From the NCBI GenBank assembly GCA_964631935.1, contig CAZWAV010000001.1, forward strand, positions 116,482-180,481: a DNA stretch of 64,000 nt, given 5' to 3'. The position numbers and the translations under genes were made by a program. Shown here in pieces: positions 1 to 64,000 of this stretch. The notes beneath the pieces are model-generated. The model made no database searches. It was given only the letters and a program-made list of their open reading frames with translations, and was not told the origin of the DNA. Source of the stretch: an uncultured Candidatus Saccharibacteria bacterium (GTDB taxonomy: Bacteria; Patescibacteriota; Minisyncoccia; Phycocordibacterales; UBA9973). How positions within the stretch are numbered: the first letter of the stretch is position 1; every line of letters begins with the position of its first letter.

Positions 1-909
1 ATGCAGTTATTTTCAAAAACAAGCTTAATAGACGCAAGTCGTGAATATAACAATATTATCTCTTTCAATAAAAATATTAGAAATCATATTGTAGATCTAA
101 AGCAACAAGTAGACAATCTAACTATTTCAAAAAATCAAAAAGAGAGTGAACAGCAGAATTTAAACAAACTAAAAAAATCTTTAGTAGACAAAAAGCTTGC
201 TGTTGATGCTGCGAAGAAAGAGAAAGATACTCTTCTTTTTGAAACAAAAAATCAAGAATCAGCCTATAAGAAACTTCTCGCTGAAAGTCAGAAGAAGAGG
301 GATGCTTTCGAAAAAGATTTAGAGAATTATGAAGCTCAATTAAAATTTATCCTTAATCCAAATCTATTACCAGGGGAAGGATCTGGTATATTGTCTTGGC
401 CTCTTGATAACATATTCATCACTCAGCTATTTGGCAAGACAGTTTCAGCAAAAAGATTGTATGTTTCTGGGTCACACTCTGGTGTAGATTTTAGGGCGAG
501 CATAGGTACGCCAGTAAAATCTATGGGAAGCGGTGTTGTTGTCGGTACTGGTGACACTGATCTATATTGTAAAGGTGCATCTTTTGGTAAATGGGTATTT
601 ATAAAATACAATAACGGTCTATCTAGTACTTTTGGTCATTTATCAGTCATTTCATCAAGCGCCGGACAGAGTGTAAATACTGGTGACGTAGTTGGATTCT
701 CAGGTAATACTGGACATTCTACTGGTCCACATTTGCACGTCGCAGTCTATGCTTCTCAAGGAGCAGATGTGAAGACAGTGCCAAGCCTTAGTTGTAATGG
801 TAAAACATTCACTATGCCTATAGCTCCAGTGAGTGCCTATCTTGACCCAATGCTCTATCTACCTAAGCTATCAGGCTCAATGATTAAGAATGACACCCGA
901 AGAGACTAA
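1..909 (+). CDS. M23 family metallopeptidase with N-terminal coiled-coil (EnvC/NlpD-like); possibly 5'-partial at window edge
   Basis: 302-aa ORF. The N-half is a K/E/Q-rich coiled coil. The C-half carries M23 motifs HSGVD (HxxxD) and GPHLHVAV (HxH). Confidence 0.8.
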   Translation: MQLFSKTSLIDASREYNNIISFNKNIRNHIVDLKQQVDNLTISKNQKESEQQNLNKLKKSLVDKKLAVDAAKKEKDTLLFETKNQESAYKKLLAESQKKRDAFEKDLENYEAQLKFILNPNLLPGEGSGILSWPLDNIFITQLFGKTVSAKRLYVSGSHSGVDFRASIGTPVKSMGSGVVVGTGDTDLYCKGASFGKWVFIKYNNGLSSTFGHLSVISSSAGQSVNTGDVVGFSGNTGHSTGPHLHVAVYASQGADVKTVPSLSCNGKTFTMPIAPVSAYLDPMLYLPKLSGSMIKNDTRRD

Positions 910-924
910 TGATATAATTTTATT

Positions 925-1269
925 ATGAACGAAGAACAACCTAAGCCAGTTGTGCATAAGCATTTTCATATAGGAGCGCTCCTCCTAGCTATTATAATTA
1001 TTTATCTACTATTTAAAGTTAACTTAGAGAAAGCTATAAATTCTCCCCAGTTTCAAAAGAATGTCTCATACATAGAGACCAAGGGTCATGAGTACATAGG
1101 AAAACCATTCTTGTCTTTCTGGACTAGTATCTTTAGTTTAAAATTACAATCTCCTAAACTTGATAATTCAACTTTCGATAACGTAGTTAAGCCAAATAAG
1201 ATACAACAATACTTCGGGAATACTTCAGATGAAACAGTAAATCAACTCAGTTCACCTGTGGCAAATTAA
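925..1269 (+). CDS. hypothetical small membrane protein
   Basis: 114-aa ORF with a hydrophobic segment (ALLLAIIIIYLLF). No recognisable family. Confidence 0.35.
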   Translation: MNEEQPKPVVHKHFHIGALLLAIIIIYLLFKVNLEKAINSPQFQKNVSYIETKGHEYIGKPFLSFWTSIFSLKLQSPKLDNSTFDNVVKPNKIQQYFGNTSDETVNQLSSPVAN

Positions 1270-1327
1270 TTGTTGTAAAATAACAAAAAATATGTAATTA
1301 TCTATGCATTGCCCAATTGGGTAATAT

Positions 1328-1409
1328 GCCCGAGTGGCGGAATTGGTATACGCGCACGACTTAAAATCGTGTCTCGTAAGGGATGTGGGTTCGACTCCCA
1401 CCTCGGGCA
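1328..1409 (+). tRNA. tRNA-Leu (anticodon UAA), type II with long variable arm
   Basis: Cloverleaf read by eye. Acceptor GCCCGAG/CTCGGGC plus discriminator A. Anticodon stem CACGA/TCGTG with loop CTTAAAA. T-arm GTGGG-TTCGACT-CCCAC. Confidence 0.85.
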
Positions 1410-1416
1410 CATTTTT

Positions 1417-2832
1417 ATGGATAAAAAATATTACACTACAATAGGATTAGAGATACACGCAGAACTAAACACAAATTCAAAAATGTTTTGTGGTTGTGTT
1501 AATGATGCTGACGAAGAAAAGCCAAACGTAAATATTTGTCCTGTGTGTACAGCTCATCCAGGAACACTACCTGTCATAAATAAAAAGGCAGTAGAGAGCG
1601 TTATTCGTGTGGGTCTTGCTCTTGGCGCCAATATCGCTGACTTTACAGAATTTGATAGAAAAAATTATTTCTATCCTGATATTCCAAAAGCTTACCAGAT
1701 ATCTCAATATAAGTATCCAATAGTATCAGGTGGCGAATTAAATGGAGTTAAAATTACACGCATTCACTTAGAAGAAGACACCGCAAACAATAAACATGAT
1801 AGGGGGGATTATTCTTTGGTTGATTTTAATCGTGCAGGACTACCTCTTATGGAGCTTGTAACTGAGCCAGTTATCCATAGCGCAAAAGAAGCAGGAGATT
1901 TTGGAAGAGAACTCCAACTCCTTCTTCGCTACTTAGGAGTATCGGAAGCGAATATGGAGAAGGGTCAAATGCGCGTAGAGCTTAATATTTCAATATCAGA
2001 AGATCTAAATACTCTCGGGACTAAATGCGAAGTGAAAAATATAAATTCATTCCGTGCTGTTGAGCGTGCAGCTGAATATGAAATAAAAAGAATGACAGCA
2101 CTACTTGATGCTGGTAAAGGTACAGATATAGTACAGGAAACTCGTGGCTGGGATGAGAACAAGCAGTCCACTTTCTCACAGCGATCTAAAGAGAATGCAA
2201 ATGATTACCGTTACTTCCCAGACCCAGATCTACCAAAGCTCTATCTGAACAAGGCTTTTGATATAGAAAAATTAAAAAAAGAATTACCAGAGATTCCTTC
2301 AGTTAAACGTGCTCGATATAAAAATGATTACGGGATAAAAGACGAGGATATAGAAAGTTATGTAACAGATACAGAACTTGGTATTTGGTTTGAGGATATA
2401 GCTAAAATCTTAAATGATAAAGAGAAGATAAAAGTTGCTTCAAATTATATAACTTCTGATTATACAGGACTTAAGAAAAATAACATCGGTGTTAATCCAC
2501 CCAAGGCTTCAAATTTTGCTGAACTTATAGACATGGTAGCCGAAGGCAAGATTTCATCTCGCTCTGCGAAAGATATTTTAGCTAAGATTGTCATAGACGA
2601 TGGTTCTCCGCTTGAAATTGCAACTCACCTAGACTTAATCCAGAAAAATGACGAAGGTGCACTAAAAGAAATAGTCCAAAAAATCATAGATAATAATCCT
2701 GATATCGTAGCGACATATAAAGGGGGTAAAGAGAATGCCCTCATGTCTTTGGTTGGTCAAATAATGAAAGAAACAAAAGGATCAGCTAATCCTGCTATTG
2801 TTCAGAAGCTTCTAAAGGAGTTGATTAAGTAG
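1417..2832 (+). CDS. gatB: Asp-tRNA(Asn)/Glu-tRNA(Gln) amidotransferase subunit B
   Basis: The track ORF 1309..2832 begins inside the tRNA. The conserved GatB sequence starts at MDKKYYTTIGLEIHAELNT (ATG 1417), with a typical GatB core and a C-terminal YqeY-like tail. Confidence 0.9.
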   Translation: MDKKYYTTIGLEIHAELNTNSKMFCGCVNDADEEKPNVNICPVCTAHPGTLPVINKKAVESVIRVGLALGANIADFTEFDRKNYFYPDIPKAYQISQYKYPIVSGGELNGVKITRIHLEEDTANNKHDRGDYSLVDFNRAGLPLMELVTEPVIHSAKEAGDFGRELQLLLRYLGVSEANMEKGQMRVELNISISEDLNTLGTKCEVKNINSFRAVERAAEYEIKRMTALLDAGKGTDIVQETRGWDENKQSTFSQRSKENANDYRYFPDPDLPKLYLNKAFDIEKLKKELPEIPSVKRARYKNDYGIKDEDIESYVTDTELGIWFEDIAKILNDKEKIKVASNYITSDYTGLKKNNIGVNPPKASNFAELIDMVAEGKISSRSAKDILAKIVIDDGSPLEIATHLDLIQKNDEGALKEIVQKIIDNNPDIVATYKGGKENALMSLVGQIMKETKGSANPAIVQKLLKELIK

Positions 2833-2835
2833 AAC

Positions 2836-2864
2836 TTGACAGATTTAAGTTTAATATATATAAT
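2836..2864 (+). promoter_or_regulatory. sigma70-type promoter TTGACA-17nt-TATAAT immediately after gatB stop
   Basis: TTGACA at 2836..2841, exact 17-nt spacer, TATAAT at 2859..2864. Confidence 0.55.
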
Positions 2865-2870
2865 CCTTTT

Positions 2871-3225
2871 TATGGGTATGAAGTTTATAAAGTGACTTCT
2901 AGACCTGGGGATTAAAGACCCTCCGTATACACGGAGGGTCCTAATTTAAAAATTTTGATCTTTGTTGATAGGGCCGCTATTGGTCCATTCATGTTGGTTG
3001 TTTTAAGGGTTAAAGAGGATTCCCCTCGGTTTTCCGGGGGGAATTTATAAAAAATTTGATCTTTCTAAATTATTTAAGATGCAAGTGTTTGTTTCAGAGA
3101 ACAAACGGCTCTCTTTTTTATAAGGATAAGTAGAGAGCCATTTTAAATCTTTTCTCATATAGCAGCTTTAGCAACTGCATAGTTTTGGTAAGGCCTTTCT
3201 GGAAACAGAGAGGCTTTTTTATTTA
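2871..3225 (+). ncRNA. candidate non-coding RNA (~350 nt, unknown family) between gatB and the DUF1653 gene
   Basis: No ORF of 60 aa or more. It is bounded by a consensus promoter and an intrinsic terminator. It contains two perfect or near-perfect 10-bp GC-rich hairpins (2917..2940 and 3020..3043), each followed by a conserved AATTT(A)AAAATTTGATCTTT box. Confidence 0.3.
3193..3224 (+). terminator. rho-independent terminator
   Basis: Hairpin GCCTTTCTG-gaaa-CAGAGAGGC followed by TTTTTTATTT. Confidence 0.5.
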
Positions 3226-3246
3226 TAAACCTGATATAATTTAACT

Positions 3247-3471
3247 ATGGAATCAAAAGTAAAACTCGGCAAGTATAGACATTTTAAAGGGGGTACAGTG
3301 GAAGTCATTGGTGTCGCCAAAAACTCTGAAAATTATGAGGAGGAATTTGTCGTTTATATCCATCCATATGGAGGTCATGATCAAATATGGATTCGCCCAG
3401 TGGCTATGTTTGGAGAGTTTGTAGAACGTGATGGTCATAAAGGTCCAAGATTTGAATATATAGGTGAATAA
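3247..3471 (+). CDS. DUF1653 family protein
   Basis: 74 aa. Family-typical KYRHFKGG...VVY...G...WIRP...F...PRFEYIGE pattern. Confidence 0.55.
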   Translation: MESKVKLGKYRHFKGGTVEVIGVAKNSENYEEEFVVYIHPYGGHDQIWIRPVAMFGEFVERDGHKGPRFEYIGE

Positions 3472-3487
3472 ATGATATAATTTTGCT

Positions 3488-4534
3488 ATGAAATTATTTA
3501 AAAAGGATTCTAAAAAGATTCGCGTAGCTATTAATGGATTCGGGCGCATTGGCAGAGCATTTGTAAAAGTTGCTTGGGATAGACCAGAGATTGAAATTGT
3601 TGCTGTAAATGATCTTGGATCACTAGACTCACTAGCTTATCTTCTAAAACATGACACTGTATATCGTAACTGGAATCATGAAGTAAAGCATGATGGTAAG
3701 AATATATGGATTGATGGCAAAGAAGTTCATTTCGTTTCTGAAAAAGATACAACAAAGCTTCCTTGGAAAGATTTAAATATAGACGTAGTTGTTGAATCGA
3801 CTGGACTCTTCACTTCATATGATAAAGCAAAATTCCACATTGATGATGGTGCGAAGAAAGTAGTTATTTCTGCTCCGTCAAAAGGTGGAGAAGGGAATGT
3901 CCCAGGCGAAACAATACTTCTCGGTATAAATGAAGAAAAGTTTGGCACATGTGATATAACTTCAAATGCATCTTGTACGACAAATGCTGCTTCTCCTCTT
4001 ATTGGAATTCTTCATGAAGCTATTGGTATAGAGAAAGCAGTTCTTTCAACTACCCATGGATATACAGCATCTCAATCTCTTGTAGATGGTCCAAGCAAGA
4101 AAGACCTCCGTGAAGGCCGTGCAGCAGCTCAGAACATTGTCCCAAGCTCAACTGGTGCTGCTATTGCAGTCACTGAAGCTTTTCCAGACCTTAAAGGCCT
4201 ATTTGATGGTATATCTCTTCGTGTACCAGTACCTGCAGGATCTATAGTAGATATTACATTTATCTCAAAGCGTCCGACTACAGTTGAAGAAGTAAATAAT
4301 ATTTTAAAGAAAGCAGCAGCAAGCGAAAAGTGGAGTACATTATTTGCTATTACAGAAGAGCCATTAGTTTCAAGTGATATTCTCGGTGAATCTCATGCTT
4401 CAATTGCAGACCTTGCTATGACTCGCGTTATTGGAGGCAATCTTGTGAAAGTCCTCGGTTGGTATGATAATGAAATGTCTTACACTCACACACTTGTAGA
4501 CCATGTTATAAAGACAGGGAATACTATAAAATAA
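3488..4534 (+). CDS. gap: type I glyceraldehyde-3-phosphate dehydrogenase
   Basis: 348 aa. NAD-binding INGFGRIGR and the catalytic region SNASCTTN. Confidence 0.9.
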   Translation: MKLFKKDSKKIRVAINGFGRIGRAFVKVAWDRPEIEIVAVNDLGSLDSLAYLLKHDTVYRNWNHEVKHDGKNIWIDGKEVHFVSEKDTTKLPWKDLNIDVVVESTGLFTSYDKAKFHIDDGAKKVVISAPSKGGEGNVPGETILLGINEEKFGTCDITSNASCTTNAASPLIGILHEAIGIEKAVLSTTHGYTASQSLVDGPSKKDLREGRAAAQNIVPSSTGAAIAVTEAFPDLKGLFDGISLRVPVPAGSIVDITFISKRPTTVEEVNNILKKAAASEKWSTLFAITEEPLVSSDILGESHASIADLAMTRVIGGNLVKVLGWYDNEMSYTHTLVDHVIKTGNTIK

Positions 4535-5311
4535 TTATTCCCATTCTCCTCTAAAGACACATTTGGCTTCACCTTTGAGCCAAATGTTTTGGTATGTACC
4601 ATCAGTCTTCTTTTCAAAAGATACAGAGAGGTCACCCCCAGGCATTTTTATATAGCAGATATTACCTATGAACATTCCGAGATTATGTGCAGCAATAGCG
4701 ACTGACGTTGCACCTGTACCGCAAGCCCATGTCTCATCTTCTACTCCTCGTTCATACGTACGTACATGAAATACTCCATCTATAAGCTCCACGAAGTTAG
4801 TATTTACTCCATCTGGATCAGAATATCGGATCTTCCTACCGATTTCAACGACAGGGAAGTTCGCAAGGCCAGTTACAAATGACATATTGTGAGGAGTTGT
4901 ACCTTGGCATATAAATGGCAAATCATTGCGAGTAGTAATTTCATTTATATCCTGCATTTTGAGTTTAACCACATCACCATCTATCTCTGCTTCATGGGTA
5001 CCATCAACGGCTTCAAATATAACATTCCTAGCGTCTTCTACGATTTTTAGCACATGATAAGCAAAATGGACTATACACCTACCGCCATTTCCACACATTG
5101 ATCCGATACTCCCATCATTATTTATAAACACCATCTTGAAATCATATTTTTTTGAGTCTTCTAATAAAATAATACCATCAGCCCCTACGCCGAACCGTCT
5201 ATGGCAAAGGAGTTTAATTTGTTCAGTATCATGTATATCAAAACTACCAGATCTGTTGTCTATGATAATAAAGTCATTCCCAGCGCCATGATATTTATAG
5301 AATTCCATCAT
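4535..5311 (-). CDS. dapF: diaminopimelate epimerase
   Basis: 258 aa. MEFYKYHGAGNDFIIID N-terminus and SMCGNGGRC active-site Cys motif. Confidence 0.85.
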   Translation of the reverse strand: MMEFYKYHGAGNDFIIIDNRSGSFDIHDTEQIKLLCHRRFGVGADGIILLEDSKKYDFKMVFINNDGSIGSMCGNGGRCIVHFAYHVLKIVEDARNVIFEAVDGTHEAEIDGDVVKLKMQDINEITTRNDLPFICQGTTPHNMSFVTGLANFPVVEIGRKIRYSDPDGVNTNFVELIDGVFHVRTYERGVEDETWACGTGATSVAIAAHNLGMFIGNICYIKMPGGDLSVSFEKKTDGTYQNIWLKGEAKCVFRGEWE

Positions 5312-5356
5312 ATATTTTTATTATAATATGTTTTAATTAAATGGTATAATATCCCC

Positions 5357-5791
5357 ATGAAAGTCTATATCGGATCTGACCACGCTGGATATGAATTGAA
5401 AGAAAAGCTTAAAATCTATTTAAGTGAGCTTGATTATGAAGTCGAAGACATGGGTGCATTTGAACTTGAAAAGGACGATGACTATCCAGACTTCATAAAG
5501 CCAGTAGCCCATGCTGTAGCGGATGATCCTGAAAGTTTAGGAATTGTTTTAGGTGGAAGTGGAGAGGGCGAAGAGATGGCCGCAAACAAGGTGGAAGGCA
5601 TAAGAGCCACTGAATACTATGGTGGTAATTTAGAAATTGTAAAACTTTCACGTGAGCACAATAATGCCAATGTTCTTTCTCTTGGGGCAAGATTCGTAAA
5701 AGAAGATGAGGCCAAAGAAGCAGTTAAAATATTTTTAGAAACTCCATTTTCAAATGAAGAGCGACATATCCGTAGAATAGAAAAAATATGA
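5357..5791 (+). CDS. rpiB: ribose-5-phosphate isomerase B (RpiB/LacAB family)
   Basis: 144 aa. MKVYIGSDHAGYELKE N-terminus typical of RpiB. Confidence 0.85.
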   Translation: MKVYIGSDHAGYELKEKLKIYLSELDYEVEDMGAFELEKDDDYPDFIKPVAHAVADDPESLGIVLGGSGEGEEMAANKVEGIRATEYYGGNLEIVKLSREHNNANVLSLGARFVKEDEAKEAVKIFLETPFSNEERHIRRIEKI

Positions 5792-6477
5792 CTGAAGTAA
5801 TACCTGCAATTTTAGTTGAAGATTTTGAAGAACTCAGAGCGAGTATATCTCGCGTTGTAAGTGTTGCTCGAACTGTACAAGTTGATATTTGTGATGGCAA
5901 ATTCACTCCCTACGCTAGTTGGCCAATGCAAGGAAGCGATGAACGGAGCGTCCAAGGTATCTTAAACGAAGAAGAAGGGCTACCTTACTGGGATTCACTC
6001 GATTTTGAATTTGATCTTATGGTTATAAATGCACACGAGCAGTTTGAGTTTTTTACTAGACTAGGTGCTAAAAGAATAGTATTTCACATTGAAGCAGAAT
6101 TAAATAAAGATAAATTCAAAGAATTTTTAGAAGGCATGGATATGTATTTCCGTGAAAATGTACAGATAGGTGTAGCTATAAATACCACGACTCCAGTTAG
6201 TGAACTTGACTCGATAATTTCTCATATCGATTTTGTACAGTGTATGGGCATAGAAAGTATTGGTCACCAAGGTGAACCATTCGACGAGAGAGTGTTAGAT
6301 CAGATAAAATCATTGCGAGCAAAGTATCCAGAGCTTATAATAAGCGTAGATGGAAGTGTAAATGAAAAGACTGCACCACTTCTTGTCAAAGCCGGAGCAA
6401 ATAGATTAGTGGTGGGGTCTGCATTGATGGCAAGCCTTGATGTACGCGAAACCATAAAGAATTTAGAAAGTTTATAA
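5788..6477 (+). CDS. ribulose-phosphate-binding barrel protein, probable ribulose-phosphate 3-epimerase-like
   Basis: 229 aa. It overlaps the rpiB stop by 4 nt and sits in pentose-phosphate context. The DICDGKFTP motif resembles Rpe DxxDGxFVP, but the match is divergent. Confidence 0.5.
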   Translation: MTEVIPAILVEDFEELRASISRVVSVARTVQVDICDGKFTPYASWPMQGSDERSVQGILNEEEGLPYWDSLDFEFDLMVINAHEQFEFFTRLGAKRIVFHIEAELNKDKFKEFLEGMDMYFRENVQIGVAINTTTPVSELDSIISHIDFVQCMGIESIGHQGEPFDERVLDQIKSLRAKYPELIISVDGSVNEKTAPLLVKAGANRLVVGSALMASLDVRETIKNLESL

Positions 6478-6478
6478 T

Positions 6479-7348
6479 ATGGAAAATCTTAATGATACAA
6501 AAATCAAAGATCTAGAGATAAAAGCAAATGATATTCGCCAGAGTATTGTTGAAATGTTGCTTGAAGCAAAATCAGGGCACACAGCTGGGCCATTAGGAAT
6601 GGCAGATATTTTCACCCTGCTCTATTTCCATGCACTAAAGCATGACCCGATACTTCCGGACTGGAAAGATCGTGATCGATTAGTCCTTTCAAATGGCCAT
6701 ATCTGCCCAGTGCTTTACGCAACAATGGCCCATGCTGGCTATATGCCTATCAAAGAGCTTATGACATTGCGTAAGTTCGGCACGCGCTTACAAGGCCATC
6801 CACACCGCGAATATATGCCATGGCTTGAAAATTCTTCAGGGCCGCTTGGTTCAGGGCTTTCGCAAGCTGTAGGTATGGCACTAGCTGACCGCATAGACAA
6901 TGGAAATGGAACAAGTAAGACTATTTACGCACTACTTTCAGATGGGGAACATGATGAAGGCAACACTTGGGAAGCAGTACTGCTTGCAGGAAAGGAGAAA
7001 TTAAGAAATTTGATCGCTATTATTGACCGTAATAATATCCAGATTGATGGATACACAGAAGAAATAATGCCACTAGGCGATATGGCAAAGAAATATGAAC
7101 AGTTCGGCTGGCACGTACAAGAAATTGATGGTCATAACATGAGAGAGATAAATGATGCGATTTGTATGGCGAAAGCTGTCTATGACAAGCCATCAGTCAT
7201 TGTCGCTCGTACAATTCCAGGTAAAGGTGTCAAAGAATTTGAACGGGATTACCATTGGCATGGAGTTACTCCAAACAAAGAGCAAGCAGATATAGCCCTC
7301 AAAGAATTACGAACATTAGGAGGTAAAATTAAAAGCGAGCATGAATAA
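6479..7348 (+). CDS. transketolase, N-terminal (TPP-binding) subunit of split enzyme
   Basis: 289 aa. GHTAGPLGMADIF and GPLGSGL motifs. Confidence 0.9.
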   Translation: MENLNDTKIKDLEIKANDIRQSIVEMLLEAKSGHTAGPLGMADIFTLLYFHALKHDPILPDWKDRDRLVLSNGHICPVLYATMAHAGYMPIKELMTLRKFGTRLQGHPHREYMPWLENSSGPLGSGLSQAVGMALADRIDNGNGTSKTIYALLSDGEHDEGNTWEAVLLAGKEKLRNLIAIIDRNNIQIDGYTEEIMPLGDMAKKYEQFGWHVQEIDGHNMREINDAICMAKAVYDKPSVIVARTIPGKGVKEFERDYHWHGVTPNKEQADIALKELRTLGGKIKSEHE

Positions 7349-7655
7349 TCCAGAAATAAAAATTCCACAGGCAGAAGAATTCTTTAAATCAAGTGAGATT
7401 AAAGAAGTTTCAAAGAGTATTAAGATTGAGTTTTTAAGTCGCTCTATAACTATTATTATTGCAGGGCTTGGTTTAATCACAGTTCTTGCTTGGGATGAAG
7501 CATTAAAAGATTTATACAGAGAAATTGTTGCGAATTCAGATTCAATTACGGGTAAGTTCGGCTATGCGTTAATAATTACACTCGTTTCCGTAATAGTATC
7601 GGTAATACTAACCAGGGTCTTTATGAGAAGAAAAATTAAGAGTTTAGATAAATAA
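7341..7655 (+). CDS. hypothetical membrane protein inserted between split-transketolase halves
   Basis: 104 aa with two predicted TM segments. It overlaps the tktN stop (ATGAATAA) and ends 1 nt before tktC. Confidence 0.5.
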   Translation: MNNPEIKIPQAEEFFKSSEIKEVSKSIKIEFLSRSITIIIAGLGLITVLAWDEALKDLYREIVANSDSITGKFGYALIITLVSVIVSVILTRVFMRRKIKSLDK

Positions 7656-7656
7656 T

Positions 7657-8652
7657 ATGCTCAATCAATCACTCAGACTAAATACAAAACTTTTCAATGA
7701 CGATGTCGAGCAAGTTCCTATTCGTCAAGGATTTGGTGAAGGTTTACTCCAAGCTGGTGTCGAGAATGATCATGTAGTCGCTTTATGCGCAGATCTTACT
7801 GAATCAACGAAGATGAATTTATTTTCAGAGAAGTTTCCTGAGCGATTCATAGAGATAGGCGTCGCAGAACAAAACCTGGCTACAGTGGCCTCAGGTATGG
7901 CTGCAATGGGCAAGATTCCATTTATATCTTCATACGCTATGTTTAGCCCGGGGCGCAACTGGGAGCAAATTCGTACGACAATAGCTTACAATGATCGACC
8001 AGTGAAAATTGCAGGCTCTCATGCTGGTATTTCTGTGGGTCCAGATGGTGGCACACACCAGGCGGTTGAGGATTTAGCTATTACAAGAGTTATACCTAAT
8101 ATGGTTGTCATTTCTCCATGCGACTCTATTGAAGCAAAGAAGGCAACTATCGCATGCGCAAAGACAAAAGAGCCTACATACTTACGTCTTGCTCGCGAAA
8201 AAACCCCCATCATTACCACAGAAGATACACCTTTTGAAATAGGTAAAGCTCAAATAGTTTTTAATCCTGAACAAGGACTTGCGCAAGTTGGTATTATTGC
8301 TACAGGCGCACTGGTCCATAAAGCATTATTAGCCGCAAAAGATTTAGAGAAGGAGGGGATTAAAGTAAAAGTTATGAACCTCGCTACTATTAAACCGCTC
8401 GATGAAGAAGCCATAGTAGCTCTTGCTAAAGAAGCTAAAGCCATAGTAACAGTAGAGGAGCATCAGATTATAGGTGGTATGGGAAGTGCAATTGCTGAAT
8501 GTTTAGCAAAATATTATCCTACGCCAATAGAATTTATAGGTGTTAAAAATGTTTTCGGCCAATCTGGTACTCCAGCGGAACTAATAGAACATTACGAAAT
8601 GGGAGTATCCCATATAATAAAAGCAGTCGAAAAAGCATTGACTAGAAGATAA
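7657..8652 (+). CDS. transketolase, C-terminal (pyrimidine-binding) subunit
   Basis: 331 aa. GVAEQNLATVASGMAAMG motif. Confidence 0.9.
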   Translation: MLNQSLRLNTKLFNDDVEQVPIRQGFGEGLLQAGVENDHVVALCADLTESTKMNLFSEKFPERFIEIGVAEQNLATVASGMAAMGKIPFISSYAMFSPGRNWEQIRTTIAYNDRPVKIAGSHAGISVGPDGGTHQAVEDLAITRVIPNMVVISPCDSIEAKKATIACAKTKEPTYLRLAREKTPIITTEDTPFEIGKAQIVFNPEQGLAQVGIIATGALVHKALLAAKDLEKEGIKVKVMNLATIKPLDEEAIVALAKEAKAIVTVEEHQIIGGMGSAIAECLAKYYPTPIEFIGVKNVFGQSGTPAELIEHYEMGVSHIIKAVEKALTRR

Positions 8653-8673
8653 TTATTAGATATCTTAAAACAT

Positions 8674-9297
8674 ATGAATACACCAAACAAAGTGCTAATG
8701 GGTCAGGCAAGGGAAACCTTAAAAGGTAAGTGGAAATTAGCAGTTAAAGTTACTCTTGTTTACTTAGTGATCATGATAGTGGCTCAGGTTTTACCTGTGG
8801 TCAAATACGTAGCTTCATTTATCATAACAGGACCTCTTACTCTAGGTCTCTCAATATTCTGGCTCTCTTTTTCTAGAGGAAACATTCCAGAACTAGATGA
8901 AATGTTTAAAGGTTTTGATACATGGTGGAGAGCTATAAAAGCTCAGTTGCTAATATCAATATTTACATTTCTATGGTCTTTACTTCTAATCATTCCTGGA
9001 ATCATCGCTTCTTTGTCTTACTCAATGACATTTTTTATTCTCTCAGAAGATAAAAACATTGGTGTAAACGCTGCTATAGAGAAAAGTAAGAAAATGATGT
9101 ATGGATACAAATGGAAATTATGCAGACTTAGTCTAAGATTTTTGGGTTGGAGTCTACTTTGTCTTCTTACTCTTGGTATTGGATTTATCTGGCTTATACC
9201 TTACATGTGGGTAACACTATCAAAGTTTTACGATGATATAAAAAATGACTCACTAGAGAAAGTTCCTGAAATCGTTACTCTCCCTGTAACAGAATAA
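8674..9297 (+). CDS. DUF975-like integral membrane protein
   Basis: 207 aa, multi-TM. N-terminus ARETLKGKWKLAVKVTLVYLVI is typical of DUF975. Confidence 0.45.
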   Translation: MNTPNKVLMGQARETLKGKWKLAVKVTLVYLVIMIVAQVLPVVKYVASFIITGPLTLGLSIFWLSFSRGNIPELDEMFKGFDTWWRAIKAQLLISIFTFLWSLLLIIPGIIASLSYSMTFFILSEDKNIGVNAAIEKSKKMMYGYKWKLCRLSLRFLGWSLLCLLTLGIGFIWLIPYMWVTLSKFYDDIKNDSLEKVPEIVTLPVTE

Positions 9298-9308
9298 AAT
9301 AATTAAAA

Positions 9309-9339
9309 ATGCTATCCAAATATTGGATAGCATTTTAAA
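9309..9339. terminator. bidirectional intrinsic terminator between convergent genes
   Basis: Perfect 9-bp hairpin GCTATCCAA-ata-TTGGATAGC flanked by A-run and T-run. Confidence 0.5.
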
Positions 9340-9355
9340 TTAGTCTATAAGTAAT

Positions 9356-9631
9356 TTAAGCAGTGAAAGTTGGATTAAGCATATCCAGGTTACCCATATA
9401 AGTAATCAACTCAAAATTGATTAATATCTTACGTTCCTCAATTTGTTTATTACTTTGAAGTTCGGTAATCCTTCTTTCGATTCTCTTTAGCTCATTATTA
9501 CTTAAAATACTTTTTCCATTCCACCAGTCTTCAAGCTCTTTACTATACTTAGATAGCATTTCATTAAGAAAGCAAAGTGTTGATCCTTGTGGAATCTCGT
9601 TTGGTAATTGATCAGAAAATTCGTAGTTCAT
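9356..9631 (-). CDS. hypothetical protein
   Basis: 91-aa ORF. No family recognised. Confidence 0.35.
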   Translation of the reverse strand: MNYEFSDQLPNEIPQGSTLCFLNEMLSKYSKELEDWWNGKSILSNNELKRIERRITELQSNKQIEERKILINFELITYMGNLDMLNPTFTA

Positions 9632-9708
9632 AATTGGAAATTTAATGGTTATTATTTATGATTTGAATTTTGTTTGCATCATTATAGCAAACTATTTACT
9701 AAAAGTCA

Positions 9709-9741
9709 AGCAAAATACCCTTTAATTTAAAGGGTATTTTG
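9709..9741. terminator. palindromic hairpin, likely terminator of pfkB-family gene
   Basis: AAATACCCTTTAA-TT-TAAAGGGTATTT perfect palindrome. Confidence 0.4.
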
Positions 9742-9752
9742 CTTCTAGCCTA

Positions 9753-10745
9753 TTAAATCTTCTTTGGTTTATAATCTTCTGGTGCCTTTTGCAAATATTC
9801 TTCGATTTTTTCTTGAGTCAGGAGACCTTTTTGTGCACCAATCTCTTGTGTGACTGACATGGCGTTTATAGGGGCCCAAAGTAATGCTTCTTCCAAGGTC
9901 TTACCCATAGCGAGGCATGCAGTAATAGTAGATTCAAATGCATCACCAGCTCCTGTGCGTTCCTTTGGCACATGAGGATACACTGGCATGAACCACATAT
10001 CTCCATTTTCTTCTCTTGCATATGCTCCTTTTATACCATCAGTCATGACTATAGTCTTAGGTCCAAGAGCGTGGAGCATGTCCATTAACTTTTTCTGATC
10101 CATTTCCTTGGTTGCTAGAATTCTTTGTGCTTCTTCTACGTTACAGAAAAAGATTTCTGTCTTTTCGTATATGTCTTTCAATTTTTCAACACCAAGTTTT
10201 ATTTGGAATGTTCCTGGTTGAAAGGCCAACTTTGTTTCAGGGTGCTCACTTAGCCAATCTGCTATCTCATGGTGAAATCCTTCAGTATTCTCACCAAGTG
10301 ATGATAAATAAATCCACTTAGGAGCCTTAATATCTTTAGGGAAATGGCGCTCGAATGGAGCGTGATTTACAAGTATCGTACGTTCAGGTCCATACCAAAG
10401 TACATAATGGTAGTTTGTAGGAAGTTTTGGATCAATTTCTATATACTCAAGGCTAACGTTATTCTCCGTCAGAGCTTTCATGCAAGCTTTTCCATAATCA
10501 TCATTACCTACAACTCCAGATAGAGCTGAGTGTAAGCCTAAGCGACTTGCAGATACTGCGGCATTAGCACTGTTTCCAACAGCATATATAATTTCATGAA
10601 ATTCAAAAGGGACTTTGTCTCCAAAACGCACACAAAGCCTACAATTCTCTTGATCAAGGTCACAAGTTGCTTCTGCGTCTTTCAATCTTATAAAATCATC
10701 TACTACTAGATCTCCGATAGCTAGAAAATCAATTGGTTTATCCAT
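9753..10745 (-). CDS. PfkB-family carbohydrate kinase (ribokinase-like fold)
   Basis: 330 aa. N-terminal GNSANAAV sugar-binding region and C-terminal GAGDAF ATP-binding motif. Confidence 0.8.
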   Translation of the reverse strand: MDKPIDFLAIGDLVVDDFIRLKDAEATCDLDQENCRLCVRFGDKVPFEFHEIIYAVGNSANAAVSASRLGLHSALSGVVGNDDYGKACMKALTENNVSLEYIEIDPKLPTNYHYVLWYGPERTILVNHAPFERHFPKDIKAPKWIYLSSLGENTEGFHHEIADWLSEHPETKLAFQPGTFQIKLGVEKLKDIYEKTEIFFCNVEEAQRILATKEMDQKKLMDMLHALGPKTIVMTDGIKGAYAREENGDMWFMPVYPHVPKERTGAGDAFESTITACLAMGKTLEEALLWAPINAMSVTQEIGAQKGLLTQEKIEEYLQKAPEDYKPKKI

Positions 10746-10777
10746 ATATGCTCATTATAACATAGTGTGATATAATT

Positions 10778-11650
10778 TTGCACATGAAGACACTGCGTGA
10801 ATGCATAAAAGAAGCAAGCGAAAAAGGTGTGGCAATAGGACATTTTAATATTTCTAATTTAGAAGGCCTGCACGGCATATATCAGGCAGCAAAAAAACTT
10901 TCACTTCCAGTTATTATTGGTGTGTCTGAAGGCGAAGAGGCATTCGTTGGACGTGAAGAAGCAGTGGCTCTTGTTCGAACACTAAGAGAAAAGGATAATT
11001 ATCCAATCTTTCTAAATGCTGATCACCATGCATCATTTGAAAGTGTAAAAGCTTGTATTGATGCTGGTTTTGATATGGCGATTATAGATTGCGCCAAATT
11101 AAGTTTTGAAGAGAATGTAAAAATTACAAAACAATGTGTCGACTACGCTCGCAGTGTAACGAAAGAAACAGGCAGGGATATTCTGATTGAAGCTGAACTC
11201 GGCTATATAGGTTCTGGTTCTACTATAAAAGATACAATACCTGAAGGAGCGGGAGTGCTTACTACAGCAGAAGATGCAGAAAAATACGTCGAAGCAACTG
11301 GTATTGATCTGTTTGCCCCTTCAGTCGGATCTATACATGGACTCATTAAAAGTGGCAAGCCACATATTGATAGTAAGCGAGTTGCGCAGATCAAAGAAGT
11401 TACAGGTATTCCACTAGTGCTACATGGTGGTTCAGGGCTTAGAGATGAAGACTTTACCAATGCAATTAAGGCTGGAATCTCAATTGTACACATAAATTCA
11501 GAACTCAGACTTGCTTATGAACAAGCTGTCGGAAAGTTTATAACAGAAAATCCAGAAGAAATAACGCCAGCTAAAATACTACAGCCAGCAGTTGATGCTA
11601 TTGAGAAGATAGTAGAAGCTCGACTTAACCTTTTTAATAATATTAAATAA
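10778..11650 (+). CDS. fba: class II fructose-bisphosphate aldolase
   Basis: 290 aa. GHFNISNLEG and LNADHHAS metal-binding motifs. A GATATAAT -10 element lies upstream. Confidence 0.85.
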   Translation: MHMKTLRECIKEASEKGVAIGHFNISNLEGLHGIYQAAKKLSLPVIIGVSEGEEAFVGREEAVALVRTLREKDNYPIFLNADHHASFESVKACIDAGFDMAIIDCAKLSFEENVKITKQCVDYARSVTKETGRDILIEAELGYIGSGSTIKDTIPEGAGVLTTAEDAEKYVEATGIDLFAPSVGSIHGLIKSGKPHIDSKRVAQIKEVTGIPLVLHGGSGLRDEDFTNAIKAGISIVHINSELRLAYEQAVGKFITENPEEITPAKILQPAVDAIEKIVEARLNLFNNIK

Positions 11651-11653
11651 TAA

Positions 11654-13372
11654 ATGAAAGACGAAATAAAAAAGTTTTTTAAAGGTGATATAGAGGACAA
11701 CGAAGAATCTCTAAAGAAATATTCACGTGATGCATCACTTCTTGAAGTACGACCAGAACTCGTACTTTTTCCAAAAGGAAGTGATGACATCAAATCTCTA
11801 GTTAAGTGGGTAAATGAAAACAAAGATAAATATCCAAAGCTCGCAATAACTCCACGATCAGCTGGAACTTGTATGTCAGGCGGGGCTATAGGAGAATCTA
11901 TTGTTTTAGATTTTACCCGCTATGTGAACAAGATAGATAAGATAGAGAGAACTTCACCTTTTGAAATTACTCCTAAATATCCAGATGCACACAAAGTTAC
12001 AATATCTGGCTTTGCAACAGTAGAGCCTGGGGTGTACTATCGTGATTTTGAACCTTTAACTATAAAAGATGGCCTATTGTTACCTTGCTATACAGCCTCG
12101 AAAAGTTTGAATGCTCTTGGTGGTATGGTCGGGAATAATTCTGCAGGAGAAAAAACACTTAACTACGGTAAAACAGAAGATTACATAAAAGAATTGAGAG
12201 TAGTTTTTGCTGATGGAAGGGAATACATAGTCAAACCTCTAAACAAGAAGGAACTCTACTCAAAGATTGCGCAAGGAGATTTTGAAGGTGATATATATAA
12301 AAATATATTCCAATTAATAAATAATAATAAAGAAGATATAAAAAAAGCAAAACCAAACGTCTCTAAAAATTCTGCGGGGTATTATCTTTGGAATGTCTGG
12401 GACGAAGAAAAAGAAATCTTTGATCTCGGTAAACTTATAGTAGGCTCCCAGGGAACCTTAGGAATAGTTACAAGTATTACGCTCTATCTTGTTGATCTAA
12501 AAAAAGCCTCAAAACTTGTTGTTATTTTCATGAAAGATATAAAGAGACTTGGTGAACTTGTTGATGTTATACTACCTCACAATCCAGAGAGCTTAGAATC
12601 TTATGATGATGCAACAATGAAACTGGCCATTAAATTCTTCCCAGATTTTCTAAAAAAGAAAGGTATATGGGGGATGATAAAATTCATGTGGAGCTTCTGG
12701 CCAGAAGTATTTATGATGAGTACTTTTGGTATACCTAAATTAATACTTCTTGTAGAATTTGCTGGAAATAGCGAAAAAGAAATAGATAGAGATGCAAAGA
12801 AATTAATGCCAGATTTAAAAAAATTCCCATTTAAAACTCGTATTACAACATCAGCTACTGAATCAGAAAAATATTGGGACATTCGCCGAGAAAGCTTTGC
12901 TCTGCTTCGTAAACACGTTAAAGACAAGCATACAGCACCATTCATAGATGACATTATAGTCAAACCTGAATTTCTCCCTGAATTTTTACCAAAACTAAAT
13001 ACTATACTAGATAAATATCCAATCACTTATACAATAGCGGGACATGCTGGTAATGGTAATTTCCATATTATTCCTCTTATGGACTTTTCAGACCAAAATA
13101 CATCTCATATTATCTTAGACCTTTCTAAAGAAGTTTATGATCTAGTTCTAGAATATAGAGGTTCGACTACGGCTGAACATAATGATGGTATTATCCGCTC
13201 ACCATTCTTACTACAGATGTTTGGAGAGAAGATATATAAGCTCTTTGAAGAAACTAAAAATATATTTGATTCTAAAAATATTTTTAATCCGGGTAAAAAA
13301 GTTGGCGCAACTATGGATTACATAAAAGACCACATTATTAAGGAGGGTCACGACTTGTCTCACAAGATATAG
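11654..13372 (+). CDS. FAD-binding oxidoreductase (FAD_binding_4/GlcD-like)
   Basis: 572 aa. N-terminal FAD-binding PCMH-like region (TPRSAGTCMSGGAIG) and a C-terminal FAD-oxidase domain. Confidence 0.7.
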   Translation: MKDEIKKFFKGDIEDNEESLKKYSRDASLLEVRPELVLFPKGSDDIKSLVKWVNENKDKYPKLAITPRSAGTCMSGGAIGESIVLDFTRYVNKIDKIERTSPFEITPKYPDAHKVTISGFATVEPGVYYRDFEPLTIKDGLLLPCYTASKSLNALGGMVGNNSAGEKTLNYGKTEDYIKELRVVFADGREYIVKPLNKKELYSKIAQGDFEGDIYKNIFQLINNNKEDIKKAKPNVSKNSAGYYLWNVWDEEKEIFDLGKLIVGSQGTLGIVTSITLYLVDLKKASKLVVIFMKDIKRLGELVDVILPHNPESLESYDDATMKLAIKFFPDFLKKKGIWGMIKFMWSFWPEVFMMSTFGIPKLILLVEFAGNSEKEIDRDAKKLMPDLKKFPFKTRITTSATESEKYWDIRRESFALLRKHVKDKHTAPFIDDIIVKPEFLPEFLPKLNTILDKYPITYTIAGHAGNGNFHIIPLMDFSDQNTSHIILDLSKEVYDLVLEYRGSTTAEHNDGIIRSPFLLQMFGEKIYKLFEETKNIFDSKNIFNPGKKVGATMDYIKDHIIKEGHDLSHKI

Positions 13373-13376
13373 ATTT

Positions 13377-13859
13377 ATGAAAAGCAAAACATTGTCTGTA
13401 AAAAAATCTAAGACAGGAATGGGTTTATTTGCTGAGAAAAATTTTAAATCTGGAGATTTAATTGTAGAACTCAAAGGTAAATTAATAACCTGTTATGAAG
13501 ATGAAAATATAGATGAGGAAACCAGATCAAATACTATAAGATTTAATAATGAGAAATTTTTAAGTCCAAAAGGGGAGATTGGTGAAATGGTAAATCATTC
13601 ATGTAATCCAAACAGTAAAATTACGAAAAAGAACAATAAGCTTGTTCTCATTGCTATTAAACCTATCGGAAAGGGAACAGAAATTTTCTTTGATTACTCA
13701 ACAGTACTTGCAAATGATGATATATGGACTATGAAATGTAAGTGTGGGGAGAACAACTGTAGAAAAGTAGTGAAGAAATTTAATTCATTATCTAAAAAGC
13801 TTAGAAATAACTATATAGAATATAGTATAGTTCCAAAATATATTTTAAGAATAAAATAA
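13377..13859 (+). CDS. SET-domain protein (putative protein-lysine methyltransferase)
   Basis: 160 aa. NHSCNPN and FFDY motifs plus a Cys-rich post-SET CKCGENNCRK. Confidence 0.7.
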   Translation: MKSKTLSVKKSKTGMGLFAEKNFKSGDLIVELKGKLITCYEDENIDEETRSNTIRFNNEKFLSPKGEIGEMVNHSCNPNSKITKKNNKLVLIAIKPIGKGTEIFFDYSTVLANDDIWTMKCKCGENNCRKVVKKFNSLSKKLRNNYIEYSIVPKYILRIK

Positions 13860-13905
13860 ATTCACATATTTGCTATGGGGCAGTTTTTATGCTATTATCA
13901 CACCC

Positions 13906-14556
13906 ATGCAAACATTAACCGCAACAAAGCGAAGTAAGACAGATAAGTTGGGTGCTGTGCGAAGTAACGGCATGGTCCCAGCAGTCGTCTATGGCGCTCG
14001 TGTGGAAAACACATCAATTTCCGTACCGAGTGTCGACTTCATAAAAGCTTGGAAAGTCGCCGGAGAATCAAGTACTATCGTGCTTGACCTCGAAGGTAAA
14101 AAAATTGATGTCCTTATTCATGACCTCCAAGTCGATCCAGTTAAAGGATTCCCTATACACGTGGATTTCCTTGCTATCGATATGAATAAGACTGTAGAAG
14201 TTCAAGTTCCTATAGAATTCATAGGAGTAGCTCCTGCAGAAAAGAGTGGTCTAGGTGTACTTGTTAAAGTTATCCATGAAGTTGAAATTGAGGCTCTTCC
14301 AAAAGATTTACCTCACAACATCGAAGTGGACTTATCTTCACTAGTTGCTCTTGGTGACCAAATACACATAAAAGATGTGAATCTTCCAAAAGGTGTAACA
14401 ATGAAAACACCAGCTGATGAAGTAGTCGCGCTTATATCTGCAGTGAAAGAAGAAGTTGAGGAGGTTGCTCCAGTAGACCTATCATCTATTGAAGTGGAGA
14501 AGAAAGGAAAGAAAGATGAAGAAGGAGAAGGTGATTCAAATTCTGAAGCAAAATAA
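13906..14556 (+). CDS. rplY: 50S ribosomal protein L25/general stress protein Ctc (long form)
   Basis: Start chosen at MQTLTATKRSKTDK. L25 beta-barrel region with an acidic C-terminal tail. Confidence 0.85.
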   Translation: MQTLTATKRSKTDKLGAVRSNGMVPAVVYGARVENTSISVPSVDFIKAWKVAGESSTIVLDLEGKKIDVLIHDLQVDPVKGFPIHVDFLAIDMNKTVEVQVPIEFIGVAPAEKSGLGVLVKVIHEVEIEALPKDLPHNIEVDLSSLVALGDQIHIKDVNLPKGVTMKTPADEVVALISAVKEEVEEVAPVDLSSIEVEKKGKKDEEGEGDSNSEAK

Positions 14557-14622
14557 TATACTCTAATTATAAAATTCCTTGAGATTTCGGTCTCAAGGAA
14601 TTTTATATGTTATAATAGGACC

Positions 14623-15993
14623 ATGGAAAGATTAATCCGATATTTTTTTTCTGTTATCCTTTTGATAGCAATAACAATAAGTAGTTTCAGTTACGGAGCA
14701 ATAAATACAGTATATGCTGATCAAGCATTGACCAATGCCCAAGCTGATAAGGCACGCCTTGAGGCAGAACTGTCTGGGCTTGAGCAAGAAATAGCCCAAA
14801 AGCAACAAGAACTTAACGCACAGAAAGGCCAATCAGTGTCTTTATCTCGAGATATTGCTATTTTGACGACTCAAATCAAAAAATCTAAATTAGATATTCA
14901 AGCAAAAACACTTGTTATTAAGAAACTTGGCGGTGAAATAAAAGAAAAAGACAAAACAATAGAGAATCTAACAACAAAAATTGAAACAGAAAAAGAATCT
15001 CTGGCTCAACTGGTCAGAAAAGATAGAGAGATAGATGATAAATCTATGGTTGCATTTATTTTATCCAAAGACACTATGTCTCAAGCCTATGGCGATATTG
15101 ATGCATTTGCGTCTATAAAGTTAGGTATCAAAAAATCTGTAAATGAAATCAGGGGTGTAAAGAACCAAACCGAAGCAGAAAAGAAATCTCTAGAGAAGAA
15201 GAAAGATCAAGAAACAGATGTAAAAGTCCAACTTGAAACTGCCAAGAAACAAGTAGAAGCAAATGAGAACGCAAAGCAACAGCTACTTGTAGTAAGTAAA
15301 GACAAAGAGAAAACTTACCAGCAGATACTCGCCGATAAAGCAAAACGTCGATCAGAAATTCTTGCTGTACTATTCAACCTTCGTGATGTGTCAGCTATTC
15401 CATTCGGGAAAGCTCTTGAGTACGCTAATGCAGCATCAAAGGTTACTGGGGTCACACCTGCATTTATTCTTGCTATAATTACTCAAGAAAGTAACTTGGG
15501 TACTGATCAAGGTTCTTGTTATGTTACAAACATGGCAACTGGTGAGGGGGTTAGTTCAAAGAGCAATAAAACTTACAAAAACGTTATGAAGCCAACTCGT
15601 GATGTTGGACCATTTACTGATATTACTCTTGCTCTTGGGCGTGACCCAGCTAAAACTTTAGTCTCTTGCCCTATAGCATCTGCAGGAAGCTCAAGTTGGG
15701 GTGGAGCTATGGGACCTGCTCAGTTCATACCATCCACATGGAAAGGTATGGCTAGTAAGGTAGCAAGAGCTCTTGGAATAAACACAGCAGATCCATGGAA
15801 TCCGAGAGACGCATTTATGGCATCGGCCCTTTTCCTTTCAGATCTAGGTGGATCAGGAGACAGCTATACTGGCCAAATAAGAGCTGCTTGTAAATACTAT
15901 GGCTCTGGGGGGTCAACTTGTGCTTACGGTAGACAAGTTATGACGAAAATGGCCAATATTCAGACCAAAATGATCGACCCATTGCAGAACTAA
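14623..15993 (+). CDS. lytic murein transglycosylase-like protein with N-terminal signal/TM and long coiled-coil
   Basis: 456 aa. Coiled coil over residues ~35-240. The C-terminal region carries TQESNLG and [10 protein letters not shown], MltB/Slt-like motifs. Confidence 0.65.
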
Positions 15994-16018
15994 TAATTGT
16001 GTGCTATTATTGCGCAAT

Positions 16019-16231
16019 ATGAAAAAAGATATCCACCCAAAATACAACAACGCCACACCAGTAACTTGCGCTTGCGGAGCGTCTTTTACTGTGGGCTCAA
16101 CAATGGACAAAATGGCTATTGAAATCTGTAGTCAATGTCATCCATTCTATACAGGTAATGATAAGATCCTCGACACTGCAGGACGAGTAGACCGTTTCAA
16201 GAAGCGTGCTGCTGTAGCAAAAAAGAAATAA
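16019..16231 (+). CDS. rpmE: 50S ribosomal protein L31
   Basis: [11 protein letters not shown]...CxC...CxxCHPFYTG. Start placed at the internal ATG of the track ORF. Confidence 0.85.
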
Positions 16232-16244
16232 CGTTTTTAAATAA

Positions 16245-16279
16245 AAAACTAGTCTTCGAGAGGAGCTAGTTTTTTATTT
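16245..16279 (+). terminator. rho-independent terminator after rpmE
   Basis: AACTAGTCTTCGAGAGGAGCTAGTT hairpin followed by TTTTTATTTTT. Confidence 0.55.
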
Positions 16280-17239
16280 TTGCTATATAATAACTATATG
16301 AATCTGGATTTAGACCAATTAAAGAAAGACCACAAGACAAGCTATCATGCATTAGAGTACGAGAGGCTTTTGGTTGAGGAACAGAAAGTTCTGGAGATGG
16401 TAACTCAAGATGAATCATTGCGTGATCTTGCTGAAGAAGAATTACAGAATATTCGCTTCCAAAAAGAAGCTATTGAGCGCCAACTTGAAGAAATAATGAA
16501 AGCGGACAAAGAAGAAGAGGAATTTCCTAATGAGGTAGTCCTTGAAGTCCGTGCGGGCGCCGGCGGAGATGAAGCATCACTCTTTGGTATTGAACTAGTA
16601 GAAATGTATGAACGCTTTGCCGATAACCATGGGTGGAACTGCAAGCATTTAGATGAATATACTCTGGAGATAAAAGGTAAGGATGTTTATAAACTTCTTC
16701 GTTTTGAAACTGGAGTCCATAGAGTCCAGCGTATTCCTGCTACAGAGAAAAATGGCCGTATACACACTTCTACTGCATCAGTCGCGATTTTACCAATTCG
16801 TAAAAAAAGCAAGATAGTTATTAATCCTGCAGATCTTGAAATGGAGTACTCACGCTCAGGTGGAGCTGGAGGACAGAACGTGAATAAAGTTGAGACAGCT
16901 GTACGACTTATACACAAGCCGACAGGCATAGATGTCCGTTCTACTAGTGAGCGTAATCAGCTCGGTAACCGTGAGAAAGCTATGAGTATCCTGATATCGA
17001 AACTCCAAATGCTTCAAGATGAAGAGGAAGCAAAAAAGTATTCAGGAGACAGAAAGGCACAAATCGGTACAGCCGATAGAAGTGAGAAAATACGCACCTA
17101 CAATTTCCCTCAAGACCGTGTCACTGATCATCGTATCAAGCAATCCTGGTCCAATATCCCAGGTATTATGTCTGGGAATCTCGATAAGATAATAGAAGCT
17201 ATGCAAGCCGGCGTAGTCGGAGACGCAGAAGAAGAATAA
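16280..17239 (+). CDS. prfA: peptide chain release factor 1
   Basis: GGQ motif ([17 protein letters not shown]) and PAT tripeptide (RIPATEKNG) indicate RF1. The start could instead be the internal ATG at 16298. Confidence 0.85.
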
Positions 17240-17246
17240 ACATATA

Positions 17247-17831
17247 ATGAAAGAATTCTTAGGAATATTAGCTATAGCACTTTCATTTTTTAGTGCTGTT
17301 CCATATATTTTAGATATTTTAAAAGGGAAGACTAAACCTCATCTCTTTACTTATATAGTTTGGACTATAGTCACAACATTAGCATTCCTTGGGCAACTCA
17401 CAGCCGGAGCAGGACCAGGAGCATGGACAACAGGAGCTATGGCATTTCTTACCCTTTGCATATTGATAGCTTCTATAAAACATTCAACAAAAGATATTAC
17501 TAAACTCGATATATTTTTCTTTGTTACTTCTCTTTTAGCCATAATTCCATGGTTACTAACAAAAGACCCAACTATATCTGTCGTAATAGCAACATTTATA
17601 GATGTTTGTGCGTTCTTTCCGACAATAAGAAAAACATTCAGTGACCCTAATAGTGAGACATTAGTATCTTGGATACTAAACCTAATTCGTCACCCACTTG
17701 CAATTCTCGCTACGACTAACATTGTCTTAGCTACATACATCTACCCAGCCTCTCTTTTTGTCATGAATGCCGTAGTTGTATACGTAATAATTAGAAGGAG
17801 GCTTGTCCTTAGGGCGACTAGTGGATTGTAA
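17247..17831 (+). CDS. hypothetical integral membrane protein
   Basis: 194 aa with about 6 hydrophobic segments. Confidence 0.4.
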   Translation: MKEFLGILAIALSFFSAVPYILDILKGKTKPHLFTYIVWTIVTTLAFLGQLTAGAGPGAWTTGAMAFLTLCILIASIKHSTKDITKLDIFFFVTSLLAIIPWLLTKDPTISVVIATFIDVCAFFPTIRKTFSDPNSETLVSWILNLIRHPLAILATTNIVLATYIYPASLFVMNAVVVYVIIRRRLVLRATSGL

Positions 17832-18015
17832 ATTTGACATACGTGTGGTATACTTTCGCCCAGTAGTTGTTATACGTTTTGGTTATTAGTTTCATACTGA
17901 ACTGTTTTAAACATTGAGTATGTAAATGAAATCAGGCACTAAGCGATTACATTTATAAATTAGTTTTCTTCGAGCAGACGTATGAAAGTATTCTGCAAGA
18001 AGCACATTGTCATAT

Positions 18016-18303
18016 ATGGCAAAAAAGTTATATGTCGGAGGTCTTCCTTATAAGACGACTAACGATGAGCTTAAGTCTCACTTCGAGGCTGCAGGCCCAG
18101 TTGCATCAGCAACTATTATTATGGACAAGATGACAGGTCGCTCAAAAGGTTTCGGTTTCGTAGAAATGGAAAACGATGCTGATGCTGCGACAGCTATCTC
18201 AATGTTTGATGGTAAAGATTACGAAGGTCGTAATCTTACAGTCAATGAAGCTCGACCTATGGAAGAGCGCCCAGCAGGCGGCGGTTTCCGTGGAAACAGA
18301 TAA
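18016..18303 (+). CDS. RRM-domain RNA-binding protein with Gly/Arg tail
   Basis: RNP2 LYVGGL and RNP1 KGFGFVEM motifs. Confidence 0.8.
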   Translation: MAKKLYVGGLPYKTTNDELKSHFEAAGPVASATIIMDKMTGRSKGFGFVEMENDADAATAISMFDGKDYEGRNLTVNEARPMEERPAGGGFRGNR

Positions 18304-18332
18304 TATATTTATCTAAAACTCTATCTCAAAAA

Positions 18333-18360
18333 TACTCCCTTATGGGGGTATTTTTGTTTG
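18333..18360 (+). terminator. probable terminator after RRM gene
   Basis: ATACTCCC-tta-TGGGGGTAT hairpin followed by TTTTTGTTT. Confidence 0.4.
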
Positions 18361-18438
18361 CAAAATATACATTTTATTGATATATTGCTAGTGTCGTTCA
18401 TTGAACGGGCTTTTTTAGTTAAATCAGTCTTTAAGTAT

Positions 18439-18510
18439 GCGTGTGTAGTTCAGTGGTAGAACGCTGTCCTGATAAGACAGAGGTCGAAGGTTCGATTCCT
18501 TCCACACGCA
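18439..18510 (+). tRNA. tRNA-Ile (anticodon GAU)
   Basis: Acceptor GCGTGTG/CACACGC, anticodon loop CTGATAA, T-arm GAAGG-TTCGATT-CCTTC. Confidence 0.85.
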
Positions 18511-18534
18511 CAAGGCACGTCGCCTTTTCTTTTT

Positions 18535-18792
18535 ATGGAAAATAGTAATAAAAAACAACCCATGTGGAATAGTGAATATATAAAAGTATTCAGTAAGATT
18601 TCTGCTTGGATTATCGGTCCAGTACTCGTTAGTGCTTTGGTTGGTAATTATTTAGATAAAAAGTTTAATTCGAGTCCTTGGATTCTAGGAGTTGGACTCG
18701 CAATATCATTTACAGTTTCAATGGTTGCTATAGTAAAAATTGCTAAGAAATATGACACGGAAGTTTTAAAAGAAAAAGATGGAGACAAATAA
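18535..18792 (+). CDS. AtpZ/AtpI-like small membrane protein preceding atpB
   Basis: 85 aa with two TM helices. It sits immediately upstream of and overlaps atpB, as ATP synthase protein I/AtpZ genes do. Confidence 0.5.
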   Translation: MENSNKKQPMWNSEYIKVFSKISAWIIGPVLVSALVGNYLDKKFNSSPWILGVGLAISFTVSMVAIVKIAKKYDTEVLKEKDGDK

Positions 18793-19678
18793 TTTAGAAT
18801 TAAATACACCCCAAATAGTAGAATCACAAGAAATATCTCATGAGTCTACTCTTTTTGCTGAACCTATTGGACACATAGGCTCACTCCCTGTAACAAATTC
18901 TCTTTTCACCACTTGGATTGTAGTGTTAGTCGTTCTCATATTTTCTCTAGCACTCAAACTGAGAATAAAACAGATTCCTAGGGGATTCCAGAATTTCTTT
19001 GAATTTGTCATAGAGGGAGCGATGACTTTAGCTGACCAAGTGACAGGGGATAAGAAAATAACAAAAAAAGTCTTTCCACTAGCATTTACTATTTTTATAT
19101 TCGTACTTCTTTCCAACTGGCTAGGAATTTTACCTTTGGGTGGCTTTGGTATCATAGAGACCACAGAACACGGTAAGGCTTTTATTCCATTTATCCGAAG
19201 TGGCACAGCAGATATCAATACGACTCTTGCTCTTGGTTTGGTGGCAGTTATAGGCTCAAACATCTTCGGAATTATATCTATTGGCGCCTGGAAAATGTTC
19301 AATAAATATGTTAATGTAAAGGCGTTCGGAGAGATTATAAAGAAGGTTCGAAAAGAGCCAGCAATCCTTATTTCAGCTCCGATAATGTTCTTTGTGGGTA
19401 TTCTTGAGCTTGTCGGTGAATTTGCAAAAATTGCCTCACTCTCATTCCGTCTTTTTGGAAATGTATTTGCAGGTGAAGTGCTACTCATGGCTATGAGTAC
19501 AATTTTGGCGTATGTATTACCACTGCCATTTATGGGTCTTGAGATATTTGTCGGTCTTATTCAGGCATTCATCTTCTCGTTACTCACACTTGTATACTTC
19601 ACGATTGCAGCACAAGATCATGAAGAGCATGATGAGAAGCATACACACGAAGAAGAAGTTAAACACGCGACAGCGTAG
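18779..19678 (+). CDS. atpB: F0F1 ATP synthase subunit a
   Basis: 299 aa. Conserved LSFRLFGNVFAGE with the essential Arg. Confidence 0.9.
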   Translation: METNNLELNTPQIVESQEISHESTLFAEPIGHIGSLPVTNSLFTTWIVVLVVLIFSLALKLRIKQIPRGFQNFFEFVIEGAMTLADQVTGDKKITKKVFPLAFTIFIFVLLSNWLGILPLGGFGIIETTEHGKAFIPFIRSGTADINTTLALGLVAVIGSNIFGIISIGAWKMFNKYVNVKAFGEIIKKVRKEPAILISAPIMFFVGILELVGEFAKIASLSFRLFGNVFAGEVLLMAMSTILAYVLPLPFMGLEIFVGLIQAFIFSLLTLVYFTIAAQDHEEHDEKHTHEEEVKHATA

Positions 19679-19745
19679 TCGGAAATTACTTTTGGAAATG
19701 GTCTGGTGAACCGACCCGAGGACCTTTCTAAAAGTAATTTCCGAC
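19679..19745. repeat. 67-bp imperfect palindrome between atpB and atpE
   Basis: Arms TCGGAAATTACTTTTGGAAA and TTTCTAAAAGTAATTTCCGA with one mismatch, about 20 bp each, enclosing a 27-nt loop that has its own GGTC/GACC stem. Confidence 0.5.
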
Positions 19746-19760
19746 GAAGCTTGGAAATAA

Positions 19761-20018
<258 letters not shown>

Positions 20019-20131
20019 AGCTTATCTACTCGCTTGCGTCTCTATCAGCAGGCGAGGCAGTTAGCTCCTCATCACTAGAAATATTTTAGTTGTGAGAAGC
20101 TAGGTGTATTTATATAAATAATTAATTTAAT

Positions 20132-20623
20132 ATGGACTCATTCATTTCAACATTTCACATAGATTGGAAAATCCTCATCGCCCAGGCGGTGAATTTCGGT
20201 ATTATATTCCTCGTACTTTATTTTTTTGCATTGAAACCTTTAAAAAAAGTTATGGGTGAACGTACAAATGTTATAGAAAAGGGGATACAAGACGCCAAAG
20301 ACAATGCTCGTTTAATGGCTACAACTAAGACAGAGTATGAGCAAGTTATAGCAAAAGCTAGAGAAGAAGCTCATGCACTATTCCAAGAAGGCAAGCGTGA
20401 AGCTGAAGCAAAGAAAACAGAAATGATAGAAAAAGCTCAATCTGAAGTAGAGATGATGATAGCAAGTGGCAAGAAGAATCTTGAGGCTGAAAAAGTAAAG
20501 ATGGTAGAGGAAGCAAAGAATGAAATAGTTTCTCTGGTTGTCGCTGCTACCGAGAAAGTATTAAAAGATGGAAGCGATAAATCTGTAAACGAGAAAGCTG
20601 TAAAGAAGATAGGTAACATATAA
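20132..20623 (+). CDS. atpF: F0F1 ATP synthase subunit b
   Basis: 163 aa. N-terminal TM followed by a long charged helix. Confidence 0.85.
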   Translation: MDSFISTFHIDWKILIAQAVNFGIIFLVLYFFALKPLKKVMGERTNVIEKGIQDAKDNARLMATTKTEYEQVIAKAREEAHALFQEGKREAEAKKTEMIEKAQSEVEMMIASGKKNLEAEKVKMVEEAKNEIVSLVVAATEKVLKDGSDKSVNEKAVKKIGNI

Positions 20624-20624
20624 T

Positions 20625-21032
20625 ATGAAATTACGTTCAACTAAAACTTTAGCTCAAGCCATATACGAAACCACAAAAGGCAAAAGTGGTGTTGAACTTA
20701 CTAGTGCACTTGAAAAGACACTTTTGTTCCTGGACAAAAATCAGTTACTAGGTAAATCAAAAGAAATACTTTCACAATTAGAGAAAATCATAGATATAGA
20801 AGAAAAAGTACTAAGGGCAAAAGTAAGGAGCGCAGATGTTCTATCAAAGAAAATGATTGATGAATTACAAGAAAGTTTAAAGAAGAGGTACAGAGCAAAA
20901 ACAGTTGAGATAGATAGTACAGTAGACGCAAAGCTAATCAACGGATTAAAAATAGAAGTGAACGATGAGATTATAGACCTGACACTAAGCAACCGATTAC
21001 ATCAATTACAAACACATTTAATAAAGAACTAA
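20625..21032 (+). CDS. atpH: F0F1 ATP synthase subunit delta (OSCP), unusually short
   Basis: 135 aa in the canonical position between atpF and atpA. Confidence 0.65.
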
Positions 21033-21033
21033 T

Positions 21034-22536
21034 ATGGCCAAAAATACAATTGTAGAAAATTTAAGAAAACAAATTGAAAAGTTTCAAGTAGAAGCAAAAG
21101 CCGAAAAAGTAGGCCATGTTATTGAAGTATTCGATGGTATCGCTCGAGTCTCAGGACTCTCTGATCTAAAGGCCTCAGAAATGGTGACTTTTGCTGGTGG
21201 TGAAGCAGGTGTTGCTCTTAACCTTGATGAAGATTCAGTTGGTATCATTATTTTGGGTGGGTTCTCAAACATCAAAGAAGGTGATGAAGTGAAAGCTACA
21301 GGTGAAATCCTTTCAGTTCCAGTTAGTGATTCTCAGATCGGTCGTGTACTAAACGCTCTTGGTGCTCCTATTGATGGCAAAGGTAAAGTTGCCTCAAGTA
21401 AGCTATATCCTATTGAGCGTGTCGCATCAGGGGTGATGAGTCGCCAGGGTGTCGACCAGCCAGTCCAGACAGGTATTAAAGCTATCGATGCTATTATTCC
21501 AGTCGGTCGTGGCCAGCGTGAGCTTATCATTGGTGATCGTCAGACGGGTAAGACTGCTATTGCAATCGACGCAATTCTAAACCAAAAAGGTCAGAACATG
21601 ATCTGTGTCTATGTCTCAATTGGCCAAAAAGATTCGAAACTTCGCAAACTTCAAACTCGCCTAGAAGAAGGTGGGGCTATGGATTACACAGTCATCGTAT
21701 CTGCTGGCTCATCTGAAGCTGCAGCTCTCTCATACATCGCTCCTTATACTGGAGTTTCTATTGCTGAGTATTTCATGGATCAAGGTAAAGATGTATTAAT
21801 AATATACGATGATCTTTCAAAGCATGCTGTAGCATACCGTGAGATTTCACTTCTTCTTCGTCGTCCACCAGGCCGTGAAGCTTATCCTGGAGATGTGTTC
21901 TACTTGCACTCACGCTTACTTGAACGTGCATGTCGTAAGAATAAAGATTACGGAGGTGGATCAATCACTGCTTTCCCAATCATTGAAACTCAAGGTGGAG
22001 ATATTTCTGCATACATTCCGACAAACGTCATCTCTATTACAGATGGTCAGATCTTCCTTGAGACTGATTTATTCTATAAAGGTATACGCCCTGCAGTGAA
22101 CGTCGGTAACTCTGTATCACGTGTGGGAGGAAGTGCTCAGATTAAAGCTATGAAAAAAGTGGCAGGAACTTTGAAACTTGATCTTGCGCAATTCCGCGAA
22201 CTTGAAGCTTTCTCTCAATTCGGTTCAGATCTCGATGAATCTACCAAGCGCCAGCTTGAACGTGGTAAACGTGCAGTCGAAGTTCTTAAACAGCCCCAAT
22301 ACTCACCAGTGGGCACCACAAAGCAAATTGTGACTCTCTATGCTCTTGTGAAAGGTTATATGGATACAGTACCAGTAGATAAGATCAAGCAATTCGAAGA
22401 AGAGCTTGCTGATTACGCAGAACAGAATGCGAAAGATTTCTATACAGATATAGAGAAGAGTAAAATGTGGACAGATGAATCAGAAGCTTCGCTCAAGAAA
22501 GCGATTGAAGATTTCGTAAAGACATTTGTAAAATAA
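21034..22536 (+). CDS. atpA: F0F1 ATP synthase subunit alpha
   Basis: 500 aa. Walker A GDRQTGKT. Confidence 0.95.
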
Positions 22537-22545
22537 AATTAGTTT

Positions 22546-24820
<2,275 letters not shown>

Positions 24821-24826
24821 TTAACT

Positions 24827-25267
24827 ATGTCAAAACTATTATTAAAAATTGTCACTCCAGAGAAACTTATTCTCGAAGAAGAAGTTGATCAAGTTACTCT
24901 CCCTAGTACGGAAGGGGAACTTACAATACTTCCAGAACATATTCCAATGATCGCAGGTCTTGCATCTGGCGATGTCGTAGCGTTCACAAATGGAGAGCAG
25001 GTACCTTTAGCAGTCTCTGGTGGATTCATCGAGGTAAAACAAGTAAATGGCAAGACCGAAGTAGCCATTCTTGCAGACTTCGCAGAACACGTAGCAGATA
25101 TTACCGAGGAAGCAATCAAGCACGCAGAGGCTAAAGCTCTCGATCTTAAGAAGCAGGCTGAGAATAAAGAAATAGTAGATTTCGAACATTTCGCTGCTGA
25201 ACTTGAGCGCTCACTTACTCGTGTAAAAATCGCTGATAAATGGCGAACTCGCAAATATAGGAAATAA
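24827..25267 (+). CDS. atpC: F0F1 ATP synthase subunit epsilon
   Basis: 146 aa. Beta-sandwich followed by a helical hairpin. Confidence 0.85.
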   Translation: MSKLLLKIVTPEKLILEEEVDQVTLPSTEGELTILPEHIPMIAGLASGDVVAFTNGEQVPLAVSGGFIEVKQVNGKTEVAILADFAEHVADITEEAIKHAEAKALDLKKQAENKEIVDFEHFAAELERSLTRVKIADKWRTRKYRK

Positions 25268-25295
25268 AAAACGCGGATATTAAGTCCGCGTTTTT
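25266..25295 (+). terminator. rho-independent terminator of atp operon
   Basis: AAAAACGCGGA-tattaag-TCCGCGTTTTT. Confidence 0.6.
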
Positions 25296-25303
25296 CGATC
25301 TAT

Positions 25304-25729
25304 TTACTTTATCTTCATATCCAACATCTTGCAATCGACAAGAATCATATCTAATAATTTTTGTATTGCATCATCATCAAACTTTACAGCATAGATAATT
25401 TCACCTTTTGCGTTTGCAGTTATAATTCTGTTTTTTGTGCAATTTGAAGGTAAAAGTAGATTGTTTTTATAATGAACTGAATCAATTTCCAAACCTTCTT
25501 CATGAAATACAGTAAATCTAAATCCATATTCACTATCTTTGTCTTTTAAATAAACTGAAAAATTCATGCTGGTTTTATCTAAAGAATCAATATACCTATC
25601 AAATTCTAGGCCTTTGTTTTTTAAGAAATCTGTAACAATATTAACTATCTTTTTTAAATTGTTTTGATTTCTTTGTCTTACTTCTTTTATGTTTACAAAT
25701 GAAATGATCTTCTTTTTCTGCTTTTTCAT
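25304..25729 (-). CDS. hypothetical protein
   Basis: 141-aa ORF with a K-rich N-terminus. Confidence 0.35.
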   Translation of the reverse strand: MKKQKKKIISFVNIKEVRQRNQNNLKKIVNIVTDFLKNKGLEFDRYIDSLDKTSMNFSVYLKDKDSEYGFRFTVFHEEGLEIDSVHYKNNLLLPSNCTKNRIITANAKGEIIYAVKFDDDAIQKLLDMILVDCKMLDMKIK

Positions 25730-25745
25730 TATAGAAATTTTTAGG

Positions 25746-25800
25746 GGTTAAAAAATGCCAAAGCCCTCAATTAATTTGAGAAATTTGGCATTCCTTAACC
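25746..25800. promoter_or_regulatory. large imperfect palindrome (operator-like) in divergent promoter region
   Basis: 17-bp arms GGTTAAAAAATGCCAAA / TTTGGCATTCCTTAACC with 15 of 17 positions complementary, separated by 21 nt. It sits between the divergent 25304..25729(-) and trhO(+) genes. Confidence 0.4.
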
Positions 25801-25882
25801 TAACAAGAATTAATTCTTTTATAGCACTTTTTATGTCTTTCGTCAAGTAATAATAAGCATATTTTTTGGTATATTAGATGTT

Positions 25883-26836
25883 ATGAAAAGTAATTTTACG
25901 ATAATACTATTCTATAAATATACTCATATAGATGATCCTAAAGCATTTAGAGATGCTCAATTCGAGTTATGTAAGCGCCTTGGAATGAAGGGCCGTATGA
26001 TCATAGCCCATGAAGGCATAAATGGCACATTTGAAGGTACAAATGAGGCTTGTCGCGAGTATATGGATCTCATGAAAGCAGATCCTAAATTTGCTGATAT
26101 ACACTGGAAGATAAGTGAAGGTACGACAGACGGCACAGCTTTTCCACGACTCTCTATAAAAACTCGCAAAGAAATAGTATCACTACACTTAGGTGATGAG
26201 GCCGACATTGATCCGAATCAAATCACCGGCACCCATTTGAAGCCTGAAGATTTACATAAATGGTATGAGGAAGGTAAGAAATTCCACATTGTAGATATGC
26301 GTAACGATTATGAACTTCGTGTCGGTAAATTTGAAGGTACCGTTTTCCCAGACTTGAACAATTTCCGCGATCTCAAAAAGAACATTAAGAAAATTGAAGA
26401 TTTAAAAGATACGACAGTACTCACCGTCTGTACAGGTGGTGTGCGATGCGAGAAAGCATCTGGTCTTTTGGTACGTGAAGGGTTCAAAGATGTTTATCAG
26501 CTTGATGGGGGAATAGTGAGCTATATGGAAAAATACCCAGGTCAAGATTTCAAGGGTTCACTGTATGTCTTTGATAAAAGAATTGTTATGAATTTTAATG
26601 ATCCCGAAAAACATGAGATTATTGGTCGCTGTAGTAAGTGTGATGTTCCAAGCGAGCACTATGTGAACTGCGCCAATCTCATGTGTCACGATCATTTTAT
26701 TTGCTGTGAAGATTGTTTAAGGACTAGCGCAGAAAACCATCCTCCATATGGTGAAGCTTATTGCAACATCTGGTGCAATATCAAATGGAAATGGTATCAA
26801 TTTAGAAAGAATTTAAAACTCCATTTAGCTAAATAA
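25883..26836 (+). CDS. trhO: rhodanese-domain tRNA U34 hydroxylase (UPF0176/YceA/TrhO family) with Cys-rich C-terminal extension
   Basis: 317 aa. Family-typical ILFYKYT N-terminus, a rhodanese active-site Cys (CTGGVRCEKA) and a C-terminal CxxC cluster. Confidence 0.8.
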   Translation: MKSNFTIILFYKYTHIDDPKAFRDAQFELCKRLGMKGRMIIAHEGINGTFEGTNEACREYMDLMKADPKFADIHWKISEGTTDGTAFPRLSIKTRKEIVSLHLGDEADIDPNQITGTHLKPEDLHKWYEEGKKFHIVDMRNDYELRVGKFEGTVFPDLNNFRDLKKNIKKIEDLKDTTVLTVCTGGVRCEKASGLLVREGFKDVYQLDGGIVSYMEKYPGQDFKGSLYVFDKRIVMNFNDPEKHEIIGRCSKCDVPSEHYVNCANLMCHDHFICCEDCLRTSAENHPPYGEAYCNIWCNIKWKWYQFRKNLKLHLAK

Positions 26837-26898
26837 GCCATTGACACTTCTGTAAAGTAAAAGTATTATTTATTCATTAATAAATAATACTTTTTAAT

Positions 26899-27465
26899 AT
26901 GGATCCAATAAATCAGGCTAGTGGTGGTTCAAAGAAAGGGTTATATATCGGTATTGGTATTGTGGCTATTTTAGTTCTTGGTTTTCTATTGCGTAATTCA
27001 TTTGGTATGACACGCAATGTTAGTGTCGGTGGGTATAACGCAGAGGTTACTAAGAAATTAGATGGTTCAACAACTTATAAAAGTGATTATGGTACAGCAA
27101 CCGTAAATAGCAATAAGTGGCCAGACAACTGGCCAACAGATGTACCTAAATATAGTAATTCTACTGTCACAACCGCTGGAACAACAAATGCACAAGCTGG
27201 CCTAGAAGCATTTAACGTTGTATTTACAACTTCTGACAATTCTCAAACTGTACTCGATTTCTATAAGAGTGGGTTAACATCTTCTGGTTGGGTATCTCTG
27301 TATTCAGGTAAAGCGATTACTGGTACACAAGTCGGAGCAAATATCACTGTTAGCGCAAAGAAAGACAAGAGGAATGTTAGTCTAGTAATCACAGATTTAG
27401 GTGGCGGACAGACAAGAGCCACTCTAATGACTTACACAATGCCAGAAGTCAAAACTGGGCTGTAA
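26899..27465 (+). CDS. hypothetical membrane-anchored protein
   Basis: 188 aa with an N-terminal TM (LYIGIGIVAILVLGFLL) and a T/S-rich extracytoplasmic region. Confidence 0.35.
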   Translation: MDPINQASGGSKKGLYIGIGIVAILVLGFLLRNSFGMTRNVSVGGYNAEVTKKLDGSTTYKSDYGTATVNSNKWPDNWPTDVPKYSNSTVTTAGTTNAQAGLEAFNVVFTTSDNSQTVLDFYKSGLTSSGWVSLYSGKAITGTQVGANITVSAKKDKRNVSLVITDLGGGQTRATLMTYTMPEVKTGL

Positions 27466-27532
27466 TCTCTTAATAAAAACCCTTATTATTTAATAGGGGT
27501 TTTTATATTTATAGTTATCCACAGATATTCTC

Positions 27533-27561
27533 TTGACTGTGAACGAGCGTTCACATATACT
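27533..27561 (+). promoter_or_regulatory. sigma70-type promoter (TTGACT-17-TATACT) with embedded Cheo-type LexA box TGTGAACGAGCGTTCACA (27538..27555)
   Basis: The perfect palindrome GAAC-N4-GTTC fills the -35/-10 spacer upstream of the small-ORF/lexA operon. Confidence 0.6.
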
Positions 27562-27599
27562 GTATATGTAGTCGATTTAGTAATAAATCAATAAAATAT

Positions 27600-27806
27600 A
27601 TGAACAGAGAACAATACGTCAAAATAATAGAGAGGGAATTGCATAACCTCAACAAGAGAATCGACATGAAGATTCTCCAAGGTGTAGAATACAGGAGAGA
27701 GGCTCGCGAGCACAAGATACTACAGAAGAAAATGCTTCAGCATTCTCGAAAGAGTTTCTTTGGAAAGTTTATATCTGCAGTACCTCAATTTCTAATATTT
27801 TTCTAA
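27600..27806 (+). CDS. small hypothetical protein co-transcribed with lexA (possible SOS-induced membrane-targeted peptide)
   Basis: 68 aa. Charged helical N-part and a hydrophobic C-tail (FFGKFISAVPQFLIFF). Its stop lies 2 nt before the lexA ATG. Confidence 0.45.
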   Translation: MNREQYVKIIERELHNLNKRIDMKILQGVEYRREAREHKILQKKMLQHSRKSFFGKFISAVPQFLIFF

Positions 27807-27808
27807 TT

Positions 27809-28375
27809 ATGCAAAACGAATACAAAAATAAACTCCTATCTTTTTATAATAGAGAAAAGCGCATGCCTACATATACTGAAATGATGCGTCTTTTCGGTTT
27901 CAAATCCAAGAATGCAGTTGCGAGACTAGTCGATAAATTTATCGATGCAGGTTTAGTTGCCAAAGATCACCTAGGTAGGCTTGTTCCAGATCAATCATTC
28001 GATAGTATTCCAATGTTGGGACTCGTCAAAGCTGGCTTTCCATCAGACGTTGCCGAAGAATCTCGTGATACAGTGAACCTCGATGAATATTTAGTTACAA
28101 AGAAAGACAATACCTACATGCTCGAAGTTGATGGTGATTCCATGATTGATGCACACATTGCCGATGGCGATATGGTCCTTGTTGAGAAGACAGACAAAGC
28201 CAAAGACGGTCAAATAGTTATCGCCGACGTAGATGGTGAATTCACAATGAAATATTTCCGTAAGAGTGGCGACAAAGTGTGGCTTGAACCTGCCAATAAA
28301 GATTTCAAAAATATCTATCCTGTTACTTATCTAACTATCACTGCCGTTGTGAAAGCCGTCATTCGCAAGTACTAA
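27809..28375 (+). CDS. lexA: LexA repressor (S24 peptidase)
   Basis: 188 aa. N-terminal wHTH, cleavage-site region and catalytic Ser in VDGDSM with Lys in FTMKYF. Confidence 0.85.
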   Translation: MQNEYKNKLLSFYNREKRMPTYTEMMRLFGFKSKNAVARLVDKFIDAGLVAKDHLGRLVPDQSFDSIPMLGLVKAGFPSDVAEESRDTVNLDEYLVTKKDNTYMLEVDGDSMIDAHIADGDMVLVEKTDKAKDGQIVIADVDGEFTMKYFRKSGDKVWLEPANKDFKNIYPVTYLTITAVVKAVIRKY

Positions 28376-28389
28376 TGTTACAATAGCTT

Positions 28390-30060
28390 ATGACTCAAGC
28401 ACAGGCACTTGCCATTATGAAGACAGGAGTGAATGTGTACCTCACAGGATCTGCTGGAAGTGGAAAGACTTATCTTCTCAATCAATATATTTCATACCTA
28501 AGCGACCACGACATCCCCGTGGCTGTTACTGCATCCACTGGCATTGCTGCTACTCACATGAACGGCATGACCATCCACGGCTGGGCAGGTATTGGCATCA
28601 AAGATACCATGGATGAGCACGATATCGAACTCTTAGAAGGCAAGCAATACTTATGGAAGAGATTCGAGAAAGCTCGAGTGCTTATTATCGATGAAGTCTC
28701 TATGCTTCACGCACATCGTCTCGATATCGTCGAGCGTGTATGCCGAAGATTTAAAAGAAGCGATAAGCCTTTTGGAGGATTACAAGTTATTCTCTCTGGT
28801 GATTTCTTTCAGCTTCCTCCGATCAATCGTTCAAATGAACCAGATCTGAAAGACATGGTCCTCTATAGCGAGGCGTGGCGCATAATGGCTCCAGCTATTT
28901 GCTACCTGACTGAACAACACCGCCAAGACGATGAGATGCTCACAGGTATACTCAATGCTATACGCGACAATTCTATAGACACACTTCATTACGAAGAATT
29001 AGAGAAAAGATTAAATGCCGAGCTTGCAGATGGTGTACGCCCGACAAAGCTCTACACCCACAACGCCAATGTCGACACGGAGAACAGTGCCGAACTCGGA
29101 TCAATAAAAAGCGATGAGAAAATGTACAAGATGACTTCGACCGGTCCTGAGGTACTTGTAGAAATATTAAAGAAGAGTTGCTTAGCTCATGAAGAATTAC
29201 GACTGAAAGTCGGAGCAGAAGTCATGTGCATCAAGAATAATTTCGAAGCCGGATATGTGAATGGCTCAAGAGGTAAGGTCATCGCATTCCTAGATTCAGA
29301 TAATACTCCGATTATAGAGCTCTATAATGGCAAGACCATATACGCTACACCTGAGACATGGGCCATAGAAGAAAATGGTAAGGAGAAGGCGAGCATCAGC
29401 CAGTTACCGATACGCCTGGCTTGGGCTATTACTATCCATAAGAGCCAAGGTATATCACTCGATAATGCTGAGATAGACCTCTCTCGAGCTTTTGCCTATG
29501 GTATGGGATATGTAGCGCTCTCACGCGTGCGTACCCTCGCTGGTATTCGACTTATAGGGTTCAATCCTGACTCTCTTCGTGTTGACCCGAAAGTCTTAGA
29601 ATTCGACCAAGATCTTCGCAATGAAAGTACTCAGAATGAACTCATGTTCGGCAAGTTAAAGAAAGGCGAGCAAGAGAAACTTGAACATGATTTCATTTCT
29701 CGTATGGGTGGAATGATAAAGAAAGGCGACAAGAGAAAAGAAGCTCCGGTTAAAATTTCAACTGTTATGGTGACTAAAGAATTACTTGATCAAGGCAAAT
29801 CCATAAAGGAGATCTGCAAAGCACGAGATCTGACCCCAGGTACCATCACTCACCATATCGAACAGATCATCGAGCAATATCCAGAAACAAATATTTCTCA
29901 TATCAAGCCAAAACAAAAACATATAGACATAGTAAAGAAAGCTAACTCCACGCTCGAAGGTGAAGAAGTAGGGAAGTTAAGTCCAATCAAAATGATATTA
30001 GAGAAAGATGGGCACAAGTTATCATTTGAAGATATAAGATTGGCTAAATTATTTATATGA
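28390..30060 (+). CDS. Pif1/RecD-family ATP-dependent DNA helicase with C-terminal HTH domain
   Basis: 556 aa. Walker A LTGSAGSGKTYLL, Walker B LIIDEVSM and motif ITIHKSQG typical of SF1B helicases. It has a C-terminal HTH-like tail. Confidence 0.8.
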   Translation: MTQAQALAIMKTGVNVYLTGSAGSGKTYLLNQYISYLSDHDIPVAVTASTGIAATHMNGMTIHGWAGIGIKDTMDEHDIELLEGKQYLWKRFEKARVLIIDEVSMLHAHRLDIVERVCRRFKRSDKPFGGLQVILSGDFFQLPPINRSNEPDLKDMVLYSEAWRIMAPAICYLTEQHRQDDEMLTGILNAIRDNSIDTLHYEELEKRLNAELADGVRPTKLYTHNANVDTENSAELGSIKSDEKMYKMTSTGPEVLVEILKKSCLAHEELRLKVGAEVMCIKNNFEAGYVNGSRGKVIAFLDSDNTPIIELYNGKTIYATPETWAIEENGKEKASISQLPIRLAWAITIHKSQGISLDNAEIDLSRAFAYGMGYVALSRVRTLAGIRLIGFNPDSLRVDPKVLEFDQDLRNESTQNELMFGKLKKGEQEKLEHDFISRMGGMIKKGDKRKEAPVKISTVMVTKELLDQGKSIKEICKARDLTPGTITHHIEQIIEQYPETNISHIKPKQKHIDIVKKANSTLEGEEVGKLSPIKMILEKDGHKLSFEDIRLAKLFI

Positions 30061-30338
30061 TAAAAAAGAAAACTAAGAAATTAAGTTTGTTTACAGAGCG
30101 AGTACTAAATATTGTCTCTAGTATAAAGCGCGGTCAGACTATGACTTATAAAGAAGTGGCAGAGAGAGCCGGCAGCCCAGGGGCGGCCAGAGCTGTAGGA
30201 TCTATTATGAAAGCCAATTACAAGCCAGGTGTACCTTGTCATCGTGTTATCCGAAGTGATGGAATTATAGGTGAGTATAATCGTGGCGGCCCTAGAGAGA
30301 AATATAAAAAGCTCAAGAAAGAAGGTGCAATAAAGTAG
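30057..30338 (+). CDS. methylated-DNA--protein-cysteine methyltransferase (MGMT/Ogt) DNA-binding domain protein, stand-alone C-domain
   Basis: 93 aa. PCHRVI active-site cysteine motif and the TYKEVAERAG HTH. Its start overlaps the helicase stop (ATGA). Confidence 0.75.
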   Translation: MIKKKTKKLSLFTERVLNIVSSIKRGQTMTYKEVAERAGSPGAARAVGSIMKANYKPGVPCHRVIRSDGIIGEYNRGGPREKYKKLKKEGAIK

Positions 30339-30342
30339 GGAA

Positions 30343-31158
30343 TTAATTCATGGTTGCTCTATCTTTTATTTCTTCTAATTCTTTTATACGTTGGTCAATA
30401 TTATCCCCTAGACCTCTCATAGATATAAATTCATCCCAATCTGGAGAATCAAAAAAGGAGATTGCTTCCTTTACTTCTTCACTCTTTGCATATCTTTCCA
30501 TCTCTAAAGAGATCAGTTCTTTTTTGAGAGGTATTAATTTGGCATTTATATTTTTTATTTTCTCTGAGAGTAATATTTCGGCTTTCCAATCTAGTAATTT
30601 TGCAACACCGCTTGGCTTAACCAATCCAAGAGATATAATCTTTGTTATCTTGTCTGAAATTTCACTACTTTTTAGTAATTTTGAATTATTTGGATCTTTA
30701 AGAAGAGCACCTCGAACTTCTTCCTCAGAGAGAATTTCACGCCATTTATGATTAGCCAGAGTCTGATCAATTACATCTCGCTCCAAACGAAGTGGTTCTT
30801 GTTCACTTTCGATTTCATCTTTTTTGTACTCAATTATGGTGATTTCTTTTTCCAATCGAGGAACTTGATTAAGCTCTACAATCTGCTTTGCGTACTTTTT
30901 CTGTAATAATTCTAATTTTTCTCTATCTTTTTTATTATTTTCCAAAAGCTCTGTACGGCCCTTTTTTTGAATATTCTCTGCTTGTTTTATGTCTTCGATT
31001 GATGCCTCTGATACATCCCATGTTGAATCGATAGGTTCAGTTGATTCTCCTTCATATTTTTGTTCGGGATCATCATAGTTGAGCTTTCCGCTTAATTCTG
31101 CTTTCTTTTCAAGGTCTTTCACATCTTCTTTAGTGATACCTTTAAATGTTTCTTTCAT
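30343..31158 (-). CDS. hypothetical coiled-coil protein
   Basis: 271 aa, E/K-rich with heptad patterns. No family recognised. Confidence 0.4.
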   Translation of the reverse strand: MKETFKGITKEDVKDLEKKAELSGKLNYDDPEQKYEGESTEPIDSTWDVSEASIEDIKQAENIQKKGRTELLENNKKDREKLELLQKKYAKQIVELNQVPRLEKEITIIEYKKDEIESEQEPLRLERDVIDQTLANHKWREILSEEEVRGALLKDPNNSKLLKSSEISDKITKIISLGLVKPSGVAKLLDWKAEILLSEKIKNINAKLIPLKKELISLEMERYAKSEEVKEAISFFDSPDWDEFISMRGLGDNIDQRIKELEEIKDRATMN

Positions 31159-31220
31159 GTGTTAATTATACCACTTAATTCCTAGTAAATTTAACCAAAA
31201 AGGAATATAATTAACTCGTT

Positions 31221-31769
31221 ATGCAAACACGTTTAATTTCAATAATCATAGGTGCGGTACTCATAGTAAGTATGGGGTCTTTAGTTTATAAGACAAAAAA
31301 GCCAGTAATCTTGCCTACTGAGGAAGGCACAACAAGCGAATCACTCCTTAATGACAATTCCAAACCTGCTCAAACGACTACTCCAGTAAAGCCTAGCACT
31401 CAGCCATCAGTCAAAAAGTATGTATCAGACGATGATGATGACGAAAGTGATGACGATGACAGAGGTAGTACAACAAGCCCAGTAGTAACTCCAAAACCAG
31501 TCACCACCACTCCACCACCTACTACAACAGGAGGAGGTATTACTCTTGCGACCATAGCTAAACATAATTCACGTTCAAGCTGTTGGTCAGCTATCAATGG
31601 TAGTGTGTACGACCTGACAAGCTGGATACCGAATCACCCAGGAGGAGAGCAGGCTATTCTTTCACTTTGTGGTATTGATGGATCAAATGGCTACAATAGT
31701 CAGCATGGTGGGAGCTCAAAGCCGGCTAGAATACTCGGAGGATTTAAAATTGGAACTTTTGCAAAGTAA
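31221..31769 (+). CDS. membrane-anchored cytochrome b5-like heme-binding domain protein
   Basis: 182 aa. N-terminal TM, a D/E run (DDDDDESDDDD), a T/P-rich linker, and a C-terminal cyt-b5 fold with YDLTSWIPNHPGG. Confidence 0.6.
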   Translation: MQTRLISIIIGAVLIVSMGSLVYKTKKPVILPTEEGTTSESLLNDNSKPAQTTTPVKPSTQPSVKKYVSDDDDDESDDDDRGSTTSPVVTPKPVTTTPPPTTTGGGITLATIAKHNSRSSCWSAINGSVYDLTSWIPNHPGGEQAILSLCGIDGSNGYNSQHGGSSKPARILGGFKIGTFAK

Positions 31770-31775
31770 AATTTT

Positions 31776-32183
31776 ATGAATATAAATATAAATATAACAA
31801 GACAAGAGTTCGGTATGCATTTACTCCGCTTAGGGCTTTCTGCCGTTTTCCTTTGGTTTGGATTCTCGCAATTAATAGATAGCCTTTCTTGGGTAGCGAT
31901 CGTTCCAGATTGGGCTGTAAACCTTTTGCATATGCCTCCAGCTATGATCGTCATGGCTAATGGAGTATTTGAAGTGGTACTTGCAAGTCTACTTGCTATG
32001 GGATTCTTTGTGCGAATTATTTCTTTCGTACTTGCCCTTCACCTTATATCTATTGCTTTTGATTTTGGATTTTCCGCCACAGGTATCCGCGACCTTGGTC
32101 TAGTTATAGCTTCTTTTGCTCTATCGTTCATGTACACGAAGAAAGAGAACTCAGCCCCAGCTACACCAATATCAAATATATAA
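31776..32183 (+). CDS. DoxX-like small membrane protein
   Basis: 135 aa with about 4 TM segments. N-terminal LRLGLSAVFLWFGFSQL is typical of the DoxX family. Confidence 0.45.
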   Translation: MNININITRQEFGMHLLRLGLSAVFLWFGFSQLIDSLSWVAIVPDWAVNLLHMPPAMIVMANGVFEVVLASLLAMGFFVRIISFVLALHLISIAFDFGFSATGIRDLGLVIASFALSFMYTKKENSAPATPISNI

Positions 32184-32185
32184 AC

Positions 32186-32413
32186 ATGTACATACATGTG
32201 AAAGTTACCACTGGAGTAAAGAAAGAAGTATTCAAGATAAAGAACGATGATCATTTTGAAATTTCTGTTCGCGAGAAAGCTGAGCGTAATCTGGCCAATA
32301 CTCGCGTAATAGAGCTTGTCGCTCTTCATTTCAATATTCCAATATCTCACATCCGTATAATCAATGGTCACCACAGCCCAAGCAAACTTTTATCAATCAA
32401 TAATTTAATCTAA
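32186..32413 (+). CDS. DUF167 (YggU-like) protein
   Basis: 75 aa. VKV...G..N...A.L..LA..F.V..S.I.I..G..S..K pattern. Confidence 0.5.
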   Translation: MYIHVKVTTGVKKEVFKIKNDDHFEISVREKAERNLANTRVIELVALHFNIPISHIRIINGHHSPSKLLSINNLI

Positions 32414-32519
32414 AATTTATGGGACTTGTATTCATGCTATTCATATTCTGTATTGTACTTATCCTTATTAAGGTAGAGCGTGATAGGCAAGAGAAGAATG
32501 GAGGAGGTCATCACTAAAT

Positions 32520-32936
32520 GTGGTATTATTGGTGTATATGAACAATTCATACAACTGGTACTCTACTCTTATAAAGCCTACCTGGTCACCACCTTCATGG
32601 CTTTTTGGGCCAGTATGGACATTCCTTTATATTCTTATCACCATATCTTTTGGTAAAGTATTCATGATGCTATATCAGAAGCAAATATCTTTTATGGTTG
32701 CGCTTCCATTTATCTTAAATCTTATTTTCAACTTTTCATTTACTTATTTTCAATTCGGATTAAAGAACAACCTCCTCGCTGCCATCGATATAGTCCTTAT
32801 ACTCACTACCATCATCTGGGCGATGATCGCCATCTTCCCATATGCCAAGTGGATTACTTATATTCAGATACCGTACCTGCTTTGGGTATCATTTGCGACG
32901 ATCCTACAGCTAACTATCACTTACTTAAATAGATAA
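32520..32936 (+). CDS. TspO/MBR family tryptophan-rich sensory protein
   Basis: 138 aa. WYSTLIKPTWSPPSWLFGPVWTFLY is diagnostic of TspO. Confidence 0.7.
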   Translation: MVLLVYMNNSYNWYSTLIKPTWSPPSWLFGPVWTFLYILITISFGKVFMMLYQKQISFMVALPFILNLIFNFSFTYFQFGLKNNLLAAIDIVLILTTIIWAMIAIFPYAKWITYIQIPYLLWVSFATILQLTITYLNR

Positions 32937-32938
32937 AG

Positions 32939-33385
32939 ATGAATTTAGACTTTATTGGATTGTTCATATTAATAGCAGGGTTTATCATCGGACTCGGGTC
33001 CGTGACCGTGATTGATATTCATGGATTTTTAGGCAGAAAGTCATCTTACTGGACAGAAGCTACTATACGCACCCACAAGGTCACAAAGCCACTTATCTGG
33101 CTTGGAACTATACTTGCGATAATTGGTGGTCTTATATTTTATCGTAATGAATCACTCTCTAACATCCCTTACTATCATGCATTAATTGCCTGCGTGCTTA
33201 TAATCAATGGCATTTTCTTGTCTTTCTACGTCAGTCCATTTTTATTAAAACAAGAGCGCGAAGGGAAGCAGAGCGAGCTTTTGCCTTCATCGCTACAGAA
33301 TAAAATAATTGTAAGCTTAATATTTTCTGATATAGGTTGGTGGGGAGGCTTAGGATTGTTAGTTTACTATCTCATCAATCATTAA
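32939..33385 (+). CDS. hypothetical integral membrane protein
   Basis: 148 aa with four hydrophobic helices. Confidence 0.4.
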   Translation: MNLDFIGLFILIAGFIIGLGSVTVIDIHGFLGRKSSYWTEATIRTHKVTKPLIWLGTILAIIGGLIFYRNESLSNIPYYHALIACVLIINGIFLSFYVSPFLLKQEREGKQSELLPSSLQNKIIVSLIFSDIGWWGGLGLLVYYLINH

Positions 33386-33390
33386 TCTTC

Positions 33391-33846
33391 ATGCCGAAAA
33401 AGATCAAGGATAATTCAGACATAATTTTTAAACCGCAATTAACTCCAAAGCAAATGCTAAAGCTTGGTGTATTCGGTGGCTACTATTTTGAAGTTAAAAC
33501 AAAGGATATCCCAAAAGAAATAATAAAGCTCGCAAATATTTCAAAAACCAAAAAGAAAGACCCTAAATTAAATTATTTCAAAGTGAGCGCTAGTCAGCCA
33601 CTTTCTGTATGGCAAAAGAAGGGTTGGATAAATAAAGTTGATCCAAATGGTTGGTTCGAATGGTATATAAAATATTTTTATGGAAGAAGATTAGATAAGG
33701 AAGACGCGAGGCAGATAAAGAGGTGGTATATGATGCGCCGGCACATAACCCAAGTGAAAAACAATTGCAGGGTGAGTGATACATTCTGCCGTCCCCGTCA
33801 AAGACAAGCCCTCCTACACTGGGCATATGATTCGAGAAAAATTTAA
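33391..33846 (+). CDS. hypothetical protein
   Basis: Start chosen at MPKKIKDN, avoiding overlap with the upstream gene. Basic and W-rich, with no family recognised. Confidence 0.35.
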   Translation: MPKKIKDNSDIIFKPQLTPKQMLKLGVFGGYYFEVKTKDIPKEIIKLANISKTKKKDPKLNYFKVSASQPLSVWQKKGWINKVDPNGWFEWYIKYFYGRRLDKEDARQIKRWYMMRRHITQVKNNCRVSDTFCRPRQRQALLHWAYDSRKI

Positions 33847-34127
33847 TGAAAAAAGTTTATAAAATAAAAGCGAAGGTTTGGCGATGGCCTGGAGATGCCG
33901 GCTGGCATTTCGTAAATGTAGACAAAAAAATATCTGAACAAATACGCAAGGCTTACCCAAAAGGCTTTGTAAAGATTAGAGCCCAAATAGGGAAGACCAT
34001 ATGGGATACATCGCTATTTCCACACAAACTCTCAGCCTCATATCTCTTGTCTGTCAAAGCTAGTGTTCGTAAAAAAGAAAGTATTTTCGAAAGTGATGAA
34101 GTAAAAATTGAGTTTCGAATTAAATAA
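33846..34127 (+). CDS. DUF1905 family protein
   Basis: 93 aa. The WHFVNV...GFVKIRAQIGKTIWDTSLFP...DEVKIEF pattern is typical of DUF1905. Confidence 0.5.
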   Translation: MKKVYKIKAKVWRWPGDAGWHFVNVDKKISEQIRKAYPKGFVKIRAQIGKTIWDTSLFPHKLSASYLLSVKASVRKKESIFESDEVKIEFRIK

Positions 34128-34129
34128 TT

Positions 34130-34624
34130 CTAAATCTCCTTAAGTAAATCCTCCACATCAAGAGGCTCGGTGACCATTTCGACGAGGCCGTCGTTTGAAA
34201 CTTTCCATTCTGAGCGTGGGCGGTCACAGTAAAGCTCGACTCCGATACCGTCGGGGTCGTTTAGATATATGGCTTCAGATACTCCATGATCTGCAGTGCC
34301 TGTGAGAGGGTAGCCCGCATCTATGAGACGCTTGAGGACAAGCGCAAGCTCGCGGCGTGTAGGGAAGAGAATTGCATGGTGGTAGATACCACTGTGGCCC
34401 GCAGGTGGAGGAGTAGCGCCTTTGCCAGCCCACGTATTGAGCCCTATATGGTGATGGTAGCCCCCAGCAGAGAGAAATACAGCTGACGTGCCATATCGAG
34501 CTGTAACCTCAAATCCCAAGATATCACGATAAAAAGCTAGAGATCTATCTAAGTCTCCCACGGTCAAATGCACATGACCTATTTGTACGTCTTTGTGTAT
34601 TTTGTTGTCATTTTCTTTTACCAT
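34130..34624 (-). CDS. VOC-family (glyoxalase/bleomycin-resistance/dioxygenase) protein
   Basis: 164 aa. Paired beta-alpha-beta-beta-beta modules with metal-ligand His/Glu positions (HVHLTV, HHHIGL, E near the C-terminus). Confidence 0.7.
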   Translation of the reverse strand: MVKENDNKIHKDVQIGHVHLTVGDLDRSLAFYRDILGFEVTARYGTSAVFLSAGGYHHHIGLNTWAGKGATPPPAGHSGIYHHAILFPTRRELALVLKRLIDAGYPLTGTADHGVSEAIYLNDPDGIGVELYCDRPRSEWKVSNDGLVEMVTEPLDVEDLLKEI

Positions 34625-34742
34625 ACTTATATTATACCAGACCCGTCAAGCGGCTAGTATTGCTACTCTTGACATTTTAGATATTTTATATATAATTTGC
34701 TGAAATTAACCCCATCCTTTTTAAACTCTAATACACAAAATT

Positions 34743-35612
34743 ATGAAAAAACTATTTTTCTTAATACCTATTTTTGCTCTCTTTTCCTGCGAACCAGAAA
34801 AAGAAACAAAACCATTCTTGGATGCTGATGGTATACCTATGCCGACTCACTATTTCACTAATGACTTTACAGGTAAGATGCTGGACAGTACTGAGATCGG
34901 AAAACTCAATCGCAGGCTCAAAGCATACGAAGACAGTACGACAAATCAGATTGTGGTTATCTGCCTCCCTAAACTTCCAGACAATAAAAATGGAAATACA
35001 TGGAATCTTGAAGAGCTCACTACTGAAACTTTTCGTAAATGGGGAATAGGACAGAAAGATAAAAACAATGGTGTATTGTTTCTTATTGCTTTTGATGACC
35101 ATAAGAATCGTATTGAGCCTGGATATGGCCTCGAAGGAGCATTACCTGACATTATCTGCAAGCATATTCTCGATGAAAATGTAAAACCACATTTTGAAGA
35201 CGAAAAATATTACGAGGGTATTGATGAGGCTATAACAAAGATGGAGAAAGCTATCGCCGGTGAATATTTGGCAGAACGAAAAGCCGAAAAAGATGAGTAC
35301 AATTTCTGGATCTGGCTTGCTGTCGGTTTAGGGATCGCAGGACTTCTAGGATTCATCCGACTCATCATTGCTGCAATAGTAGGAGGAGCATATGGTGGTT
35401 TCTATTGGTACTACATGCACCCACCACTACATGATATACCTGAAGCTATTGCTGCTGTATTTATTTGTGCGGTACTGGGAATTATAGCTAAATTCGTTAT
35501 CGAAGCTGGTATTGGATTTGATGGTAGTAGTAGTGATAGTTCTGGAGGTAGTGGAGGGTTCTTCGGGGGAGGAGGTGGCTCTGGAGGTGGCGGAGCCAGT
35601 GGAAGTTGGTAA
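34743..35612 (+). CDS. TPM-domain (phosphatase-like) lipoprotein with C-terminal TM and Gly-rich tail
   Basis: 289 aa. Lipobox LFSC, a TPM domain core, then a TM and a GGSGGFFGGGGGSGGGG tail. Confidence 0.6.
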   Translation: MKKLFFLIPIFALFSCEPEKETKPFLDADGIPMPTHYFTNDFTGKMLDSTEIGKLNRRLKAYEDSTTNQIVVICLPKLPDNKNGNTWNLEELTTETFRKWGIGQKDKNNGVLFLIAFDDHKNRIEPGYGLEGALPDIICKHILDENVKPHFEDEKYYEGIDEAITKMEKAIAGEYLAERKAEKDEYNFWIWLAVGLGIAGLLGFIRLIIAAIVGGAYGGFYWYYMHPPLHDIPEAIAAVFICAVLGIIAKFVIEAGIGFDGSSSDSSGGSGGFFGGGGGSGGGGASGSW

Positions 35613-35738
35613 AATATGTTTTTAATTAGAATATTGTACGGTCGCTTCTTTAAGAAGTGGCCGTTTTTATTTATTGACTTTTCAAGTAAAATGATGTAGA
35701 AAGTAGACAAATATTGAAAACAATTTAAACAAAAGTTT

Positions 35739-36368
35739 ATGAAAAAAGTTAGGAAACAGCAAGGGCCATTCTCGAACGCGGCCATAAAGAAATTACTCAA
35801 GCTTCATAATGCAATCAATGACCAAAAGTACAGGAAAGAATCTTTCAAAGAAAAATTGAAGGAACACGTGGTTAAAGGGTTTAAAATGCCTGAGAGAGCA
35901 ACAGTTGAGAACGCTTTGCAGGCGATGTACAAATACAAATCCAAAACCAAGTACAATTCTAAACTTTTGACAGGTATCATTGACGGTAGGTTTACTGAAA
36001 AAGGCTCAGCATGGGTACATGTAACAAATGAAAAAGATGATCTGGTTTGGACCAGGGAATTCTACAGGATAACTCCGAAAATCCTGATCGAGCGTTTATT
36101 GCCATATGCAATTGTTGCAAAAAATATCGCCGACGGCAGACCTCCTGGAATGAAACTGGCTTTTGCTGTAGGATCCGAAACTGAGTATGTATGGAAATCA
36201 AGCAATGGCCGGAAAGTGATACCTTTAAATTTAAACGATTACTTTACCAGTTTAACTAAGGAGCAAGTTGCTTTTGTTAAAGCCAACGAATCAAGTCGTA
36301 ATTCATATTTGCGCAGAACAGAAGGCCAGGTAACAAGACAAAGTAAAATCCAGAAAACCTGGAAATAA
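35739..36368 (+). CDS. hypothetical basic protein
   Basis: 209 aa. No family recognised. Confidence 0.4.
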   Translation: MKKVRKQQGPFSNAAIKKLLKLHNAINDQKYRKESFKEKLKEHVVKGFKMPERATVENALQAMYKYKSKTKYNSKLLTGIIDGRFTEKGSAWVHVTNEKDDLVWTREFYRITPKILIERLLPYAIVAKNIADGRPPGMKLAFAVGSETEYVWKSSNGRKVIPLNLNDYFTSLTKEQVAFVKANESSRNSYLRRTEGQVTRQSKIQKTWK

Positions 36369-36391
36369 AACAGTGTGAAAACATTAATAGC

Positions 36392-36423
36392 ATCCCATCT
36401 GCGAAAGCAATGGGATCTTTTTT
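36392..36423 (+). terminator. rho-independent terminator (plus strand)
   Basis: ATCCCAT-ctgcgaaagca-ATGGGAT followed by CTTTTTTATTTTT. Confidence 0.5.
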
Positions 36424-36434
36424 ATTTTTAGTAA

Positions 36435-36473
36435 TAAAAAAACTGATAGAGGACTTTCGTCATATCAGTTTTT
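36435..36473 (-). terminator. sequence-conserved GNRA-capped hairpin terminator element, copy 1
   Basis: A-run, then CTGATA-GAG-GAC-TTTC-GTC-A-TATCAG, then T-run. On the minus strand the tetraloop reads GAAA and is followed by U7. A second copy is at 46483..46517. Confidence 0.45.
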
Positions 36474-36490
36474 ATGCTTAAAACCTCCCG

Positions 36491-36985
36491 TTATTTTTCT
36501 TTATTTTGAACCTCAGTAATAGTAATGGAAACAATATCTGAAAATAGAATTTCGATAATATTATTAGAATTATTATCGAAGGTTCCCAATATAAATTGCC
36601 CTTTACTGTCAACAGGTCTCTCTTCGAGGAACTTCCTTTCACTTTTTACACCAACCTTTAACCATAAACGCGGTGCATCAATAGGTAAACCATTTATTGA
36701 GTCGCCTTTTTTAAATACTTTTATTCCAAAGACAGAAGTTGTAAACTGCCTATCTTCCAATGGATATTTGAATAAAACTTTTTCTTTAAACGTTCTAGTT
36801 TTTAGAACTTTAAATTTAAAGCTTACTGTCATTAAATAAGATTTATTTACTAAATCATATTTATTAGCAAAATCTTTTAAAAGCTTTTCTTCCCAATAAT
36901 TATAAGCATCTTCATTGCTGATAATTGATGGGTTTGAATTTAGGATAATCATCCGCGGGGTGGGTATGGCTGTATTTGCGTTCAT
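36491..36985 (-). CDS. hypothetical protein
   Basis: 164 aa. No family recognised. Confidence 0.4.
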   Translation of the reverse strand: MNANTAIPTPRMIILNSNPSIISNEDAYNYWEEKLLKDFANKYDLVNKSYLMTVSFKFKVLKTRTFKEKVLFKYPLEDRQFTTSVFGIKVFKKGDSINGLPIDAPRLWLKVGVKSERKFLEERPVDSKGQFILGTFDNNSNNIIEILFSDIVSITITEVQNKEK

Positions 36986-37074
36986 GTTTTGTTAATTTAC
37001 AGGTTAAAATTAGTATGACTTTAACATAAATTAAAGATAAAGTCAATATTTAACTTAGTTAAAATTCTCCCATT

Positions 37075-37102
37075 CAAAAAACCGCCAGATGGCGGGTTTT
37101 TT
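37075..37102. terminator. bidirectional intrinsic terminator-like hairpin
   Basis: CAAAAAA-CCGCC-agat-GGCGG-GTTTTTT. Confidence 0.45.
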
Positions 37103-37265
37103 GAATAGTATCAATGTACAATTTTTATAGAGCAGTGATGATCAATAGTCATGTGCGTCTACATCTATAGTGACGGTTCATAACTAGTATTCTTACAAGA
37201 TTATATTTATTTAAATAAATGCTCCCTTATAAAGAGAGCATTTTTAAATTCAGTCAGAAATTTTT

Positions 37266-37847
37266 TTACAAAGCTACTTGCTTTTGAACCATTATTTTAC
37301 GTAAGTTTATTAAACCATAACGCATCCGGCCCAATGCAGTATTGATACTACATTTGGTCAAAGCTGAGATCTCTTTGAAAGAGAGACCTGCGTAATGACG
37401 AAGTATCATAACTTCACGTTGATCTTCTGGAAGAATATCGATCATTTTCCTTACATTATCATGACTCTGATCAGTCATCATCCGCTTATCTACGCCAGGC
37501 TGAGAAAAGTTCAAGACTTCAAATATGTCGCGATCATCGCTTGTCTTAATGGTCGGAGTACGTTTCACTTTCCTGAAATGATCAACACATAGGTTGTGTG
37601 CAATACGTATTGCCCATGGTACAAATTTACCCTGGTCAGTATAACGACCGCCTCGCATAGTGTCTATAATCTTTAAGAACATATCCTGGAAAATATCTTC
37701 TGCAAGGTATTTATCTTTTGTAAGCAGATAAATAGAAGTAAAAATTTTGTCCTTGTGGCGCAACATCAAGGCGCCCAAAGCTTCAGCTTCTCCGTTTATA
37801 TATAAATGGATAAGTTGTTGGTCGGTTTTATTGACATATTTTTTCAT
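37266..37847 (-). CDS. RNA polymerase sigma-70 factor, ECF subfamily
   Basis: 193 aa. Region 2 (FQDMFLKI...WAIRIAHN) and region 4 (EVMILRHYAGLSFKEISALT) are present. Confidence 0.8.
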   Translation of the reverse strand: MKKYVNKTDQQLIHLYINGEAEALGALMLRHKDKIFTSIYLLTKDKYLAEDIFQDMFLKIIDTMRGGRYTDQGKFVPWAIRIAHNLCVDHFRKVKRTPTIKTSDDRDIFEVLNFSQPGVDKRMMTDQSHDNVRKMIDILPEDQREVMILRHYAGLSFKEISALTKCSINTALGRMRYGLINLRKIMVQKQVAL

Positions 37848-37968
37848 GTGTAAGGTTTTAAAAGATGAGTGGAAAAATTTCCTGTGGCCTTAAATTTAAT
37901 AGTACAACTTAGTACCATGCGTGTCAAAATTTTAATATTTTAATCCACATTTACTTATTGGCTTTGAG

Positions 37969-38463
37969 GTGTACAATACAAATATGAAAAAAACAATCTG
38001 GGTCATAGTGGCAATTCTTATTATTGGGGGCATCGTTTATTTTGCTAAATTTAAAAATACTGGTTCTGTGGCGGTCCACAAGGAAGGAGATCCTATCTGC
38101 TACGCTTACCACCAGGAGGCTACACCTAAAGCACCATACAAGGTAGATGAGTATATAAAGCTTGCTATTTTGGGTAATGTAGCCAAAGGCACAAAGACTG
38201 GCACACAAAGTGGCCCAGACATGACCAATGGATACACAGGTACCTTGGAAGGTACTTCCGACAAAGATACTATCAATGTACTTTATTCATACGAGATAGA
38301 AGGATCAAAAAATATGGAAAAGGAAATATATAAAGTTGTTCCAGCTGGGCTCGAGAAGTGGAGATACGTACTTGTAAATAGAAATGAAGTTCTGACTCCA
38401 GACACAACAAGCGAACCAAAGATAATTCCTTACAACACAATCGATTGTAAAGATGTCAAATAG
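37969..38463 (+). CDS. hypothetical secreted/membrane-anchored protein
   Basis: 164 aa. N-terminal signal/TM KKTIWVIVAILIIGGIVYFA. Confidence 0.4.
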   Translation: MYNTNMKKTIWVIVAILIIGGIVYFAKFKNTGSVAVHKEGDPICYAYHQEATPKAPYKVDEYIKLAILGNVAKGTKTGTQSGPDMTNGYTGTLEGTSDKDTINVLYSYEIEGSKNMEKEIYKVVPAGLEKWRYVLVNRNEVLTPDTTSEPKIIPYNTIDCKDVK

Positions 38464-38565
38464 CTAAATAATTGACAGACATGTACGGACTTGTATACTT
38501 AGAGCAAGGAGTGTTACATCCTTGCAATTTGCTCAAAAAAATCAATCATCAAAAAAAATCGTCAC

Positions 38566-38940
38566 ATGAAAAAGATTCACTCTGTTTCCATTATGGCAAT
38601 GATAATTGCAATAATGATGATGATGCCTTCTTCTGTTAGAGGAGGTGTTGTATCTCAAAGTGGTATAACTTTTACGCCTAAAGAAGACCCAGTAATTATT
38701 ACTGTATTTCCAAATCCGGCGATAAGAGATATATACATCAGGGGAGAAAATGTTGACCTTCATAACGCTCTGGTGCAGGTAATTGATGCAAAAGGTAAGG
38801 CTGTTGAAGTTCTTATGAGGCAGAATGGTAATGGCTATGAGATCCGTTTAGGTAAGGATATCCGGGCCGAAATACTGTTCATAAGAATAATAACCAAAGA
38901 TGGAAAAAGCTACTCAGCTAAAGTGATAAAAGTTAATTAA
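38566..38940 (+). CDS. small secreted protein consisting of signal peptide plus T9SS (Por) C-terminal sorting domain-like region
   Basis: 124 aa. The C-terminal ~75 aa (VFPNPA...LVQVIDAKGKAV...GYEIRLG...YSAKVIKVN) match the T9SS CTD pattern known from Bacteroidota. Confidence 0.5.
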   Translation: MKKIHSVSIMAMIIAIMMMMPSSVRGGVVSQSGITFTPKEDPVIITVFPNPAIRDIYIRGENVDLHNALVQVIDAKGKAVEVLMRQNGNGYEIRLGKDIRAEILFIRIITKDGKSYSAKVIKVN

Positions 38941-39097
38941 GATGGGAAACCGCTCAAAATAAATACCGGTGAAAGCCTCTATGCTTGTCGTACTACTATC
39001 CTATATAGATACGACAAGCTTTTTTATTAGCTATCCTGCTAGATAAGAGTATACTGAGATAGGATCGATATTATCATTTAAATTCATAACATTAAAT

Positions 39098-39319
39098 ATG
39101 GAAACTCAAACTAATATAACTCCAGCACCAGAAGGAAACAGTTCAGGTGCAAACACAGTCCTTCTTGTTCTAGTTGTAGTAATTCTTTTAGGATTCGGAT
39201 ACTGGTGGTACAAGCACAATAGAGGATCAGCAGCACCAGCACAGAACAATCCATCTATAAACGTAGATGTGAATCTACCAGCCTCTAGCTCAAGTACTTC
39301 AACAACACCAGCTCAGTAA
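39098..39319 (+). CDS. hypothetical small membrane protein
   Basis: 73 aa with one TM (VLLVLVVVILLGFGYWWY). Confidence 0.3.
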   Translation: METQTNITPAPEGNSSGANTVLLVLVVVILLGFGYWWYKHNRGSAAPAQNNPSINVDVNLPASSSSTSTTPAQ

Positions 39320-39352
39320 AACTTAACTAGTGATCCTTTGACATATTAATTA

Positions 39353-39550
39353 ATGTGGGTCTTAAAGTTTAAGATACTTGCATTAGTTTTTAATCAGAGT
39401 ACTATGGTAAGTGAGTTTCGCAAGTATGACGGATATGACAGTAATGAAATATCTTCAGTAGCAATATTGATAGCGCTTGTGGGTCTCATAAAAAAAGTGC
39501 AACAATTTTTATTAATTGAGGCGCTTTTTTTATTTGTATTTGAGGATTAG
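39353..39550 (+). CDS. hypothetical ORF (weak)
   Basis: 65-aa ORF only. Confidence 0.2.
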   Translation: MWVLKFKILALVFNQSTMVSEFRKYDGYDSNEISSVAILIALVGLIKKVQQFLLIEALFLFVFED

Positions 39551-40024
39551 TGATATAATAAGAATATGAAAATAATTAAAAAAAGAAATGTTAAAGCTCA
39601 AATCCCGCTTCCAGTAAAAGGGGATAAGAAGACAGACTTTGCTATCAAGCATCCTCCAAGCTTAAAACCGAAAAATAAACGCGCAAAGTAAAATAAAAAC
39701 CGCTGCCATAAGACGAGCGGTTTTTTCATTAAACCTAAAACCAAACTAAATAATTTTATCTTATTCTCTTATTCGAAGAAGCAGAATAATTTTTTGCCCA
39801 CATCAAAGCCTTATACATCAGCCAGATAATGAATATAAAGATCAGTGACCAAACTAAATATCCAGAGGTTTTTTCCCAATTGATAGCAATAAATATTGTA
39901 TTCATAACACAGATTTTAAGGTTTTGGAAAAATGTTTAATTCACTAGTATTTAAGTACTTTTGGTATATTTTGTCAACTATATGTGCTATAATAAGCGTA
40001 TATTAATAGTAACCTAAATATATT

Positions 40025-40210
40025 ATGGCAGTACTAAAAGCATTGTGCATGAAGTGTAGAGATGATAAGAATAAGCCGACTATGCAGGAGATGAAGAATC
40101 CTGTAGTCTCAGAAAAGAATGGTAGATACTCTGCAAAGGGCCAGTGTGCTGTGTGTGGAGGAAACATGTTTAAGTTCATGTCAAAGGCAGATGCTGAGGC
40201 AATGAAATAA
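40025..40210 (+). CDS. small zinc-ribbon protein
   Basis: 61 aa. CxxC...CxxC (CMKC...CAVC). Followed by the hairpin terminator AAAATACCCCTTAAAAGGGGTATTTTATTT. Confidence 0.4.
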   Translation: MAVLKALCMKCRDDKNKPTMQEMKNPVVSEKNGRYSAKGQCAVCGGNMFKFMSKADAEAMK

Positions 40211-40251
40211 TCAGATAAATAAAATACCCCTTAAAAGGGGTATTTTATTTA

Positions 40252-40380
40252 TTACTGTTTCTTTTTGCGACTTGCTGCTTTCTTTTCAAGCATTACTTTC
40301 TTTATAGCTAGACGCTTCTTTGTTTTACGAGAGTGTCGTGACTTTGGTTTAATACCAAGGTTAGTGCTTCTTTTTGCCAT
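40252..40380 (-). CDS. unannotated small basic protein (42 aa), possible ribosomal-like
   Basis: Hand-translated: MAKRSTNLGIKPKSRHSRKTKKRLAIKKVMLEKKAASRKKKQ. It is below the 60-aa track cutoff. Confidence 0.25.
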   Translation of the reverse strand: MAKRSTNLGIKPKSRHSRKTKKRLAIKKVMLEKKAASRKKKQ

Positions 40381-40486
40381 ATAATTTTTTATTACTAATA
40401 AATGAGTACTCATTATACTTCAAAATCTGTAATAATCCAATTATTCAAACATCGCAAGTAAGCTCTTTATCTGCTAGTATAAAAAG

Positions 40487-41053
40487 ATGAAGATAACTTC
40501 TACAAAATTCATAAAAGGAATAGTTGGAGATGACGACATTCTTGCAAATGGTATACCTCAGATAGCTTTCATTGGTCGCTCTAATGTGGGTAAATCGAGC
40601 CTCATTAACGCTATAACAAACAGCCGAGAATCTCGTACAAGCTCTTACCCAGGAAGTACTCAGGAAATAAATATATTCCTCATAAATGATTCCTTCTACT
40701 TAGTCGATCTTCCAGGATACGGCTTTGCTCGCGCCTCAGGTGCAGGACGTGAGAAGATAGGGGAGCTTATAGACTCTTATCTATTTAATTCAATATACAC
40801 CCAGAAAAAAGTAGTGCTCATTGTCGATGCGAATGTAGGCATGACAGATAGAGACATCACTATGTTTGAAGAGTTGGAAAGATATAATAAAGATTTTATT
40901 ATTGTTCTTTCTAAAATAGATAAAATGACTCAGTCAGAATACCACAAGAAAATAGCTGAGATTAAAAAAATGACAGGGAATCATGTTGTCATTCCATTCT
41001 CTTCAAAAAAGCGAACAGGCCTTGAAGCTCTAGTAGACGAAATTTTTAGTTAA
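40487..41053 (+). CDS. engB: ribosome biogenesis GTP-binding protein YihA/YsxC
   Basis: 188 aa. G1 GRSNVGKSS and G3 DLPGYG. Confidence 0.85.
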   Translation: MKITSTKFIKGIVGDDDILANGIPQIAFIGRSNVGKSSLINAITNSRESRTSSYPGSTQEINIFLINDSFYLVDLPGYGFARASGAGREKIGELIDSYLFNSIYTQKKVVLIVDANVGMTDRDITMFEELERYNKDFIIVLSKIDKMTQSEYHKKIAEIKKMTGNHVVIPFSSKKRTGLEALVDEIFS

Positions 41054-41070
41054 TATGATAATATAAGAAT

Positions 41071-41604
41071 ATGGACGTACTTGCACACATGCTCTGGACT
41101 AACTACGGAGCTCGAGTTGGAAATAAAAAATTAGAAAAGGAAAAGAAGCCATTAATAAAGCTGGCTTGGGCAACTTTCTGGGGAGTATTCCCAGATTTAT
41201 TTGCGTTCACTATTCCATTCTGTATTGCTATTTTTAATATAATATTCAAAGGGCAATCACTGGCATCCATGAGAGATCACCACGGCCTTGCTAGCGGGTT
41301 CGATATAGCCAGCTTCTTGTATCAATTCAGTCATAGCATTGTTATATGGGCTGTAGTATTTGCTTTAGTATGGTTCCTATACAAAAGACCAAGATTAGCA
41401 CTTCTCGGTTGGGCTCTTCATATCCTTATCGATATTCCTTCTCATGCAGCGACATTTTACCCAACACCATTCTTATTTCCAATATCGGACTTTCGCTTTA
41501 CCCATGGAGTACCATGGTCAAACGTGTGGTATATGATAATAAATTACTCACTCCTCCTTTTAGCAAGTCTTTACTTCTTTTCAAGGAAAAAGAAAACTGA
41601 TTAA
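41071..41604 (+). CDS. membrane-bound metal-dependent hydrolase-like protein (DUF457/YdjM-like)
   Basis: 177 aa, multi-TM, with conserved His (LAHMLW, HILIDIPSH). Confidence 0.4.
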   Translation: MDVLAHMLWTNYGARVGNKKLEKEKKPLIKLAWATFWGVFPDLFAFTIPFCIAIFNIIFKGQSLASMRDHHGLASGFDIASFLYQFSHSIVIWAVVFALVWFLYKRPRLALLGWALHILIDIPSHAATFYPTPFLFPISDFRFTHGVPWSNVWYMIINYSLLLLASLYFFSRKKKTD

Positions 41605-41631
41605 TTTTAATTAATTTGATATAATAGATTT

Positions 41632-42261
41632 ATGAAACAACATAGATTTGAAGCACTTGCAGATAGCATCTTTGCTATTGTTATGACCATCTTAGTGTTT
41701 GAAATACGAGTGCCGATATATGACGGCATAGTGAGCGACAAAACTCTTTTTGACGCAATTATGAACATTTATCCTCTTTTCCTAAGTTACCTACTGAGTT
41801 TCTCTCTGCTTTTCACTTACTGGAGAGCTCATCATTTTATAACTTCAGTACTAGCAAAAAATATTGATCTCAAGTTGTCTAATTTAAACGCATTATTTTT
41901 CCTTTTTGTAGGACTTGTGCCATTCTCATCACATCTTCTCGGTGCATATAGCTATACTGAGACAGCAATAATAACTTTCGCTGTAAATATAATTTTAATC
42001 GGCTTAACACTCTACGCAATGCGCCAGCATATAATAAATTCACCAGAAATTAAAAATGCACCCACCACACATGTGGAGAATGCTCATGCAAACGTACGCA
42101 CACTCTTGCCTGTAGTAGTCGCTCTTATTGCTATTACTGTATCATTCTTTGATAAACCAGTAGCCTTGGCCTTCTTTACAATAGCGATACTTTTTAACCT
42201 ATCGAGCCGAAGTACTCACTACATGTTCGTAGTGGTTGATACGCTAAACCCTAATAAATAA
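41632..42261 (+). CDS. DUF1211/TMEM175-family membrane protein (putative K+ channel)
   Basis: 209 aa. FEALADSIFAIVMTILVFE, RxxxFSDGxxAIxxTLL-like signature. Confidence 0.6.
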   Translation: MKQHRFEALADSIFAIVMTILVFEIRVPIYDGIVSDKTLFDAIMNIYPLFLSYLLSFSLLFTYWRAHHFITSVLAKNIDLKLSNLNALFFLFVGLVPFSSHLLGAYSYTETAIITFAVNIILIGLTLYAMRQHIINSPEIKNAPTTHVENAHANVRTLLPVVVALIAITVSFFDKPVALAFFTIAILFNLSSRSTHYMFVVVDTLNPNK

Positions 42262-42325
42262 AAACGCTCCACTACAATAAAATTGTAGGGAGTCGTTTTT
42301 CATAAGATTGAGGTCTTTGCTATAT

Positions 42326-42604
42326 CTAAGCCATACCGATTACGAATCCTGTTGTCATTACAACAGTAAAAATAATCATCATGGGCACAATATGCCAGTT
42401 GCCTGATACAAGATCGATAGTGTCTCTAATGTCTCTATTTTTGTCTACTAAAACATATAGTAGATAGAAAGTTGAAACAATAGTAATGACATACAAGAGA
42501 AAGGATAATAGAGGAATCTCTATACTTCCTAAAAAAACTGTAAGCAAGAAACTTGCTACTAATAATCCTGTGATTGAAAGGTACGGGTGATTTTTCTTTT
42601 TCAT
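42326..42604 (-). CDS. hypothetical small membrane protein
   Basis: 92 aa with three hydrophobic helices. Confidence 0.35.
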   Translation of the reverse strand: MKKKNHPYLSITGLLVASFLLTVFLGSIEIPLLSFLLYVITIVSTFYLLYVLVDKNRDIRDTIDLVSGNWHIVPMMIIFTVVMTTGFVIGMA

Positions 42605-42727
42605 AGAAAAGGTTTTGGTTAAAAATCGAGTGACTTGCGTATATTATAACATATAATAAAGTCAATTGTCAATATGAAAAATACACTTAATTACAAAGAT
42701 TAAATCCTATAAATGGTATAATAAAGC

Positions 42728-43849
42728 ATGTCTAAAAATCGACGAAGAATCATAATATTAATATGTCTTATTATAATAATCGTATTGGTAGCGGGTGGAA
42801 TTAGAGCTTCAAATGAGAAAAAGCGTAAGTTTCAAGAATTAACTGCGCAGGTACAGGGATACTCTACGACAACATCACAGAGAGTGAATAGCGCTGTTAT
42901 TACTCTCCCTGAAGAAAATACTCTTGTTGGACTACAAGATGGTAAAGGATCTTATAAACTTAAAAACTCAAAAAATGAAGGAGTAGTCATAATGGAGAAT
43001 AATTACCTAAAGACTCAATTTGTAGAAGGTATATATAAGAAAAAAGATCCAAGGCAAGATGCTATAGCCCCTATGACAGTAAGTGGTGATTCACATAACG
43101 GATCAACATATTTAATCCTGTTTAACGACCGAGGAGATGCGGCGATTGAAAAGTCATATGCTTGGATAGGTGGAGATGATAATATAATCATAGATAGTAT
43201 TAAAACATTACCTGCTGATAAAAAAGATGAGGAGTACAAAGTTGATCTATTTTATCGAAAAGATAATAAACCAAAAGAGTTAACCATACCTGTTGTGGAT
43301 GGGCACTTTAAACCAGAGGTTGATAAATCAGAGGCACCAACCAATGGCACTGCACCTTCAACACCAAGCACTACTCCACCAAAAACAGCAACGAACAACA
43401 ATCCTCCAGTAAAACCTACAACACCATCATCGCCCGTAATGTGCACCATGGAAGCCAAAGAATGCCCAGATGGATCTTTTGTAGGGAGGTCTGGCCCTAA
43501 ATGTGAATTTGCAATATGTCCTTCACCTCAGCAATCAACAAGCGCAGTAATTAATCAGAAGATATTTAGTAATGGAATTTACATAACACCACTTGAGATA
43601 GTGGAAGACAGCAGATGTCCAGCTGGTGTGAATTGTGTCTGGGCAGGTAGACTACGAATAAAAGTAAAATTAGAGAGGGGAGGACAGACCAATGAAGTCA
43701 TGACTGACCTTGGAGTAAACTCTGTAGTATTTATGGGAAAGAAAGTCACTCTTGTAAGAGCAACTCCAACTCCTAGACCAGCAGACGCTGTGCCATCAGG
43801 AGATTATAGATTTGAGTTTTCTGTAACCGACAAAGCAAGCCAGAACTAG
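42728..43849 (+). CDS. hypothetical secreted protein with T/P-rich linker and Cys-rich C-terminal region
   Basis: 373 aa. N-terminal TM, a PSTPSTTPPKTATNNNPPVKPTTPSSP linker and 6 Cys near the C-terminus. Confidence 0.45.
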   Translation: MSKNRRRIIILICLIIIIVLVAGGIRASNEKKRKFQELTAQVQGYSTTTSQRVNSAVITLPEENTLVGLQDGKGSYKLKNSKNEGVVIMENNYLKTQFVEGIYKKKDPRQDAIAPMTVSGDSHNGSTYLILFNDRGDAAIEKSYAWIGGDDNIIIDSIKTLPADKKDEEYKVDLFYRKDNKPKELTIPVVDGHFKPEVDKSEAPTNGTAPSTPSTTPPKTATNNNPPVKPTTPSSPVMCTMEAKECPDGSFVGRSGPKCEFAICPSPQQSTSAVINQKIFSNGIYITPLEIVEDSRCPAGVNCVWAGRLRIKVKLERGGQTNEVMTDLGVNSVVFMGKKVTLVRATPTPRPADAVPSGDYRFEFSVTDKASQN

Positions 43850-44004
43850 CGTTTCTTTTCTCTCCAATCGTATTCTTCTTCCTCATCATCTTTCTTATCC
43901 ACAATAGGAGTACCACAATTAGCACACTCTGTATCATAAGAACGCAAACCACATCTTGGACAAACTGGTTCTTTCTTTTCTTCTTGTTCAATTTCTTCTT
44001 CCAT
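43846..44004 (-). CDS. unannotated small acidic zinc-ribbon protein (52 aa)
   Basis: Hand-translated: MEEEIEQEEKKEPVCPRCGLRSYDTECANCGTPIVDKKDDEEEEYDWREKKR. CPRC...CANC. It shares a palindromic CTAG stop with the convergent upstream gene. Confidence 0.3.
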   Translation of the reverse strand: MEEEIEQEEKKEPVCPRCGLRSYDTECANCGTPIVDKKDDEEEEYDWREKKR

Positions 44005-44167
44005 ATATAAAGAATATATTATAAAAGTAAAAGTTTTGCAAAATTTTTCTATCTACATGCTATAATATATTTATTATTAATAAAATAATTTTTAAATACA
44101 TATGGCAAAAGGAATGGGTGCTCGCAAAGAAAAGAAAAAACCAAAAGCTGCAAAGAAGAAATAAATA

Positions 44168-44205
44168 CAAAACACCCCTCCGATTTCTCGGAGGGGTGTT
44201 TTGAT
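44168..44205. terminator. strong bidirectional intrinsic terminator
   Basis: CACCCCTCCGA-tttc-TCGGAGGGGTG with flanking A-run and T-run, between a K-rich mini-ORF and csp. Confidence 0.6.
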
Positions 44206-44210
44206 ATCGC

Positions 44211-44408
44211 TTACGCGCGTTGTACGTTTACAGCACTAGGTCCCTTTGCAGTTTCCTCAGTGTCAAAAGTAACAGCGTCACCTTCACGTAGTTCGTCGAA
44301 CTGTACGTTTACAAGAGAGTTACTGTGAAAGAATAAATCCTTCGCAAGTCCTTCTGCTGTGATGAAACCGAAACCTTTATCAGTAAGCTTTTTTATTGAG
44401 CCAGTCAT
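44211..44408 (-). CDS. cold-shock protein (CspA family)
   Basis: 65 aa. RNP1 KGFGFI and RNP2 VFFHS-like motifs. Confidence 0.85.
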   Translation of the reverse strand: MTGSIKKLTDKGFGFITAEGLAKDLFFHSNSLVNVQFDELREGDAVTFDTEETAKGPSAVNVQRA

Positions 44409-44696
44409 GATTTTAGTTTAGATAAATGATAATTACAAATAAGATGAATGTTCGAAAGTCGACTCTTCTAAAGATACCCTTACGTGGCGCAATTATACAA
44501 TTTACAGATTTTTTTGTCAATGATTGTTTATGAGATAGGGGATAGTGCCTTTAAGTAAAGACCATAAAGCTTGACAATGTAAGCTCTAGATGCTATTCTG
44601 TAGAAGTTGAAATACTCCTTAGTGCGTGTCATAAGTGTTTCAATTTTGTCTCAACTCGAGGCAATTATTTATTTTTGAAACACGTAAAATTTAATT

Positions 44697-46079
44697 ATGG
44701 CTACATATAGCAAACAAGGCCCAAAGCGGGCTTCTTCATATTCATCTGGACCAAAGCGTGGTCCTTCAAGTCGTCCAAGTTCAGGAGGTCATTCTTCGGC
44801 TCGACCATCTAGTTATAAACCTGGAGCAAGATCAGGTGCTAGTACTTCACATAAGCCTTCATTTGGCTCAAAACCTTCATATAATAGCCACAGGCCACAC
44901 GGTGGGGCCGCACGACCATCTTTTGGTGGCAACCGAAGAAGTGGTGGTGGTAGAAAGAAAGGTAATTCATTTGAACGTATTGATGTTTCTCGATTTATAA
45001 GCAAAGCTACAATAATAGAAAAGGAGGAGATTTACATACCAACTCATACATTCTCAGATTTCGCTATTGATGAAAAACTTAAAACTGCAATCGCAAATAA
45101 ACAATACATTTACCCAAGTCCAATCCAAGACAAGGCTATTCCTCATGCCTTAGAAGGACGAGACATATTAGGTATAGCAAACACTGGTACTGGTAAGACA
45201 GCAGCATTTCTTATACCTCTTATAAATAAAGTTTTAAAGAACCCAAAAGAGACAGCTATCATAATCGCTCCAACTCGCGAGCTAGCACTTCAAATCGAAA
45301 AAGAATTTATTGAATTCACGAGAGGTATGAAGATGTGGTCTGTATCATGCGTAGGAGGCGCACCAATATTTGCCCAAATTAAAAATCTACGTCGTGGATG
45401 TAACTTTGTAATAGGTACACCAGGACGACTTCTAGACTTAGTAAAGAGAAAAGAAATAGATCTATCAGACACTCGTTCAGTTGTTCTTGATGAAGCAGAC
45501 AGAATGCTCGATATGGGATTCATTGAAGATATTAAATTCCTATTAGAAAAAACTCCAAAAGATCGTCAGAGTTTCTTTTTCTCAGCAACCCTTCCAAAGC
45601 CGATCGAAACACTTATTAATACATTTGCAAATGATCCAGTACGAGTACTAGTAAAGACTCGGGACACTTCAAAGAACGTGGAGCAAGATGTCATCCGCGT
45701 TGCTCGTGGAGCTGAAAAGATAGATGTACTATCTGAACTACTTTCTGGTCCAGAATTTAAGAAAGTTGTTATATTCTCTGAAATGAAACATGCAGTAGAG
45801 AAGCTGTCTGTAGAACTTATCAAAAGGGGATTCAAAGCAGGATCTATACACGGTGACAAGCGTCACAATGAGCGTCAGCGCACTCTAAAGCGATTTAAGG
45901 AGGATGAACTGAATATCCTTGTAGCTACCGACGTAGCGGCTCGTGGACTTGATATTCCAGATGTCACTCATGTTATAAACTACGAAATACCTCAGACTTA
46001 TGATACATATGTCCACCGCATTGGCCGAACTGGCCGTGCAAGCAAGAAAGGCGTAGCGCTTACATTTGTTGGAGCGTAA
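44697..46079 (+). CDS. DEAD-box ATP-dependent RNA helicase with N-terminal R/S/G-rich low-complexity region
   Basis: 460 aa. Q-motif, Walker A ANTGTGKT, DEAD (VLDEADRM), SAT and HRIGRTGR. Confidence 0.85.
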   Translation: MATYSKQGPKRASSYSSGPKRGPSSRPSSGGHSSARPSSYKPGARSGASTSHKPSFGSKPSYNSHRPHGGAARPSFGGNRRSGGGRKKGNSFERIDVSRFISKATIIEKEEIYIPTHTFSDFAIDEKLKTAIANKQYIYPSPIQDKAIPHALEGRDILGIANTGTGKTAAFLIPLINKVLKNPKETAIIIAPTRELALQIEKEFIEFTRGMKMWSVSCVGGAPIFAQIKNLRRGCNFVIGTPGRLLDLVKRKEIDLSDTRSVVLDEADRMLDMGFIEDIKFLLEKTPKDRQSFFFSATLPKPIETLINTFANDPVRVLVKTRDTSKNVEQDVIRVARGAEKIDVLSELLSGPEFKKVVIFSEMKHAVEKLSVELIKRGFKAGSIHGDKRHNERQRTLKRFKEDELNILVATDVAARGLDIPDVTHVINYEIPQTYDTYVHRIGRTGRASKKGVALTFVGA

Positions 46080-46153
46080 TTGATTGACATTTATAGATTA
46101 GAAATGTATATTATTTTCGATATCAGTTTTTTTAACCAATAAACCAACTTGTT

Positions 46154-46390
46154 ATGGGAAGCAATAAAAAGCCATCCAAAACGTTAAAGAAAAGATTAGC
46201 TACCACAAAATCAACCAAGGCCCGAACTCATCAAAAAAAGGCAATAGTTGAAGCCAGCAAAAAGAAGAAGCTAAAATCAGAAGGAGATGAAGTTCATTTG
46301 CAAGACAGCAAAACAGTTAATGGCAAAAGAATTCCTCGTTACATTCAAAAAGAAGAGGAGGAAAATAAACTGCTAAGGAAAACTGCTTAG
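46154..46390 (+). CDS. hypothetical K-rich basic protein
   Basis: 78-aa ORF. Confidence 0.3.
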   Translation: MGSNKKPSKTLKKRLATTKSTKARTHQKKAIVEASKKKKLKSEGDEVHLQDSKTVNGKRIPRYIQKEEEENKLLRKTA

Positions 46391-46437
46391 GTTTTGTTAA
46401 ATAAAATAACAGGTGAGGTGATGATCCATGCAAAAAG

Positions 46438-46468
46438 GCCGGGTACAGCAATGTATCTGGCTTTTTAT
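46438..46468 (+). terminator. rho-independent terminator (plus strand)
   Basis: GCCGGGTAC-agcaat-GTATCTGGC (with G.U pairs) followed by TTTTTAT. Confidence 0.4.
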
Positions 46469-46482
46469 CTATTCAAGTAAAT

Positions 46483-46517
46483 AAAAAACTGGCAGAGGAC
46501 TTTCGTCATACCAGTTT
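46483..46517 (-). terminator. sequence-conserved GNRA-capped hairpin terminator element, copy 2
   Basis: AAAAAA-CTGGCA-GAG-GAC-TTTC-GTC-A-TACCAG-TTTT. On the minus strand the stem change gives a G.U wobble. Confidence 0.45.
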
Positions 46518-46538
46518 TATCAAAAACCCCAATTTATT

Positions 46539-46991
46539 TTAACCCTTTTGAAGCATATATACCCCAAAAATAATAATTACTATACTGAATACTTTTTGCA
46601 TACTTATATGTTCTCTTAAAATTATCCAAGCGAACAATGTAGTAGCAACCGGCATCAGGCAACTTATCATAACAACGTATTTTGATATATCAAAACCTGA
46701 GTTTGATGACAGCAAAGAACTGTATGTTACCATCCCAATACCATTAAGAATTGCGGCTAAGGTTATGATCATCAATCCTTTTGGTGTAGCACCTGTTGAT
46801 ATCTGAATATCATTTTTTAAGTACATATAGGCAATAGCTGTTAGTGCTGTCACCAGGCAAATGAAAAAGGTTATTGTGGAGGGTTGTAACTTAGACATTT
46901 TGGCAAGATTAGGCCAAATTGACCAAACAATGACGCAAGTCAAGGTAAGAGTTAGTGGATTTTGCATGAGCTTATTATTTTTATGGTTCAA
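46539..46991 (-). CDS. hypothetical integral membrane protein (4 TM, possible small transporter)
   Basis: 150 aa, hydrophobic throughout. Confidence 0.4.
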   Translation of the reverse strand: MNHKNNKLMQNPLTLTLTCVIVWSIWPNLAKMSKLQPSTITFFICLVTALTAIAYMYLKNDIQISTGATPKGLMIITLAAILNGIGMVTYSSLLSSNSGFDISKYVVMISCLMPVATTLFAWIILREHISMQKVFSIVIIIFGVYMLQKG

Positions 46992-47318
46992 TTAAATTGA
47001 GTTTAGTGTACATCATTTTTCAATTTTGTCAAATATATAAAATTGCAAAAAATATCTTGAGTGTTAAAATAGCTCGCGACTAATATTTAATTAGTCACAC
47101 TCACATAGGGAAGTCGCTTTAACTTTAATTAGTGAGCGGCTTTTCTGTTTATATATACGTGTGATGCATATAAACCTTTATTTATAAAAATATAAAGAAC
47201 AAATCGTTATTATAGCTTATATGAAAAACCCAATGTAACGTCGTAAAAGATATATTGTACGACACTCATATATAAATAAAGCCTTGGCCTATAAAGGCTC
47301 AGGTACCACTTCCCTAGG

Positions 47319-48254
47319 CTAGTTTTTAGACCCAGAGGTATTAGTTGATAGACATGTATTAAATGCACGAACTCCAGTATTGTATTCCGAAATTTTTTGT
47401 TTCAAATCTAAAATCATTTGATTATATTTTAAGACAAGTGAGTTGTAATCAGTAATCTGCTCATTTGGGGTCTTCCCTGCGTATATTACCCCACTATCTA
47501 TCTTGCTACGTCTAAGGCTTAGATCAGTCTCTAGAGTCTTAAGATCTTTTTGGTTGAGTTTAATAATTCCATGCAAAGCTTCATTTATAGAAGGACAAGC
47601 ACTCCTTGGTAGGCCAAAATGCTGAACAGCGAGCCATGTATCATGACCATCGAACATTCCACGCCCCACAGCGACACCTATTTCGGTATAACTTTTATTT
47701 AAAATATTTGCGCGATGTCCCGGACTTGCCATCCATGCATCAAGAAGAGCTTTGGCGTCTTTAAAATTACCTAATGCAAGATTCTCTCCAATAACAATAT
47801 ATTCGTATGATACCCTATCACCTAAATCAGAAACTCCTATTCCATCTGGAGATATGTGCTCAAAGTATTGTTGTTTGAACATATCATTTAATTTTAACTG
47901 AGCAGAGAAATCTAATTTAGAATTTTCTTTAAGCGCTAGTAAATTACCATTGGATGCTCTGTTTGAATTTGTTAAAGCTATGACATCTTTTACTGAGAGC
48001 TTTACATTTGCTGTATCAGAAGTAAGACTATCTGTTACCTTCAAGGCTCCTGGTGTAATTACTTTCTTTAAAAGACTAGATACTTGCTCAGCTTTTATTA
48101 GTATATTGTCTTTTGTAGTACTATCTGGGTATTTATTTATCTTCCCTTCTATATAAGATACCGCACGATTATAGGCGACTTTAACATCATCTTTGACAAC
48201 AAATAGTGATAGTAAAACAAATATTATTATTATGATTTGATAAGAAATTTTCAT
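47319..48254 (-). CDS. secreted CAP/SCP/PR-1-like domain protein
   Basis: 311 aa. N-terminal signal/TM and a C-terminal CAP domain (GENLA...SPGHRANIL...YTEIGVAV). Confidence 0.6.
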   Translation of the reverse strand: MKISYQIIIIIFVLLSLFVVKDDVKVAYNRAVSYIEGKINKYPDSTTKDNILIKAEQVSSLLKKVITPGALKVTDSLTSDTANVKLSVKDVIALTNSNRASNGNLLALKENSKLDFSAQLKLNDMFKQQYFEHISPDGIGVSDLGDRVSYEYIVIGENLALGNFKDAKALLDAWMASPGHRANILNKSYTEIGVAVGRGMFDGHDTWLAVQHFGLPRSACPSINEALHGIIKLNQKDLKTLETDLSLRRSKIDSGVIYAGKTPNEQITDYNSLVLKYNQMILDLKQKISEYNTGVRAFNTCLSTNTSGSKN

Positions 48255-48257
48255 AAA

Positions 48258-48656
48258 TTATTTACATGATGTTGATGGACTGTAGCCTGATTTCTCAGCA
48301 TCCGAAGCAGTATCGAACCAGACTTTATTTTCTTCTTTTATTCTATTGGCACCTTTGCATGATGCACTATAATATAGTTTACCATTTTTTGAGGCGACAT
48401 AGTTACCCTCTTTTGAGATATTTGTACCTTGAGATTGTTTTTGTTTTACAGTAGAATAATTTCTTAAACTTTTTTCTTCATTTGCTACAACACTAGTGCT
48501 TTTTATGGAGCCAGGATAGACCTTATCTATCATAGATAGTCTCCCCAAACCAAAAGAAGAAAAACCCACTAAAATAAGGATAATAAGGTATATGGGCATA
48601 AAATTGCCATTTGCCATGCCCCTCTTGATTTTATGCAGGAAGTCATGTATACTCAT
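48258..48656 (-). CDS. hypothetical membrane-anchored protein
   Basis: 132 aa. N-terminal TM and 2 Cys in the C-terminal part. Confidence 0.4.
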   Translation of the reverse strand: MSIHDFLHKIKRGMANGNFMPIYLIILILVGFSSFGLGRLSMIDKVYPGSIKSTSVVANEEKSLRNYSTVKQKQSQGTNISKEGNYVASKNGKLYYSASCKGANRIKEENKVWFDTASDAEKSGYSPSTSCK

Positions 48657-48706
48657 ACAACATTATTATAAATAATAAAAGGGCTTAAGACTAGCTTAAA
48701 TTATAT

Positions 48707-48979
48707 ATGGCACATAGGAAGGCCGGCGGTTCCGCCAAAAACTTAACAGACTCAAATCCAAAGTACCTCGGTACTAAGCTTTACGCTGGCGAAAAGGCAA
48801 AAGCAGGATCAATAATTATCCGCCAACGTGGTACTAAAATCCTACCTGGTAAAAACGTAGCTATGGGTAAGGATCATACCCTATTTGCTCTGACTCCTGG
48901 TACAATTAAATTCGGCACAAAGAGAAAAGTAAACTTTAACCGAACCTCTTCAGTCAAAAAAATCGTTCACGTAATATAA
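48707..48979 (+). CDS. rpmA: 50S ribosomal protein L27
   Basis: 90 aa. [13 protein letters not shown]-terminus. Confidence 0.9.
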
Positions 48980-48982
48980 ATA

Positions 48983-49010
48983 AAAACCTCAACTAAAGTT
49001 GAGGTTTTTA
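48983..49010. terminator. bidirectional intrinsic terminator
   Basis: AAAAACCTCAAC-taaa-GTTGAGGTTTTTATTT. The T-run overlaps the stop of the convergent repeat-protein gene. Confidence 0.55.
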
Positions 49011-50879
49011 TTTACAAGAATTATTTATAAATCCAATTGTAACTTGTCCAACATATCCATCTGATTGGATATTAAAGTATGTCTGCATGCGTTTTATTGC
49101 TTTCTCTGAGATAGGCCCCAGATTGCCATCCTCTTTACCTGCATTAAACCCAAGTCTATTTAAATGGGCCTGGAGTATTTTAGCTTCTTTCACAATTCCT
49201 TTCGTATAAGAATTATATTTACCATCTACTGATCCCAATTTTAATTTTTGAGTTATCAATCTATCAGGAGCACAAAGTTGTACCACCTTATCAAGGCTAT
49301 TAAACTGATCTGGGAATTGCTTTATGATTGCGTCTGCTGCTTGCGTATTACCTATGGCAAGCAGATTTTGCACCCGACTCTGAGCGGTCGAATGGCTACT
49401 CCTACTCGATACGGTTGTACTACACGTTGTACCACCATCAGTAATAGTCCAACCATACGTACTGATAATACTTGCTCTTTGGGTAGCTGATGTACAATAC
49501 GTACTATTTCCTCCATCAAATGTTACATTTGATTTCAAAGCAAGTGCTGACCATTTTGTAATAAGTGCATCATAGTTTGTAGTAGAGAGTTTTACTCCAT
49601 TAAACATATTATTCATATAACTAACATTCGACACATCCCAATCACTAATATCTTGATCAAAAGACACTGCACTATCAAACAGGCTCGATAAAGACAGGAG
49701 GTTTGATACATTCCACGAATTTAATGGCTGATTAAATGAGGTTGCGCTATTAAACATTCCTTCTATTGATGAAGAAGATGATATATCCCAAGAATTTAAC
49801 GGTTGATTAAATGAGGTTGCTTGCTGAAACATAGAATCCATACTAAGTACATTTGATACATTCCACGAGTTTAAAGGTTGATTAAAAGATGTCGCACCAC
49901 TAAACATATACCCAATATCTACTACAGAAGACACGTTCCAAGAGTTTAATGGTTGATTAAAAGATGTCGCACCATTAAACATACTATTCATACTCTGTAC
50001 ATTCCCAACATTCCATGGGTCTAATGGTTGATTAAAAGATGTCGCTCCTTCAAACATACTACTCATGTCTGTTACTGAAGAAGTATTAAAATCATTTACA
50101 ATCCCATTAAACGAAGTTGCCCCTTTAAACATATTACTCATATTAGTCACTGACGATGTTGTTGTCCAGATAAAACCTTGATTAAAAGATGTCGCTCCTT
50201 CAAACATACCACCCATGTTTGTTACTGAAGAAACATCCCAACTTCCTAGATATTGATTAAAAGACGTTGCCCCTTTAAACATATTACTCATATTTGTTAC
50301 AACTGGGGCAAACCAAAAAGCAATACCAGAGTTATTAAAAGATGTTGCTCCTTCAAACATGCTACTTACAGTAGTAACATTTGTAAAATCCCAAGAAGAA
50401 GTATCAGGATTGACAGATGTCGCATCTCGAAACATCCCACTCATATCGGTCACAGTAGATAGGTTAGGTGCATCTCCGGCATTTATCACAAGATTGTTCG
50501 CCCCATAAAATGCATTGGCCATAGAAGTCCACACCTGGGAGCCCCATGACTCTACAGACAATATTTTACTTTTGTCTCCTCCGTTATTAAAGTATATACG
50601 TGGAAACGCCCCAGAAATAGTGATCGTATATGTTCCCGGAGATGAGTAAGTATGAGTGATGCTCCCTGTCACACCAGTATTCGAATTAGTATCCCCCCAG
50701 TTAACAGTATAGTTGTAAGTATCGCCAGTATGTGTAGGTATTGTTATTTGATTTGAAGTAGATACTCCCGGATTATCAGTCTTCCATGTTGTAATAAATT
50801 CACCTACAGCAAAAGCACTCTTTGGTAATATGAGTATGTTTAAAAATATAAAGAATAGAATATATGTTATTTTTTTCAT
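49008..50879 (-). CDS. large secreted surface protein: signal peptide, PKD/Ig-like N-domain, ~11 tandem 26-residue repeats (DUF285/TIGR02167-like), C-terminal peptidoglycan-binding domain
   Basis: 623 aa. The unit ...MFxGATSFNQPLNSWNVSxVxxMxx... has a 26-aa period. The C-terminus carries a PG_binding_1-like region, LNRLGFNAGKEDGNLGPISEKAIKRMQ. Confidence 0.7.
   Translation of the reverse strand: MKKITYILFFIFLNILILPKSAFAVGEFITTWKTDNPGVSTSNQITIPTHTGDTYNYTVNWGDTNSNTGVTGSITHTYSSPGTYTITISGAFPRIYFNNGGDKSKILSVESWGSQVWTSMANAFYGANNLVINAGDAPNLSTVTDMSGMFRDATSVNPDTSSWDFTNVTTVSSMFEGATSFNNSGIAFWFAPVVTNMSNMFKGATSFNQYLGSWDVSSVTNMGGMFEGATSFNQGFIWTTTSSVTNMSNMFKGATSFNGIVNDFNTSSVTDMSSMFEGATSFNQPLDPWNVGNVQSMNSMFNGATSFNQPLNSWNVSSVVDIGYMFSGATSFNQPLNSWNVSNVLSMDSMFQQATSFNQPLNSWDISSSSSIEGMFNSATSFNQPLNSWNVSNLLSLSSLFDSAVSFDQDISDWDVSNVSYMNNMFNGVKLSTTNYDALITKWSALALKSNVTFDGGNSTYCTSATQRASIISTYGWTITDGGTTCSTTVSSRSSHSTAQSRVQNLLAIGNTQAADAIIKQFPDQFNSLDKVVQLCAPDRLITQKLKLGSVDGKYNSYTKGIVKEAKILQAHLNRLGFNAGKEDGNLGPISEKAIKRMQTYFNIQSDGYVGQVTIGFINNSCK
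49440..50370 (-). repeat. ~78-bp tandem coding repeats (about 11 units) inside the surface-protein gene
   Basis: Protein-level 26-aa periodicity. The DNA units are degenerate. Confidence 0.6.
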
Positions 50880-50940
50880 TAGAAGCTCTCATATTATAAC
50901 ATAAAATGAACATAGAAAATTAAATTTACAGGGAATATAC

Positions 50941-51384
50941 TTATTTCTGAGCTTCTACAAGTATTTCACACTTCCCTACTTTGTCACCTTTTTTGATTGT
51001 GACCTTGTGAGATCCTAATTCTTTTATATGATCTATGACGATAGAATGCTCATCGATGGTGATACCAGTATTTTTTTCTATAGCAGAAGCAACATCGTGA
51101 GCACTAACTGATTTAAATAGATGCCCTTTTTCGTTGGCTTTAACAAAAATTGTAATCTTTTTATTGTCTATGGAAGAAATAAGTTCATTAAATAGCTTAC
51201 TTTCTTCTTCTTTCTTTTTATTCATTCCGGCCTTCTTGGCTTCCAGTCGTGCAAGCGCTTGTGGAGTCGCAAGTTCTGCTAATCCTTTAGACAAGAGTAC
51301 ATTTTGAGCATAACCTTGGGCGAAATCTTTTACATCATATCTATTGCCAACTTTAGGAATATCTGTAAGTAATATAACTTTCAT
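50941..51384 (-). CDS. rplI: 50S ribosomal protein L9
   Basis: 147 aa. MKVILLTDIPKVGNRYDVKDFAQGYAQN. Confidence 0.85.
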   Translation of the reverse strand: MKVILLTDIPKVGNRYDVKDFAQGYAQNVLLSKGLAELATPQALARLEAKKAGMNKKKEEESKLFNELISSIDNKKITIFVKANEKGHLFKSVSAHDVASAIEKNTGITIDEHSIVIDHIKELGSHKVTIKKGDKVGKCEILVEAQK

Positions 51385-51390
51385 ATTTAA

Positions 51391-52611
51391 TTAAGGTTTA
51401 GCTGTTAATATTTCGACAGCTTTATCCATCTGTGGATCTTTCTTTGCGTCAAAATCTTTTTGTGTAAATGGGACACTTACATCTGGATCAAGACCATGCT
51501 CTGATATAGATAGACCATTAGGAGTTAGCCATCTTGCTACTGTGACTTTCAATGATGTGTCTTCTGTAACTGGTAGTAACTCCTGCACAGATCCCTTACC
51601 AAAAGTCCTAGTACCTACTAGAGTCGCTATGCCATGCTCTTTTAATGCACCAGCTAGTATTTCGGCAGCAGAAGCCGAACCACTATCGACAAGTACAACG
51701 AAATCAAGTTTATCATCAAATAATTTTGGTCCGTGACTACGATAGACTACGGGCTTTTTATTTTGACCAAAGTCTTCGCTTACTATTGTCTTACCTTCAT
51801 CTATAAATAGAGAACCAATGTTTACTGCTGCATCGAGGTATCCTCCTGGATTGCCACGCATATCAAGGACCAATTTATGAGATCCAGAAGATATAAATCT
51901 ATCTATTGCACCCTTGAATAGGTTCGCTGAATTCTCTGAGAAGCTATAAAACTTTATGACAAATATATTGTCTGCACGTAATTCTGTATCTATAGTAGGA
52001 ATCTCTATGTTCTCTCTTATCATTTTAAATTCACGAGTTGTACGCTCTCCAGGCCGAAGGATGACAAGTGTTACTTCAGTGCCTTGTGGCCCACGAATAA
52101 GATTAATAGCTCCATCTACAGTCATATCAGTAGTTTCTGTTTTGTCTATTTTTAATATCTTATCTCCAGACTTTATTCCAGCTTTTGAAGATGGTGTATC
52201 TTTGAGTGGAGAAATTATAGTTAACAATTTGTCTTTAATACCAATCTCGGCACCTATTCCTCCAAATGAGCCGTGAATTTCTTCGTTGAATAACTTATTC
52301 TCTTTTGGTGAGAAAAATACTGTATATGGATCCCCTAGCGAAGAAGCCATACCTGAAATAGCACCATAGACACGATCTTGATCAGTGACTTTGTTTGCGT
52401 AGATAGATTTTTCATTTAACAAATTCCAAACTTTCCAAAAAGAATTAAAGTCAGCTTTATTTTCAGCTGGTACTTCTTTATTTGTGACAGATAGGACTTT
52501 TTCTATTTCTGGTCTGCGAGAATATCCTACATATGTACCCAAACTAAAAACCCCTCCAATAAGTACTATGGATACGATTATATAGATTAGTGTCTTTTGA
52601 TTTTGTTTCAT
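51391..52611 (-). CDS. ctpA: carboxyl-terminal processing protease (S41 family) with PDZ domain
   Basis: 406 aa. N-terminal TM, a PDZ domain, and the S41 catalytic region GSASAAEILAG...K. Confidence 0.85.
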   Translation of the reverse strand: MKQNQKTLIYIIVSIVLIGGVFSLGTYVGYSRRPEIEKVLSVTNKEVPAENKADFNSFWKVWNLLNEKSIYANKVTDQDRVYGAISGMASSLGDPYTVFFSPKENKLFNEEIHGSFGGIGAEIGIKDKLLTIISPLKDTPSSKAGIKSGDKILKIDKTETTDMTVDGAINLIRGPQGTEVTLVILRPGERTTREFKMIRENIEIPTIDTELRADNIFVIKFYSFSENSANLFKGAIDRFISSGSHKLVLDMRGNPGGYLDAAVNIGSLFIDEGKTIVSEDFGQNKKPVVYRSHGPKLFDDKLDFVVLVDSGSASAAEILAGALKEHGIATLVGTRTFGKGSVQELLPVTEDTSLKVTVARWLTPNGLSISEHGLDPDVSVPFTQKDFDAKKDPQMDKAVEILTAKP

Positions 52612-52631
52612 TAGGTCTAATTATCGCAAAA

Positions 52632-53858
52632 TTATTGCTTGATTTCAAGGTCGAGCGCAGAAGGCGTATACTTATTCCTTGGGTCCCACAACATCCATGA
52701 ATTAAGACCATTGTCATACACAGCTTTCATCTCAGAGCGAATCATAGCGCCTGTGTAAGTAGCCCCTAAATTGAAGTCTTGTAGCCAAGGACGTATCTTA
52801 TGAATATCTTGACCAGGAACCGCGTTAGTCTTTTTAACAGCACCACTTAGTGCTTTATGAATTATTTCATACGGGTGATCAGCTGGGTTCTTGAATCCAT
52901 CTTGACCACTAGGATAATGAGATGGGTAGACCATTGGTGCTAAATAATCAAAATATGGTAGAGCTTTTTCCCAGACTTGGCCGATTCCCATATCATCTGT
53001 CGATTCAGTTGTAAGACCGAAGAGATCTGCTGAAGTTATGATATTATCATTCTTTTTCACTTCTGTTGATAAATATTCAAAGAATGCTTTCAAGTTATCT
53101 GATCTTGTTGCACCAGCAGCGAGATGGTAATTGATATCTTTTATATTTCCATCTGATGGGTAACGGATGTAATCGAAATTGATCTCATCAAACCCTTCTG
53201 CATATGCATCATGAGCAATAGCAACTATATACTTCCAGACTTCTTTATTTGCTGGATCAAGGAATGATAAACCTTTATTGTCTTTCCAAACTTTTCCATC
53301 ACTTTTACGAGTTATAGCCCACTCAGGCTTTGCTTTAGTCATGTATGGATCTTGGAATACAGCAACGCGACCGATTATATAGATATTTTTTTGATGGAGC
53401 ATGTTTGTAAGACTGCGTATGTCTGAAATACGTCCTTCTACAGAGCCGAAATTATTTAAGTCTTTACTAGATGTCTGAAAACTAATTCTACCTGTAGAAT
53501 CTTTTACATCGACAACAATAGAATTGAGCTCAGTGTCATCTATGAGTTTTATAATGGGGTCGCGATACTTTGAATTACCAGCAACCCAACTTGATATGTA
53601 TACTGCTTTCACCGCAGATGGAGTCTTGATATGTATTACGGGCACAGGAGCAGGTGGCGTAGAAATATTAGCTATTGGGGGAGTAACGACATCTATGGGT
53701 TTATTACTATCTACTATTTCATTACTCGTAGTGGCTTTTAAGCTATTGTACTCAACTTGTCCCGTAAACATTGGCCATTCATAATAAACAACAACCCCAC
53801 ATACTACTAGTGTGAGGCTTGCAAGTAAAACTTTTTTCTTATTTTTCGTAAATGGCAT
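52632..53858 (-). CDS. putative TIM-barrel glycoside-hydrolase-like protein (GHL/DUF4015-like), membrane-anchored
   Basis: 408 aa. N-terminal TM, a P-rich linker, then a domain with alternating beta/alpha character. The family assignment is tentative. Confidence 0.4.
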   Translation of the reverse strand: MPFTKNKKKVLLASLTLVVCGVVVYYEWPMFTGQVEYNSLKATTSNEIVDSNKPIDVVTPPIANISTPPAPVPVIHIKTPSAVKAVYISSWVAGNSKYRDPIIKLIDDTELNSIVVDVKDSTGRISFQTSSKDLNNFGSVEGRISDIRSLTNMLHQKNIYIIGRVAVFQDPYMTKAKPEWAITRKSDGKVWKDNKGLSFLDPANKEVWKYIVAIAHDAYAEGFDEINFDYIRYPSDGNIKDINYHLAAGATRSDNLKAFFEYLSTEVKKNDNIITSADLFGLTTESTDDMGIGQVWEKALPYFDYLAPMVYPSHYPSGQDGFKNPADHPYEIIHKALSGAVKKTNAVPGQDIHKIRPWLQDFNLGATYTGAMIRSEMKAVYDNGLNSWMLWDPRNKYTPSALDLEIKQ

Positions 53859-53859
53859 T

Positions 53860-54072
53860 TTATTCCCCGCTTCCTATATTATCTACAAATGTTTTGCTTA
53901 TATCAGCTTCTGGCATATTTTTCTTGGCCTGCATATAAAAAAGGTATCCTATATACATTATAGTCAAACCAGTAATAACAAAAAGGAATGTTCGCCACAA
54001 GGACGGGAACCCAGAAAAAGGTAACAATATTACCCATAAACCTATTATCAAAAGTGCTCGTTCTTTTCTCAT
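53860..54072 (-). CDS. hypothetical small membrane protein
   Basis: 70 aa with two TM helices. Confidence 0.35.
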   Translation of the reverse strand: MRKERALLIIGLWVILLPFSGFPSLWRTFLFVITGLTIMYIGYLFYMQAKKNMPEADISKTFVDNIGSGE

Positions 54073-54091
54073 ACAAATTATTATAGCTTAT

Positions 54092-54781
54092 TTACCTGGG
54101 AGCGACAATAACAACAAACTCCCCTCTTTGCTTGTCTTTATTAGTATTAAAATATTCAATAACTTCCTTTGATGTACCCCTAATAAACTCTTCAAACTTT
54201 TTTGTAATCTCTCGAGCAATGACTATTTCACGATCAGGAATTGATTCATCTAGAGATGACAATGTTTTCATCATTCTATGAGTAGACTCATAGAAAACCA
54301 CCATTTCTTTCTTGAGAGCAATCTCCTTAAATAAAGTAGATCTACCCTTCTTGTGTGGCAAAAATCCCAGGAAAGTAAAGGAAGCTGAGGATACACCACT
54401 AGCAGAAAGACTCGCAATAAGGGCACTTGGGCCGGGTATAGGCACAACCTTTGCATCTTGACCAAGCTCTTTATAAACATTTGATACTAGTAGTACTCCC
54501 GGATCAGAGATACATGGAGTTCCAGCATCTGAAACAAGAGCTAGATTCTGGCCTTCTTTTAGCATGCTAATAATCTTAGATTCTTTAGCTCCAGTGCTAT
54601 GTGCATGATAACTCATACTTTTTGTATGTATATCATATCGATCGAGCAAATTCTTAGTGGTGCGAGTATCTTCACACAAAATACAATCCACTTCTTTAAG
54701 CACGCGAATAGCACGAAGAGTAATATCTTCAAGATTCCCTATTGGAGTGGCTACTATAAAAAGAGTACCTATACTATTCAT
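54092..54781 (-). CDS. rsmI: 16S rRNA (cytidine1402-2'-O)-methyltransferase
   Basis: LFIVATPIGNLEDITLRAIRVLKEVDCILCEDTR. Start placed at MNSIG. Confidence 0.85.
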   Translation of the reverse strand: MNSIGTLFIVATPIGNLEDITLRAIRVLKEVDCILCEDTRTTKNLLDRYDIHTKSMSYHAHSTGAKESKIISMLKEGQNLALVSDAGTPCISDPGVLLVSNVYKELGQDAKVVPIPGPSALIASLSASGVSSASFTFLGFLPHKKGRSTLFKEIALKKEMVVFYESTHRMMKTLSSLDESIPDREIVIAREITKKFEEFIRGTSKEVIEYFNTNKDKQRGEFVVIVAPR

Positions 54782-54932
54782 GTAGAGCAATTATAGCACA
54801 AAACAAAAGCTATTATCTTTTGATAAATAAGGCTATATTTGACATAAATGATATATATGCTAGAATACATAAGAATTATTTATGTAACCCCAGTTAAATT
54901 CTGGATTTTTAAAACTTAAAACTCTTAGAGAA

Positions 54933-55736
54933 ATGAAAAAGTTAAAAACCCCCAACTCGACCTTGATGAGCAACTACATCAAAAACATTACATTCTTAAC
55001 AGTACCAATGCTGTATATATTGTATATATTTACAGCATCTTTTAAAAAAATGGACCCTGGTAATGTCGGCAATCTAATTATCACAACATTTCTTACTTAC
55101 ATACTTATACACATAAGTGCTTATAAGTATTTAAGGAAAGATAATTATGTTGAGAAAATTAAACTGCAGGTAATTTTAACAAACCTATCACTTGAAATAG
55201 CTATATTTTTATTGGCTACAACAAAAATAGGTGGTTATATACCTAATACACCTGGCATAATATGTGCTATAGCTTGCTGGATTATCCTTACCGTGATTTT
55301 TACAAGATCTCAAATTAAAGATTGTGGTTCGTTTAAAAAAGCTTTTTCTGGTAGCAATTTATATGAGACATTAATTATCATGACAATGATAACATTTTTT
55401 ATATTTTTTGTGAGCCAGATGTTTATTTTATGGGCAACGCCTTACATATGGGTACCATTCGTAACCGGTTCAATAATGCTTGGGACTATTTACAGGAATG
55501 GAATAGTCCACGAAAGTAGCGAATTTCGGTTTAACTTATTTACCCTTATCCCTATCCTTATTGGTATTGGTATTATTTTTCACTTCTTTTATGAGAAAGT
55601 TTTTGGTTTCCCTTTGTGGAAAATTATATCTGTTATAGCGATAGTATCTTTCTTAATTTTTGCTTTTGATCGTATAAGGATACACAGACAAAAATCACAG
55701 GCAGAGGTTGATGGAGCAGGAGCTGCTCATGCATAG
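54933..55736 (+). CDS. hypothetical polytopic membrane protein
   Basis: 267 aa with about 7 TM. Confidence 0.4.
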   Translation: MKKLKTPNSTLMSNYIKNITFLTVPMLYILYIFTASFKKMDPGNVGNLIITTFLTYILIHISAYKYLRKDNYVEKIKLQVILTNLSLEIAIFLLATTKIGGYIPNTPGIICAIACWIILTVIFTRSQIKDCGSFKKAFSGSNLYETLIIMTMITFFIFFVSQMFILWATPYIWVPFVTGSIMLGTIYRNGIVHESSEFRFNLFTLIPILIGIGIIFHFFYEKVFGFPLWKIISVIAIVSFLIFAFDRIRIHRQKSQAEVDGAGAAHA

Positions 55737-55796
55737 AAAATATTTTAGTTTTAGATTATTGTTTATTCCCAATTGTTTTTACGATTGGGAATTTTT

Positions 55797-57041
55797 TTAT
55801 GCATTTTTACCAGCAACAAAACCTGTAGTCCAGCATAATTGCAAAGAGAACCCTCCAGAAGGTCGTGTAATGTGAAGTAGATCCCCCACTATATACAGAT
55901 TGTCATAGAGTTTTGATCGCATGGTCTTAGTGTCTATTTCTGTAAGAATAACTCCGCCATCAGCCACCACGGCCCTATCGTAGCCCATGAGACCTTCAAT
56001 ATTTACCGGCAAAGCTTTGAGTGTATGGACTATAACCTTTCGCTCTTCTTTTGTAATACTGTGAACCTTTGTATTAAAATCAATATTTTCAAAAATCATT
56101 TCCATGCCTTTCGCTGTACCAGGAGGAACTATTTCTTTAAAAACATTTCTCAGGGTTTTATTTTTGTTTGCATCAAATATCTTTATAATCTTTTTTTCAA
56201 GTGATCCTAGATCTGTATCGGGATAGGCATCAATTTTAGCTGTGACTTCCCCACCATGAAGTAGATCAGCAACTTTTTTAGAGCTATTGAGAATAAGAGG
56301 ACCAGAAAGTCCAAAATGTGTAAATAATATCTTTCCTGTTTTAGAGAATTGCTTCTTGCCTTCTAAATAAAAAGTAATCTTCATAAAAGTGAGAGATACA
56401 CCAGCTAGTGCATGCACCCATTTATCAGAAAGCTTGAGTGGTACGATGCTCGGTGTTGGATCTTTGACTGTGTGGCCTATGTCTTTGAGCCATTTGAATC
56501 CATCACCAGTTGAACCTGTCTCTGGATGAGACACTCCGCCTGTAGCAAAGATAAAAGATTTGGCTTTCCAAATCCCATCTTTAGTTTCAACTCCGATTAT
56601 CTTTCCGTTTTCTTTTATTATTTTATTTACTGGACTACCTGTTTTAACAGTAACCTTACCTTTTTCAACATATTTTTTCAAAACATTAAATACATCTGTA
56701 GCTTTTTCTGTATATGGAAAAGCGCGCTTTCTTGCCTGCACCACAAGAGGAAGCTGCTTGCCCTCAAAAAATTTAAAAGTATCTTTATTATCAAATTGAG
56801 AAAATGGTGAATACAGGAAATCTTCAGCAGTATCATAGAATTTCAAAAACTTTCTAGGGTCTTCTTCGGCGTTAGTCACATTACATCTCTCTCCACCAGT
56901 AATACGTAACTTCTCACCAAGAGACTTGTTTTTCTCAAGCAGTAAGACTTTCTTGCCTAAGCCCGCTGAAGTACCAGCTGCCATCATGCCAGCTGCTCCT
57001 CCACCCACCACAATAACATCGAATATTTCAGGTTGTTTCAT
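55797..57041 (-). CDS. NAD(P)/FAD-dependent oxidoreductase, HI0933/BaiN-like flavoprotein family
   Basis: 414 aa. Rossmann DVIVVGGGAAGMMAA and family-typical length. Confidence 0.75.
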   Translation of the reverse strand: MKQPEIFDVIVVGGGAAGMMAAGTSAGLGKKVLLLEKNKSLGEKLRITGGERCNVTNAEEDPRKFLKFYDTAEDFLYSPFSQFDNKDTFKFFEGKQLPLVVQARKRAFPYTEKATDVFNVLKKYVEKGKVTVKTGSPVNKIIKENGKIIGVETKDGIWKAKSFIFATGGVSHPETGSTGDGFKWLKDIGHTVKDPTPSIVPLKLSDKWVHALAGVSLTFMKITFYLEGKKQFSKTGKILFTHFGLSGPLILNSSKKVADLLHGGEVTAKIDAYPDTDLGSLEKKIIKIFDANKNKTLRNVFKEIVPPGTAKGMEMIFENIDFNTKVHSITKEERKVIVHTLKALPVNIEGLMGYDRAVVADGGVILTEIDTKTMRSKLYDNLYIVGDLLHITRPSGGFSLQLCWTTGFVAGKNA

Positions 57042-57178
57042 ATATAAACAATATAAACTTATTGCAGTCTAGCATGGAATTTCATAATTAAAAAAGATTG
57101 ATTAATATAAAACATTGACTAGATACCTCTATGCTTGTAGTATGTAAATGAATTATTAACCCTTTAAAAAATCTTTAT

Positions 57179-57745
57179 ATGTCTTACCTTAATAGTTACT
57201 TTCTGCACCCCGAAAATAAATTTAAGTATGTAAATGACAGAATACTCTGGGATCATATATTCTATAGGCCGTTTCCTGTAGACTGTAATGATAAAAATAA
57301 AGGTATTGTCATACTTAGTGATTATTTCTTTGTAGAAACAATATTCATAAGAGATAACGAGTGTTTCTATCGAGAAACAAAACGAATATGCACAAAACCT
57401 ATATTCCACGAAGTGGAGAGTAGTGAGAGGAATACTGCATTCCTTTGTCTATGTAATTTTTTAATGCGTTACAACAGGAAGCATATAATGTGTTATATAG
57501 ATATACCTAAACACCCTGAGGTGGAAATAAAAGAAGACTATCATCCTATTGCATTTTATTACAATTCACCTATATATCCCAGAATAGATGATAATAAATG
57601 GTTGGAAATAGATTTTTGTAATAGAAGTTTCTACACAGAATGCTACCTTTACAGTCTTAACACTATGGATGGTGCATTTAGTGGTAATGGGACTTCAATG
57701 TTTTATAGTTTCCAATGTTTCTGTGGATTTTTATTGCAGTATTAA
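57179..57745 (+). CDS. hypothetical Cys/Tyr/Phe-rich protein
   Basis: 188 aa in a very AT-rich stretch. No family recognised. Confidence 0.3.
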   Translation: MSYLNSYFLHPENKFKYVNDRILWDHIFYRPFPVDCNDKNKGIVILSDYFFVETIFIRDNECFYRETKRICTKPIFHEVESSERNTAFLCLCNFLMRYNRKHIMCYIDIPKHPEVEIKEDYHPIAFYYNSPIYPRIDDNKWLEIDFCNRSFYTECYLYSLNTMDGAFSGNGTSMFYSFQCFCGFLLQY

Positions 57746-57766
57746 AAAATGAGATAGATCTATGAA

Positions 57767-57800
57767 GCCAACATGTTAATAATGTTGGCTTTTATTTTTT
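57767..57800 (+). terminator. rho-independent terminator
   Basis: GCCAACAT-gttaata-ATGTTGGC followed by TTTTATTTTTT. Confidence 0.5.
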
Positions 57801-57809
57801 GATATCTGT

Positions 57810-57838
57810 TTGACAAAATGGTAAAAATATGCTAATTT
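57810..57838 (+). promoter_or_regulatory. putative promoter TTGACA-17-TAATTT
   Basis: A consensus -35 with a weak -10, upstream of a structured leader. Confidence 0.35.
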
Positions 57839-57860
57839 AAAATAAATCAGAGTGGTAAAT

Positions 57861-57913
57861 TTGATTTGGTTACCATAGATCCCCTACTTAAGGGTTTGCG
57901 GTAACCAAATCAA
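57861..57913 (+). promoter_or_regulatory. structured 5' leader: 14-bp inverted repeat enclosing a small hairpin, ending 10 nt before ATG of 57924 gene
   Basis: TTGATTTGGTTACC ... GGTAACCAAATCAA, with an internal CCCT-actta-AGGG stem. Confidence 0.4.
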
Positions 57914-57923
57914 CCTAAAAGCC

Positions 57924-58448
57924 ATGAAGAAAATAATGATGCTCTTGATATCTTTCATAAGTTTATCAATAGCAAAAGCACAGGAGCAAAAAGAAAAACA
58001 TTCATTTAAAGTAGAGTACATAACCCTTGGCGCAATGCTGACCGGTGGAGTAAGCTACGCTCATATACCCGACGAGAAGCCATTTGCCTGGTTCTATACC
58101 GTATCACCGAGTCTAAACTTGATAACAACAAAAACTCACCATCATGTAATGTATGAAGTGATATCCAACAGCTTCCAGACATTAAATGGATATTTGTTAC
58201 CGAGGAATTGGGATATTTATTGTTTTTATCAGAAAAACTTAAAGGACCCAGATCAATACGGAAGTATAGGCATAGAAAAAGTTATCGTGCCTGATAAAGC
58301 TGAGTGGCTCGACATAGTGTTCTTTATTGAAGCCGGTACAGATTTTCACGGATTAACGAGTTATTCTACGGGAATAACTTTACATCCGCAATGGATTTTC
58401 TTCGACAGAAGTACGGTGTTAAAAAAAGTACCTCAAATTAATTTATAG
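57924..58448 (+). CDS. hypothetical secreted protein
   Basis: 174 aa. Signal peptide MKKIMMLLISFISLSIAKAQ. Confidence 0.4.
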   Translation: MKKIMMLLISFISLSIAKAQEQKEKHSFKVEYITLGAMLTGGVSYAHIPDEKPFAWFYTVSPSLNLITTKTHHHVMYEVISNSFQTLNGYLLPRNWDIYCFYQKNLKDPDQYGSIGIEKVIVPDKAEWLDIVFFIEAGTDFHGLTSYSTGITLHPQWIFFDRSTVLKKVPQINL

Positions 58449-58561
58449 CTCATGTAGAGCTAGTAGGAAGCAGTCTCCAAAATAGGAACTGCTTCTTTTT
58501 TATATATTAAACAAAATAAAAGCCATCGTTTTACTGATGGCTTTTTTAATTTATTTACCTA

Positions 58562-58966
58562 TTATCTGAATAGGTGTATATGGGATATTGTCCCTTTTCC
58601 CTTTCCGTAGATTTTTATGATATCAACCTGACTGTTGGATATTTTTATTTTATCTCCTTTTTTGATTTGAAATCCAAAAGCCCCATCTCTACCTGGCCCA
58701 AAATTGTAAGCAAAACTGATATGGTGGTAGTAGGGTTTGTTGTGGTAGCGCATTAGTCTGAGGCTTGCATGCTCCTTCATTGCAACACCCCTTTCTCCCC
58801 TTTCTTTAGCTTTTTGTTTTGATTTTGTCTTGATATCTCTGGGTTTTGAAAACTTAATCTTAAATGTTCCAGTAGCAGAAACCGTTTTAACTCCTAACAA
58901 GACCTTTCTGAATTCATCAGCAATCTCTTTTATGTTTCTACGGGTTATTGTCTTAAAATTCTTCAT
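58562..58966 (-). CDS. hypothetical basic protein
   Basis: 134-aa ORF. Confidence 0.35.
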   Translation of the reverse strand: MKNFKTITRRNIKEIADEFRKVLLGVKTVSATGTFKIKFSKPRDIKTKSKQKAKERGERGVAMKEHASLRLMRYHNKPYYHHISFAYNFGPGRDGAFGFQIKKGDKIKISNSQVDIIKIYGKGKGTISHIHLFR

Positions 58967-58995
58967 CCTTATTTATTTTTAATGGTTAGGTAAAA

Positions 58996-59364
58996 TTACA
59001 ATTTTTCAGATTTAAATTCATCCAACTTTATACGTTCTGGATGATCATCCACTACACATATTGTCACAATTCCAGCATCTGGATTTTTCTTTGCAACAAA
59101 ACGGTAATCTTTGAATGTTGTTGGTTTTGTTGGGCTTTCTTTTGTAAATTCCAGGCCGTCTATATAGCATCTGAGAAATGCTTCTTTGTTATATTTAGAC
59201 CAGAAAGCATTTTGTTTTAGCTCGTCTAGTGAGAACCAGAATTTCTGATCTTCGACTATGCGTACCTTTTTTGCATGTAAATTTACACGTTGGCAATACC
59301 CTTCTATGGGGTATACACAAAAAATAAAACCTAAAAATAGGATTAAGTTGATTGGCTTTTTCAT
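58996..59364 (-). CDS. hypothetical secreted protein
   Basis: 122 aa. Signal peptide and a Cys after the cleavage region. Confidence 0.4.
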   Translation of the reverse strand: MKKPINLILFLGFIFCVYPIEGYCQRVNLHAKKVRIVEDQKFWFSLDELKQNAFWSKYNKEAFLRCYIDGLEFTKESPTKPTTFKDYRFVAKKNPDAGIVTICVVDDHPERIKLDEFKSEKL

Positions 59365-59615
59365 TATCGTAATTTTATTGGTTAGTTAAGATTGTTTGAA
59401 TTACTTTAAACTCCATATAGAAATATAAAGTAATTCAAACAAAATACAGCAATAAAAAAATATGTCAAAGAACTATTACTGCTATTATAATAGCACGATT
59501 AACCTAGTTCGTCAAATAGAATTAGTAAATTTATTAATAATTGACATCAGTATGCTTAATGTTAATATTGTGAGTGAAACTAGTAGTTTGCTGTTTCTTA
59601 AAAATCAATACTCTT

Positions 59616-60932
59616 ATGGCAAAGAAAAAGGCAACCAAGACTTTCGTTTTGGATACAAATGTTATATTGCATGACTCTTCATGTATATATAAATTTGAGG
59701 AACACAATATTGTATTACCTATACAAGTTATCGAAGAACTCGATTCCTTTAAGAAAGGATTCGAAACGATAAACTTTCACGCAAGAGAATTTTGTCGAAT
59801 GCTCGACGACCTTTCTTCAGATAAAATATTTAATGGTGGGGTGTCTTTGGGTAAAAACTTGGGAAAACTAAGAATATCTCTTTCTCTTCCATGGCACGAT
59901 ACTGTTAAAGAAAACCTGCGTGTGCAAACTGTCGATGCAGAAATTATAAACCTGGCATATTGTTTAAATGATGGCAAGAAAGACGGTATTGTGATCATAG
60001 TTTCAAAAGACGTAAACCTGCGTTTGAAGGCTAAGGCATTAGGGGTTATGGCTCAAGATTTTCTCCACGAGACTGTTGTTAATATTGATTTATTGTTCGA
60101 AGAAGTAAAAATCATTGATGCGTCAAAGGAATTGATAGATAACTTGTATAAAGACGCAAATCCAGTTCCTCACATAATTAAAGGCGCAAAAGAAAACCAG
60201 AATTTTATTTTAAAGAACGACAAACAATCAGTACTTGTCAGAAATAAAGATGGCTCATTAAAAGCAATCCTAAAAGACAAATTGTATGCTTTTAACTTAA
60301 AAGCCAAAAATTCAGAACAAGCATTTGCGATGGATGCTTTACTTGATCCATCAATAACATTGGTAGCGATTGAAGCTAAAGCCGGTACGGGCAAGACAAT
60401 AATTTCATTGGCTTCCGGATTACAGCAATTAAAAGACAATCGTTATACAAAAGTATTTTTTTCACGTCAAACCATTTCTATGGGAGATCGTGAGATTGGT
60501 TTCTTGAAGGGAGGCATTGATGAAAAAATTGGCCCATTTATGAATGGGATGAAAGACAACCTTGATGTCCTCAGCAATCTTCATAAAACCAATGATGAGA
60601 AGATTAAAAAATTTCAGACTGCTGAGTTGCTTTTAGTCGAGCCACTGCCATATATTAGAGGCAGGAGCTTAAATAAAGTATTCTTTATTATTGACGAAGC
60701 TCAAAACCTTACACCACACGAGGTAAAAACCATAGTAACCCGTGCAGGAGAAGGTACAAAGATAGTGTTGATTGGTGATACTCACCAAATAGATCATCCT
60801 TATCTTGACCAGAGATCAAATGGATTAAGCTACTTAATCCAGAAATTTAAAAACCGGTCGTGTTTCAGTCATGTACATTTAATAAAGAATGAAAGATCAG
60901 CACTAGCTGAACTTGCAGGAGAACTTTTGTAA
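59616..60932 (+). CDS. PhoH2-type protein: N-terminal PIN domain fused to PhoH-like ATPase
   Basis: The PIN acidic residues sit in VLDTNVILHD. The PhoH region has Walker A EAKAGTGKT and Walker B FIIDEAQN. Confidence 0.8.
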   Translation: MAKKKATKTFVLDTNVILHDSSCIYKFEEHNIVLPIQVIEELDSFKKGFETINFHAREFCRMLDDLSSDKIFNGGVSLGKNLGKLRISLSLPWHDTVKENLRVQTVDAEIINLAYCLNDGKKDGIVIIVSKDVNLRLKAKALGVMAQDFLHETVVNIDLLFEEVKIIDASKELIDNLYKDANPVPHIIKGAKENQNFILKNDKQSVLVRNKDGSLKAILKDKLYAFNLKAKNSEQAFAMDALLDPSITLVAIEAKAGTGKTIISLASGLQQLKDNRYTKVFFSRQTISMGDREIGFLKGGIDEKIGPFMNGMKDNLDVLSNLHKTNDEKIKKFQTAELLLVEPLPYIRGRSLNKVFFIIDEAQNLTPHEVKTIVTRAGEGTKIVLIGDTHQIDHPYLDQRSNGLSYLIQKFKNRSCFSHVHLIKNERSALAELAGELL

Positions 60933-61092
60933 AAAATTTAATTAAACAACAAAAAGAGCAACTTTCGTTGCTCTTTTTTATATTTGACATTAATATCAAA
61001 AGTGTTAAAATGATCAAAAAATAAAGAGGTTTGAATGACCTTAGCGGGTAAAAATTAACTTTATCCCCTGTGGTCATTTAAACCCCTCGATT

Positions 61093-61569
61093 ATGCCATC
61101 TGTACAAGAAATAGAAAAAATCGTTAACAAATTTAATGAACCATTTTTTAAAACAGAAGATAAACCTTATTATGTTCAATCGTATGTTGGCATTAGGCCA
61201 AGCAATTTATCTGATGATAAATTTGAGATATTCTTTATTGAAAATGACATACAGGAATTAGTACGAGCGAAACTAATATGTTTTCTGTTTAAAATTTTAA
61301 ACGAATTAAAAATTGTTCCCTCAGAAATTAACTACGTAATTCCAGATAATACTTGTAACCCAGAATACTTTTCTTACCCTATTACTCCTGAAGAATTAGG
61401 TTTTATACCGATGGGTAATGAATACGATGCTTCAAAATTTAAGCTTCCTGCTGAAAAGTATTATGAGTATTACAACAAGCGTTACTATAAGTACCCTTTG
61501 GTGCCTGGTGGTCATAAATTTTATGACGTAGAATTCAAGTATGTTTGGGTTCATGGTATTGTAATTTAA
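61093..61569 (+). CDS. hypothetical protein
   Basis: 158 aa, Y/K-rich. Confidence 0.4.
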   Translation: MPSVQEIEKIVNKFNEPFFKTEDKPYYVQSYVGIRPSNLSDDKFEIFFIENDIQELVRAKLICFLFKILNELKIVPSEINYVIPDNTCNPEYFSYPITPEELGFIPMGNEYDASKFKLPAEKYYEYYNKRYYKYPLVPGGHKFYDVEFKYVWVHGIVI

Positions 61570-61604
61570 CAGGAACATAAATTATTTTCGGTGGTTCATT
61601 AGGT

Positions 61605-61641
61605 AAGGGGTCGGATTTTATCCGGCTCCTTTTTTTATTTG
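61605..61641 (+). terminator. rho-independent terminator
   Basis: GGGGTCGGAT-ttt-ATCCGGCTCC followed by TTTTTTTATTT. Confidence 0.5.
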
Positions 61642-61713
61642 TGACCCTACAGGGAATCGAACCCTGATTACCGCCTTGAGAAGGCGATGTCCTAACCGTT
61701 AGACGATAGGGCC
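61642..61713 (-). tRNA. tRNA-Glu (anticodon CUC)
   Basis: Minus-strand cloverleaf. Acceptor GGCCCTA/TAGGGTC (one G.U), anticodon stem TCGCC/GGCGG with loop TTCTCAA, T-arm CAGGG-TTCGATT-CCCTG. Confidence 0.8.
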
Positions 61714-61759
61714 AATATGTAAACGTAAACTTATTTTAAATTTTAATAATTTATAAATT

Positions 61760-61812
61760 CGCCTTCTTACGGCGATGTCCGCTATATTCTAATTTGGTTA
61801 GACGATAGGGCC
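61760..61812 (-). pseudogene. partial tRNA-like duplicate (5' acceptor/D-stem 16 nt and anticodon-stem 10 nt identical to tRNA-Glu; no T-arm)
   Basis: GGCCCTATCGTCTAAC...GGACATCGCC are shared with the tRNA-Glu 46 nt downstream. The D-loop and anticodon loop differ, and the 3' half is absent. Confidence 0.4.
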
Positions 61813-61854
61813 AGTAGCGAAAATATAGCATTTTTGGATAAAAAAGCAAAAAGA

Positions 61855-61887
61855 AAACGCGTCTAAATTAATAGACGCGTTTTAAGT
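61855..61887 (-). terminator. intrinsic terminator for minus-strand small ORF
   Basis: AAAACGCGTCTA-ttaatt-TAGACGCGTTTT, followed on the minus strand by a T-rich tract. Confidence 0.45.
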
Positions 61888-61909
61888 TAAGATTTTGAAC
61901 AGGCGGCTT

Positions 61910-62086
61910 TTAACCGTTGGCAATTTTTTTAATTCCGGTAGTATTACCGAAATCCACAATTTTCCCAGTGGTCGTCTGGTTTTGTTTTCTGGCAGCATTT
62001 AATGTGCTTTGTACATTTTGCAATTTCTTTGCATCATGCTTTTCTCTTGGAGAAGAGTAGCCTCTTCCGTACTGGTTTTTGCCCAT
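61910..62086 (-). CDS. unannotated small hypothetical protein (58 aa)
   Basis: Hand-translated: MGKNQYGRGYSSPREKHDAKKLQNVQSTLNAARKQNQTTTGKIVDFGNTTGIKKIANG. It has its own terminator. Confidence 0.25.
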   Translation of the reverse strand: MGKNQYGRGYSSPREKHDAKKLQNVQSTLNAARKQNQTTTGKIVDFGNTTGIKKIANG

Positions 62087-62188
62087 TTTGGTTTTTTTAA
62101 AAGATTAAAAAATATAAAAGGTACAATCTATCAGAAGATAAATTGACTTACAATATATTACATATTTGACTAGTTTGTCAATAGGAGG

Positions 62189-63511
62189 CTACCGATTCTG
62201 CCATTCTTTCTCCTGACGGCATAGGAGCTTGGATTTGAGCTCAGGATGGGCCATTATAGCCTCTACAGCCCTCTCTAGGCGTATACCTTGTGAACCTTTG
62301 AGTAATACTACATCCCCTGCTTTTACTGTATCTTTAAGGAAAATAGCTGCTTGCTTGGAAGTATCTAATCTTTCAATTTTTTTCTCTGGTAATCCTTTCT
62401 CTATAGCGCCTTCAGCTATAAACTTGGATCGATGACCGACAACGACAAGTATATCGGCAACATCAGAAACTTTTTCACCAATTTCTCTGTGAGCCTGCTC
62501 TGTCATCTTTCCGAGTTCAAGCATATCACCTAGGACTGCGATTTTCCTCTTCCCTTTCATGTCTTTTAATACATCAATTGCAGCTTCCATGGCTATAGGT
62601 GAAGCATTGTATGTATCATCTATTAAGATAGAGTTGTTTATACCTTCGAGTAAAGATAGTCGTCCTGGTGGGGTCACATACTCTGTAATCGCATTTATAG
62701 ACGCAAGCAAGTCGCAACCTACTTCATGAGCCACAGCCAAAGCAGATAATGCTTGTCCAACATAATGCATACCTACGATATGCGGAAACATGACAGGAAA
62801 AGTATTACCATCATATTCCAATTTAAAGCTAATACCTTCTGGTATCGATAATCCATGCTCATCTACATATTTATAGTTTGGATAAGTACCATGATAAGTG
62901 GCGTTCTCATGTAGACCATAAGACACAGTTCGGCGATTAGCTTGAGAATGGAGAGCGTAAACTTTATCATCATCATGATTAAGCACAAGCACACCGTTTT
63001 GCTTTAAAGCAAAAGCGAGGCTACTCTTTTCTTCAATTATTTTTTCTACGCTACTAAAGAATTCTACATGTACTGGCTTATCAGGGAAACAAGTTACTAC
63101 CACAATATCTGGAGCGAGCCACTTTGCAATACTTTTAATATCATTTGGTTTACCAGCACCAACTTCAAGGATTAGCCACTCCGGATACGTCTTGGTCCAC
63201 CACATTAGAATAAATCCTTTTATAATATTTTCAATCCAAACAACTGGGTTATTCCAACCATTTGGAATTCCTAGTATGGTAAGAGGTAATCCAATCTCAC
63301 TGTTGTAGCTCTTCTCGCTTTTGCGGACTGTTTTAAATTTGGATAGTACAGTAAAAATGGCATCCTTTGTAGATGTCTTACCGACAGATCCTGTGATGGC
63401 GATAATTTTGGGTTTATATCGTACAAGCACGATGCGCGCCTGCCAAGTTAGAATTTTTATAACAATTTTTTTAAAGGTTTTTTTCATATTATCTATCTGG
63501 AGGAACATCAT
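62189..63511 (-). CDS. murF: UDP-N-acetylmuramoyl-tripeptide--D-alanyl-D-alanine ligase
   Basis: 440 aa. P-loop IAITGSVGKTSTKD. The start may be the internal ATG at 63487, which avoids overlap with the PBP stop. Confidence 0.85.
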   Translation of the reverse strand: MMFLQIDNMKKTFKKIVIKILTWQARIVLVRYKPKIIAITGSVGKTSTKDAIFTVLSKFKTVRKSEKSYNSEIGLPLTILGIPNGWNNPVVWIENIIKGFILMWWTKTYPEWLILEVGAGKPNDIKSIAKWLAPDIVVVTCFPDKPVHVEFFSSVEKIIEEKSSLAFALKQNGVLVLNHDDDKVYALHSQANRRTVSYGLHENATYHGTYPNYKYVDEHGLSIPEGISFKLEYDGNTFPVMFPHIVGMHYVGQALSALAVAHEVGCDLLASINAITEYVTPPGRLSLLEGINNSILIDDTYNASPIAMEAAIDVLKDMKGKRKIAVLGDMLELGKMTEQAHREIGEKVSDVADILVVVGHRSKFIAEGAIEKGLPEKKIERLDTSKQAAIFLKDTVKAGDVVLLKGSQGIRLERAVEAIMAHPELKSKLLCRQEKEWQNR

Positions 63512-64000
63512 AATAATTCATTAGGAATTTGCTGATATTTATAAAAGGTGGGATCAATGTCTGGGAAGCATATTTTACTTGCTTTGGATTTTTCAAGAAT
63601 AGAAAGACTAGGAATTTCGGGTCATATGCTGGGAAGTATCCAAAGAACGAGTGCATATGCCGATCCTCATAATACCCTTTTCCATTCTCCATTGCCACCT
63701 GAGCCGTTCCAGTCTTTGAACCGACACTATAGTGCTCAAATTTATGGCCTCCATTGTCATACGACTCAAATACATGAACTAGCATTCGGCTAATCGTATT
63801 ACTTGTCTCTTTCTTTATTATACCGTCACGTGTGATAGGATAATCGATAACTTTAGACAATCCATCATCGTAGCGAATTTGTTTTACTAAGTGAGGAGTG
63901 ATTAAATTACCACCATTAGTAATCGCAGAGAAAGCTCTTACAGCTTCTATCGGAGTCAGAGCTATACCTTGGCCGAAAGCAGCGTTGGCGTATTCGATAT
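63489..64000 (-). CDS. penicillin-binding protein transpeptidase domain (FtsI/PBP2-like), 5'-truncated by window edge
   Basis: The frame stays open to position 64000: ...YANAAFGQGIALTPIEAVRAFSAITNGG...SKTGTAQV (KTG motif). The C-terminus ends at 63489. Confidence 0.8.
   Translation of the reverse strand, partial: IEYANAAFGQGIALTPIEAVRAFSAITNGGNLITPHLVKQIRYDDGLSKVIDYPITRDGIIKKETSNTISRMLVHVFESYDNGGHKFEHYSVGSKTGTAQVAMENGKGYYEDRHMHSFFGYFPAYDPKFLVFLFLKNPKQVKYASQTLIPPFINISKFLMNYYDVPPDR

Follow-up and report, generated by a model that had tools for sequence, protein, structure and literature searches.

A tandemly expanded, putative small RNA cassette downstream of gatB in a CPR bacterium shares its terminal motif with uncultivated phages

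Main

The stretch between gatB and a DUF1653 gene in this CPR genome ends in a motif of about 65 nt that recurs, nearly base for base, in uncultivated phage contigs. Upstream of this motif lie further, apparently decaying copies of the same unit in tandem. We tentatively read positions 2836-3224 of the window (the whole 64-kb stretch of DNA that was analysed) as an independent promoter-to-terminator unit in which one small RNA unit occurs four times, head to tail and in diverged form. With the same reserve, we propose an sRNA-like cassette that is new, shared horizontally and closed by a terminator, and that has been tandemly expanded in this lineage. A sequence-only reading of the region had singled out two GC-rich hairpins; the main point of interest is instead the terminal motif together with its tandem copies.

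A promoter-to-terminator stretch without long ORFs

The window has a GC content of about 35%, and homologues of its GatB carry Paceibacteria- or Nomurabacteria-type labels. The features of the junction are as follows.

1328-1410, tRNA-Leu gene, upstream of gatB
1417-2832, gatB (the real ATG is at 1417; the ORF tool runs the frame upstream over the tRNA-Leu gene)
2836-2864, plus strand, sigma-70-type promoter TTGACA-17-TATAAT
2917-2940, hairpin 1, arms GACCCTCCGT and ACGGAGGGTC
about 3019-3029 and 3034-3044, arms of hairpin 2
2947-2963 and 3048-3064, two copies of an A/T box, TAAAAATTTTGATCTTT and TAAAAAATTTGATCTTT
3107-3139, third hairpin, GGCTCTCT...AGAGAGCC, followed by the A/U tail ATTTTAAATCTTTTC
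3190-3217, plus strand, terminator hairpin with a 12-bp stem and a GAAA loop, then the T-tract TTTTTTATTT
3232-3240, plus strand, extended -10 element TGATATAAT, predicted leaderless promoter of DUF1653 (part of 3232-3249, which includes the DUF1653 ATG)
3247-3471, DUF1653 gene (PF07866), 74 aa, ATG at 3247
3473-3481, extended -10 element of gap
3488-4534, gap, encoding GAPDH, downstream of DUF1653, ATG at 3488

All of the elements named in the sequence-only reading were recovered. The consensus promoter reported after gatB matches at 12 of 12 positions and gives a predicted transcription start near 2871. No ORF of 60 aa or more had been seen in the stretch, and the longest that we found between the gatB stop (2832) and the DUF1653 ATG (3247) are one of 37 aa on the minus strand and one of 31 aa on the plus strand with a TTG start. 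A conserved small ORF would have made the stretch an mRNA, and none is conserved at this junction across relatives. The reported intrinsic terminator with a gaaa loop is a GC-rich stem-loop directly followed by a T-tract, as is characteristic of Rho-independent termination. Both GC hairpins are also present, with arms that are complementary at 10 of 10 positions in hairpin 1 and at 91% in hairpin 2, and the A/T box said to follow each of them is the same at 16 of 17 positions, the two copies lying 101 nt apart. Taken by itself, the 13-nt box shows no enrichment across the window (2 matches compared with 1.5 expected at one mismatch), and a self-search of the window returned no further copies of the region or the box, leaving one locus in 64 kb. 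A 355-nt RNA from this locus folds to -123.7 kcal/mol, compared with -84.6 +/- 5.5 kcal/mol for dinucleotide shuffles (z = -7.1), and 0 of 100 shuffles folded as well.

The promoter at 2836 belongs to the second of two promoter classes in the window, one with a full -35 element, represented by 13 TTGACN-type sites. Those checked elsewhere in the window precede leadered small-protein genes, and the 2836 site is the only checked one directed into an ORF-free stretch. The norm in this genome is a leaderless layout, which applies to about half of the window's genes: a TAnnnT element ends 5-9 nt before the ATG in 32 of the 65 ORFs of at least 100 aa, compared with 12% of control ATGs. DUF1653 and gap share this layout with equal geometry, TGaTATAAT ending 6 nt before the ATG and the A of the ATG lying 7 nt downstream. 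Because both genes have their own extended -10 elements in a genome where the leaderless layout is widespread, they are predicted to be leaderless and self-sufficient, and the predicted leaderless promoter of DUF1653 sets the downstream genes apart from the cassette.

Four diverged units in tandem

Alignment resolves the stretch into four units arranged head to tail. A unit measures about 65-100 nt overall, the copies in the window being 85-101 nt and strongly diverged. It opens with a U-rich UCUUUUCUCAUA segment ending in CAUA, after which there may be a short hairpin; a AGUUUUGGUAA-like segment then leads to a GC hairpin, which is followed by a U-rich tail. In each window unit the 5′ segment reads (G)AUCUUU..., a G/U-rich linker separates the short hairpin from the larger one, and an A/U tail follows the latter.

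2862-2956, plus strand, unit 1: 5′ segment CCUUUUUAUGGGUAUG (2865-2880), short hairpin (2880-2899), linker GGGGAUUAAAGA, GC hairpin (2917-2940; hairpin 1), A/U tail (2941-2956)
2957-3057, plus strand, unit 2: GAUCUUUGUUGAUAG, short hairpin (2971-2986), linker GUUGUUUUAAGGGUUAAAGAGGA, GC hairpin (3020-3043; hairpin 2), tail UUUAUAAAAAAUUU
3058-3146, plus strand, unit 3: GAUCUUUCUAAAUUA, short hairpin (3087-3106), hairpin GGCUCUCU-17 nt-AGAGAGCC (3107-3139), tail AUUUUAA
3147-3224, plus strand, unit 4, the conserved core: AUCUUUUCUCAUAU, short hairpin GCAG...CUGC (3162-3178), AUAGUUUUGGUAA (3179-3191), terminator hairpin (3192-3215), U tract

Local alignments scored against shuffles connect these units with one another and with the two units at the same junction in a relative, L172. 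The scores were z = 8.3 for the two L172 units, the second of which is the core, z = 7.9 for unit 1 of the window and unit 1 of L172, z = 5.4 for window units 1 and 2, z = 3.9 for window units 3 and 4, and z = 3.7 for window unit 4 and L172 unit 2. Hairpin 1 keeps its pairing between the window and L172 despite two two-sided changes (GACC/GGTC compared with GTTC/GAAC), and unit 3 shares the direct repeats D2 and D3 with the terminator region. The covariance model R1 matched unit 4 with 41 bits (E = 1e-6), unit 4 being among the sequences used to build it, and found L172 unit 1 as a weak full-length match (18.9 bits). On unit 3 it gave a weak full-length match that is not significant alone (3067-3146, 9 bits, E = 4.8). 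Partial R1 matches in units 1-3 cover the hairpin and tail only and look like weak terminators; these units resemble intrinsic terminators weakly, with interrupted T-tracts. As units 2 and 3 are not significant against the model, we infer their homology to the core through the chain of pairwise alignments rather than directly. Copy 4 alone among the four window copies keeps the family consensus.

On these alignments, hairpins 1 and 2 appear as diverged paralogues of the terminator hairpin, and each box appears as the tail of one unit joined to the 5′ segment of the next, the first box (2947-2963) spanning units 1 and 2. The two hairpin-plus-box modules described earlier are thus present and align as wholes, but three modules of a hairpin plus an A/U tail precede the terminator. 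The duplication likewise stands, although it marks no special pair of sites and would reflect diverged tandem paralogues of the terminal unit. Tandem Repeats Finder detected no array and no regular repeat/spacer pattern.

Copy number varies at the same junction in relatives

We compared the gatB-DUF1653 junction in relatives with a GatB 79-88% identical to that of the window. In five of them (L005, L088, L091, L176 and L190; GatB 79-86%), gatB and DUF1653 are separated by 1-4 nt. L175 has one unit in about 125 nt, which lies directly before gap, DUF1653 being missing. A diverged single unit occupies about 165 nt in L090 and L173, L172 has two units in about 270 nt, L085 has the same pair partly deleted (185 nt), and the window has four units in a junction of about 410 nt. 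The inserts begin with TTGACA directly after the gatB stop and end with a terminator followed by a leaderless promoter. The -35 TTGACA is directly 3′ of the gatB stop in all six insert carriers (L085, L090, L172, L173 and L175 among them), and it is properly spaced from a -10 element in five of the six. On a GatB tree, insert presence is patchy within a shallow radiation. Contig scans based on GatB returned mostly distant relatives; L005, which has no insert, was the only close one among the matches listed.

The 5′ part of the insert carries lesions in two relatives. L085 is missing 39 nt that are present in L172, including arms of two hairpins, and L172 is missing 10 nt of the promoter spacer. 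These lesions suggest relaxed constraint in one lineage, and they indicate that the 5′ part is not strongly constrained and that a 350-nt RNA as such is not conserved. The earlier proposal of a structured ncRNA of about 350 nt stands as an apparently independent, non-coding promoter-to-terminator unit with an unusually stable fold, but not as a conserved RNA, as relatives have 0-4 units; the 5′ hairpins are dispensable, as L085 has lost arms of two of them. In the syntenic comparison that had been recommended, hairpin 1 keeps its pairing against L172, and the length of the region varies widely. A search with nhmmer of the whole 414-nt stretch against 84 loci returned only identical copies from the same organism. 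At the orthologous site in L090 and L173 the core is diverged (GCAAGCAAUCG...), which shows that the AGUUUUGGUAA segment is not indispensable.

The terminal motif recurs in viral contigs

The last 65-75 nt or so of the insert are common to the window, L085, L172 and L175; here UUUUC(U)CAUA and a variable stretch precede AGUUUUGGUAA, and a GC hairpin and then a U tract follow it. This core of about 65 nt is nearly identical in 19-20 uncultivated viral contigs from IMG/VR, with one instance per contig. A 22-base core pattern identified 13 of these contigs and looser patterns added more; 19 viral instances were aligned, L184 has a further one that is truncated where the contig stops, and L201 has a weaker variant. 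A control pattern of 15.5 effective bases, based on the diverged L090/L173 core, gave 56 viral hits that were all random or coding, which puts the random expectation for the 22-base pattern at about 0.01 hits. Scanning with the 3′ segment and loop but without the 5′ segment yielded only random new hits, and hence both segments always travel together. A viral scan with a pattern of hairpin 1 plus the box gave no hits. BLAST of the motif against 50,697 cultured-phage records found no match, and against PLSDB plasmids it found a chance match to the hairpin only. A literature search by motif sequence found nothing relevant, and we regard the motif as undescribed so far.

Across the aligned instances the hairpin is 95.5% paired, with two-sided changes at 8 of 9 pairs; 0 of 500 shuffles and no slid register came close to this covariation. 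The single-stranded segments, about 28 bases upstream of the hairpin, are nearly invariant, and the single strand is more strongly conserved than the stem. The spacer between these segments and the terminator arm varies from 0 to 7 nt, and the segments do not overlap the arm. A GC hairpin with a T-tract is found in nearly all family members, and the loop is usually UUUCUA.

The viral flanks are unrelated to one another, and no protein family recurs beside the motif among the annotated viral flanking proteins. The motif follows portal, tail-fibre or endolysin genes or a tRNA, and it precedes ERF and AAA_24 early genes in some contigs. In most phage contigs it lies at the end of an operon with portal, lysis or tail genes, just after the stop of a co-oriented gene. 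Its placement is antisense in L181 and L186, where it stands between two minus-strand genes and thus cannot be the terminator of those neighbours. In L189, TTTG-19-TATATTTG stands directly upstream of the motif, which we take to match the Bacteroidota promoter consensus. An integrase gene lies about 300 bp from the motif in L178, and its homologues are labelled Chitinophagaceae, which suggests that this phage infects Bacteroidota. At least one motif-bearing phage is therefore probably a Chitinophagaceae phage.

Comparison with known RNA families and elements

The earlier statement that the stretch has no tmRNA, RNase P, SRP or 6S signature was borne out. ARAGORN found no tmRNA, and the Infernal search against Rfam that had been advised reached no family threshold: with Rfam 15 the best hit to the window region scored 20.7 bits compared with a threshold of 47, the motif alone reached 19.9 bits compared with 81, the whole window gave three tRNAs only, and the viral loci gave nothing at the motif. 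The region has its own predicted promoter, its own terminator, no conserved ORF and a conserved core, as would be expected of an independent small RNA gene.

Below threshold, the motif resembles the 3′ ends of PrrF, Spot 42 and MicX, the only Rfam families that align at all. This similarity runs through a common architecture, and at 18-20 bits compared with gathering thresholds of 80-90 the motif is not a member of these families. Like the 3′ modules and sibling genes of PrrF1/PrrF2, Spot 42 and MicX, the cassette is a promoter-to-terminator unit without an ORF, places a conserved, A/U-rich single-stranded segment immediately before a U-tailed GC terminator hairpin, and shows tandem duplication of the unit. 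It differs from base-pairing sRNAs in that no Hfq-type partner or target is known for the motif, and from sibling sRNA genes in that the extra copies in the window have no promoters of their own and the motif is common to phages of another phylum.

Small modular or mobile intergenic cassettes are known in the form of the promoter/stem-loop cassettes of T4-type phages and of BOX, REP and Correia-type elements. The motif is like these in being a short hairpin module at gene junctions whose presence varies between close relatives, whose internal module number varies and which can supply a terminator or a promoter. Unlike BOX, REP and Correia elements, it is not a dispersed family or a MITE-like repeat, with one locus in the 64-kb window and one copy per viral contig, and it combines a strongly conserved single strand with a covarying stem; we saw no terminal inverted repeats or target-site duplications at the motif.

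Type III toxin-antitoxin systems have the same order of promoter, tandem RNA repeats, terminator and downstream protein gene. However, ToxI repeats are near-identical and 34-36 nt long, whereas the window units are diverged and 85-101 nt long; the downstream gene is the 74-aa DUF1653 gene, with no ToxN-like gene; and the two are uncoupled, DUF1653 occurring without the array in relatives and the array without DUF1653 in L175. TIGR (tandem interspaced guide RNA) arrays are found in CPR bacteria and phages; each unit yields a 36-nt RNA, and the 5-15 repeats adjoin a Nop-domain Tas gene (PMC12045711). The window resembles them in having a tandem RNA array that ends in a terminator, but its units are about 90 nt long and have no repeat/spacer pattern, and its neighbours are gatB, DUF1653 and gap. 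We rejected both systems because there is no periodic repeat and the neighbours are wrong.

A lambda-type nut site consists of boxA, a spacer and a boxB hairpin. The motif similarly has a linear conserved segment (UUCUCAUAA, which by eye agrees loosely with boxA, at about 7 of 11 bases), followed after a spacer by a hairpin whose loop, UUUCUA, is conserved. In contrast to nut, the hairpin of the motif is followed by a U tract and forms a terminator, and the motif is placed where operons end, not shortly after early promoters. A Bacteroidota -7 promoter box, which TAGTTTTG in the motif matches, was also considered and rejected, because the variable insert breaks the fixed spacing and the transcript would start at the terminator hairpin.

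Alternative explanations

The most serious alternative, which we consider doubtful, is a terminator or insulator cassette that does not act in trans and whose conserved upstream element aids termination or 3′-end stability. A small module would then spread horizontally; at this site its duplication would have produced several terminators in succession, with the effect of uncoupling gatB from DUF1653 and gap, and the upstream promoter would be incidental or a remnant brought in with the cassette. The GC hairpin and T-tract in nearly all instances fit this explanation, as do the weak-terminator look of the extra units, the lesions in L085 and L172, and presence or absence at one junction among close relatives, which resembles module insertion. 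It is also favoured by the operon-end placement in most phage contigs and by the visibly decaying CPR copies. A terminator has no need, however, of some 28 nearly invariant upstream bases while its stem drifts by compensatory change, nor of a consensus promoter that is directed only into terminators and is kept in five of six CPR variants. Promoter conservation in the CPR genomes, the promoter-like site of the motif's own in L189, the antisense placement relative to both neighbours in L181 and L186, and a single strand that is better conserved than the stem all lead us to favour a transcribed, functional RNA over a bare terminator.

It is improbable, in our estimate, that the stretch is a cis-regulatory leader, an attenuator or riboswitch in which a 375-nt leader would connect the 2836 promoter with DUF1653 and gap, whose expression would depend on conditional read-through of the terminator or terminators. 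TTGACA-type promoters elsewhere in the window do precede leadered genes, the L175 unit lies directly before gap, and the 5′ arm of the unit 3 hairpin (3103-3118) has two possible partners, its own at 3132-3143 and the terminator's 3′ arm at 3203-3218 (repeats I2 and I6). Partial duplication of the terminator (repeats D2 and D3) accounts for this alternative pairing, however, and no aptamer-like domain is conserved, the 5′ part ranging from 0 to 4 units among relatives with 85-88% GatB identity. No Rfam riboswitch or leader family matches, the conserved segments keep clear of the terminator arm behind a spacer of 0-7 nt, the downstream genes have their own leaderless promoters, and in phages the motif precedes unrelated or opposite-strand genes.

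Still less probable is a role at the DNA level, as protein-binding sites, an attachment site (a phage attP core) or an origin-like element. There is one copy per phage contig, the boxes are A/T-rich and contain GATC, and the L178 motif lies about 300 bp from an integrase gene. Against this, L178 is the only case of an integrase beside the motif among the annotated flanks, and the homologues of this integrase in host contexts adjoin tRNA genes with no motif nearby, which led us to reject the attP/attB reading. There is a loose resemblance between the boxes and a 13-mer of the E. coli origin, GATCTnTTnTTTT, but the boxes occur at a single locus, on the strand predicted to be transcribed, and are not repeated elsewhere in the window. 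No protein family recurs beside the motif, and the covarying stems and strand-specific T-tract are as expected for RNA. The tandem protein-binding regulatory sites offered as a second possibility in the sequence-only reading found no support.

Least probable of all is an mRNA for one or more very small proteins, possibly arranged like a type I toxin. The candidates are two ORFs with a TTG start, at 2955-3050 and 3056-3133, whose products both begin MIF, and a 37-aa minus-strand ORF at 3045-3158. Both boxes contain TTGATCTTT (Met-Ile-Phe) with GGAGG or G-rich stretches 14-17 nt upstream in the 3′ arms of the hairpins, and either ATGAGAAAA or ATGAAAA is present in every complement of the core motif, but L172 and L085 read MFFY-stop at the same places on the plus strand, the minus-strand ORF varies from 4 to 37 codons across instances, and the frames differ among phage instances.

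Discussion

Our preferred explanation is the sRNA-like cassette, and the following model of its action is drawn from sequence comparison. RNAs would start near 2871 and end at the strong terminator near 3220, and some of them may stop early at the weaker hairpin-plus-U tails of units 1-3. The invariant single strands just 5′ of the terminator hairpin would form the working surface, and we infer that they bind a target RNA or a protein in the manner of the 3′ modules of base-pairing sRNAs. The upstream copies would be paralogues in decay, their main contribution being stable 5′ hairpins. The cassette would incidentally also block read-through from gatB, with DUF1653 and gap using their own leaderless promoters. 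The motif itself may have been exchanged horizontally between this Paceibacteria lineage and uncultivated phages.

A bolder extension, which we regard as unlikely, is that UUUUCUCAUA, a variable stretch, AGUUUUGGUAA, a covarying hairpin and a U tail together define a new class of horizontally mobile small regulatory RNA, used by Bacteroidota phages and by ultra-small CPR bacteria against a shared, conserved partner, either a protein or mRNA 5′ ends. Such an RNA would be in the course of amplification by tandem duplication in this CPR lineage. In this connection, UUUUCUCAU is the complement of AUGAGAAAA, the sequence at the 5′ end of any leaderless message whose product begins Met-Arg-Lys in this spelling; in a target search, complements of the conserved segments were not enriched in the window.

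To our knowledge, almost nothing is known about regulatory RNAs in CPR/Patescibacteria, and we know of no classical sRNA chaperone that has been established for them. The locus described here provides a concrete candidate sRNA family with an alignment, a covariance model and real covariation. A short RNA motif common, almost base for base, to CPR genomes and to phages that probably infect Chitinophagaceae is a rare case, and this sharing points to horizontal movement of a very small regulatory module. Should the motif prove to be just a terminator whose upstream element is conserved, it would still indicate a sequence-specific signal for termination or for 3′-end protection. The junctions with 0, 1, 2 and 4 copies among relatives offer a snapshot of the growth and decay of such a module by tandem duplication.

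Alternative pairing and divergence of the tandem units

The 5′ arm (3103-3118) of the hairpin in unit 3, the third of the four diverged tandem copies between gatB and the DUF1653 gene, has two possible pairing partners: that of its own hairpin (3132-3143) and the 3′ arm (3203-3218) of the terminator that ends unit 4, to which it is 81% complementary over 16 nt. Although this arrangement resembles an antiterminator, the alternative pairing is most simply explained as a by-product of partial terminator duplication, as seen in D2 and D3, the direct repeats shared by unit 3 and the terminator region.

At the orthologous gatB–DUF1653 site of two CPR relatives, L090 and L173, we found a diverged unit composed of UUUUCAUAUGGCAAGCAAUCGUUAAGG and a hairpin, in which the 3′ conserved segment is replaced:

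L090, 4524-4595, diverged unit
L173, about 1575-1660, diverged unit

Scanning the viral collection revealed no counterpart of this unit.

Surroundings of the motif in viral contigs

Downstream of the motif in three related phage contigs (L177, L179 and L185) come three perfect 11-nt direct repeats, whose sequence varies by phage (GTGCGATAACG, GGTGTAATGTT and GATGCGTATTT), and then a conserved AAAAATACNTTCCATTTTTGTAYCAG immediately 5′ of the capsid/protease gene. The repeats have the look of operators specific to each phage, placed at a late promoter.

L177, directly downstream of 4937, minus strand, motif-adjacent direct repeats

Known and candidate structured RNAs were also observed near the motif. 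Viral contig L195 carries a permuted (two-piece) tmRNA (5562-5782; Rfam RF04321, 58 bits, E = 5e-9) approximately 1 kb downstream of its copy of the motif. In L198, a GC-rich element of approximately 100 nt (11317-11415), closed by a GCCACCGUCCCG/CGGGGCGGUGG stem, separates the motif from the end of a gene; the related contig L197 has a tRNA at the equivalent position. An Rfam search with the L198 element returned no match at E ≤ 0.01, and the element may be an undescribed structured RNA with the motif as its own 3′ end.

Promoter classes and leaderless genes

The genome represented by the window is largely leaderless. A −10 hexamer, TGnTATAAT in most cases, ends 5-9 nt 5′ of the ATG in 32 of the 65 window ORFs of at least 100 aa, compared with 12% of control ATGs. 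A second class has a full −35 (13 TTGACN-16..18-TAnnAT sites in the window); the sites checked, apart from the one at 2836, stand 5′ of leadered small-protein genes.

3232-3249, 3473-3490 and 5340-5359, leaderless −10/ATG examples
44211-44408, minus strand, cold-shock protein gene downstream of a full −35 promoter
1328-1410, tRNA-Leu(UAA)

Because the gatB ATG (1417) lies only 7 nt beyond the 3′ end of tRNA-Leu(UAA) (junction region 1328-1419), the sequence suggests a tRNA–mRNA co-transcript, the processing of which would leave a gatB message almost without a leader.

Follow-up and report, generated by a model that had tools for sequence, protein, structure and literature searches.

In a member of the Paceibacteria (CPR/Patescibacteria), the four adjoining genes described here, which encode a small protein, LexA, a Pif1-family helicase and a stand-alone MGMT domain, very probably form an autoregulated lexA operon in which the helicase and MGMT genes have a predicted additional promoter of their own. 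As far as can be read from the DNA, the switch appears to be an ordinary one, namely an SOS operon in a small-genome CPR bacterium whose LexA represses its own promoter, and the conserved core of the operon appears to be the small open reading frame (ORF) and lexA, not all four genes. Of all features at the locus, the small ORF alone offers a novel lead. CPR/Patescibacteria account for much of bacterial diversity, and nearly all of them are uncultured, so their regulation must be read from sequence; the locus appears to provide a clean, phylogenetically footprinted operator-promoter pair for the DNA-damage response of CPR bacteria. The features found in the window, that is, the whole stretch of 64,000 nucleotides that was analysed, are displayed in Table 1.

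Table 1. Positions of the promoter elements, putative operator and genes of the lexA locus, counted from the first letter of the window.
Feature	Position	Strand	Remarks
Gene 5' of the hairpin	26899-27465		Closed by the hairpin
Terminator-like hairpin and T-run	27473..27506	+	15-pair stem, loop of 4, T-rich tail
-35 hexamer TTGACT	27533-27538	+	Read from sequence; orthologous loci have TTGAC(n) or TTGCAT there
17-nt spacer	27539-27555		Between TTGACT and TATACT
Putative LexA operator GTGAAC-GAGC-GTTCAC	27539-27554	.	Occupies 16 of the 17 spacer nt
-10 hexamer TATACT	27556-27561	+	TATACT or TATAAT kept straight after the box in orthologous loci
AT-rich 38-nt stretch, -10 hexamer to small-ORF ATG	27562..27599	+	Without obvious Shine-Dalgarno
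Small ORF, 68 aa	27600..27806	+	Basic helical hairpin and basic aromatic C-terminal tail
lexA, 188 aa	27809..28375	+	Putative N-terminal winged-helix DNA-binding domain and S24 autopeptidase domain
Extended -10 element TGTTACAAT	28376-28384	+	Straight after lexA stop, 5 nt before helicase ATG
Pif1-family SF1B helicase, 556 aa	28390..30060	+	C-terminal HTH_40, residues 458-552
Stand-alone MGMT/Ogt C-domain protein, 93 aa	30057..30338	+	PCHRV cysteine kept

The earlier note on this DNA had described a TTGACT-17-TATACT promoter enclosing a palindrome, and all coordinates of this arrangement were confirmed. The palindrome itself had been called a perfect one of 18 bp, which is incorrect: the 18-mer TGTGAACGAGCGTTCACA at 27538-27555 has the reverse complement TGTGAACGCTCGTTCACA and is self-complementary at only 16 of 18 positions (8+2+8), the unpaired centre bases AG breaking the symmetry. 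The evolutionarily conserved unit is GTGAAC-N4-GTTCAC. The upstream hairpin is predicted to shield the SOS promoter from upstream read-through. Transcription is predicted to start near 27568, which implies a leader of about 31 nt. The stretch from the -10 hexamer to the small ORF measures 36-42 nt in 38/75 relatives and 6 nt, a leaderless arrangement, in 4/75, and in several relatives GC-rich hairpins are inserted in this stretch.

With at most 1 mismatch allowed, GTGAAC-N4-GTTCAC occurs at a single site in 64 kb, where 0.06 are expected. The bare core GAAC-N4-GTTC was found at 2 sites in the window (0.65 expected) and a promoter-consensus scan of the window gave 15 matches (15.1 expected), neither being significant alone; thus, the case for an operator rests on conservation and not on the window alone. 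A bare core at 29638, within the helicase coding sequence, was judged to be a chance occurrence, and the same was concluded for a box with 3 mismatches (2.6 expected) at 59990, which falls in a PIN-PhoH gene.

Among the orthologous Paceibacteria loci with readable upstream sequence, 75 of 76 have the box at the same promoter position, and in L041, the only one that seems to lack it, the sequence is masked by N. The proposal that the palindrome in the spacer is the site of LexA autorepression, which was to be abandoned if the palindrome proved absent from orthologous loci, is therefore upheld by the conservation of both its position and its arms. Throughout the 75 loci and the window the arms show no change, and variation is confined to the four bases at the centre. 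The arms persist even though synonymous positions have come close to saturation or passed it (dS 0.8-2.6; saturated in 50/73 pairs). Additionally, metagenomes were scanned for the box directly abutting TATAAT, a pattern that favours promoter-embedded sites and misses other arrangements. It yielded 120 sites, of which 85 drive lexA-containing operons (36 lexA only, 28 small ORF-lexA and 21 lexA-dinB), 10 drive dinB alone and several others drive UmuD-like genes. Taken over the related loci and the metagenome sample, the box stands ahead of lexA, dinB (IMS family) and UmuD-like S24 genes. These observations support the palindrome as a LexA-type operator that would autoregulate lexA. The Cheo-type core is present in the window as GAAC-GAGC-GTTC at 27541-27552, an inverted repeat with a 4-bp gap, whereas the C/G flanks of the Bacillus form (CGAAC-N4-GTTCG) are absent, the flanks being GT/AC in essentially all instances. 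The box appears, then, to be a variant of the Cheo-type motif and not the Bacillus consensus.

The product of lexA appears to be a LexA repressor, scoring above the equivalog cut-off of NCBIfam TIGR00498 (127.8 bits against 110.95; residues 14-187, model positions 20-201 of 203). It also matches Pfam Peptidase_S24 at 2.2e-29, and over residues 12-181 it can be aligned with LexA of Thermotoga (3K2Z) and of E. coli. The cleavage site is found at Ala75-Gly76 and the catalytic dyad at Ser111 and Lys148, with VKA75-G76FP, GDS111M and TMK148Y aligned to VAAGEP, GMSM and VTVKRL of E. coli. Its N-terminus gave no match to Pfam LexA_DNA_bind at E<0.01, the alignments to TIGR00498 and 3K2Z starting at residue 12-14, so operator specificity is unreadable from the protein. 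This missing Pfam match, together with the fact that the bare core is not rare in the window, could be taken to mean that the palindrome is bound by a regulator other than LexA, the HTH_40 tail of the helicase being one candidate, or that it arose by chance or has a structural role. Such a reading is very improbable, because the box is kept in 42 loci that have no helicase, lies in a promoter spacer and not behind a gene, retains invariant arms despite saturated neutral divergence, and accompanies either lexA or dinB and UmuD-like genes at independent metagenome sites.

From geometry and conservation we infer that a LexA dimer on GTGAAC-N4-GTTCAC would exclude RNA polymerase, as the repeat takes up all the space from the -35 to the -10 hexamer. 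Once DNA is damaged, RecA-ssDNA filaments would stimulate self-cleavage of LexA at the Ala-Gly bond through the Ser/Lys dyad; the cleavage residues are seen in the sequence, and the RecA step is drawn from the LexA family, recA itself lying outside the window. De-repression would then allow the small ORF and lexA to be transcribed as a translationally coupled pair, and transcription would read through into the helicase and the overlapping MGMT gene, there being no room for a terminator. The extended -10 element at the lexA stop would also supply helicase and MGMT with a leaderless mRNA. The helicase may help at stalled forks or structured DNA, and the cysteine-containing mini-MGMT may reverse O6-alkylguanine.

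The earlier note had all four genes driven by the box promoter. Its account of the junctions was accurate, with a gap of 2 nt between the small ORF and lexA, a gap of 14 nt between lexA and the helicase, and an ATGA overlap of the helicase stop codon with the MGMT start. The claim stands for the small ORF-lexA core and is overstated for helicase and MGMT, since 29/38 relatives carry TGnTA(T/C)A(A/C)T at a distance of 5-10 nt from the helicase ATG, on its 5' side. The element TGTTACAAT is accordingly marked here as a predicted internal, LexA-independent promoter that would give a leaderless helicase mRNA, and the same extended -10 geometry is found at 16/73 gene starts of the window, where about 0.6% is expected per gene. 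That helicase and MGMT are not textbook SOS content, as had also been remarked, is correct; their placement under direct LexA control goes too far in view of the conserved element. A single four-gene unit governed only by the LexA-occluded promoter, with helicase and MGMT silent without DNA damage, would agree with the tight junctions, at none of which a terminator-like site was found in the window, with a lexA-to-helicase distance within 27 nt in about 30/38 relatives, and with the recurrence of MGMT directly after lexA in several relatives. Such a unit is nevertheless unlikely, considering the element before the helicase in the window and in most helicase-bearing relatives, its match to the leaderless start signature, and L013 and L022, in which a terminator-like hairpin follows lexA and the helicase is without a box. 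In some relatives the interval from lexA to the helicase holds terminator-like hairpins and separate promoters, and no LexA box of its own was found for the helicase where it is separated from lexA (L012-L016, L018, L022 and L031). With the conserved extended -10 element, helicase and MGMT probably receive LexA-independent leaderless transcription as well as SOS read-through, and because of this additional promoter their expression is probably basal and boosted by SOS, without on-off switching by LexA. The internal promoter is argued from its consensus, and if it is weak, the single four-gene unit would effectively be right. The predicted leaderless promoter at this junction cautions against taking tight gene spacing in such genomes as a sign of one transcription unit.

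Both distal genes were correctly identified in the earlier note as a Pif1-type helicase with an HTH tail and an Ogt C-domain-only protein. The helicase has the Pfam domains PIF1 (PF05970, 3.5e-36), Pif1_2B_dom (PF21530, 1.4e-10) and HTH_40, with intact Walker A (GSAGSGKT) and Walker B (DEVSM) motifs, and it matches human PIF1 6HPT (E=5e-76, residues 3-411) and Bacteroides Pif1 (1e-50). It is not a RecD2/RecD equivalog, reaching 63.8 bits with TIGR01448 (cut-off 500) and 38.7 bits with TIGR01447 (cut-off 310). In the MGMT protein only DNA_binding_1 is found (PF01035, 7.7e-27, model 2-81 of 81, the match starting at residue 12), and TIGR00589 gives 74 bits against a cut-off of 46.4. It aligns to residues 94-161 of human MGMT, with PCHRV at human Cys145. 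A full-length Ogt/Ada was rejected, as the N-terminal domain is absent and PRK10286 gives 50 bits against a cut-off of 192. The protein shares the DNA_binding_1 fold with Ogt/MGMT and with ATLs, and its size is near that of ATLs (about 100 aa); unlike ATLs, in which Trp or Ala stands in place of the acceptor cysteine, it retains this residue (VPCHRV), so this identity was rejected too. The helicase follows lexA in only 38/80 loci. The MGMT gene is present in 15/80, in the operon in about 9 of these, and lies directly 3' of lexA in L032, L039, L041 and L044, all of which are without the helicase. Helicase and MGMT thus appear to be lineage-specific add-ons, and the small ORF the conserved partner of lexA. 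The literature search on LexA-controlled Pif1 or ogt found nothing relevant. To our knowledge, ada and ogt of E. coli are not LexA-controlled.

The small ORF is present directly 5' of lexA in 76/80 loci sampled through lexA, and all 6 loci sampled through the small ORF itself have lexA next and the box upstream. In most loci no more than 20 nt separate the two genes, and L207 and L209 have them overlapping. The family is unannotated and about 65 aa in length, comprising 276 representative clusters of which nearly all are 60-75 aa. Its median dN/dS of 0.11 points to a real gene under purifying selection. No match was obtained in Pfam, in NCBIfam (single sequence) or in a PDB profile search, a Pfam search of 54 family members gave no meaningful match, and Foldseek with the AF2 model (pLDDT 81) gave nothing beyond generic helical hairpins, all at E>2. 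The tail was rejected as a transmembrane anchor, its longest uncharged run having a median of 5 residues.

A dedicated SOS partner of LexA is suggested by this distribution; a membrane or division effector is the best guess for its role, and a modulator of LexA or RecA comes second. It is known that division inhibitors of monoderm bacteria (yneA, sosA, chiZ and divS) adjoin lexA, and the small ORF resembles them as a small, LexA-controlled gene that comes first after the box and directly before lexA. Moreover, its tail carries the motif (K/R)(G/S)FFxRLF, resembling MinD/FtsA-type membrane-targeting helices, a net charge of +2.3, about 4 aromatics per 18 residues and a hydrophobic moment above that of shuffles in 76% of members, although only modestly so (0.55 against 0.46). 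An SOS-induced inhibitor analogous to SulA, YneA, SosA, ChiZ or SidA, directed to the membrane or divisome by its tail, is a possible but somewhat doubtful identity, since searches of Pfam, NCBIfam, PDB and folds revealed no sequence or fold homology to any of these five, no transmembrane segment is present, and transcription together with and 5' of lexA would yield the protein at the basal level that keeps LexA present, which is awkward for a poison. Also, yneA, sosA, chiZ and divS are divergent from lexA and possess an N-terminal membrane anchor, whereas the small ORF is co-directional with lexA. A protein that acts stoichiometrically on LexA or RecA in the manner of DinI, RecX or gp7 of phage GIL01, tuning operator binding or self-cleavage, would account for the obligate gene order, for the tight coupling that extends to overlaps, for a linkage that persists while the small ORF drops to about 31-40% identity, and for the strongly basic hairpin (about +6 over 50 residues). 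It is nonetheless a fairly improbable role: similarity in structure or sequence to known modulators is lacking, and another CPR lineage has the same box and a LexA of about 197 aa without the small ORF, so LexA does not intrinsically need it. Only tentatively, the small ORF may be regarded as a new Paceibacteria-wide SOS component that arrests division at the membrane or tunes LexA/RecA. If it is an SOS effector or LexA cofactor, a new part would be added to a pathway thought to be well understood, and were it such a component, the minimal SOS unit of reduced genomes would be a two-protein module and not LexA alone.

Compared to known systems, the locus is most simply set beside the Gram-positive LexA/DinR type of autoregulation, as in Bacillus subtilis, where a GAAC-N4-GTTC inverted repeat likewise overlaps the promoter of lexA itself and where the S24 autopeptidase domain of the repressor also carries an Ala-Gly site and a Ser/Lys dyad. 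In contrast to B. subtilis, the box in the window has GT/AC flanks and fills the entire -35/-10 spacer, the conserved small ORF precedes lexA, which comes second, and the recognition-helix region of LexA (SKNAVARLVDKF) goes unrecognised by the Pfam model. Operons of lexA and dinB are known in Geobacter. Those of the sister CPR lineage also place lexA and a damage-tolerance gene behind one LexA-repressed promoter, whereas in the window a Pif1-type helicase and a mini-MGMT take the place of the Y-family polymerase, and this cargo has a predicted promoter of its own. The SOS network of Patescibacteria was reportedly the subject of a study by Sanchez-Osuna, Barbe and Erill (Environ Microbiol 2017), which very probably covers the operator motif; it deals with the superphylum to which the present locus belongs and likewise asks about the LexA motif and a compact regulon in reduced genomes. 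In PMC7739468 the Patescibacteria SOS study is cited as one of the cases of direct-repeat LexA motifs, so that at least some Patescibacteria would differ from the palindrome in the window.

Apart from lexA, no canonical SOS genes (recA, uvr, dinB, ruv and others) were found in the 64-kb window, and neither Rfam nor tRNA scans gave a hit at the locus or close to it. Only 2 boxes lie outside the sampled promoters in about 1.39 Mb of related DNA, which suggests a very small regulon consisting essentially of the lexA operon and dinB. Such scarcity of the box would agree with the proposal of the earlier note that the cassette may be a minimal DNA-damage module for a reduced genome. Both extra boxes are in L042, one ahead of dinB and the other ahead of a secreted protein without a family match, and the arrangement of lexA followed by dinB also occurs in L056, L067 and L070.

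The locus is, as far as comparison of sequences can tell, a genuine, well-conserved and conventional LexA-autoregulated operon. As the earlier note had described, the promoter spacer of 17 nt between TTGACT and TATACT is occupied by GTGAACGAGCGTTCACA, and of the junctions between the four following ORFs, the first two are gaps of 2 and 14 nt and the last is an ATGA overlap. Past the last stop codon of the run, a convergent gene begins after 4 nt. The inverted repeat is also present, but its description as a perfect 18-bp palindrome was a slight overstatement, as 16 of the 18 positions are self-complementary and the central AG is not palindromic. Statistics for box and promoter confined to the window are mixed. 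GTGAAC-N4-GTTCAC with at most one mismatch occurs once (0.06 expected) and the bare GAAC-N4-GTTC twice (0.65 expected), and promoter-like sites in the window are no commoner than in shuffles. The second exact GAAC-N4-GTTC lies within the helicase coding sequence and is seen again in locus L017; it was rejected as an operator, as the GT/AC flanks are absent and a coding-constrained chance match is the simplest explanation.

Features of the lexA locus and of predicted leaderless gene starts in the window
Feature	Position	Strand	Detail
Terminator-like hairpin	27473-27506		closes the gene upstream of the SOS promoter
-35 TTGACT	27533-27538	+	read from sequence
18-mer with inverted repeat	27538-27555		TGTGAACGAGCGTTCACA
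-10 TATACT	27556-27561	+	read from sequence; 17 nt from -35
Small ORF	27600-27806	+	68 aa
lexA	27809-28375	+	188 aa
Helicase	28390-30060	+	556 aa
Second GAAC-N4-GTTC	29638-29649		GAACTCATGTTC
MGMT C-domain gene	30057-30338	+	93 aa
Gene starts with extended -10 (examples)	3488, 5357, 14623, 28390, 40487, 41071, 41632, 42728	+	
Gene starts with extended -10 (examples)	10745, 31158, 34624	-	

The evidence for the operator comes from 80 genome loci with the most similar LexA, all in MAGs labelled Paceibacteria, Nomurabacteria or Patescibacteria. GTG(A/T)AC-N4-GTTCAC was found upstream of the small ORF and lexA at every readable locus, flanked by a -35-like TTGAC(n) or TTGCAT and a -10 TATA(C/A)T; the loci that seem to lack it are cut off by a contig end (L017, L020, L023, L032, L045) or masked by N in this stretch (L041). 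The palindrome is thus kept at orthologous loci wherever the upstream DNA can be read. Its arms are constant except for one base in four loci, and the four central bases take at least 10 different forms. In the small ORF, synonymous sites have reached or passed saturation (dS 0.8-2.6; no defined value for 50 of 73 pairs), and conservation of the box arms is therefore selective. In the 740 kb of these loci and the window, 75 of 77 boxes stand at the small ORF-lexA promoter. Both others belong to L042, where an extra box lies upstream of the Y-family polymerase gene dinB, and the third box promoter of that genome precedes a 369-aa secreted protein (L042:1203-2342) with a signal-peptide-like N-terminus and no Pfam or family match.

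In an independent scan of metagenomes, a box directly adjoining TATAAT was found at 120 sites, which precede lexA alone (36), the small ORF then lexA (28), lexA then dinB (21), dinB alone (10) and several UmuD-like S24 proteins; no second box was found in the 647 kb around them. Because the box is common to promoters of lexA, dinB and umuD-like genes in lineages with LexA proteins only 45-55% identical, it can for practical purposes be regarded as the LexA operator, and the proposal that the palindrome serves LexA autorepression is well supported by both samples. The LexA regulon appears to be tiny. Several associations at single box promoters were also observed. DNA methyltransferases stand directly behind the box promoters of L133, L188, L190 and L199 (three N6_N4_Mtase, one C5), and a fifth methylase lies behind lexA in L024 (L024:5580-6443); LexA may repeatedly target methylases in these bacteria. 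In L103 and L128, a gene for the small subunit of a phage terminase (Terminase_2) is found downstream of the box promoter, which may represent a CPR prophage or phage under LexA control; the link is loose, as the gene starts at a distance of 118-188 nt from the -10.

The 188-aa protein scores above the cut-off of the curated LexA equivalog TIGR00498 (127.8 against 110.95 bits) and aligns over nearly its full length with the LexA structures solved from Thermotoga and E. coli, retaining the cleavage site Ala75-Gly76 and the catalytic residues Ser111 and Lys148; the Pfam LexA DNA-binding model was not matched by it. Contigs from JGI and Logan metagenomes encode an identical protein within the same gene arrangement, and the LexA of the near-complete genome CBFHKH010000001.1 is 88% identical. 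As in Gram-positive LexA autoregulation, control would pass through a GAAC-N4-GTTC box, but the box in the window differs from the Bacillus consensus as a variant with GT/AC flanks. The SOS network of Patescibacteria has reportedly been the subject of a comparative study by Sanchez-Osuna et al. in 2017, and the operator is assumed to be already published. That Patescibacteria SOS study is cited in PMC8565304 and PMC7739468.

The 556-aa protein belongs to the Pif1 family of SF1B helicases, with PIF1, Pif1 2B and C-terminal HTH_40 domains, and its closest solved relative is human PIF1 (E=5e-76), markedly ahead of Bacteroides Pif1 (E=1e-50). Neither the RecD nor the RecD2 equivalog of NCBIfam is matched. 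The stand-alone Ogt C-domain protein was recognized correctly: the 93-aa product has the Ogt/MGMT DNA_binding_1 domain, and since PCHRV is intact and the N-terminal domain is absent, it differs both from full-length Ogt and from the ATLs, which lack the cysteine. The helicase follows lexA in 38 of the 80 loci, all in a subclade with LexA at least 73% identical. An MGMT homologue occurs in 15 of 80, placed behind the helicase (the window, L001, L004, L006, L030), directly behind lexA (L032, L039, L041, L044) or behind a DNA methylase (L024). At other loci, lexA is followed by dinB, a Fic protein or a housekeeping gene. The gene order and coupling of the supposed four-gene cassette are real, but its core consists of the small ORF and lexA. 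In the literature searched, nothing was found on a LexA-controlled Pif1 or ogt. In L012:1176-1309, L022:~6150-6277 and L031:5567-5698, the lexA-helicase insert is bracketed by an inverted repeat (e.g. cccgtacgaag...cttcgtacggg) closing exactly at the helicase ATG.

Direct LexA control of helicase and MGMT, as suggested earlier, is supported only in part. The 14-nt lexA-helicase spacer reads TGTTACAAT-AGCTT-ATG, with an extended -10 element 5 nt ahead of the ATG, and TGnTA(T/C)A(A/C)T stands 5-10 nt from the helicase ATG in 29 of the 38 relatives. Moreover, a terminator-like hairpin follows lexA in L013 and L022, and no box was found in the helicase region of either. As no terminator would fit between lexA and the helicase in the window, SOS read-through into both genes is likely. 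The most economical reading of these sequences is a constitutive promoter of their own combined with SOS read-through, and both genes would be lineage-specific passengers with their own predicted promoter. The extended -10 (TGnTAnnAT) lies 5-8 nt upstream of the ATG in 16 of 73 window genes, where about 0.6% would be expected; the element is evidently this genome's leaderless-transcription signature and points to widespread leaderless transcription. With this element at many gene starts, tight gene spacing here is no proof of an operon. A sister CPR lineage (about 45 metagenome loci, e.g. L084, L086, L091, L101, L106), with the same box, a LexA of ~197 aa and no small ORF, also has leaderless SOS promoters with the ATG 6 nt after the -10, and dinB is often next in the operon.

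The mechanism draws on promoter-operator geometry, box conservation, the catalytic and cleavage residues of LexA, the order and coupling of the genes, and the internal extended -10, all of which were read here. By analogy with the LexA family, a LexA dimer would bind the box; since the box fills the spacer, its occupancy must exclude RNA polymerase. RecA would stimulate LexA self-cleavage, and the SOS promoter would be de-repressed. From its family, the helicase may act at stalled forks or structured DNA, and the MGMT protein may directly reverse O6-alkylguanine, its activity being uncertain without the N-terminal domain.

The gene that constantly accompanies lexA is the small ORF rather than the helicase. 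The small ORF was found in 76 of 80 genome loci, the other four lacking upstream sequence or having a more divergent copy behind the box, and usually lies within 20 nt of the lexA start, with overlap in some loci. Purifying selection acts on it (median dN/dS 0.11). Among 1.8 billion representative proteins, a profile search gave 276 clusters, nearly all of 60-75 aa; six divergent members, selected through the small ORF alone and sharing 31-40% identity with the copy in the window, all have an S24/LexA gene directly downstream and a box in front. Members share the signature N-x2-ID-x-KI-x2-G-x2-Y-x2-EA-x2-HK-x-L. The AlphaFold model has a confident helical hairpin (residues 3-27 and 32-48, pLDDT above 90), strongly basic at about +6, and a floppy tail, basic and aromatic, of the form (K/R)(G/S)FFxRLF and modest amphipathicity. 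A transmembrane segment was rejected for the tail, and searches of Pfam, folds and PDB found no relative.

Among guesses at its function, an SOS effector at the membrane or divisome is ranked first, though tentatively; against it, co-transcription with lexA implies basal expression. A modulator of LexA or RecA seems less likely still, and the sister lineage runs the same operator without the small ORF. Functions of some other kind take up the rest of the probability. It is the one element of the operon that could repay experimental work.

Several minor observations were made. The small ORF was not called in L081, one of three otherwise identical assemblies, and in L207 its call was stretched to 103 aa, running over the operator; the homologue P0122 is named 'glutamate mutase epsilon subunit' by one source, an evident misannotation. 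An unrelated 66-aa ORF is inserted at L204:3715-3915, giving the order small ORF, 66-aa ORF, lexA, dinB. Eukaryote-flavoured domains occur in the window of this small-genome bacterium (13377-13859; 41632-42261; 31221-31769; 32520-32936): a SET-domain protein, a TMEM175-like K+ channel, a cytochrome b5-like protein whose linker is long and of low complexity, and TspO/MBR. Insertions of about 35-45 nt, GC-rich and hairpin-forming, are present in the otherwise AT-rich leader between SOS promoter and small ORF (L009, L025, L029 and L033, in the 5' UTR; L018, L022, L031 and L036); near-identical copies are found in different genomes, and this suggests a small mobile or regulatory RNA element.

Follow-up and report, generated by a model that had tools for sequence, protein, structure and literature searches.

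The window, by which we mean the whole 64,000-nucleotide stretch of DNA that was analysed, contains a reading frame of 68 codons immediately upstream of lexA. Its product of 68 aa, MNREQYVKIIERELHNLNKRIDMKILQGVEYRREAREHKILQKKMLQHSRKSFFGKFISAVPQFLIFF, ends in FFGKFISAVPQFLIFF and is followed by the stop codon TAA. The features of the locus are listed below in the order in which they occur.

27473 to 27506, plus strand: an intrinsic-terminator-like hairpin, composed of a 15-pair stem and a T run, that closes the upstream gene (26899 to 27465)
27515 to 27523, plus strand: TTATCCACA, identical to the canonical DnaA-box consensus, with 9 nt between its end and the −35 hexamer
27533 to 27561, plus strand: a sigma-70-like promoter, TTGACT-17-TATACT, with 10 of 12 matches and with hexamers conserved in related loci
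27539 to 27554, plus strand: the predicted LexA operator GTGAACGAGCGTTCAC, with the core GAAC-N4-GTTC at 27541 to 27552, inside the promoter spacer
27600 to 27806 including the stop codon, plus strand: the 68-aa gene, with an ATG start, ending 2 nt before lexA
27600 to 27746, plus strand: the part of this gene coding for a conserved basic helical-hairpin core, residues 1–49, delimited by conservation and AlphaFold2
27747 to 27803, plus strand: the part coding for a variable basic and aromatic tail, RKSFFGKFISAVPQFLIFF, residues 50–68, delimited by hydropathy, charge, aromatic content and pLDDT
27809 to 28375, plus strand: lexA, 188 aa, starting 2 nt after the stop codon of the small gene
28390 to 30060, plus strand: a PIF1-like helicase with a C-terminal HTH_40 domain, downstream of lexA with no terminator between them
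30057 to 30338, plus strand: a stand-alone methylguanine-methyltransferase DNA_binding_1 domain of 93 aa with a PCHRV motif, the last gene of the operon

The terminator-like hairpin marks the predicted 5′ boundary of the operon. Because it closes the preceding gene and is followed by a promoter with a LexA box in its spacer, the 68-aa reading frame was assigned, at the sequence level, as the first gene of the operon. An Rfam search over the region gave only sub-threshold sRNA matches, all of them on the upstream terminator hairpin, and an RNA element in place of a gene was rejected for this reason. The perfect GTGAACGAGCGTTCAC palindrome occurs once in the 64 kb window. The box is of the Gram-positive type, and among 64 distinct promoters of related small genes, 61 have an exact copy of its GAAC-N4-GTTC core. 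The TTATCCACA site was exact in 52 of the 64 and had at most one mismatch in 62. It was always on the plus strand and, in 52 of 60 promoters, started 24–28 nt upstream of the LexA box. The background outside these promoters amounted to 7 exact copies in 330 kb of the same loci. This pattern shows the TTATCCACA site to be a conserved cis element in sequence terms, and we infer that DnaA binds to it. Two other copies are present in the window. The one at 23952 lies inside an ATP-synthase gene, and the one at 43895 has no dnaA nearby, the next downstream gene on the plus strand being a DEAD-box helicase; for these reasons they were rejected as informative sites.

The lexA product scored 127.8 bits against the LexA equivalog TIGR00498 (cut-off 110.95) and matched Peptidase_S24 at 2.2e-29. 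The Ala75-Gly76 cleavage site, Ser111 and Lys148 were invariant in 29 orthologues. With all canonical features and an autoregulatory operator upstream of the operon, the gene can be identified as a genuine lexA. The PIF1-like helicase was found in 13 of 24 genome loci and was absent from deep-branching loci, which makes it an operon member in the closer relatives only. The last gene overlaps the stop codon of the helicase.

A reading frame of 68 codons in a genome of 37% GC is by itself no evidence of a gene, and two antisense shadow ORFs were found over positions 27600 to 27806. The start codon, the frame and a length of 63–70 aa were kept in all 24 genome loci, and every change of length among them fell within the tail. 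When relatives were compared with the window sequence, pN was 0.08–0.35 and pS 0.61–1.0 per site, with synonymous sites near or at saturation; dN/dS was 0.03–0.21 where it could be computed. In the eleven closest sequences, the differences per site at codon positions 1, 2 and 3 were 0.097, 0.076 and 0.417, respectively, which means that the third position varied about 4–5 times as much as the first or second. The retention of frame, start and length, the excess of pS over pN and the codon-position pattern place the ORF above chance. They allowed us to conclude that it is a genuine protein-coding gene, evidently under strong purifying selection.

A search of 5.8 billion proteins returned 44 homologues with 64–100% identity and lengths of 42–69 aa, all of them unannotated. 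A profile search extended the set to 701 clusters (90% identity). When 1.84 billion representatives at 50% identity were searched exhaustively by HMM, 324 members were obtained (71 with E <= 1e-10), whose lengths were 42–133 aa overall and 60–85 aa in nearly all cases; no domain fusions were found among the 324. Where the records carry taxon labels, these are Paceibacteria, Paceibacterota, Nomurabacteria, Minisyncoccia or an automatic 'Saccharibacteria', that is, Patescibacteria/CPR. Searches of Pfam, NCBIfam, PHROGs, PADLOC and PDB sequences revealed nothing above noise for the 68-aa protein, the only Pfam match being a sub-threshold one to Tht1. No relatives were detected among 2.9 million viral contigs, and a phage origin of the gene was rejected on this basis. 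The protein is the first of an uncharacterised family, whose members have 60–85 aa. The initial annotation, made from the window alone, had placed a 68-aa ORF immediately upstream of lexA, at the head of a LexA-box operon, and had found no family for it; all of this agrees with our results. It had also named a reading frame that is not conserved among relatives as grounds for abandoning the idea, and this objection clearly fails, given that the frame is kept and pN is far below pS.

The linkage of the small gene to lexA is the strongest result of the analysis. There were 64 related loci whose flanking sequence was long enough to tell, and lexA was adjacent in every one. It was immediately downstream in each of the 24 genome loci, where identity to the window protein falls to 43% and where the other neighbours (rhodanese and AF_1845-like genes upstream, helicase and methyltransferase genes downstream) come and go. 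A metagenome scan seeded from a more distant subgroup gave 43 loci, with lexA adjacent in 36 of the 36 that had at least 184 nt of downstream sequence. For deep-branching members (profile E 1e-9 to 1e-8), an S24 gene of 186–190 aa lay 0–22 nt downstream in four of four cases, and the other neighbours of these four pairs were entirely different. In three of these contexts, the genes to both sides of the pair run in the opposite direction, so that the operon there appears to consist of the small gene and lexA alone. The gap from the stop codon of the small gene to the ATG of lexA did not exceed 30 nt in 43 of 49 loci, with an overlap in six; it was 72–131 nt in six loci and zero in L075. In L037 the order was reversed, and the small gene followed lexA after 4 nt, behind the same promoter boxes. 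The sole exception to the linkage was P0259, a weak and atypical relative, which has 107 aa, contains an acidic insertion and has a C-terminal segment that is truly hydrophobic. No S24 gene was found among the called genes near it, and its neighbours are small and unannotated. We regard the small gene and lexA as a conserved two-gene module in the ultra-small Patescibacteria with genomes of the Paceibacteria/Minisyncoccia type.

The structure of the 68-aa protein was predicted by AlphaFold2 with a 30-sequence alignment. Two helices, at residues 3–27 and 32–58, were obtained, joined at Gly28, with pLDDT of 83–97 over residues 1–40 and 52–57 in the tail (48–59 when the prediction below is included). 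For P0180, which is 41% identical to the window protein, AlphaFold2 gave the same hairpin, the second helix ending at residue 58 or 61 in the two predictions. Beyond it lie 11 disordered linker residues and then a helix of its own at the C-terminus (73–83, pLDDT of ~54), both at low confidence. The mean pairwise identity was 0.65 in the core and 0.30 in the tail. Residues E13, N18, I21, D22, I25, Y31, A35 and H38 were invariant, and G28 and L41 nearly so, down to ~31% identity. Helical periodicity suggests that N18, D22, E34, H38 and Y31 cluster near the turn end of the hairpin; this polar cluster may hold the structure together as a network, coordinate a metal or contact a partner. The net charge is ~+8 over 68 residues, and the family median is also +8. 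The structural neighbours of the hairpin numbered in the thousands and were non-specific, including ribosomal and ESCRT-III/PspA-type hairpins.

The possible membrane character of the tail was assessed from hydropathy (19-residue Kyte-Doolittle window, transmembrane threshold ~1.6) and from the length of uncharged runs; for a tail anchor that spans the bilayer, a stretch of some 18 apolar residues or more at the very end of the chain was taken as necessary. The best window of the 68-aa protein scored 0.85, and none of the 240 family members of 55–80 aa reached 1.6 (family median 0.13). In the tail, no more than 12 consecutive residues are free of charge here; the family median for this longest run is 8, and runs of at least 18 occurred in 3 of 255 members. 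Many close orthologues stop at ...PQF, four residues earlier. On these grounds, a tail anchor or transmembrane segment was rejected. A hydrophobic segment of bilayer length was seen only in the rare outliers P0259, P0131 and P0151, in the last of which it lies in an N-terminal extension.

The motif [small]-[F/W]-[F/hydrophobic]-x-[K/R] was present in the tail of 192 of 255 members. In the last 16 residues, about 4 aromatic residues and a net charge of +2 are typical of the family; the helical hydrophobic moment is ~0.56. The chain ends in a hydrophobic residue, which is Phe in 137 of 255 members, and the linker ahead of the tail varies from 0 to 20 residues. The tail thus seems to be conserved in character rather than in sequence, and it probably forms a short amphipathic helix, not a transmembrane segment. 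By analogy, its layout would be that of a peripheral amphipathic membrane-targeting helix, and a tail for protease recognition (a degradation signal) or for partner binding fits equally well. In MinD and FtsA, a flexible linker joins the folded domain to a short terminal helix, 8–15 residues long, that is basic and aromatic; this C-terminal layout matches the one predicted for the 68-aa protein, as a shared design and not as homology. The initial annotation had described a charged, helical N-terminal part, which the AlphaFold2 helices bear out. Its proposal of a tail-anchored small membrane peptide is contradicted by the hydropathy, the short uncharged run and the early ends of the orthologues. 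The comparison it drew with poorly conserved peptides is wrong for the core, in which nine residues are invariant down to ~31% identity.

Unrelated SOS division inhibitors adjoin lexA in Bacillus, Listeria, Staphylococcus, Mycobacterium and Corynebacterium, and the proteins in question, YneA, SosA, ChiZ and DivS, are small, have no mutual similarity and are encoded next to lexA with a LexA box of the GAAC-N4-GTTC type (PMC6851548). YneA, SosA, ChiZ and SidA are integral membrane proteins that act through a transmembrane helix, by which the lexA-linked inhibitors dock onto FtsW (PMC13396833). The size, the adjacency to lexA and the operator type are common to YneA, SosA, ChiZ, DivS and the product of the 68-aa gene. 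However, the genes of these inhibitors are divergent from lexA (PMC6851548), whereas the 68-aa gene is co-directional with lexA and almost abuts it. The inhibitors have one transmembrane helix and an extracellular part, in some cases with LysM; the 68-aa protein has neither, is predicted to be cytoplasmic and shows no homology to them.

SulA is a cytoplasmic protein of ~160 aa with a RecA-like alpha/beta fold, which sequesters FtsZ and is reset by proteolysis; in Pseudomonas, it is encoded in a lexA-sulA operon. It is similar to the 68-aa protein in being a cytoplasmic SOS effector (as predicted for the latter) that can share an operon with lexA, and the lexA-sulA arrangement makes co-transcription with lexA compatible with a division inhibitor. 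No similarity of sequence or fold to SulA was found in the 68-aa protein by Pfam, by the exhaustive profile search or in the predicted two-helix hairpin. Phage lambda Kil and Bacillus MciZ are cytoplasmic helical peptides of 40–70 aa that act on early divisome proteins. They exemplify, by analogy only, a type of mechanism open to a protein without a transmembrane helix; they are not encoded in LexA operons, have no detectable similarity to the 68-aa protein and lack the conserved aromatic and basic C-terminal tail. Sda of Bacillus subtilis is a helical-hairpin checkpoint protein of ~46 aa, with a DnaA-box promoter, that goes up on replication stress, inhibits sporulation kinases and is removed via its C-terminal residues. 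The likeness to the 68-aa protein in size, fold class and DnaA-box promoter is again one of analogy only, since Sda is not linked to lexA and has no sequence similarity to it. Patescibacteria are not known to sporulate. The small proteins gp7, of phage GIL01, and DinI adjust the SOS switch by binding to LexA or RecA, and they can serve as a model for an accessory role of the 68-aa protein. However, gp7 is phage-encoded, the DinI gene is unlinked to lexA, neither protein has a hydrophobic tail, and no Pfam or PDB match of the 68-aa protein to either was found.

We tentatively rank first the possibility that the 68-aa protein is a damage-induced effector, peripheral on the membrane, that blocks division from the cytoplasmic side. 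It was placed first because unrelated SOS division inhibitors occur repeatedly next to lexA in Gram-positive bacteria, both Firmicutes and Actinobacteria (PMC6851548), and because the LexA box is of the Gram-positive type. As the 68-aa protein has no transmembrane helix, its mechanism must differ from that of YneA, SosA and ChiZ. Its site of action would need to be the cytoplasmic face, with FtsZ or FtsA as the most plausible target. The missing helix also counts against a division inhibitor, since all characterised lexA-linked inhibitors except SulA act through such a helix. Moreover, being co-directional and tightly spaced with lexA, the gene should be expressed at all times when LexA itself is produced. 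Such expression does not sit easily with a division inhibitor, unless the protein is short-lived or takes effect only above a threshold. Membrane binding by the tail is read from composition only, in a region where AlphaFold2 confidence is low. Strict pairing of genes that overlap or nearly overlap is no less characteristic of proteins in physical contact, and a role of the protein as a partner of LexA or RecA is almost as likely as division inhibition. In that case, which we consider possible but somewhat doubtful, the hairpin would bind LexA or the RecA filament and tune operator binding or autocleavage, for example by acting as a co-repressor, by gating cleavage or by resetting the switch. 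The lineage would then have an SOS repressor made up of two proteins, whose ratio is fixed by their common transcript. Such a partnership is consistent with the adjacency in all 64 informative loci while other neighbours change, with the minimal or overlapping gaps (zero in L075), with the survival of adjacency when gene order is reversed and with the deep-branching operon that is apparently the pair alone. The conserved core with its invariant polar residues E13, N18, D22, Y31 and H38 resembles a fixed interface, and so basic a protein would be well suited to contacting DNA or an acidic surface. On the other hand, LexA is canonical throughout here and has a normal autoregulatory operator, the conserved aromatic and basic tail would be left with no obvious role, and P0259 has no S24 gene among the called genes of its context. 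To our knowledge, LexA works alone in all characterised bacteria, which also argues against an accessory protein. An obligate two-protein SOS switch, in which the hairpin comes in a fixed ratio from the transcript that DnaA and LexA both control, binds LexA and gates cleavage or DNA binding, possibly at the membrane, and joins replication-initiation status to damage, seems rather unlikely.

The linkage could also reflect shared regulation only. The product would then be a small basic protein that binds nucleic acids, or one with some other unrelated task; a damage-induced factor for nucleoid compaction, RNA binding or membrane stress is one option, and a toxin-like membrane-perturbing peptide another. 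The net charge of ~+8 over 68 residues, the generic hairpin fold with its thousands of non-specific structural neighbours and the amphipathic tail agree with this explanation. We nevertheless judge it unlikely, as shared regulation alone needs no strict adjacency across such divergence, no family member is fused to a nucleic-acid-binding domain, and neither a PADLOC or PHROG match nor viral copies were found. SOS toxin peptides such as TisB are hydrophobic throughout, whereas the 68-aa protein is mostly polar. A replication-status effector tied to DnaA, which would feed back on initiation or elongation by binding, e.g., DnaA or the sliding clamp, appears improbable. It is suggested by the DnaA box, which keeps its place in 62 of 64 promoters (one mismatch allowed) as compared with 7 copies in the 330 kb of background, by the Sda-like size of the predicted helical hairpin and by the end of the tail in the 68-aa subfamily, where QF[L/M/S]IF(F) is reminiscent of the clamp-binding pentapeptide QL[S/D]LF. 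However, the motif Q-hydrophobic-x-hydrophobic-[F/L] was present in only 30 of 255 members, and beta-clamp binding was therefore rejected as the function of the family. The candidate DnaA box could equally serve lexA, and in sequence the protein resembles neither Sda nor any DnaA regulator. Finally, the ORF could have no protein function at all, being a leader that sets lexA translation or a product of chance. The 2-nt gap to lexA would allow translational coupling, and the two antisense shadow ORFs show how easily ORFs arise in AT-rich sequence. Shine-Dalgarno motifs precede only 2 of the 36 long genes in the window, so the absence of one before lexA is uninformative, and the argument for coupling drawn from it was dropped. 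The conservation data effectively refute an ORF without protein function, to which we give next to no credence: the amino-acid sequence is under strong purifying selection, residues are invariant across 324 clusters at 50% identity, and the small gene is kept downstream of lexA in L037 and 72–131 nt from lexA in six loci.

By the sequence, the small gene is transcribed together with lexA from a single promoter, with the LexA operator in its spacer and the DnaA box just upstream of the −35 hexamer. If the 68-aa protein is a division inhibitor, it would act as follows. LexA would keep the protein low, and RecA-stimulated cleavage of LexA would derepress the operon, upon which the protein would rise; the operon may also respond to DnaA, and so to replication status. 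The product is predicted to be a very basic two-helix hairpin of ~50 residues, continued by a variable linker and a short aromatic and basic C-terminal helix. The tail would lie on the cytoplasmic face of the membrane, or double as a degradation signal, without spanning the bilayer, while the conserved hairpin would bind a conserved cytoplasmic partner. The likeliest outcome would be a transient block of division at the level of FtsZ/FtsA during the repair of damage. The small protein would do the job of YneA, SosA, ChiZ, DivS and SulA while being unrelated to any of them. An SOS-linked small effector is a plausible reading, and of the small membrane effector proposed in the initial annotation we retain a real gene in a LexA-box operon that adjoins lexA and give up the membrane anchor.

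LexA is among the best-studied bacterial regulators, and the Candidate Phyla Radiation is hard to culture, its cell-cycle control being essentially undescribed. Leaving aside the 2017 paper of Sanchez-Osuna, Barbe and Erill (Environ Microbiol 19:3465), which reportedly deals with the patescibacterial SOS network and may note the ORF as a hypothetical operon member, we know of no description of an invariant LexA partner gene. Here, a family without known relatives accompanies lexA across hundreds of CPR sequence clusters, which makes the 68-aa protein a credible candidate for a new partner or effector of the DNA-damage response. The small protein and its candidate partners LexA, RecA, FtsZ, FtsA and DnaA can be produced recombinantly, and experiments are thus feasible without culturing the organism. 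No result so far is surprising enough to upset current views; the locus provides a solid lead into SOS and cell-cycle control in an uncultured lineage. The conserved DnaA box beside the LexA box suggests that replication status and DNA damage converge on one promoter. If the protein is a division inhibitor, it would be a lexA-linked one without a transmembrane helix, and so would act differently from YneA, SosA and ChiZ. If it is a partner of LexA, it would change the view of the SOS switch in a major part of bacterial diversity.

The lexA operon, whose promoter (TTGACT-17-TATACT, 27533-27561) carries the LexA box in its spacer, was examined together with its surroundings in the window. The following features were recorded.

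26899-27465: gene of 188 aa directly upstream of the lexA operon, with a hydrophobic segment at the N-terminus
27515-27523: perfect DnaA-box consensus, TTATCCACA, ahead of the lexA-operon promoter and ending 9 nt before its -35 hexamer
28390-30338: in the lexA operon, PIF1-like helicase with a C-terminal HTH_40 domain, then a stand-alone methylguanine-methyltransferase DNA_binding_1 domain
29638-29649: further GAAC-N4-GTTC sequence, GAACTCATGTTC, within the helicase coding region
30343-31158, minus strand: ORF of 271 aa with a very high content of charged residues, convergent with the lexA operon at the operon's end
42728-43849, plus strand: ORF of 373 aa

The DNA_binding_1 protein consists of 93 aa, contains a PCHRV motif and overlaps the stop codon of the helicase. 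Both genes are present in the lexA operon of closer relatives and are missing from the deep-branching loci. The 188-aa gene was likewise found only in closer relatives; it gave no match in the Pfam scan, although the public gene table assigns it the precomputed label PF27226 'AF_1845'. The 271-aa and 373-aa ORFs matched no Pfam family at E <= 0.001. The GAAC-N4-GTTC copy in the helicase gene lacks the flanking palindrome, and its occurrence is within chance expectation, since at least two matches were found in 15 of 100 shuffled sequences.

The GC content of the window is 36.8%. A Shine-Dalgarno-like motif at -20 to -4 was detected in only 2 of the 36 ORFs of at least 200 aa in the whole window. 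Such motifs are therefore nearly absent, which makes arguments based on ribosome-binding sites unusable in this genome.

The small protein encoded just upstream of lexA belongs to a 68-aa subfamily ending in QF[L/M/S]IF(F) (residues Q63-F68, window 27786-27803), which is similar to QL[S/D]LF, the pentapeptide that binds the sliding clamp in bacteria. A clamp-type motif is carried by only 30 of 255 family members. It may be specific to this subfamily or may have arisen by chance. One distant relative differs in length and composition:

L029:3001-3324: P0259, 107 aa

P0259 contains an inserted acidic stretch (DDDEEEEE), and its C-terminal segment of 19 residues is truly hydrophobic. Its gene is surrounded by a series of small genes without annotation, and none of the genes called at this locus encodes Peptidase_S24/LexA. 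P0259 may represent either a branch of the family that is anchored in the membrane or a copy carried by a mobile element.

In a single metagenomic locus, L037 (1332-2160), the gene order is inverted:

1332: DnaA box
1369: LexA box
1395-1964: lexA
1969-2160: small gene, 4 nt after lexA

A methyltransferase-domain gene is located upstream of both boxes.

A DnaA box was also observed at the equivalent position in the related loci L005-L078. It is exact in 52 of 64 related promoters, and 62 of the 64 have it when one mismatch is allowed; the background contains 7 copies in 330 kb. A full-text literature search returned no paper combining a DnaA box with a lexA promoter. The strand of the box and its spacing to the LexA box are kept in nearly all related promoters, which suggests that lexA in this lineage of Patescibacteria is under the joint control of DnaA and LexA.

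Follow-up and report, generated by a model that had tools for sequence, protein, structure and literature searches.

Organization of the interval and its CPR setting

The interval 35739–39550 lies in a 64-kb stretch of DNA, the whole of which was analysed and is called the window here. Judged from its sequence, the host is a tiny-genome CPR bacterium, Paceibacteria/Nomurabacteria-like. The interval and its border carry the following features:

35739..36368, + strand: orf209, a native lineage-specific CPR gene outside any foreign segment
36429..37070, − strand: strain-specific indel with clean breakpoints, carrying orf164m (36491–36985)
37071..37163, no strand: conserved intergenic element holding a bidirectional terminator hairpin (37082–37095)
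37266..37847, − strand: ECF-type sigma-70 factor, 193 aa, with Sigma70_r2 and Sigma70_r4_2 (TIGR02937)
37899..37927, − strand: promoter-like site TTGACA-17-TACTAT (10/12 matches, consensus scan), upstream of the sigma gene
37984..38463, + strand: orf159, an N-terminal membrane anchor and an extracytoplasmic region of ~130 aa, divergent from the sigma gene
38472..38499, + strand: promoter-like site TTGACA-16-TATACT (11/12 matches), in the conserved flank immediately upstream of the variable gene
38511..39003, + strand: variable cassette, not alignable with a ~92%-identical sister population (blastn breakpoints)
38566..38940, + strand: 124-aa protein with a Sec signal peptide, a ~20-aa linker and a β-sandwich resembling the T9SS type A C-terminal domain (CTD; residues ~44–124)
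39098..39319, + strand: orf73, a small single-pass membrane protein
Adjoining the interval: YsxC gene

The reading-frame coordinates given in an earlier note on this DNA were all correct; gene callers start orf159 at the ATG at 37984. The CPR-like surroundings that the note described were borne out by YsxC, which shares 64–86% identity with proteins from Paceibacteria, Nomurabacteria and Minisyncoccia MAGs, whereas its identity to proteins of non-CPR genomes does not exceed 47%. A related CPR MAG, L005, is syntenic with the window on either flank of the interval.

For the orphan frames beginning at 35739, 36491, 37969/37984 and 39098, searches of Pfam, NCBIfam, PHROGs and PADLOC gave no family match, in line with the note. 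They differ in kind. orf209 is conserved in CPR relatives, with orthologues in L005 (72%), L029 (38%) and L090 (96%, dN/dS 0.059). orf164m is carried by the strain-specific indel, which is absent from L084/L090; at this position L005 has a non-homologous 157-aa gene. The product of orf159 (96.7% identity to L090, dN/dS 0.05) is unlike the typical anti-sigma factor in layout, because it has no cytoplasmic N-terminal domain. orf73 (95.9% identity to L090, dN/dS 0.10) is possibly co-transcribed with the CTD gene, and terminator prediction called none in the gap from 38940 to 39098. The frame at 39353–39550, with a dN/dS of ~0.94 based on just 7 differences, is probably not a gene. A TPM gene near the interval is a strain-specific indel.

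The intergenic element is 85% identical to positions 8262–8356 of L005, compared with ~72% for the genes nearby, and a terminator scan called its hairpin on both strands. The element forms the left boundary of the segment with sigma and orf159 that is missing from L005.

A sigma factor gene with Bacteroidota relatives

The sigma factor matched Sigma70_r2 (44.3 bits) and Sigma70_r4_2 (39.1 bits) in Pfam as well as TIGR02937 (80.4 bits, cutoff 42.9); PRK12513, the top NCBIfam model, scored under its cutoff. The earlier note had called this layout abundant in Bacteroidota. Both regions are present, but their combination is generic to ECF sigma factors and by itself not Bacteroidota-specific; it is the nearest relatives that are Bacteroidota. 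In a homology search, the protein was 76–80% identical over its full length to proteins of Chitinophagaceae, Ferruginibacter and Pedobacter, whereas on the CPR loci sampled, the few genes resembling a sigma factor reached no more than 26% identity to it. The Bacteroidota relatives share ~89% identity among themselves. The two CPR copies paired together in a neighbour-joining tree of the 120 best matches, in which, with no outgroup, the donor clade is approximate. The window protein differs at 13 positions where the Bacteroidota set is conserved to 95% or more, and roughly half of the changes occur in both CPR copies. The gene is under strong purifying selection (dN/dS 0.054 against the L090 copy) and is absent from L005, the closest reference MAG.

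The 193-aa sigma factor encoded beside uvrA in Chitinophagaceae/Sphingobacteriales has the same length and the same r2 and r4_2 regions, aligns over 100% of that length, and in neither context adjoins an anti-sigma gene. The window copy differs in its Paceibacteria host, its unrelated neighbourhood, its 13 changed residues and a GC3 shifted hostward: 0.36/0.34 in the CPR copies, compared with 0.40 in donor-type genes and a window gene mean of 0.29. The donor-type locus reads uvrA, sigma, MBOAT gene, and only sigma matches the window. These comparisons support the view that the gene came from a Chitinophagaceae-like member of the Bacteroidota and that its neighbours there did not come with it. 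The horizontal acquisition proposed in the earlier note thus stands for sigma and fails for the whole interval as a co-transferred block. The note had also held that flank-like composition and coverage, together with best hits in the contig's own phylum, would speak against its proposal. The composition of the interval is indeed that of its flanks (z = 0.10), a comparison of low power because donor-type loci and the window share a GC content of 37.5%, but the best matches lie outside the phylum.

No anti-sigma partner is evident beside sigma, so control would be exerted through the expression of sigma itself. The promoter-like site upstream of sigma is only suggestive, since the total found by the scan in this region was not above chance.

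Bacteroidota-to-Paceibacteria transfer has been reported, for example for gyrB in a Paceibacteria MAG (PMC12455944). Our case resembles such single-gene transfers to Patescibacteria in direction, partners, moderate divergence and full integration of the acquired gene (PMC12455944), and this moderate divergence suggests that the sigma transfer was not recent. It differs in that the cargo is an initiation factor, which must fit the recipient RNA polymerase, and in that a Bacteroidota secretion-linked domain adjoins the transferred gene.

A CTD gene in a replaceable cassette

The earlier note had described the 124-aa protein as a signal peptide joined to a T9SS CTD, and our analysis agrees. Its N-terminus (MKK, a hydrophobic stretch, PSSVRG) reads as a Sec signal peptide, and it carries no cargo domain. 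Residues 47–122 pass TIGR04183 (26.1 bits, cutoff 23), whereas the PF18962 score (23.8 bits) falls slightly under the gathering score of 27. Against TIGR04183, the L084-type variant scored 30.1, the L005-type variant 22.2 and a 367-aa protein of a more distant CPR MAG, L025, 42.3; the last has a clear CTD (45 bits in Pfam, gathering score 27). The small CTD proteins are borderline, all being under the Pfam gathering score and one under the NCBIfam cutoff. An exhaustive HMMER search returned 10 matches. Nine were scanned: six carry Por_Secre_tail at the extreme C-terminus, one is the P0002 variant itself and two are unrelated Big_3 repeat proteins. The named matches come from Filimonas, Chitinophagales and Leadbetterella. 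The top PDB match by sequence profile was 5jvk, over the C-terminal 98 residues of that entry, and the predicted structure is nearest to the translocon-bound CTDs 8glk_D and 8gl8_D.

In standard T9SS cargo, a signal peptide is followed by one or more functional domains, then by an Ig-like domain and finally by the CTD (PMC7712824). The window protein resembles type A CTDs (TIGR04183/PF18962) in an end-to-end profile match starting at the PNP motif, in its extreme C-terminal position behind an N-terminal Sec signal peptide, and in a predicted seven-strand β-sandwich that superposes on the CTDs of mirolase, NucA, RemZ and RemA at 1.8–2.1 Å. It differs in having neither cargo nor an Ig-like spacer, in being CPR-encoded with no T9SS gene in the window, in its rapidly replaced cassette, in its near-threshold scores and in the last CTD motif, which has no G-x-Y and reads EILFIRI. 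Profile matches and the predicted fold together indicate that the domain shares ancestry with the CTDs of Bacteroidota and adopts their fold. A generic small Ig-like β-sandwich, scoring weakly by chance or convergence, seems quite unlikely.

No T9SS component was found among the genes of the 64-kb window. CPR bacteria are not known to have an outer membrane or a T9SS. Because of both points, we read the domain as a Sec-exported β-sandwich. Together with its homology, they make a CTD fold re-used in a surface or secreted protein without a T9SS, as the earlier note had suggested, the most likely reading, with absence of the system genome-wide assumed from the phylum.

The CTD gene is a replaceable cassette, a point that goes beyond the earlier note. 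Flanking DNA is 91–97% identical between the two populations, compared with ~30% for the CTD gene; sliding identity falls to 17–70% within the cassette and is 93–97% outside it. Likewise, dS is ~2.3 inside and 0.19–0.34 in orf209, orf159, orf73 and YsxC. Four divergent CTD variants were found at this slot, and only four among 5.8 billion proteins. In each, a signal peptide and a short linker precede a cargo-less T9SS type A CTD-like β-sandwich, and dN/dS within a single variant type is ~0.13–0.20. L005 has a CTD-like variant in the same slot despite having no sigma, and there too a TTGACA-16-TATACT site precedes the gene. The corresponding site in the window scored best in the promoter scan, and its hexamers are the same in L090. 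The CPR variants are no more similar to one another than to Bacteroidota CTDs, the latter being pre-selected best matches, and may be either independent captures of different CTDs or old diverged alleles.

Origin of the interval

Bacteroidota-type genes do occur in this CPR contig, as the earlier note observed; a single foreign block does not. The note had also raised a misassembled chimeric join. An assembly chimera or binning contamination would place a sigma factor so close to Bacteroidota proteins on a CPR contig, and composition does not separate the two sources. However, the junctions are identical at 99.8–100% in four assemblies from JGI and Logan, built from separate samples: L002 is 100.000% identical along 15,685 bp, every junction included, and the figure for L001 and L003, again over all junctions, is 99.84%. 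The sister population (DNA identity 91–95%), found in eight sequencing runs, keeps the sigma-orf159-CTD-DUF5679 order and the same junctions; its sigma protein has diverged along with the rest, to 93% amino-acid identity, and forms a separate pair with the window copy. The sigma DNA is just 69% identical to the Chitinophagaceae gene and therefore does not stem from contaminating reads of co-occurring Bacteroidota. We reject the chimera as exceedingly improbable. Transfer of all of 35739–39550 as one Bacteroidota block would fit two Bacteroidota-type genes at most 0.8 kb apart, both with Chitinophagales-like nearest relatives. It is contradicted by the native orf209, the separate orf164m indel, a donor-type locus (uvrA/sigma/MBOAT) that has just sigma in common with the window, the CTD variant of sigma-less L005 and a cassette history different from that of its flanks, and is very unlikely.

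Two other readings assign the CTD protein a partner. In P. gingivalis, PorA feeds the PorXY-SigP pathway, and SigP is an ECF sigma factor without a cognate anti-sigma gene (PMC7712824). Like PorA (PGN_0123), the window protein is a small CTD protein with no enzymatic cargo; its gene lies 0.7 kb from an ECF sigma gene without an anti-sigma, and as a CTD-only surface sensor the protein could relay its state to that sigma. PorA, though, has a FimH-like, lectin-like Ig domain that is missing here, has homologues only in Porphyromonas (PMC7712824), and depends on PorX/PorY as well as on an outer membrane, features not seen here; no PorX/PorY-type two-component genes lie nearby in the window. Moreover, L005 keeps the CTD gene without sigma, and the Chitinophagaceae sigma does not adjoin a CTD gene, making such a signalling pair highly improbable. 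Alternatively, an epibiont of Chitinophagales might use secreted, cargo-less CTD proteins to bind exposed T9SS parts of its host, PorV-type shuttles or the PorU/PorZ attachment complex, for docking or for blocking host secretion, and cassette turnover would then track host variation. Sigma is nearest to Chitinophagaceae/Ferruginibacter and the named CTD relatives include Filimonas and Chitinophagales, of the same order; the predicted CTD is closest to translocon-bound structures, allele replacement is compatible with an arms race, and it has been proposed that Bacteroidota frequently donate genes to Patescibacteria and may be their partners (PMC12455944). Physical association with a host, by contrast, has no evidence, the common taxonomic signal could merely reflect a common habitat, and the compared Bacteroidota CTDs were pre-selected best matches. 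T9SS recognition of the CTD is understood to start on the periplasmic side, out of reach for an external protein. Such mimicry is unlikely.

We favour, at a probability of about 0.6, a mosaic of separate events, a sigma acquisition and a CTD cassette, within a strain-variable accessory region (window ~30.0–40.0 kb). The sigma gene would have been transferred alone before the two CPR populations split, most simply after the divergence of L005, with loss in L005 as the alternative. Purifying selection, a promoter-like site, a terminator and a GC3 between donor and host suggest a working CPR gene, whose product is predicted to bind the CPR RNA polymerase core and drive a small regulon. Next to it, a conserved promoter is followed by a swappable CTD gene; its protein would be Sec-exported, free or surface-associated, and its β-sandwich would not act as a secretion signal. 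Whole-allele replacement through recombination in the conserved flanks accounts for the divergence, whereas in-place point mutation does not. Such swapping suggests that diversity is being selected for in an exposed protein, for instance one in contact with a host or a phage. A sorting-tag protein beside a Bacteroidota sigma factor may hint at the organism's living partners.

CPR context and authenticity of the assembly

Every ORF that the earlier note had named in the block at window 35739–39550 was recovered at its position, and the CPR-like character of the surroundings held as well. The ribosome-biogenesis GTPase YsxC is encoded 1.5 kb downstream of the block, and its 30 best genome matches (60–86% identity) all lie in metagenome-assembled genomes (MAGs), which are named Paceibacteria, Paceibacterota, Nomurabacteria, Minisyncoccia or ‘Saccharibacteria’, or carry no taxon name; identity to non-CPR genomes was at most 47%. 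Consistently, the remaining window genes are housekeeping genes, among them those for F1Fo ATPase, MurF, GatB, GAPDH and a release factor. The mechanically called GatB ORF (1309–2832, with a TTG start at 1309) overlaps tRNA-Leu(TAA) at 1328–1410; the Pfam match of GatB starts at residue 44, and the real GatB start therefore lies 3′ of the tRNA. On the minus strand, 49008–50879 encodes a 623-aa protein in which Mbov_0838-type PARCEL repeats were recognised; this family takes its name from surface lipoproteins of Mycoplasma and Listeria.

A misassembled chimeric join, which would have brought Bacteroidota-type genes into a CPR contig by artefact, had been among the explanations proposed. The exact 124-aa protein of the block occurs in the same gene order in contigs of three JGI metagenomes and one Logan run. 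One matching contig (L002) is 100.000% identical to the window across 15,685 bp, and two others (L001 and L003) are 99.84% identical, with every difference outside the block. A sister CPR population, assembled in eight runs (SRR21621035-44) and 91–95% identical to the window in DNA, displays the order orf209 – sigma – orf151 – 124-aa ORF – orf73 – orf41 – DUF5679 – YsxC. Because four near-identical assemblies and a diverged sister population share the gene order, a chimeric join is excluded.

A 10.7-kb JGI contig (L004) corresponds to window 30381–40066 at 99.99% identity, with breakpoints within the h271 and DUF5679 genes, and its ends (1–416 and 10103–10672) matched nothing in the window or any fetched locus. 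This reflects either assembly artefacts at the contig ends or other surroundings of the ~9.7-kb variable segment in that sample. Between the window and L001 (20.4 kb), 30 of the 33 differences fall within a CAP/SCP-domain gene (47319–48254) and the adjacent gene for a 132-aa protein (48258–48656), which form a strain-level SNP hot spot; the products of both genes may be secreted.

The composition of the block is ordinary, its tetranucleotide distance from the window being z = 0.10 (rank 49/121). The likeness to the flanks that the earlier note had envisaged as evidence against transfer was thus found, but it cannot serve as such, because donor-type loci share the GC content of the window (37.5%). 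More generally, such tests miss a transfer when donor and recipient genomes have the same GC. By composition, the true outlier here is a glyoxalase-family gene (34130–34624, minus strand), with a GC of 49.1% and a GC3 of 44.8% compared with 38.3 ± 2.8 and 29.3 ± 4.3 for window genes. This gene, which is missing in the related CPR MAG locus L005 and found in the sister population, may be another acquired gene.

A sigma factor of Bacteroidota origin in a mosaic accessory region

The sigma gene of the block is as follows:

37266–37847, minus strand: ECF-type sigma factor, 193 aa (Sigma70_r2 44.3 bits, Sigma70_r4_2 39.1 bits, TIGR02937 80.4 bits)

Domain searches confirmed the assignment to the ECF sigma-70 factors: Sigma70_r2 maps to residues 28–97 and Sigma70_r4_2 to residues 130–170, regions 1 and 3 are absent, and the TIGR02937 score exceeds its cutoff of 42.9. 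A homology search returned at least 8,000 candidates, all with E ≤ 1e-10, of which the best 120 were used for comparison. These were 76–80% identical across the full 193 residues, and the names among them were Chitinophagaceae, Ferruginibacter or Pedobacter; the search suggested for this gene therefore placed its best matches in Bacteroidota, outside the phylum of the contig. The best-match Bacteroidota sigmas are ~89% identical among themselves. The window sigma and the sister copy P0003, the only other CPR copy found, are 93% identical to each other and form a pair that is 76–82% identical to the Bacteroidota set in an unrooted comparison. Other sigma-like genes on the CPR loci examined, which sample the regions around YsxC, were at most 26% identical. 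Judged by its full-length identity, the window sigma belongs with the orthologues of the 193-aa sigma factor known from Chitinophagaceae.

Chitinophagaceae genomes carry the orthologue between uvrA and an MBOAT gene, and comparison of window 30–42 kb with these loci gave no match besides the sigma gene, indicating that it was transferred alone. L005, the reference MAG nearest to the window (YsxC 86% identical), keeps synteny on either side but has no sigma gene. A comparison of the sigma genes of the two CPR populations gave 15 non-synonymous and 50 synonymous changes, and the resulting dN/dS of 0.054 indicates a constrained, working gene. The sigma factor is thus of Bacteroidota origin, was acquired alone and has been retained. 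The gene is preceded by a promoter-like site (TTGACA-17-TACTAT) and followed by a strong bidirectional terminator. Its DNA is only 69% identical to the Chitinophagaceae gene, and GC3 is 0.36 and 0.34 in the CPR copies, 0.40 in donor-type genes and 0.29 ± 0.04 on average in the window; these values are consistent with an ancient transfer in which drift toward the composition of the host continues. The dS of the sigma gene between the CPR populations (0.62) is twice that of orf209 and orf159 (0.29), and such drift may explain the increase. Searches against phages and plasmids yielded a best match of 41% identity and no vector.

A cognate anti-sigma gene beside an ECF sigma gene is usual, not universal. 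None was detected adjacent to the window sigma, where the downstream orf164m and the divergent orf159 were examined. The membrane anchor of orf159 is at its very N-terminus, so that it lacks a cytoplasmic anti-sigma domain; a single-sequence structure model of orf159 was unusable (pLDDT 38). The Bacteroidota orthologue is likewise without a neighbouring anti-sigma gene.

Transfer as proposed in the earlier note therefore holds for the sigma gene but not for a single foreign block. One co-transferred block would bring in the sigma gene together with its neighbours, and several of these have histories of their own. At the left edge, orf209 (35739) is native to CPR: the L005 orthologue is 72% identical and that of L090, a sister-population contig, 96%, the latter with a dN/dS of 0.059. 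A metagenome scan with orf209 found no confirmed relative. The gene orf164m is a dispensable indel (36429–37070), and the TPM gene lies in a separate one (34652–35672) with its own terminator at 35638–35664; both are missing in the sister population, with clean breakpoints. The TPM gene (34743–35612), which occupies this 1.0-kb indel, encodes a TPM-domain protein whose N-terminus is of the lipoprotein type (…ALFSC) and whose tail is rich in glycine. As had been noted, the orphan ORFs at 35739, 36491, 37969/37984 and 39098 belong to no recognised family, orf164m included; Pfam, NCBIfam, PHROGs and PADLOC were scanned. The 65-aa ORF at 39353–39550, taken earlier as the right edge of the block, is probably no gene, as it differs from the sister population by 5.5 non-synonymous and 1.5 synonymous changes (dN/dS ~0.94).

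In the Paceibacteria MAG locus L006 (8043–10001), a Pif1 helicase gene directly abuts DUF5679–YsxC, and the whole stretch at 30060–40025 is therefore variable or accessory. This stretch encodes Cyt-b5, DoxX, TspO, DUF1905, glyoxalase, TPM, the sigma factor and the CTD protein, and no integrase or transposase was found within it. An intergenic element of ~95 bp (37071–37163) is 85% identical to L005 8262–8356, compared with ~72% for neighbouring coding genes. It contains a bidirectional terminator hairpin, matched nothing in Rfam, and is possibly a conserved regulatory or small-RNA element.

A T9SS-type sorting domain in a replaceable cassette

Two genes with a T9SS type A C-terminal sorting domain (CTD) were analyzed, one in the window and one in a more distant CPR MAG contig (L025):

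38566–38940, plus strand: CTD protein, 124 aa (TIGR04183 26.1 bits, PF18962 23.8 bits, residues 47–122)
L025 10620–11723, minus strand: secreted protein with CTD, 367 aa (TIGR04183 42.3 bits, Pfam 45 bits)

The earlier reading of the 124-aa protein as a signal peptide plus a T9SS CTD was supported by homologues and by the predicted fold, whereas the two domain models disagreed at their cutoffs. Its score is above the TIGR04183 cutoff (23) and just below the PF18962 gathering score (27). The CTD occupies the extreme C-terminus behind an N-terminal Sec signal peptide, read by eye from the n-region (MKK), a hydrophobic core and the c-region (PSSVRG). Only ~20 residues separate the predicted cleavage site from the CTD, with no other domain and hence no cargo or functional domain upstream of it. 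An exhaustive HMMER search of 1.84 billion representatives (E ≤ 1e-3) gave 10 matches, nine of which were scanned: one is P0002, a variant of the window type, six are Por_Secre_tail proteins and two are unrelated Big_3 repeat proteins. In all six Por_Secre_tail matches the domain is at the extreme C-terminus, aligned to query residues ~45–122; these proteins include a CotH kinase, an esterase, a Laminin_G_3 protein and a 1,809-aa PKD/HYR protein, and those with names come from Filimonas, Chitinophagales and Leadbetterella. An AlphaFold model built from four variants is confident for residues 41–124 (pLDDT 88–92) and reveals a seven-strand Ig-like β-sandwich resembling solved CTDs, namely PorZ and the CTDs of NucA and RemZ, each of the latter two bound to the SprA translocon. 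Searched against PDB sequences, the variant profile best matched the last 98 residues of 5jvk.

A non-homologous resemblance is unlikely. Foldseek against the PDB returned generic Ig-like and CopC matches only, which do not discriminate, and word-index searches with one sequence or the four-variant alignment found no CTD relatives other than the four variants themselves. The position of the domain in the matched proteins, the modelled fold and the profile match to 5jvk all point to common descent, and we regard the 124-aa protein as genuinely homologous to the CTDs. An ad-hoc HMM detected no CTD paralogue within the 64-kb window, and a viral contig scan with the CTD alignment found none. CTD proteins are not confined to the window’s lineage: the L025 gene is unambiguous, lies directly beside YsxC, equals its contig in GC and has neighbours on both sides that match CPR loci best. 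The N-terminal part of its product has no recognised domain.

Beyond what the earlier note had described, the CTD slot is a replaceable cassette. Its flanks are 91–97% identical in DNA in the window and the sister population, 38511–39003 itself is unalignable, and the sister slot also encodes a 124-aa protein of the same layout that is ~30% identical (TIGR04183 30.1 bits). The dS of the CTD gene is ~2.3, which is saturated, compared with 0.19–0.34 in orf209, orf159, orf73 and YsxC. Given this disparity, the difference did not arise by point mutation in place, and a diverged allele was therefore imported by recombination within the conserved flanks, which retain a promoter-like TTGACA-16-TATACT (38472–38499). 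L005, which lacks the sigma gene, has a further variant at this slot, the fourth, which a similar promoter precedes (117 aa; TIGR04183 22.2 bits, below the cutoff); its BLASTP match to the window protein (27% identity, E = 0.05) is too weak alone. Only four variant types were found among 5.8 billion clustered proteins by word-index search. Within a type, the window protein and P0002 (59% identical) give a dN/dS of ~0.13–0.20, a rough value as dS is near saturation, which indicates that the 124-aa protein is under constraint. The variants are as distant from each other as unrelated CTDs are, and old alleles and repeated captures are therefore inseparable. The edges of the cassette and the indels showed no TR/VR-like pair of a diversity-generating retroelement, and none of the direct or inverted repeats that usually bound mobile elements.

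Probable re-use of the CTD fold and its implications

Functional T9SS substrates come from genomes that encode the T9SS machinery and from cells with an outer membrane; the translocon or shuttle recognises their CTD, which PorU then cleaves off. By the general view, CPR cells have no outer membrane. No T9SS machinery (SprA/Sov, PorV, PorU, PorK-N or GldK-N) was found within the 64-kb window, whose largest ORF encodes 623 aa, and a T9SS cargo protein differs from the 124-aa protein in having a cargo domain upstream of the CTD. Two papers describe the T9SS as confined to Bacteroidetes/Bacteroidota (PMC11611037, PMC7906972). With no T9SS part in the window, re-use of the CTD fold without a T9SS, one of the options raised before, is the most likely reading. 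On this reading, Sec would export the CTD fold as a small exposed β-sandwich, its alleles would be exchanged under selection for diversity, and the sigma factor would act as an additional transcription factor.

Two other readings give the CTD a partner. The co-occurrence of an ECF sigma gene and a CTD gene recalls a PorA–SigP-like signalling pair (PMC7712824), but members of the PorA family (P. gingivalis PGN_0123) carry a FimH-like lectin/Ig domain between signal peptide and CTD, which is absent here, and PorA homologues are found in Porphyromonas only (PMC7712824). Mimicry aimed at the T9SS of a Bacteroidota host would draw on the Chitinophagales-like source of both genes. In a fuller form, the Paceibacteria lineage would live on Chitinophagales hosts and have taken genes from them; the T9SS CTD would be a secreted, quickly swapped ligand engaging T9SS parts on the host surface, for attachment or sabotage of secretion, and the borrowed sigma factor would make the lineage react to the cues that its host reacts to. 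We consider this scenario improbable, and Sec export of a stand-alone fold remains our preferred reading.

Collectively, the earlier observation is confirmed, and its interpretation is right in part: sigma transfer and re-use of the CTD fold stand, misassembly does not, and the genes are not a single block. Our search found no relevant report on T9SS or Por_Secre_tail in CPR/Patescibacteria. Known hosts are the exception among Paceibacteria/Parcubacteria, and little in the sequence of these bacteria indicates a host. Gene transfer from Bacteroidota to Paceibacteria is already known as such (PMC12455944). In the present case, a single small accessory region holds two independent genes that can both be traced to Chitinophagales-like Bacteroidota: one for a strongly constrained transcription factor, and one for a protein built from a domain that is otherwise linked to the T9SS. 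The annotation "T9SS type A sorting domain-containing protein" in a CPR genome is thus not evidence for a T9SS; outside its secretion system, the CTD fold can persist, diversify and be exchanged as a stand-alone secreted module. The main value of these findings is a concrete, testable lead to a Chitinophagales partner of an uncultured CPR lineage. If the host scenario were true, CTD-only cassettes would be a sequence marker predicting Bacteroidota hosts of uncultured CPR bacteria.
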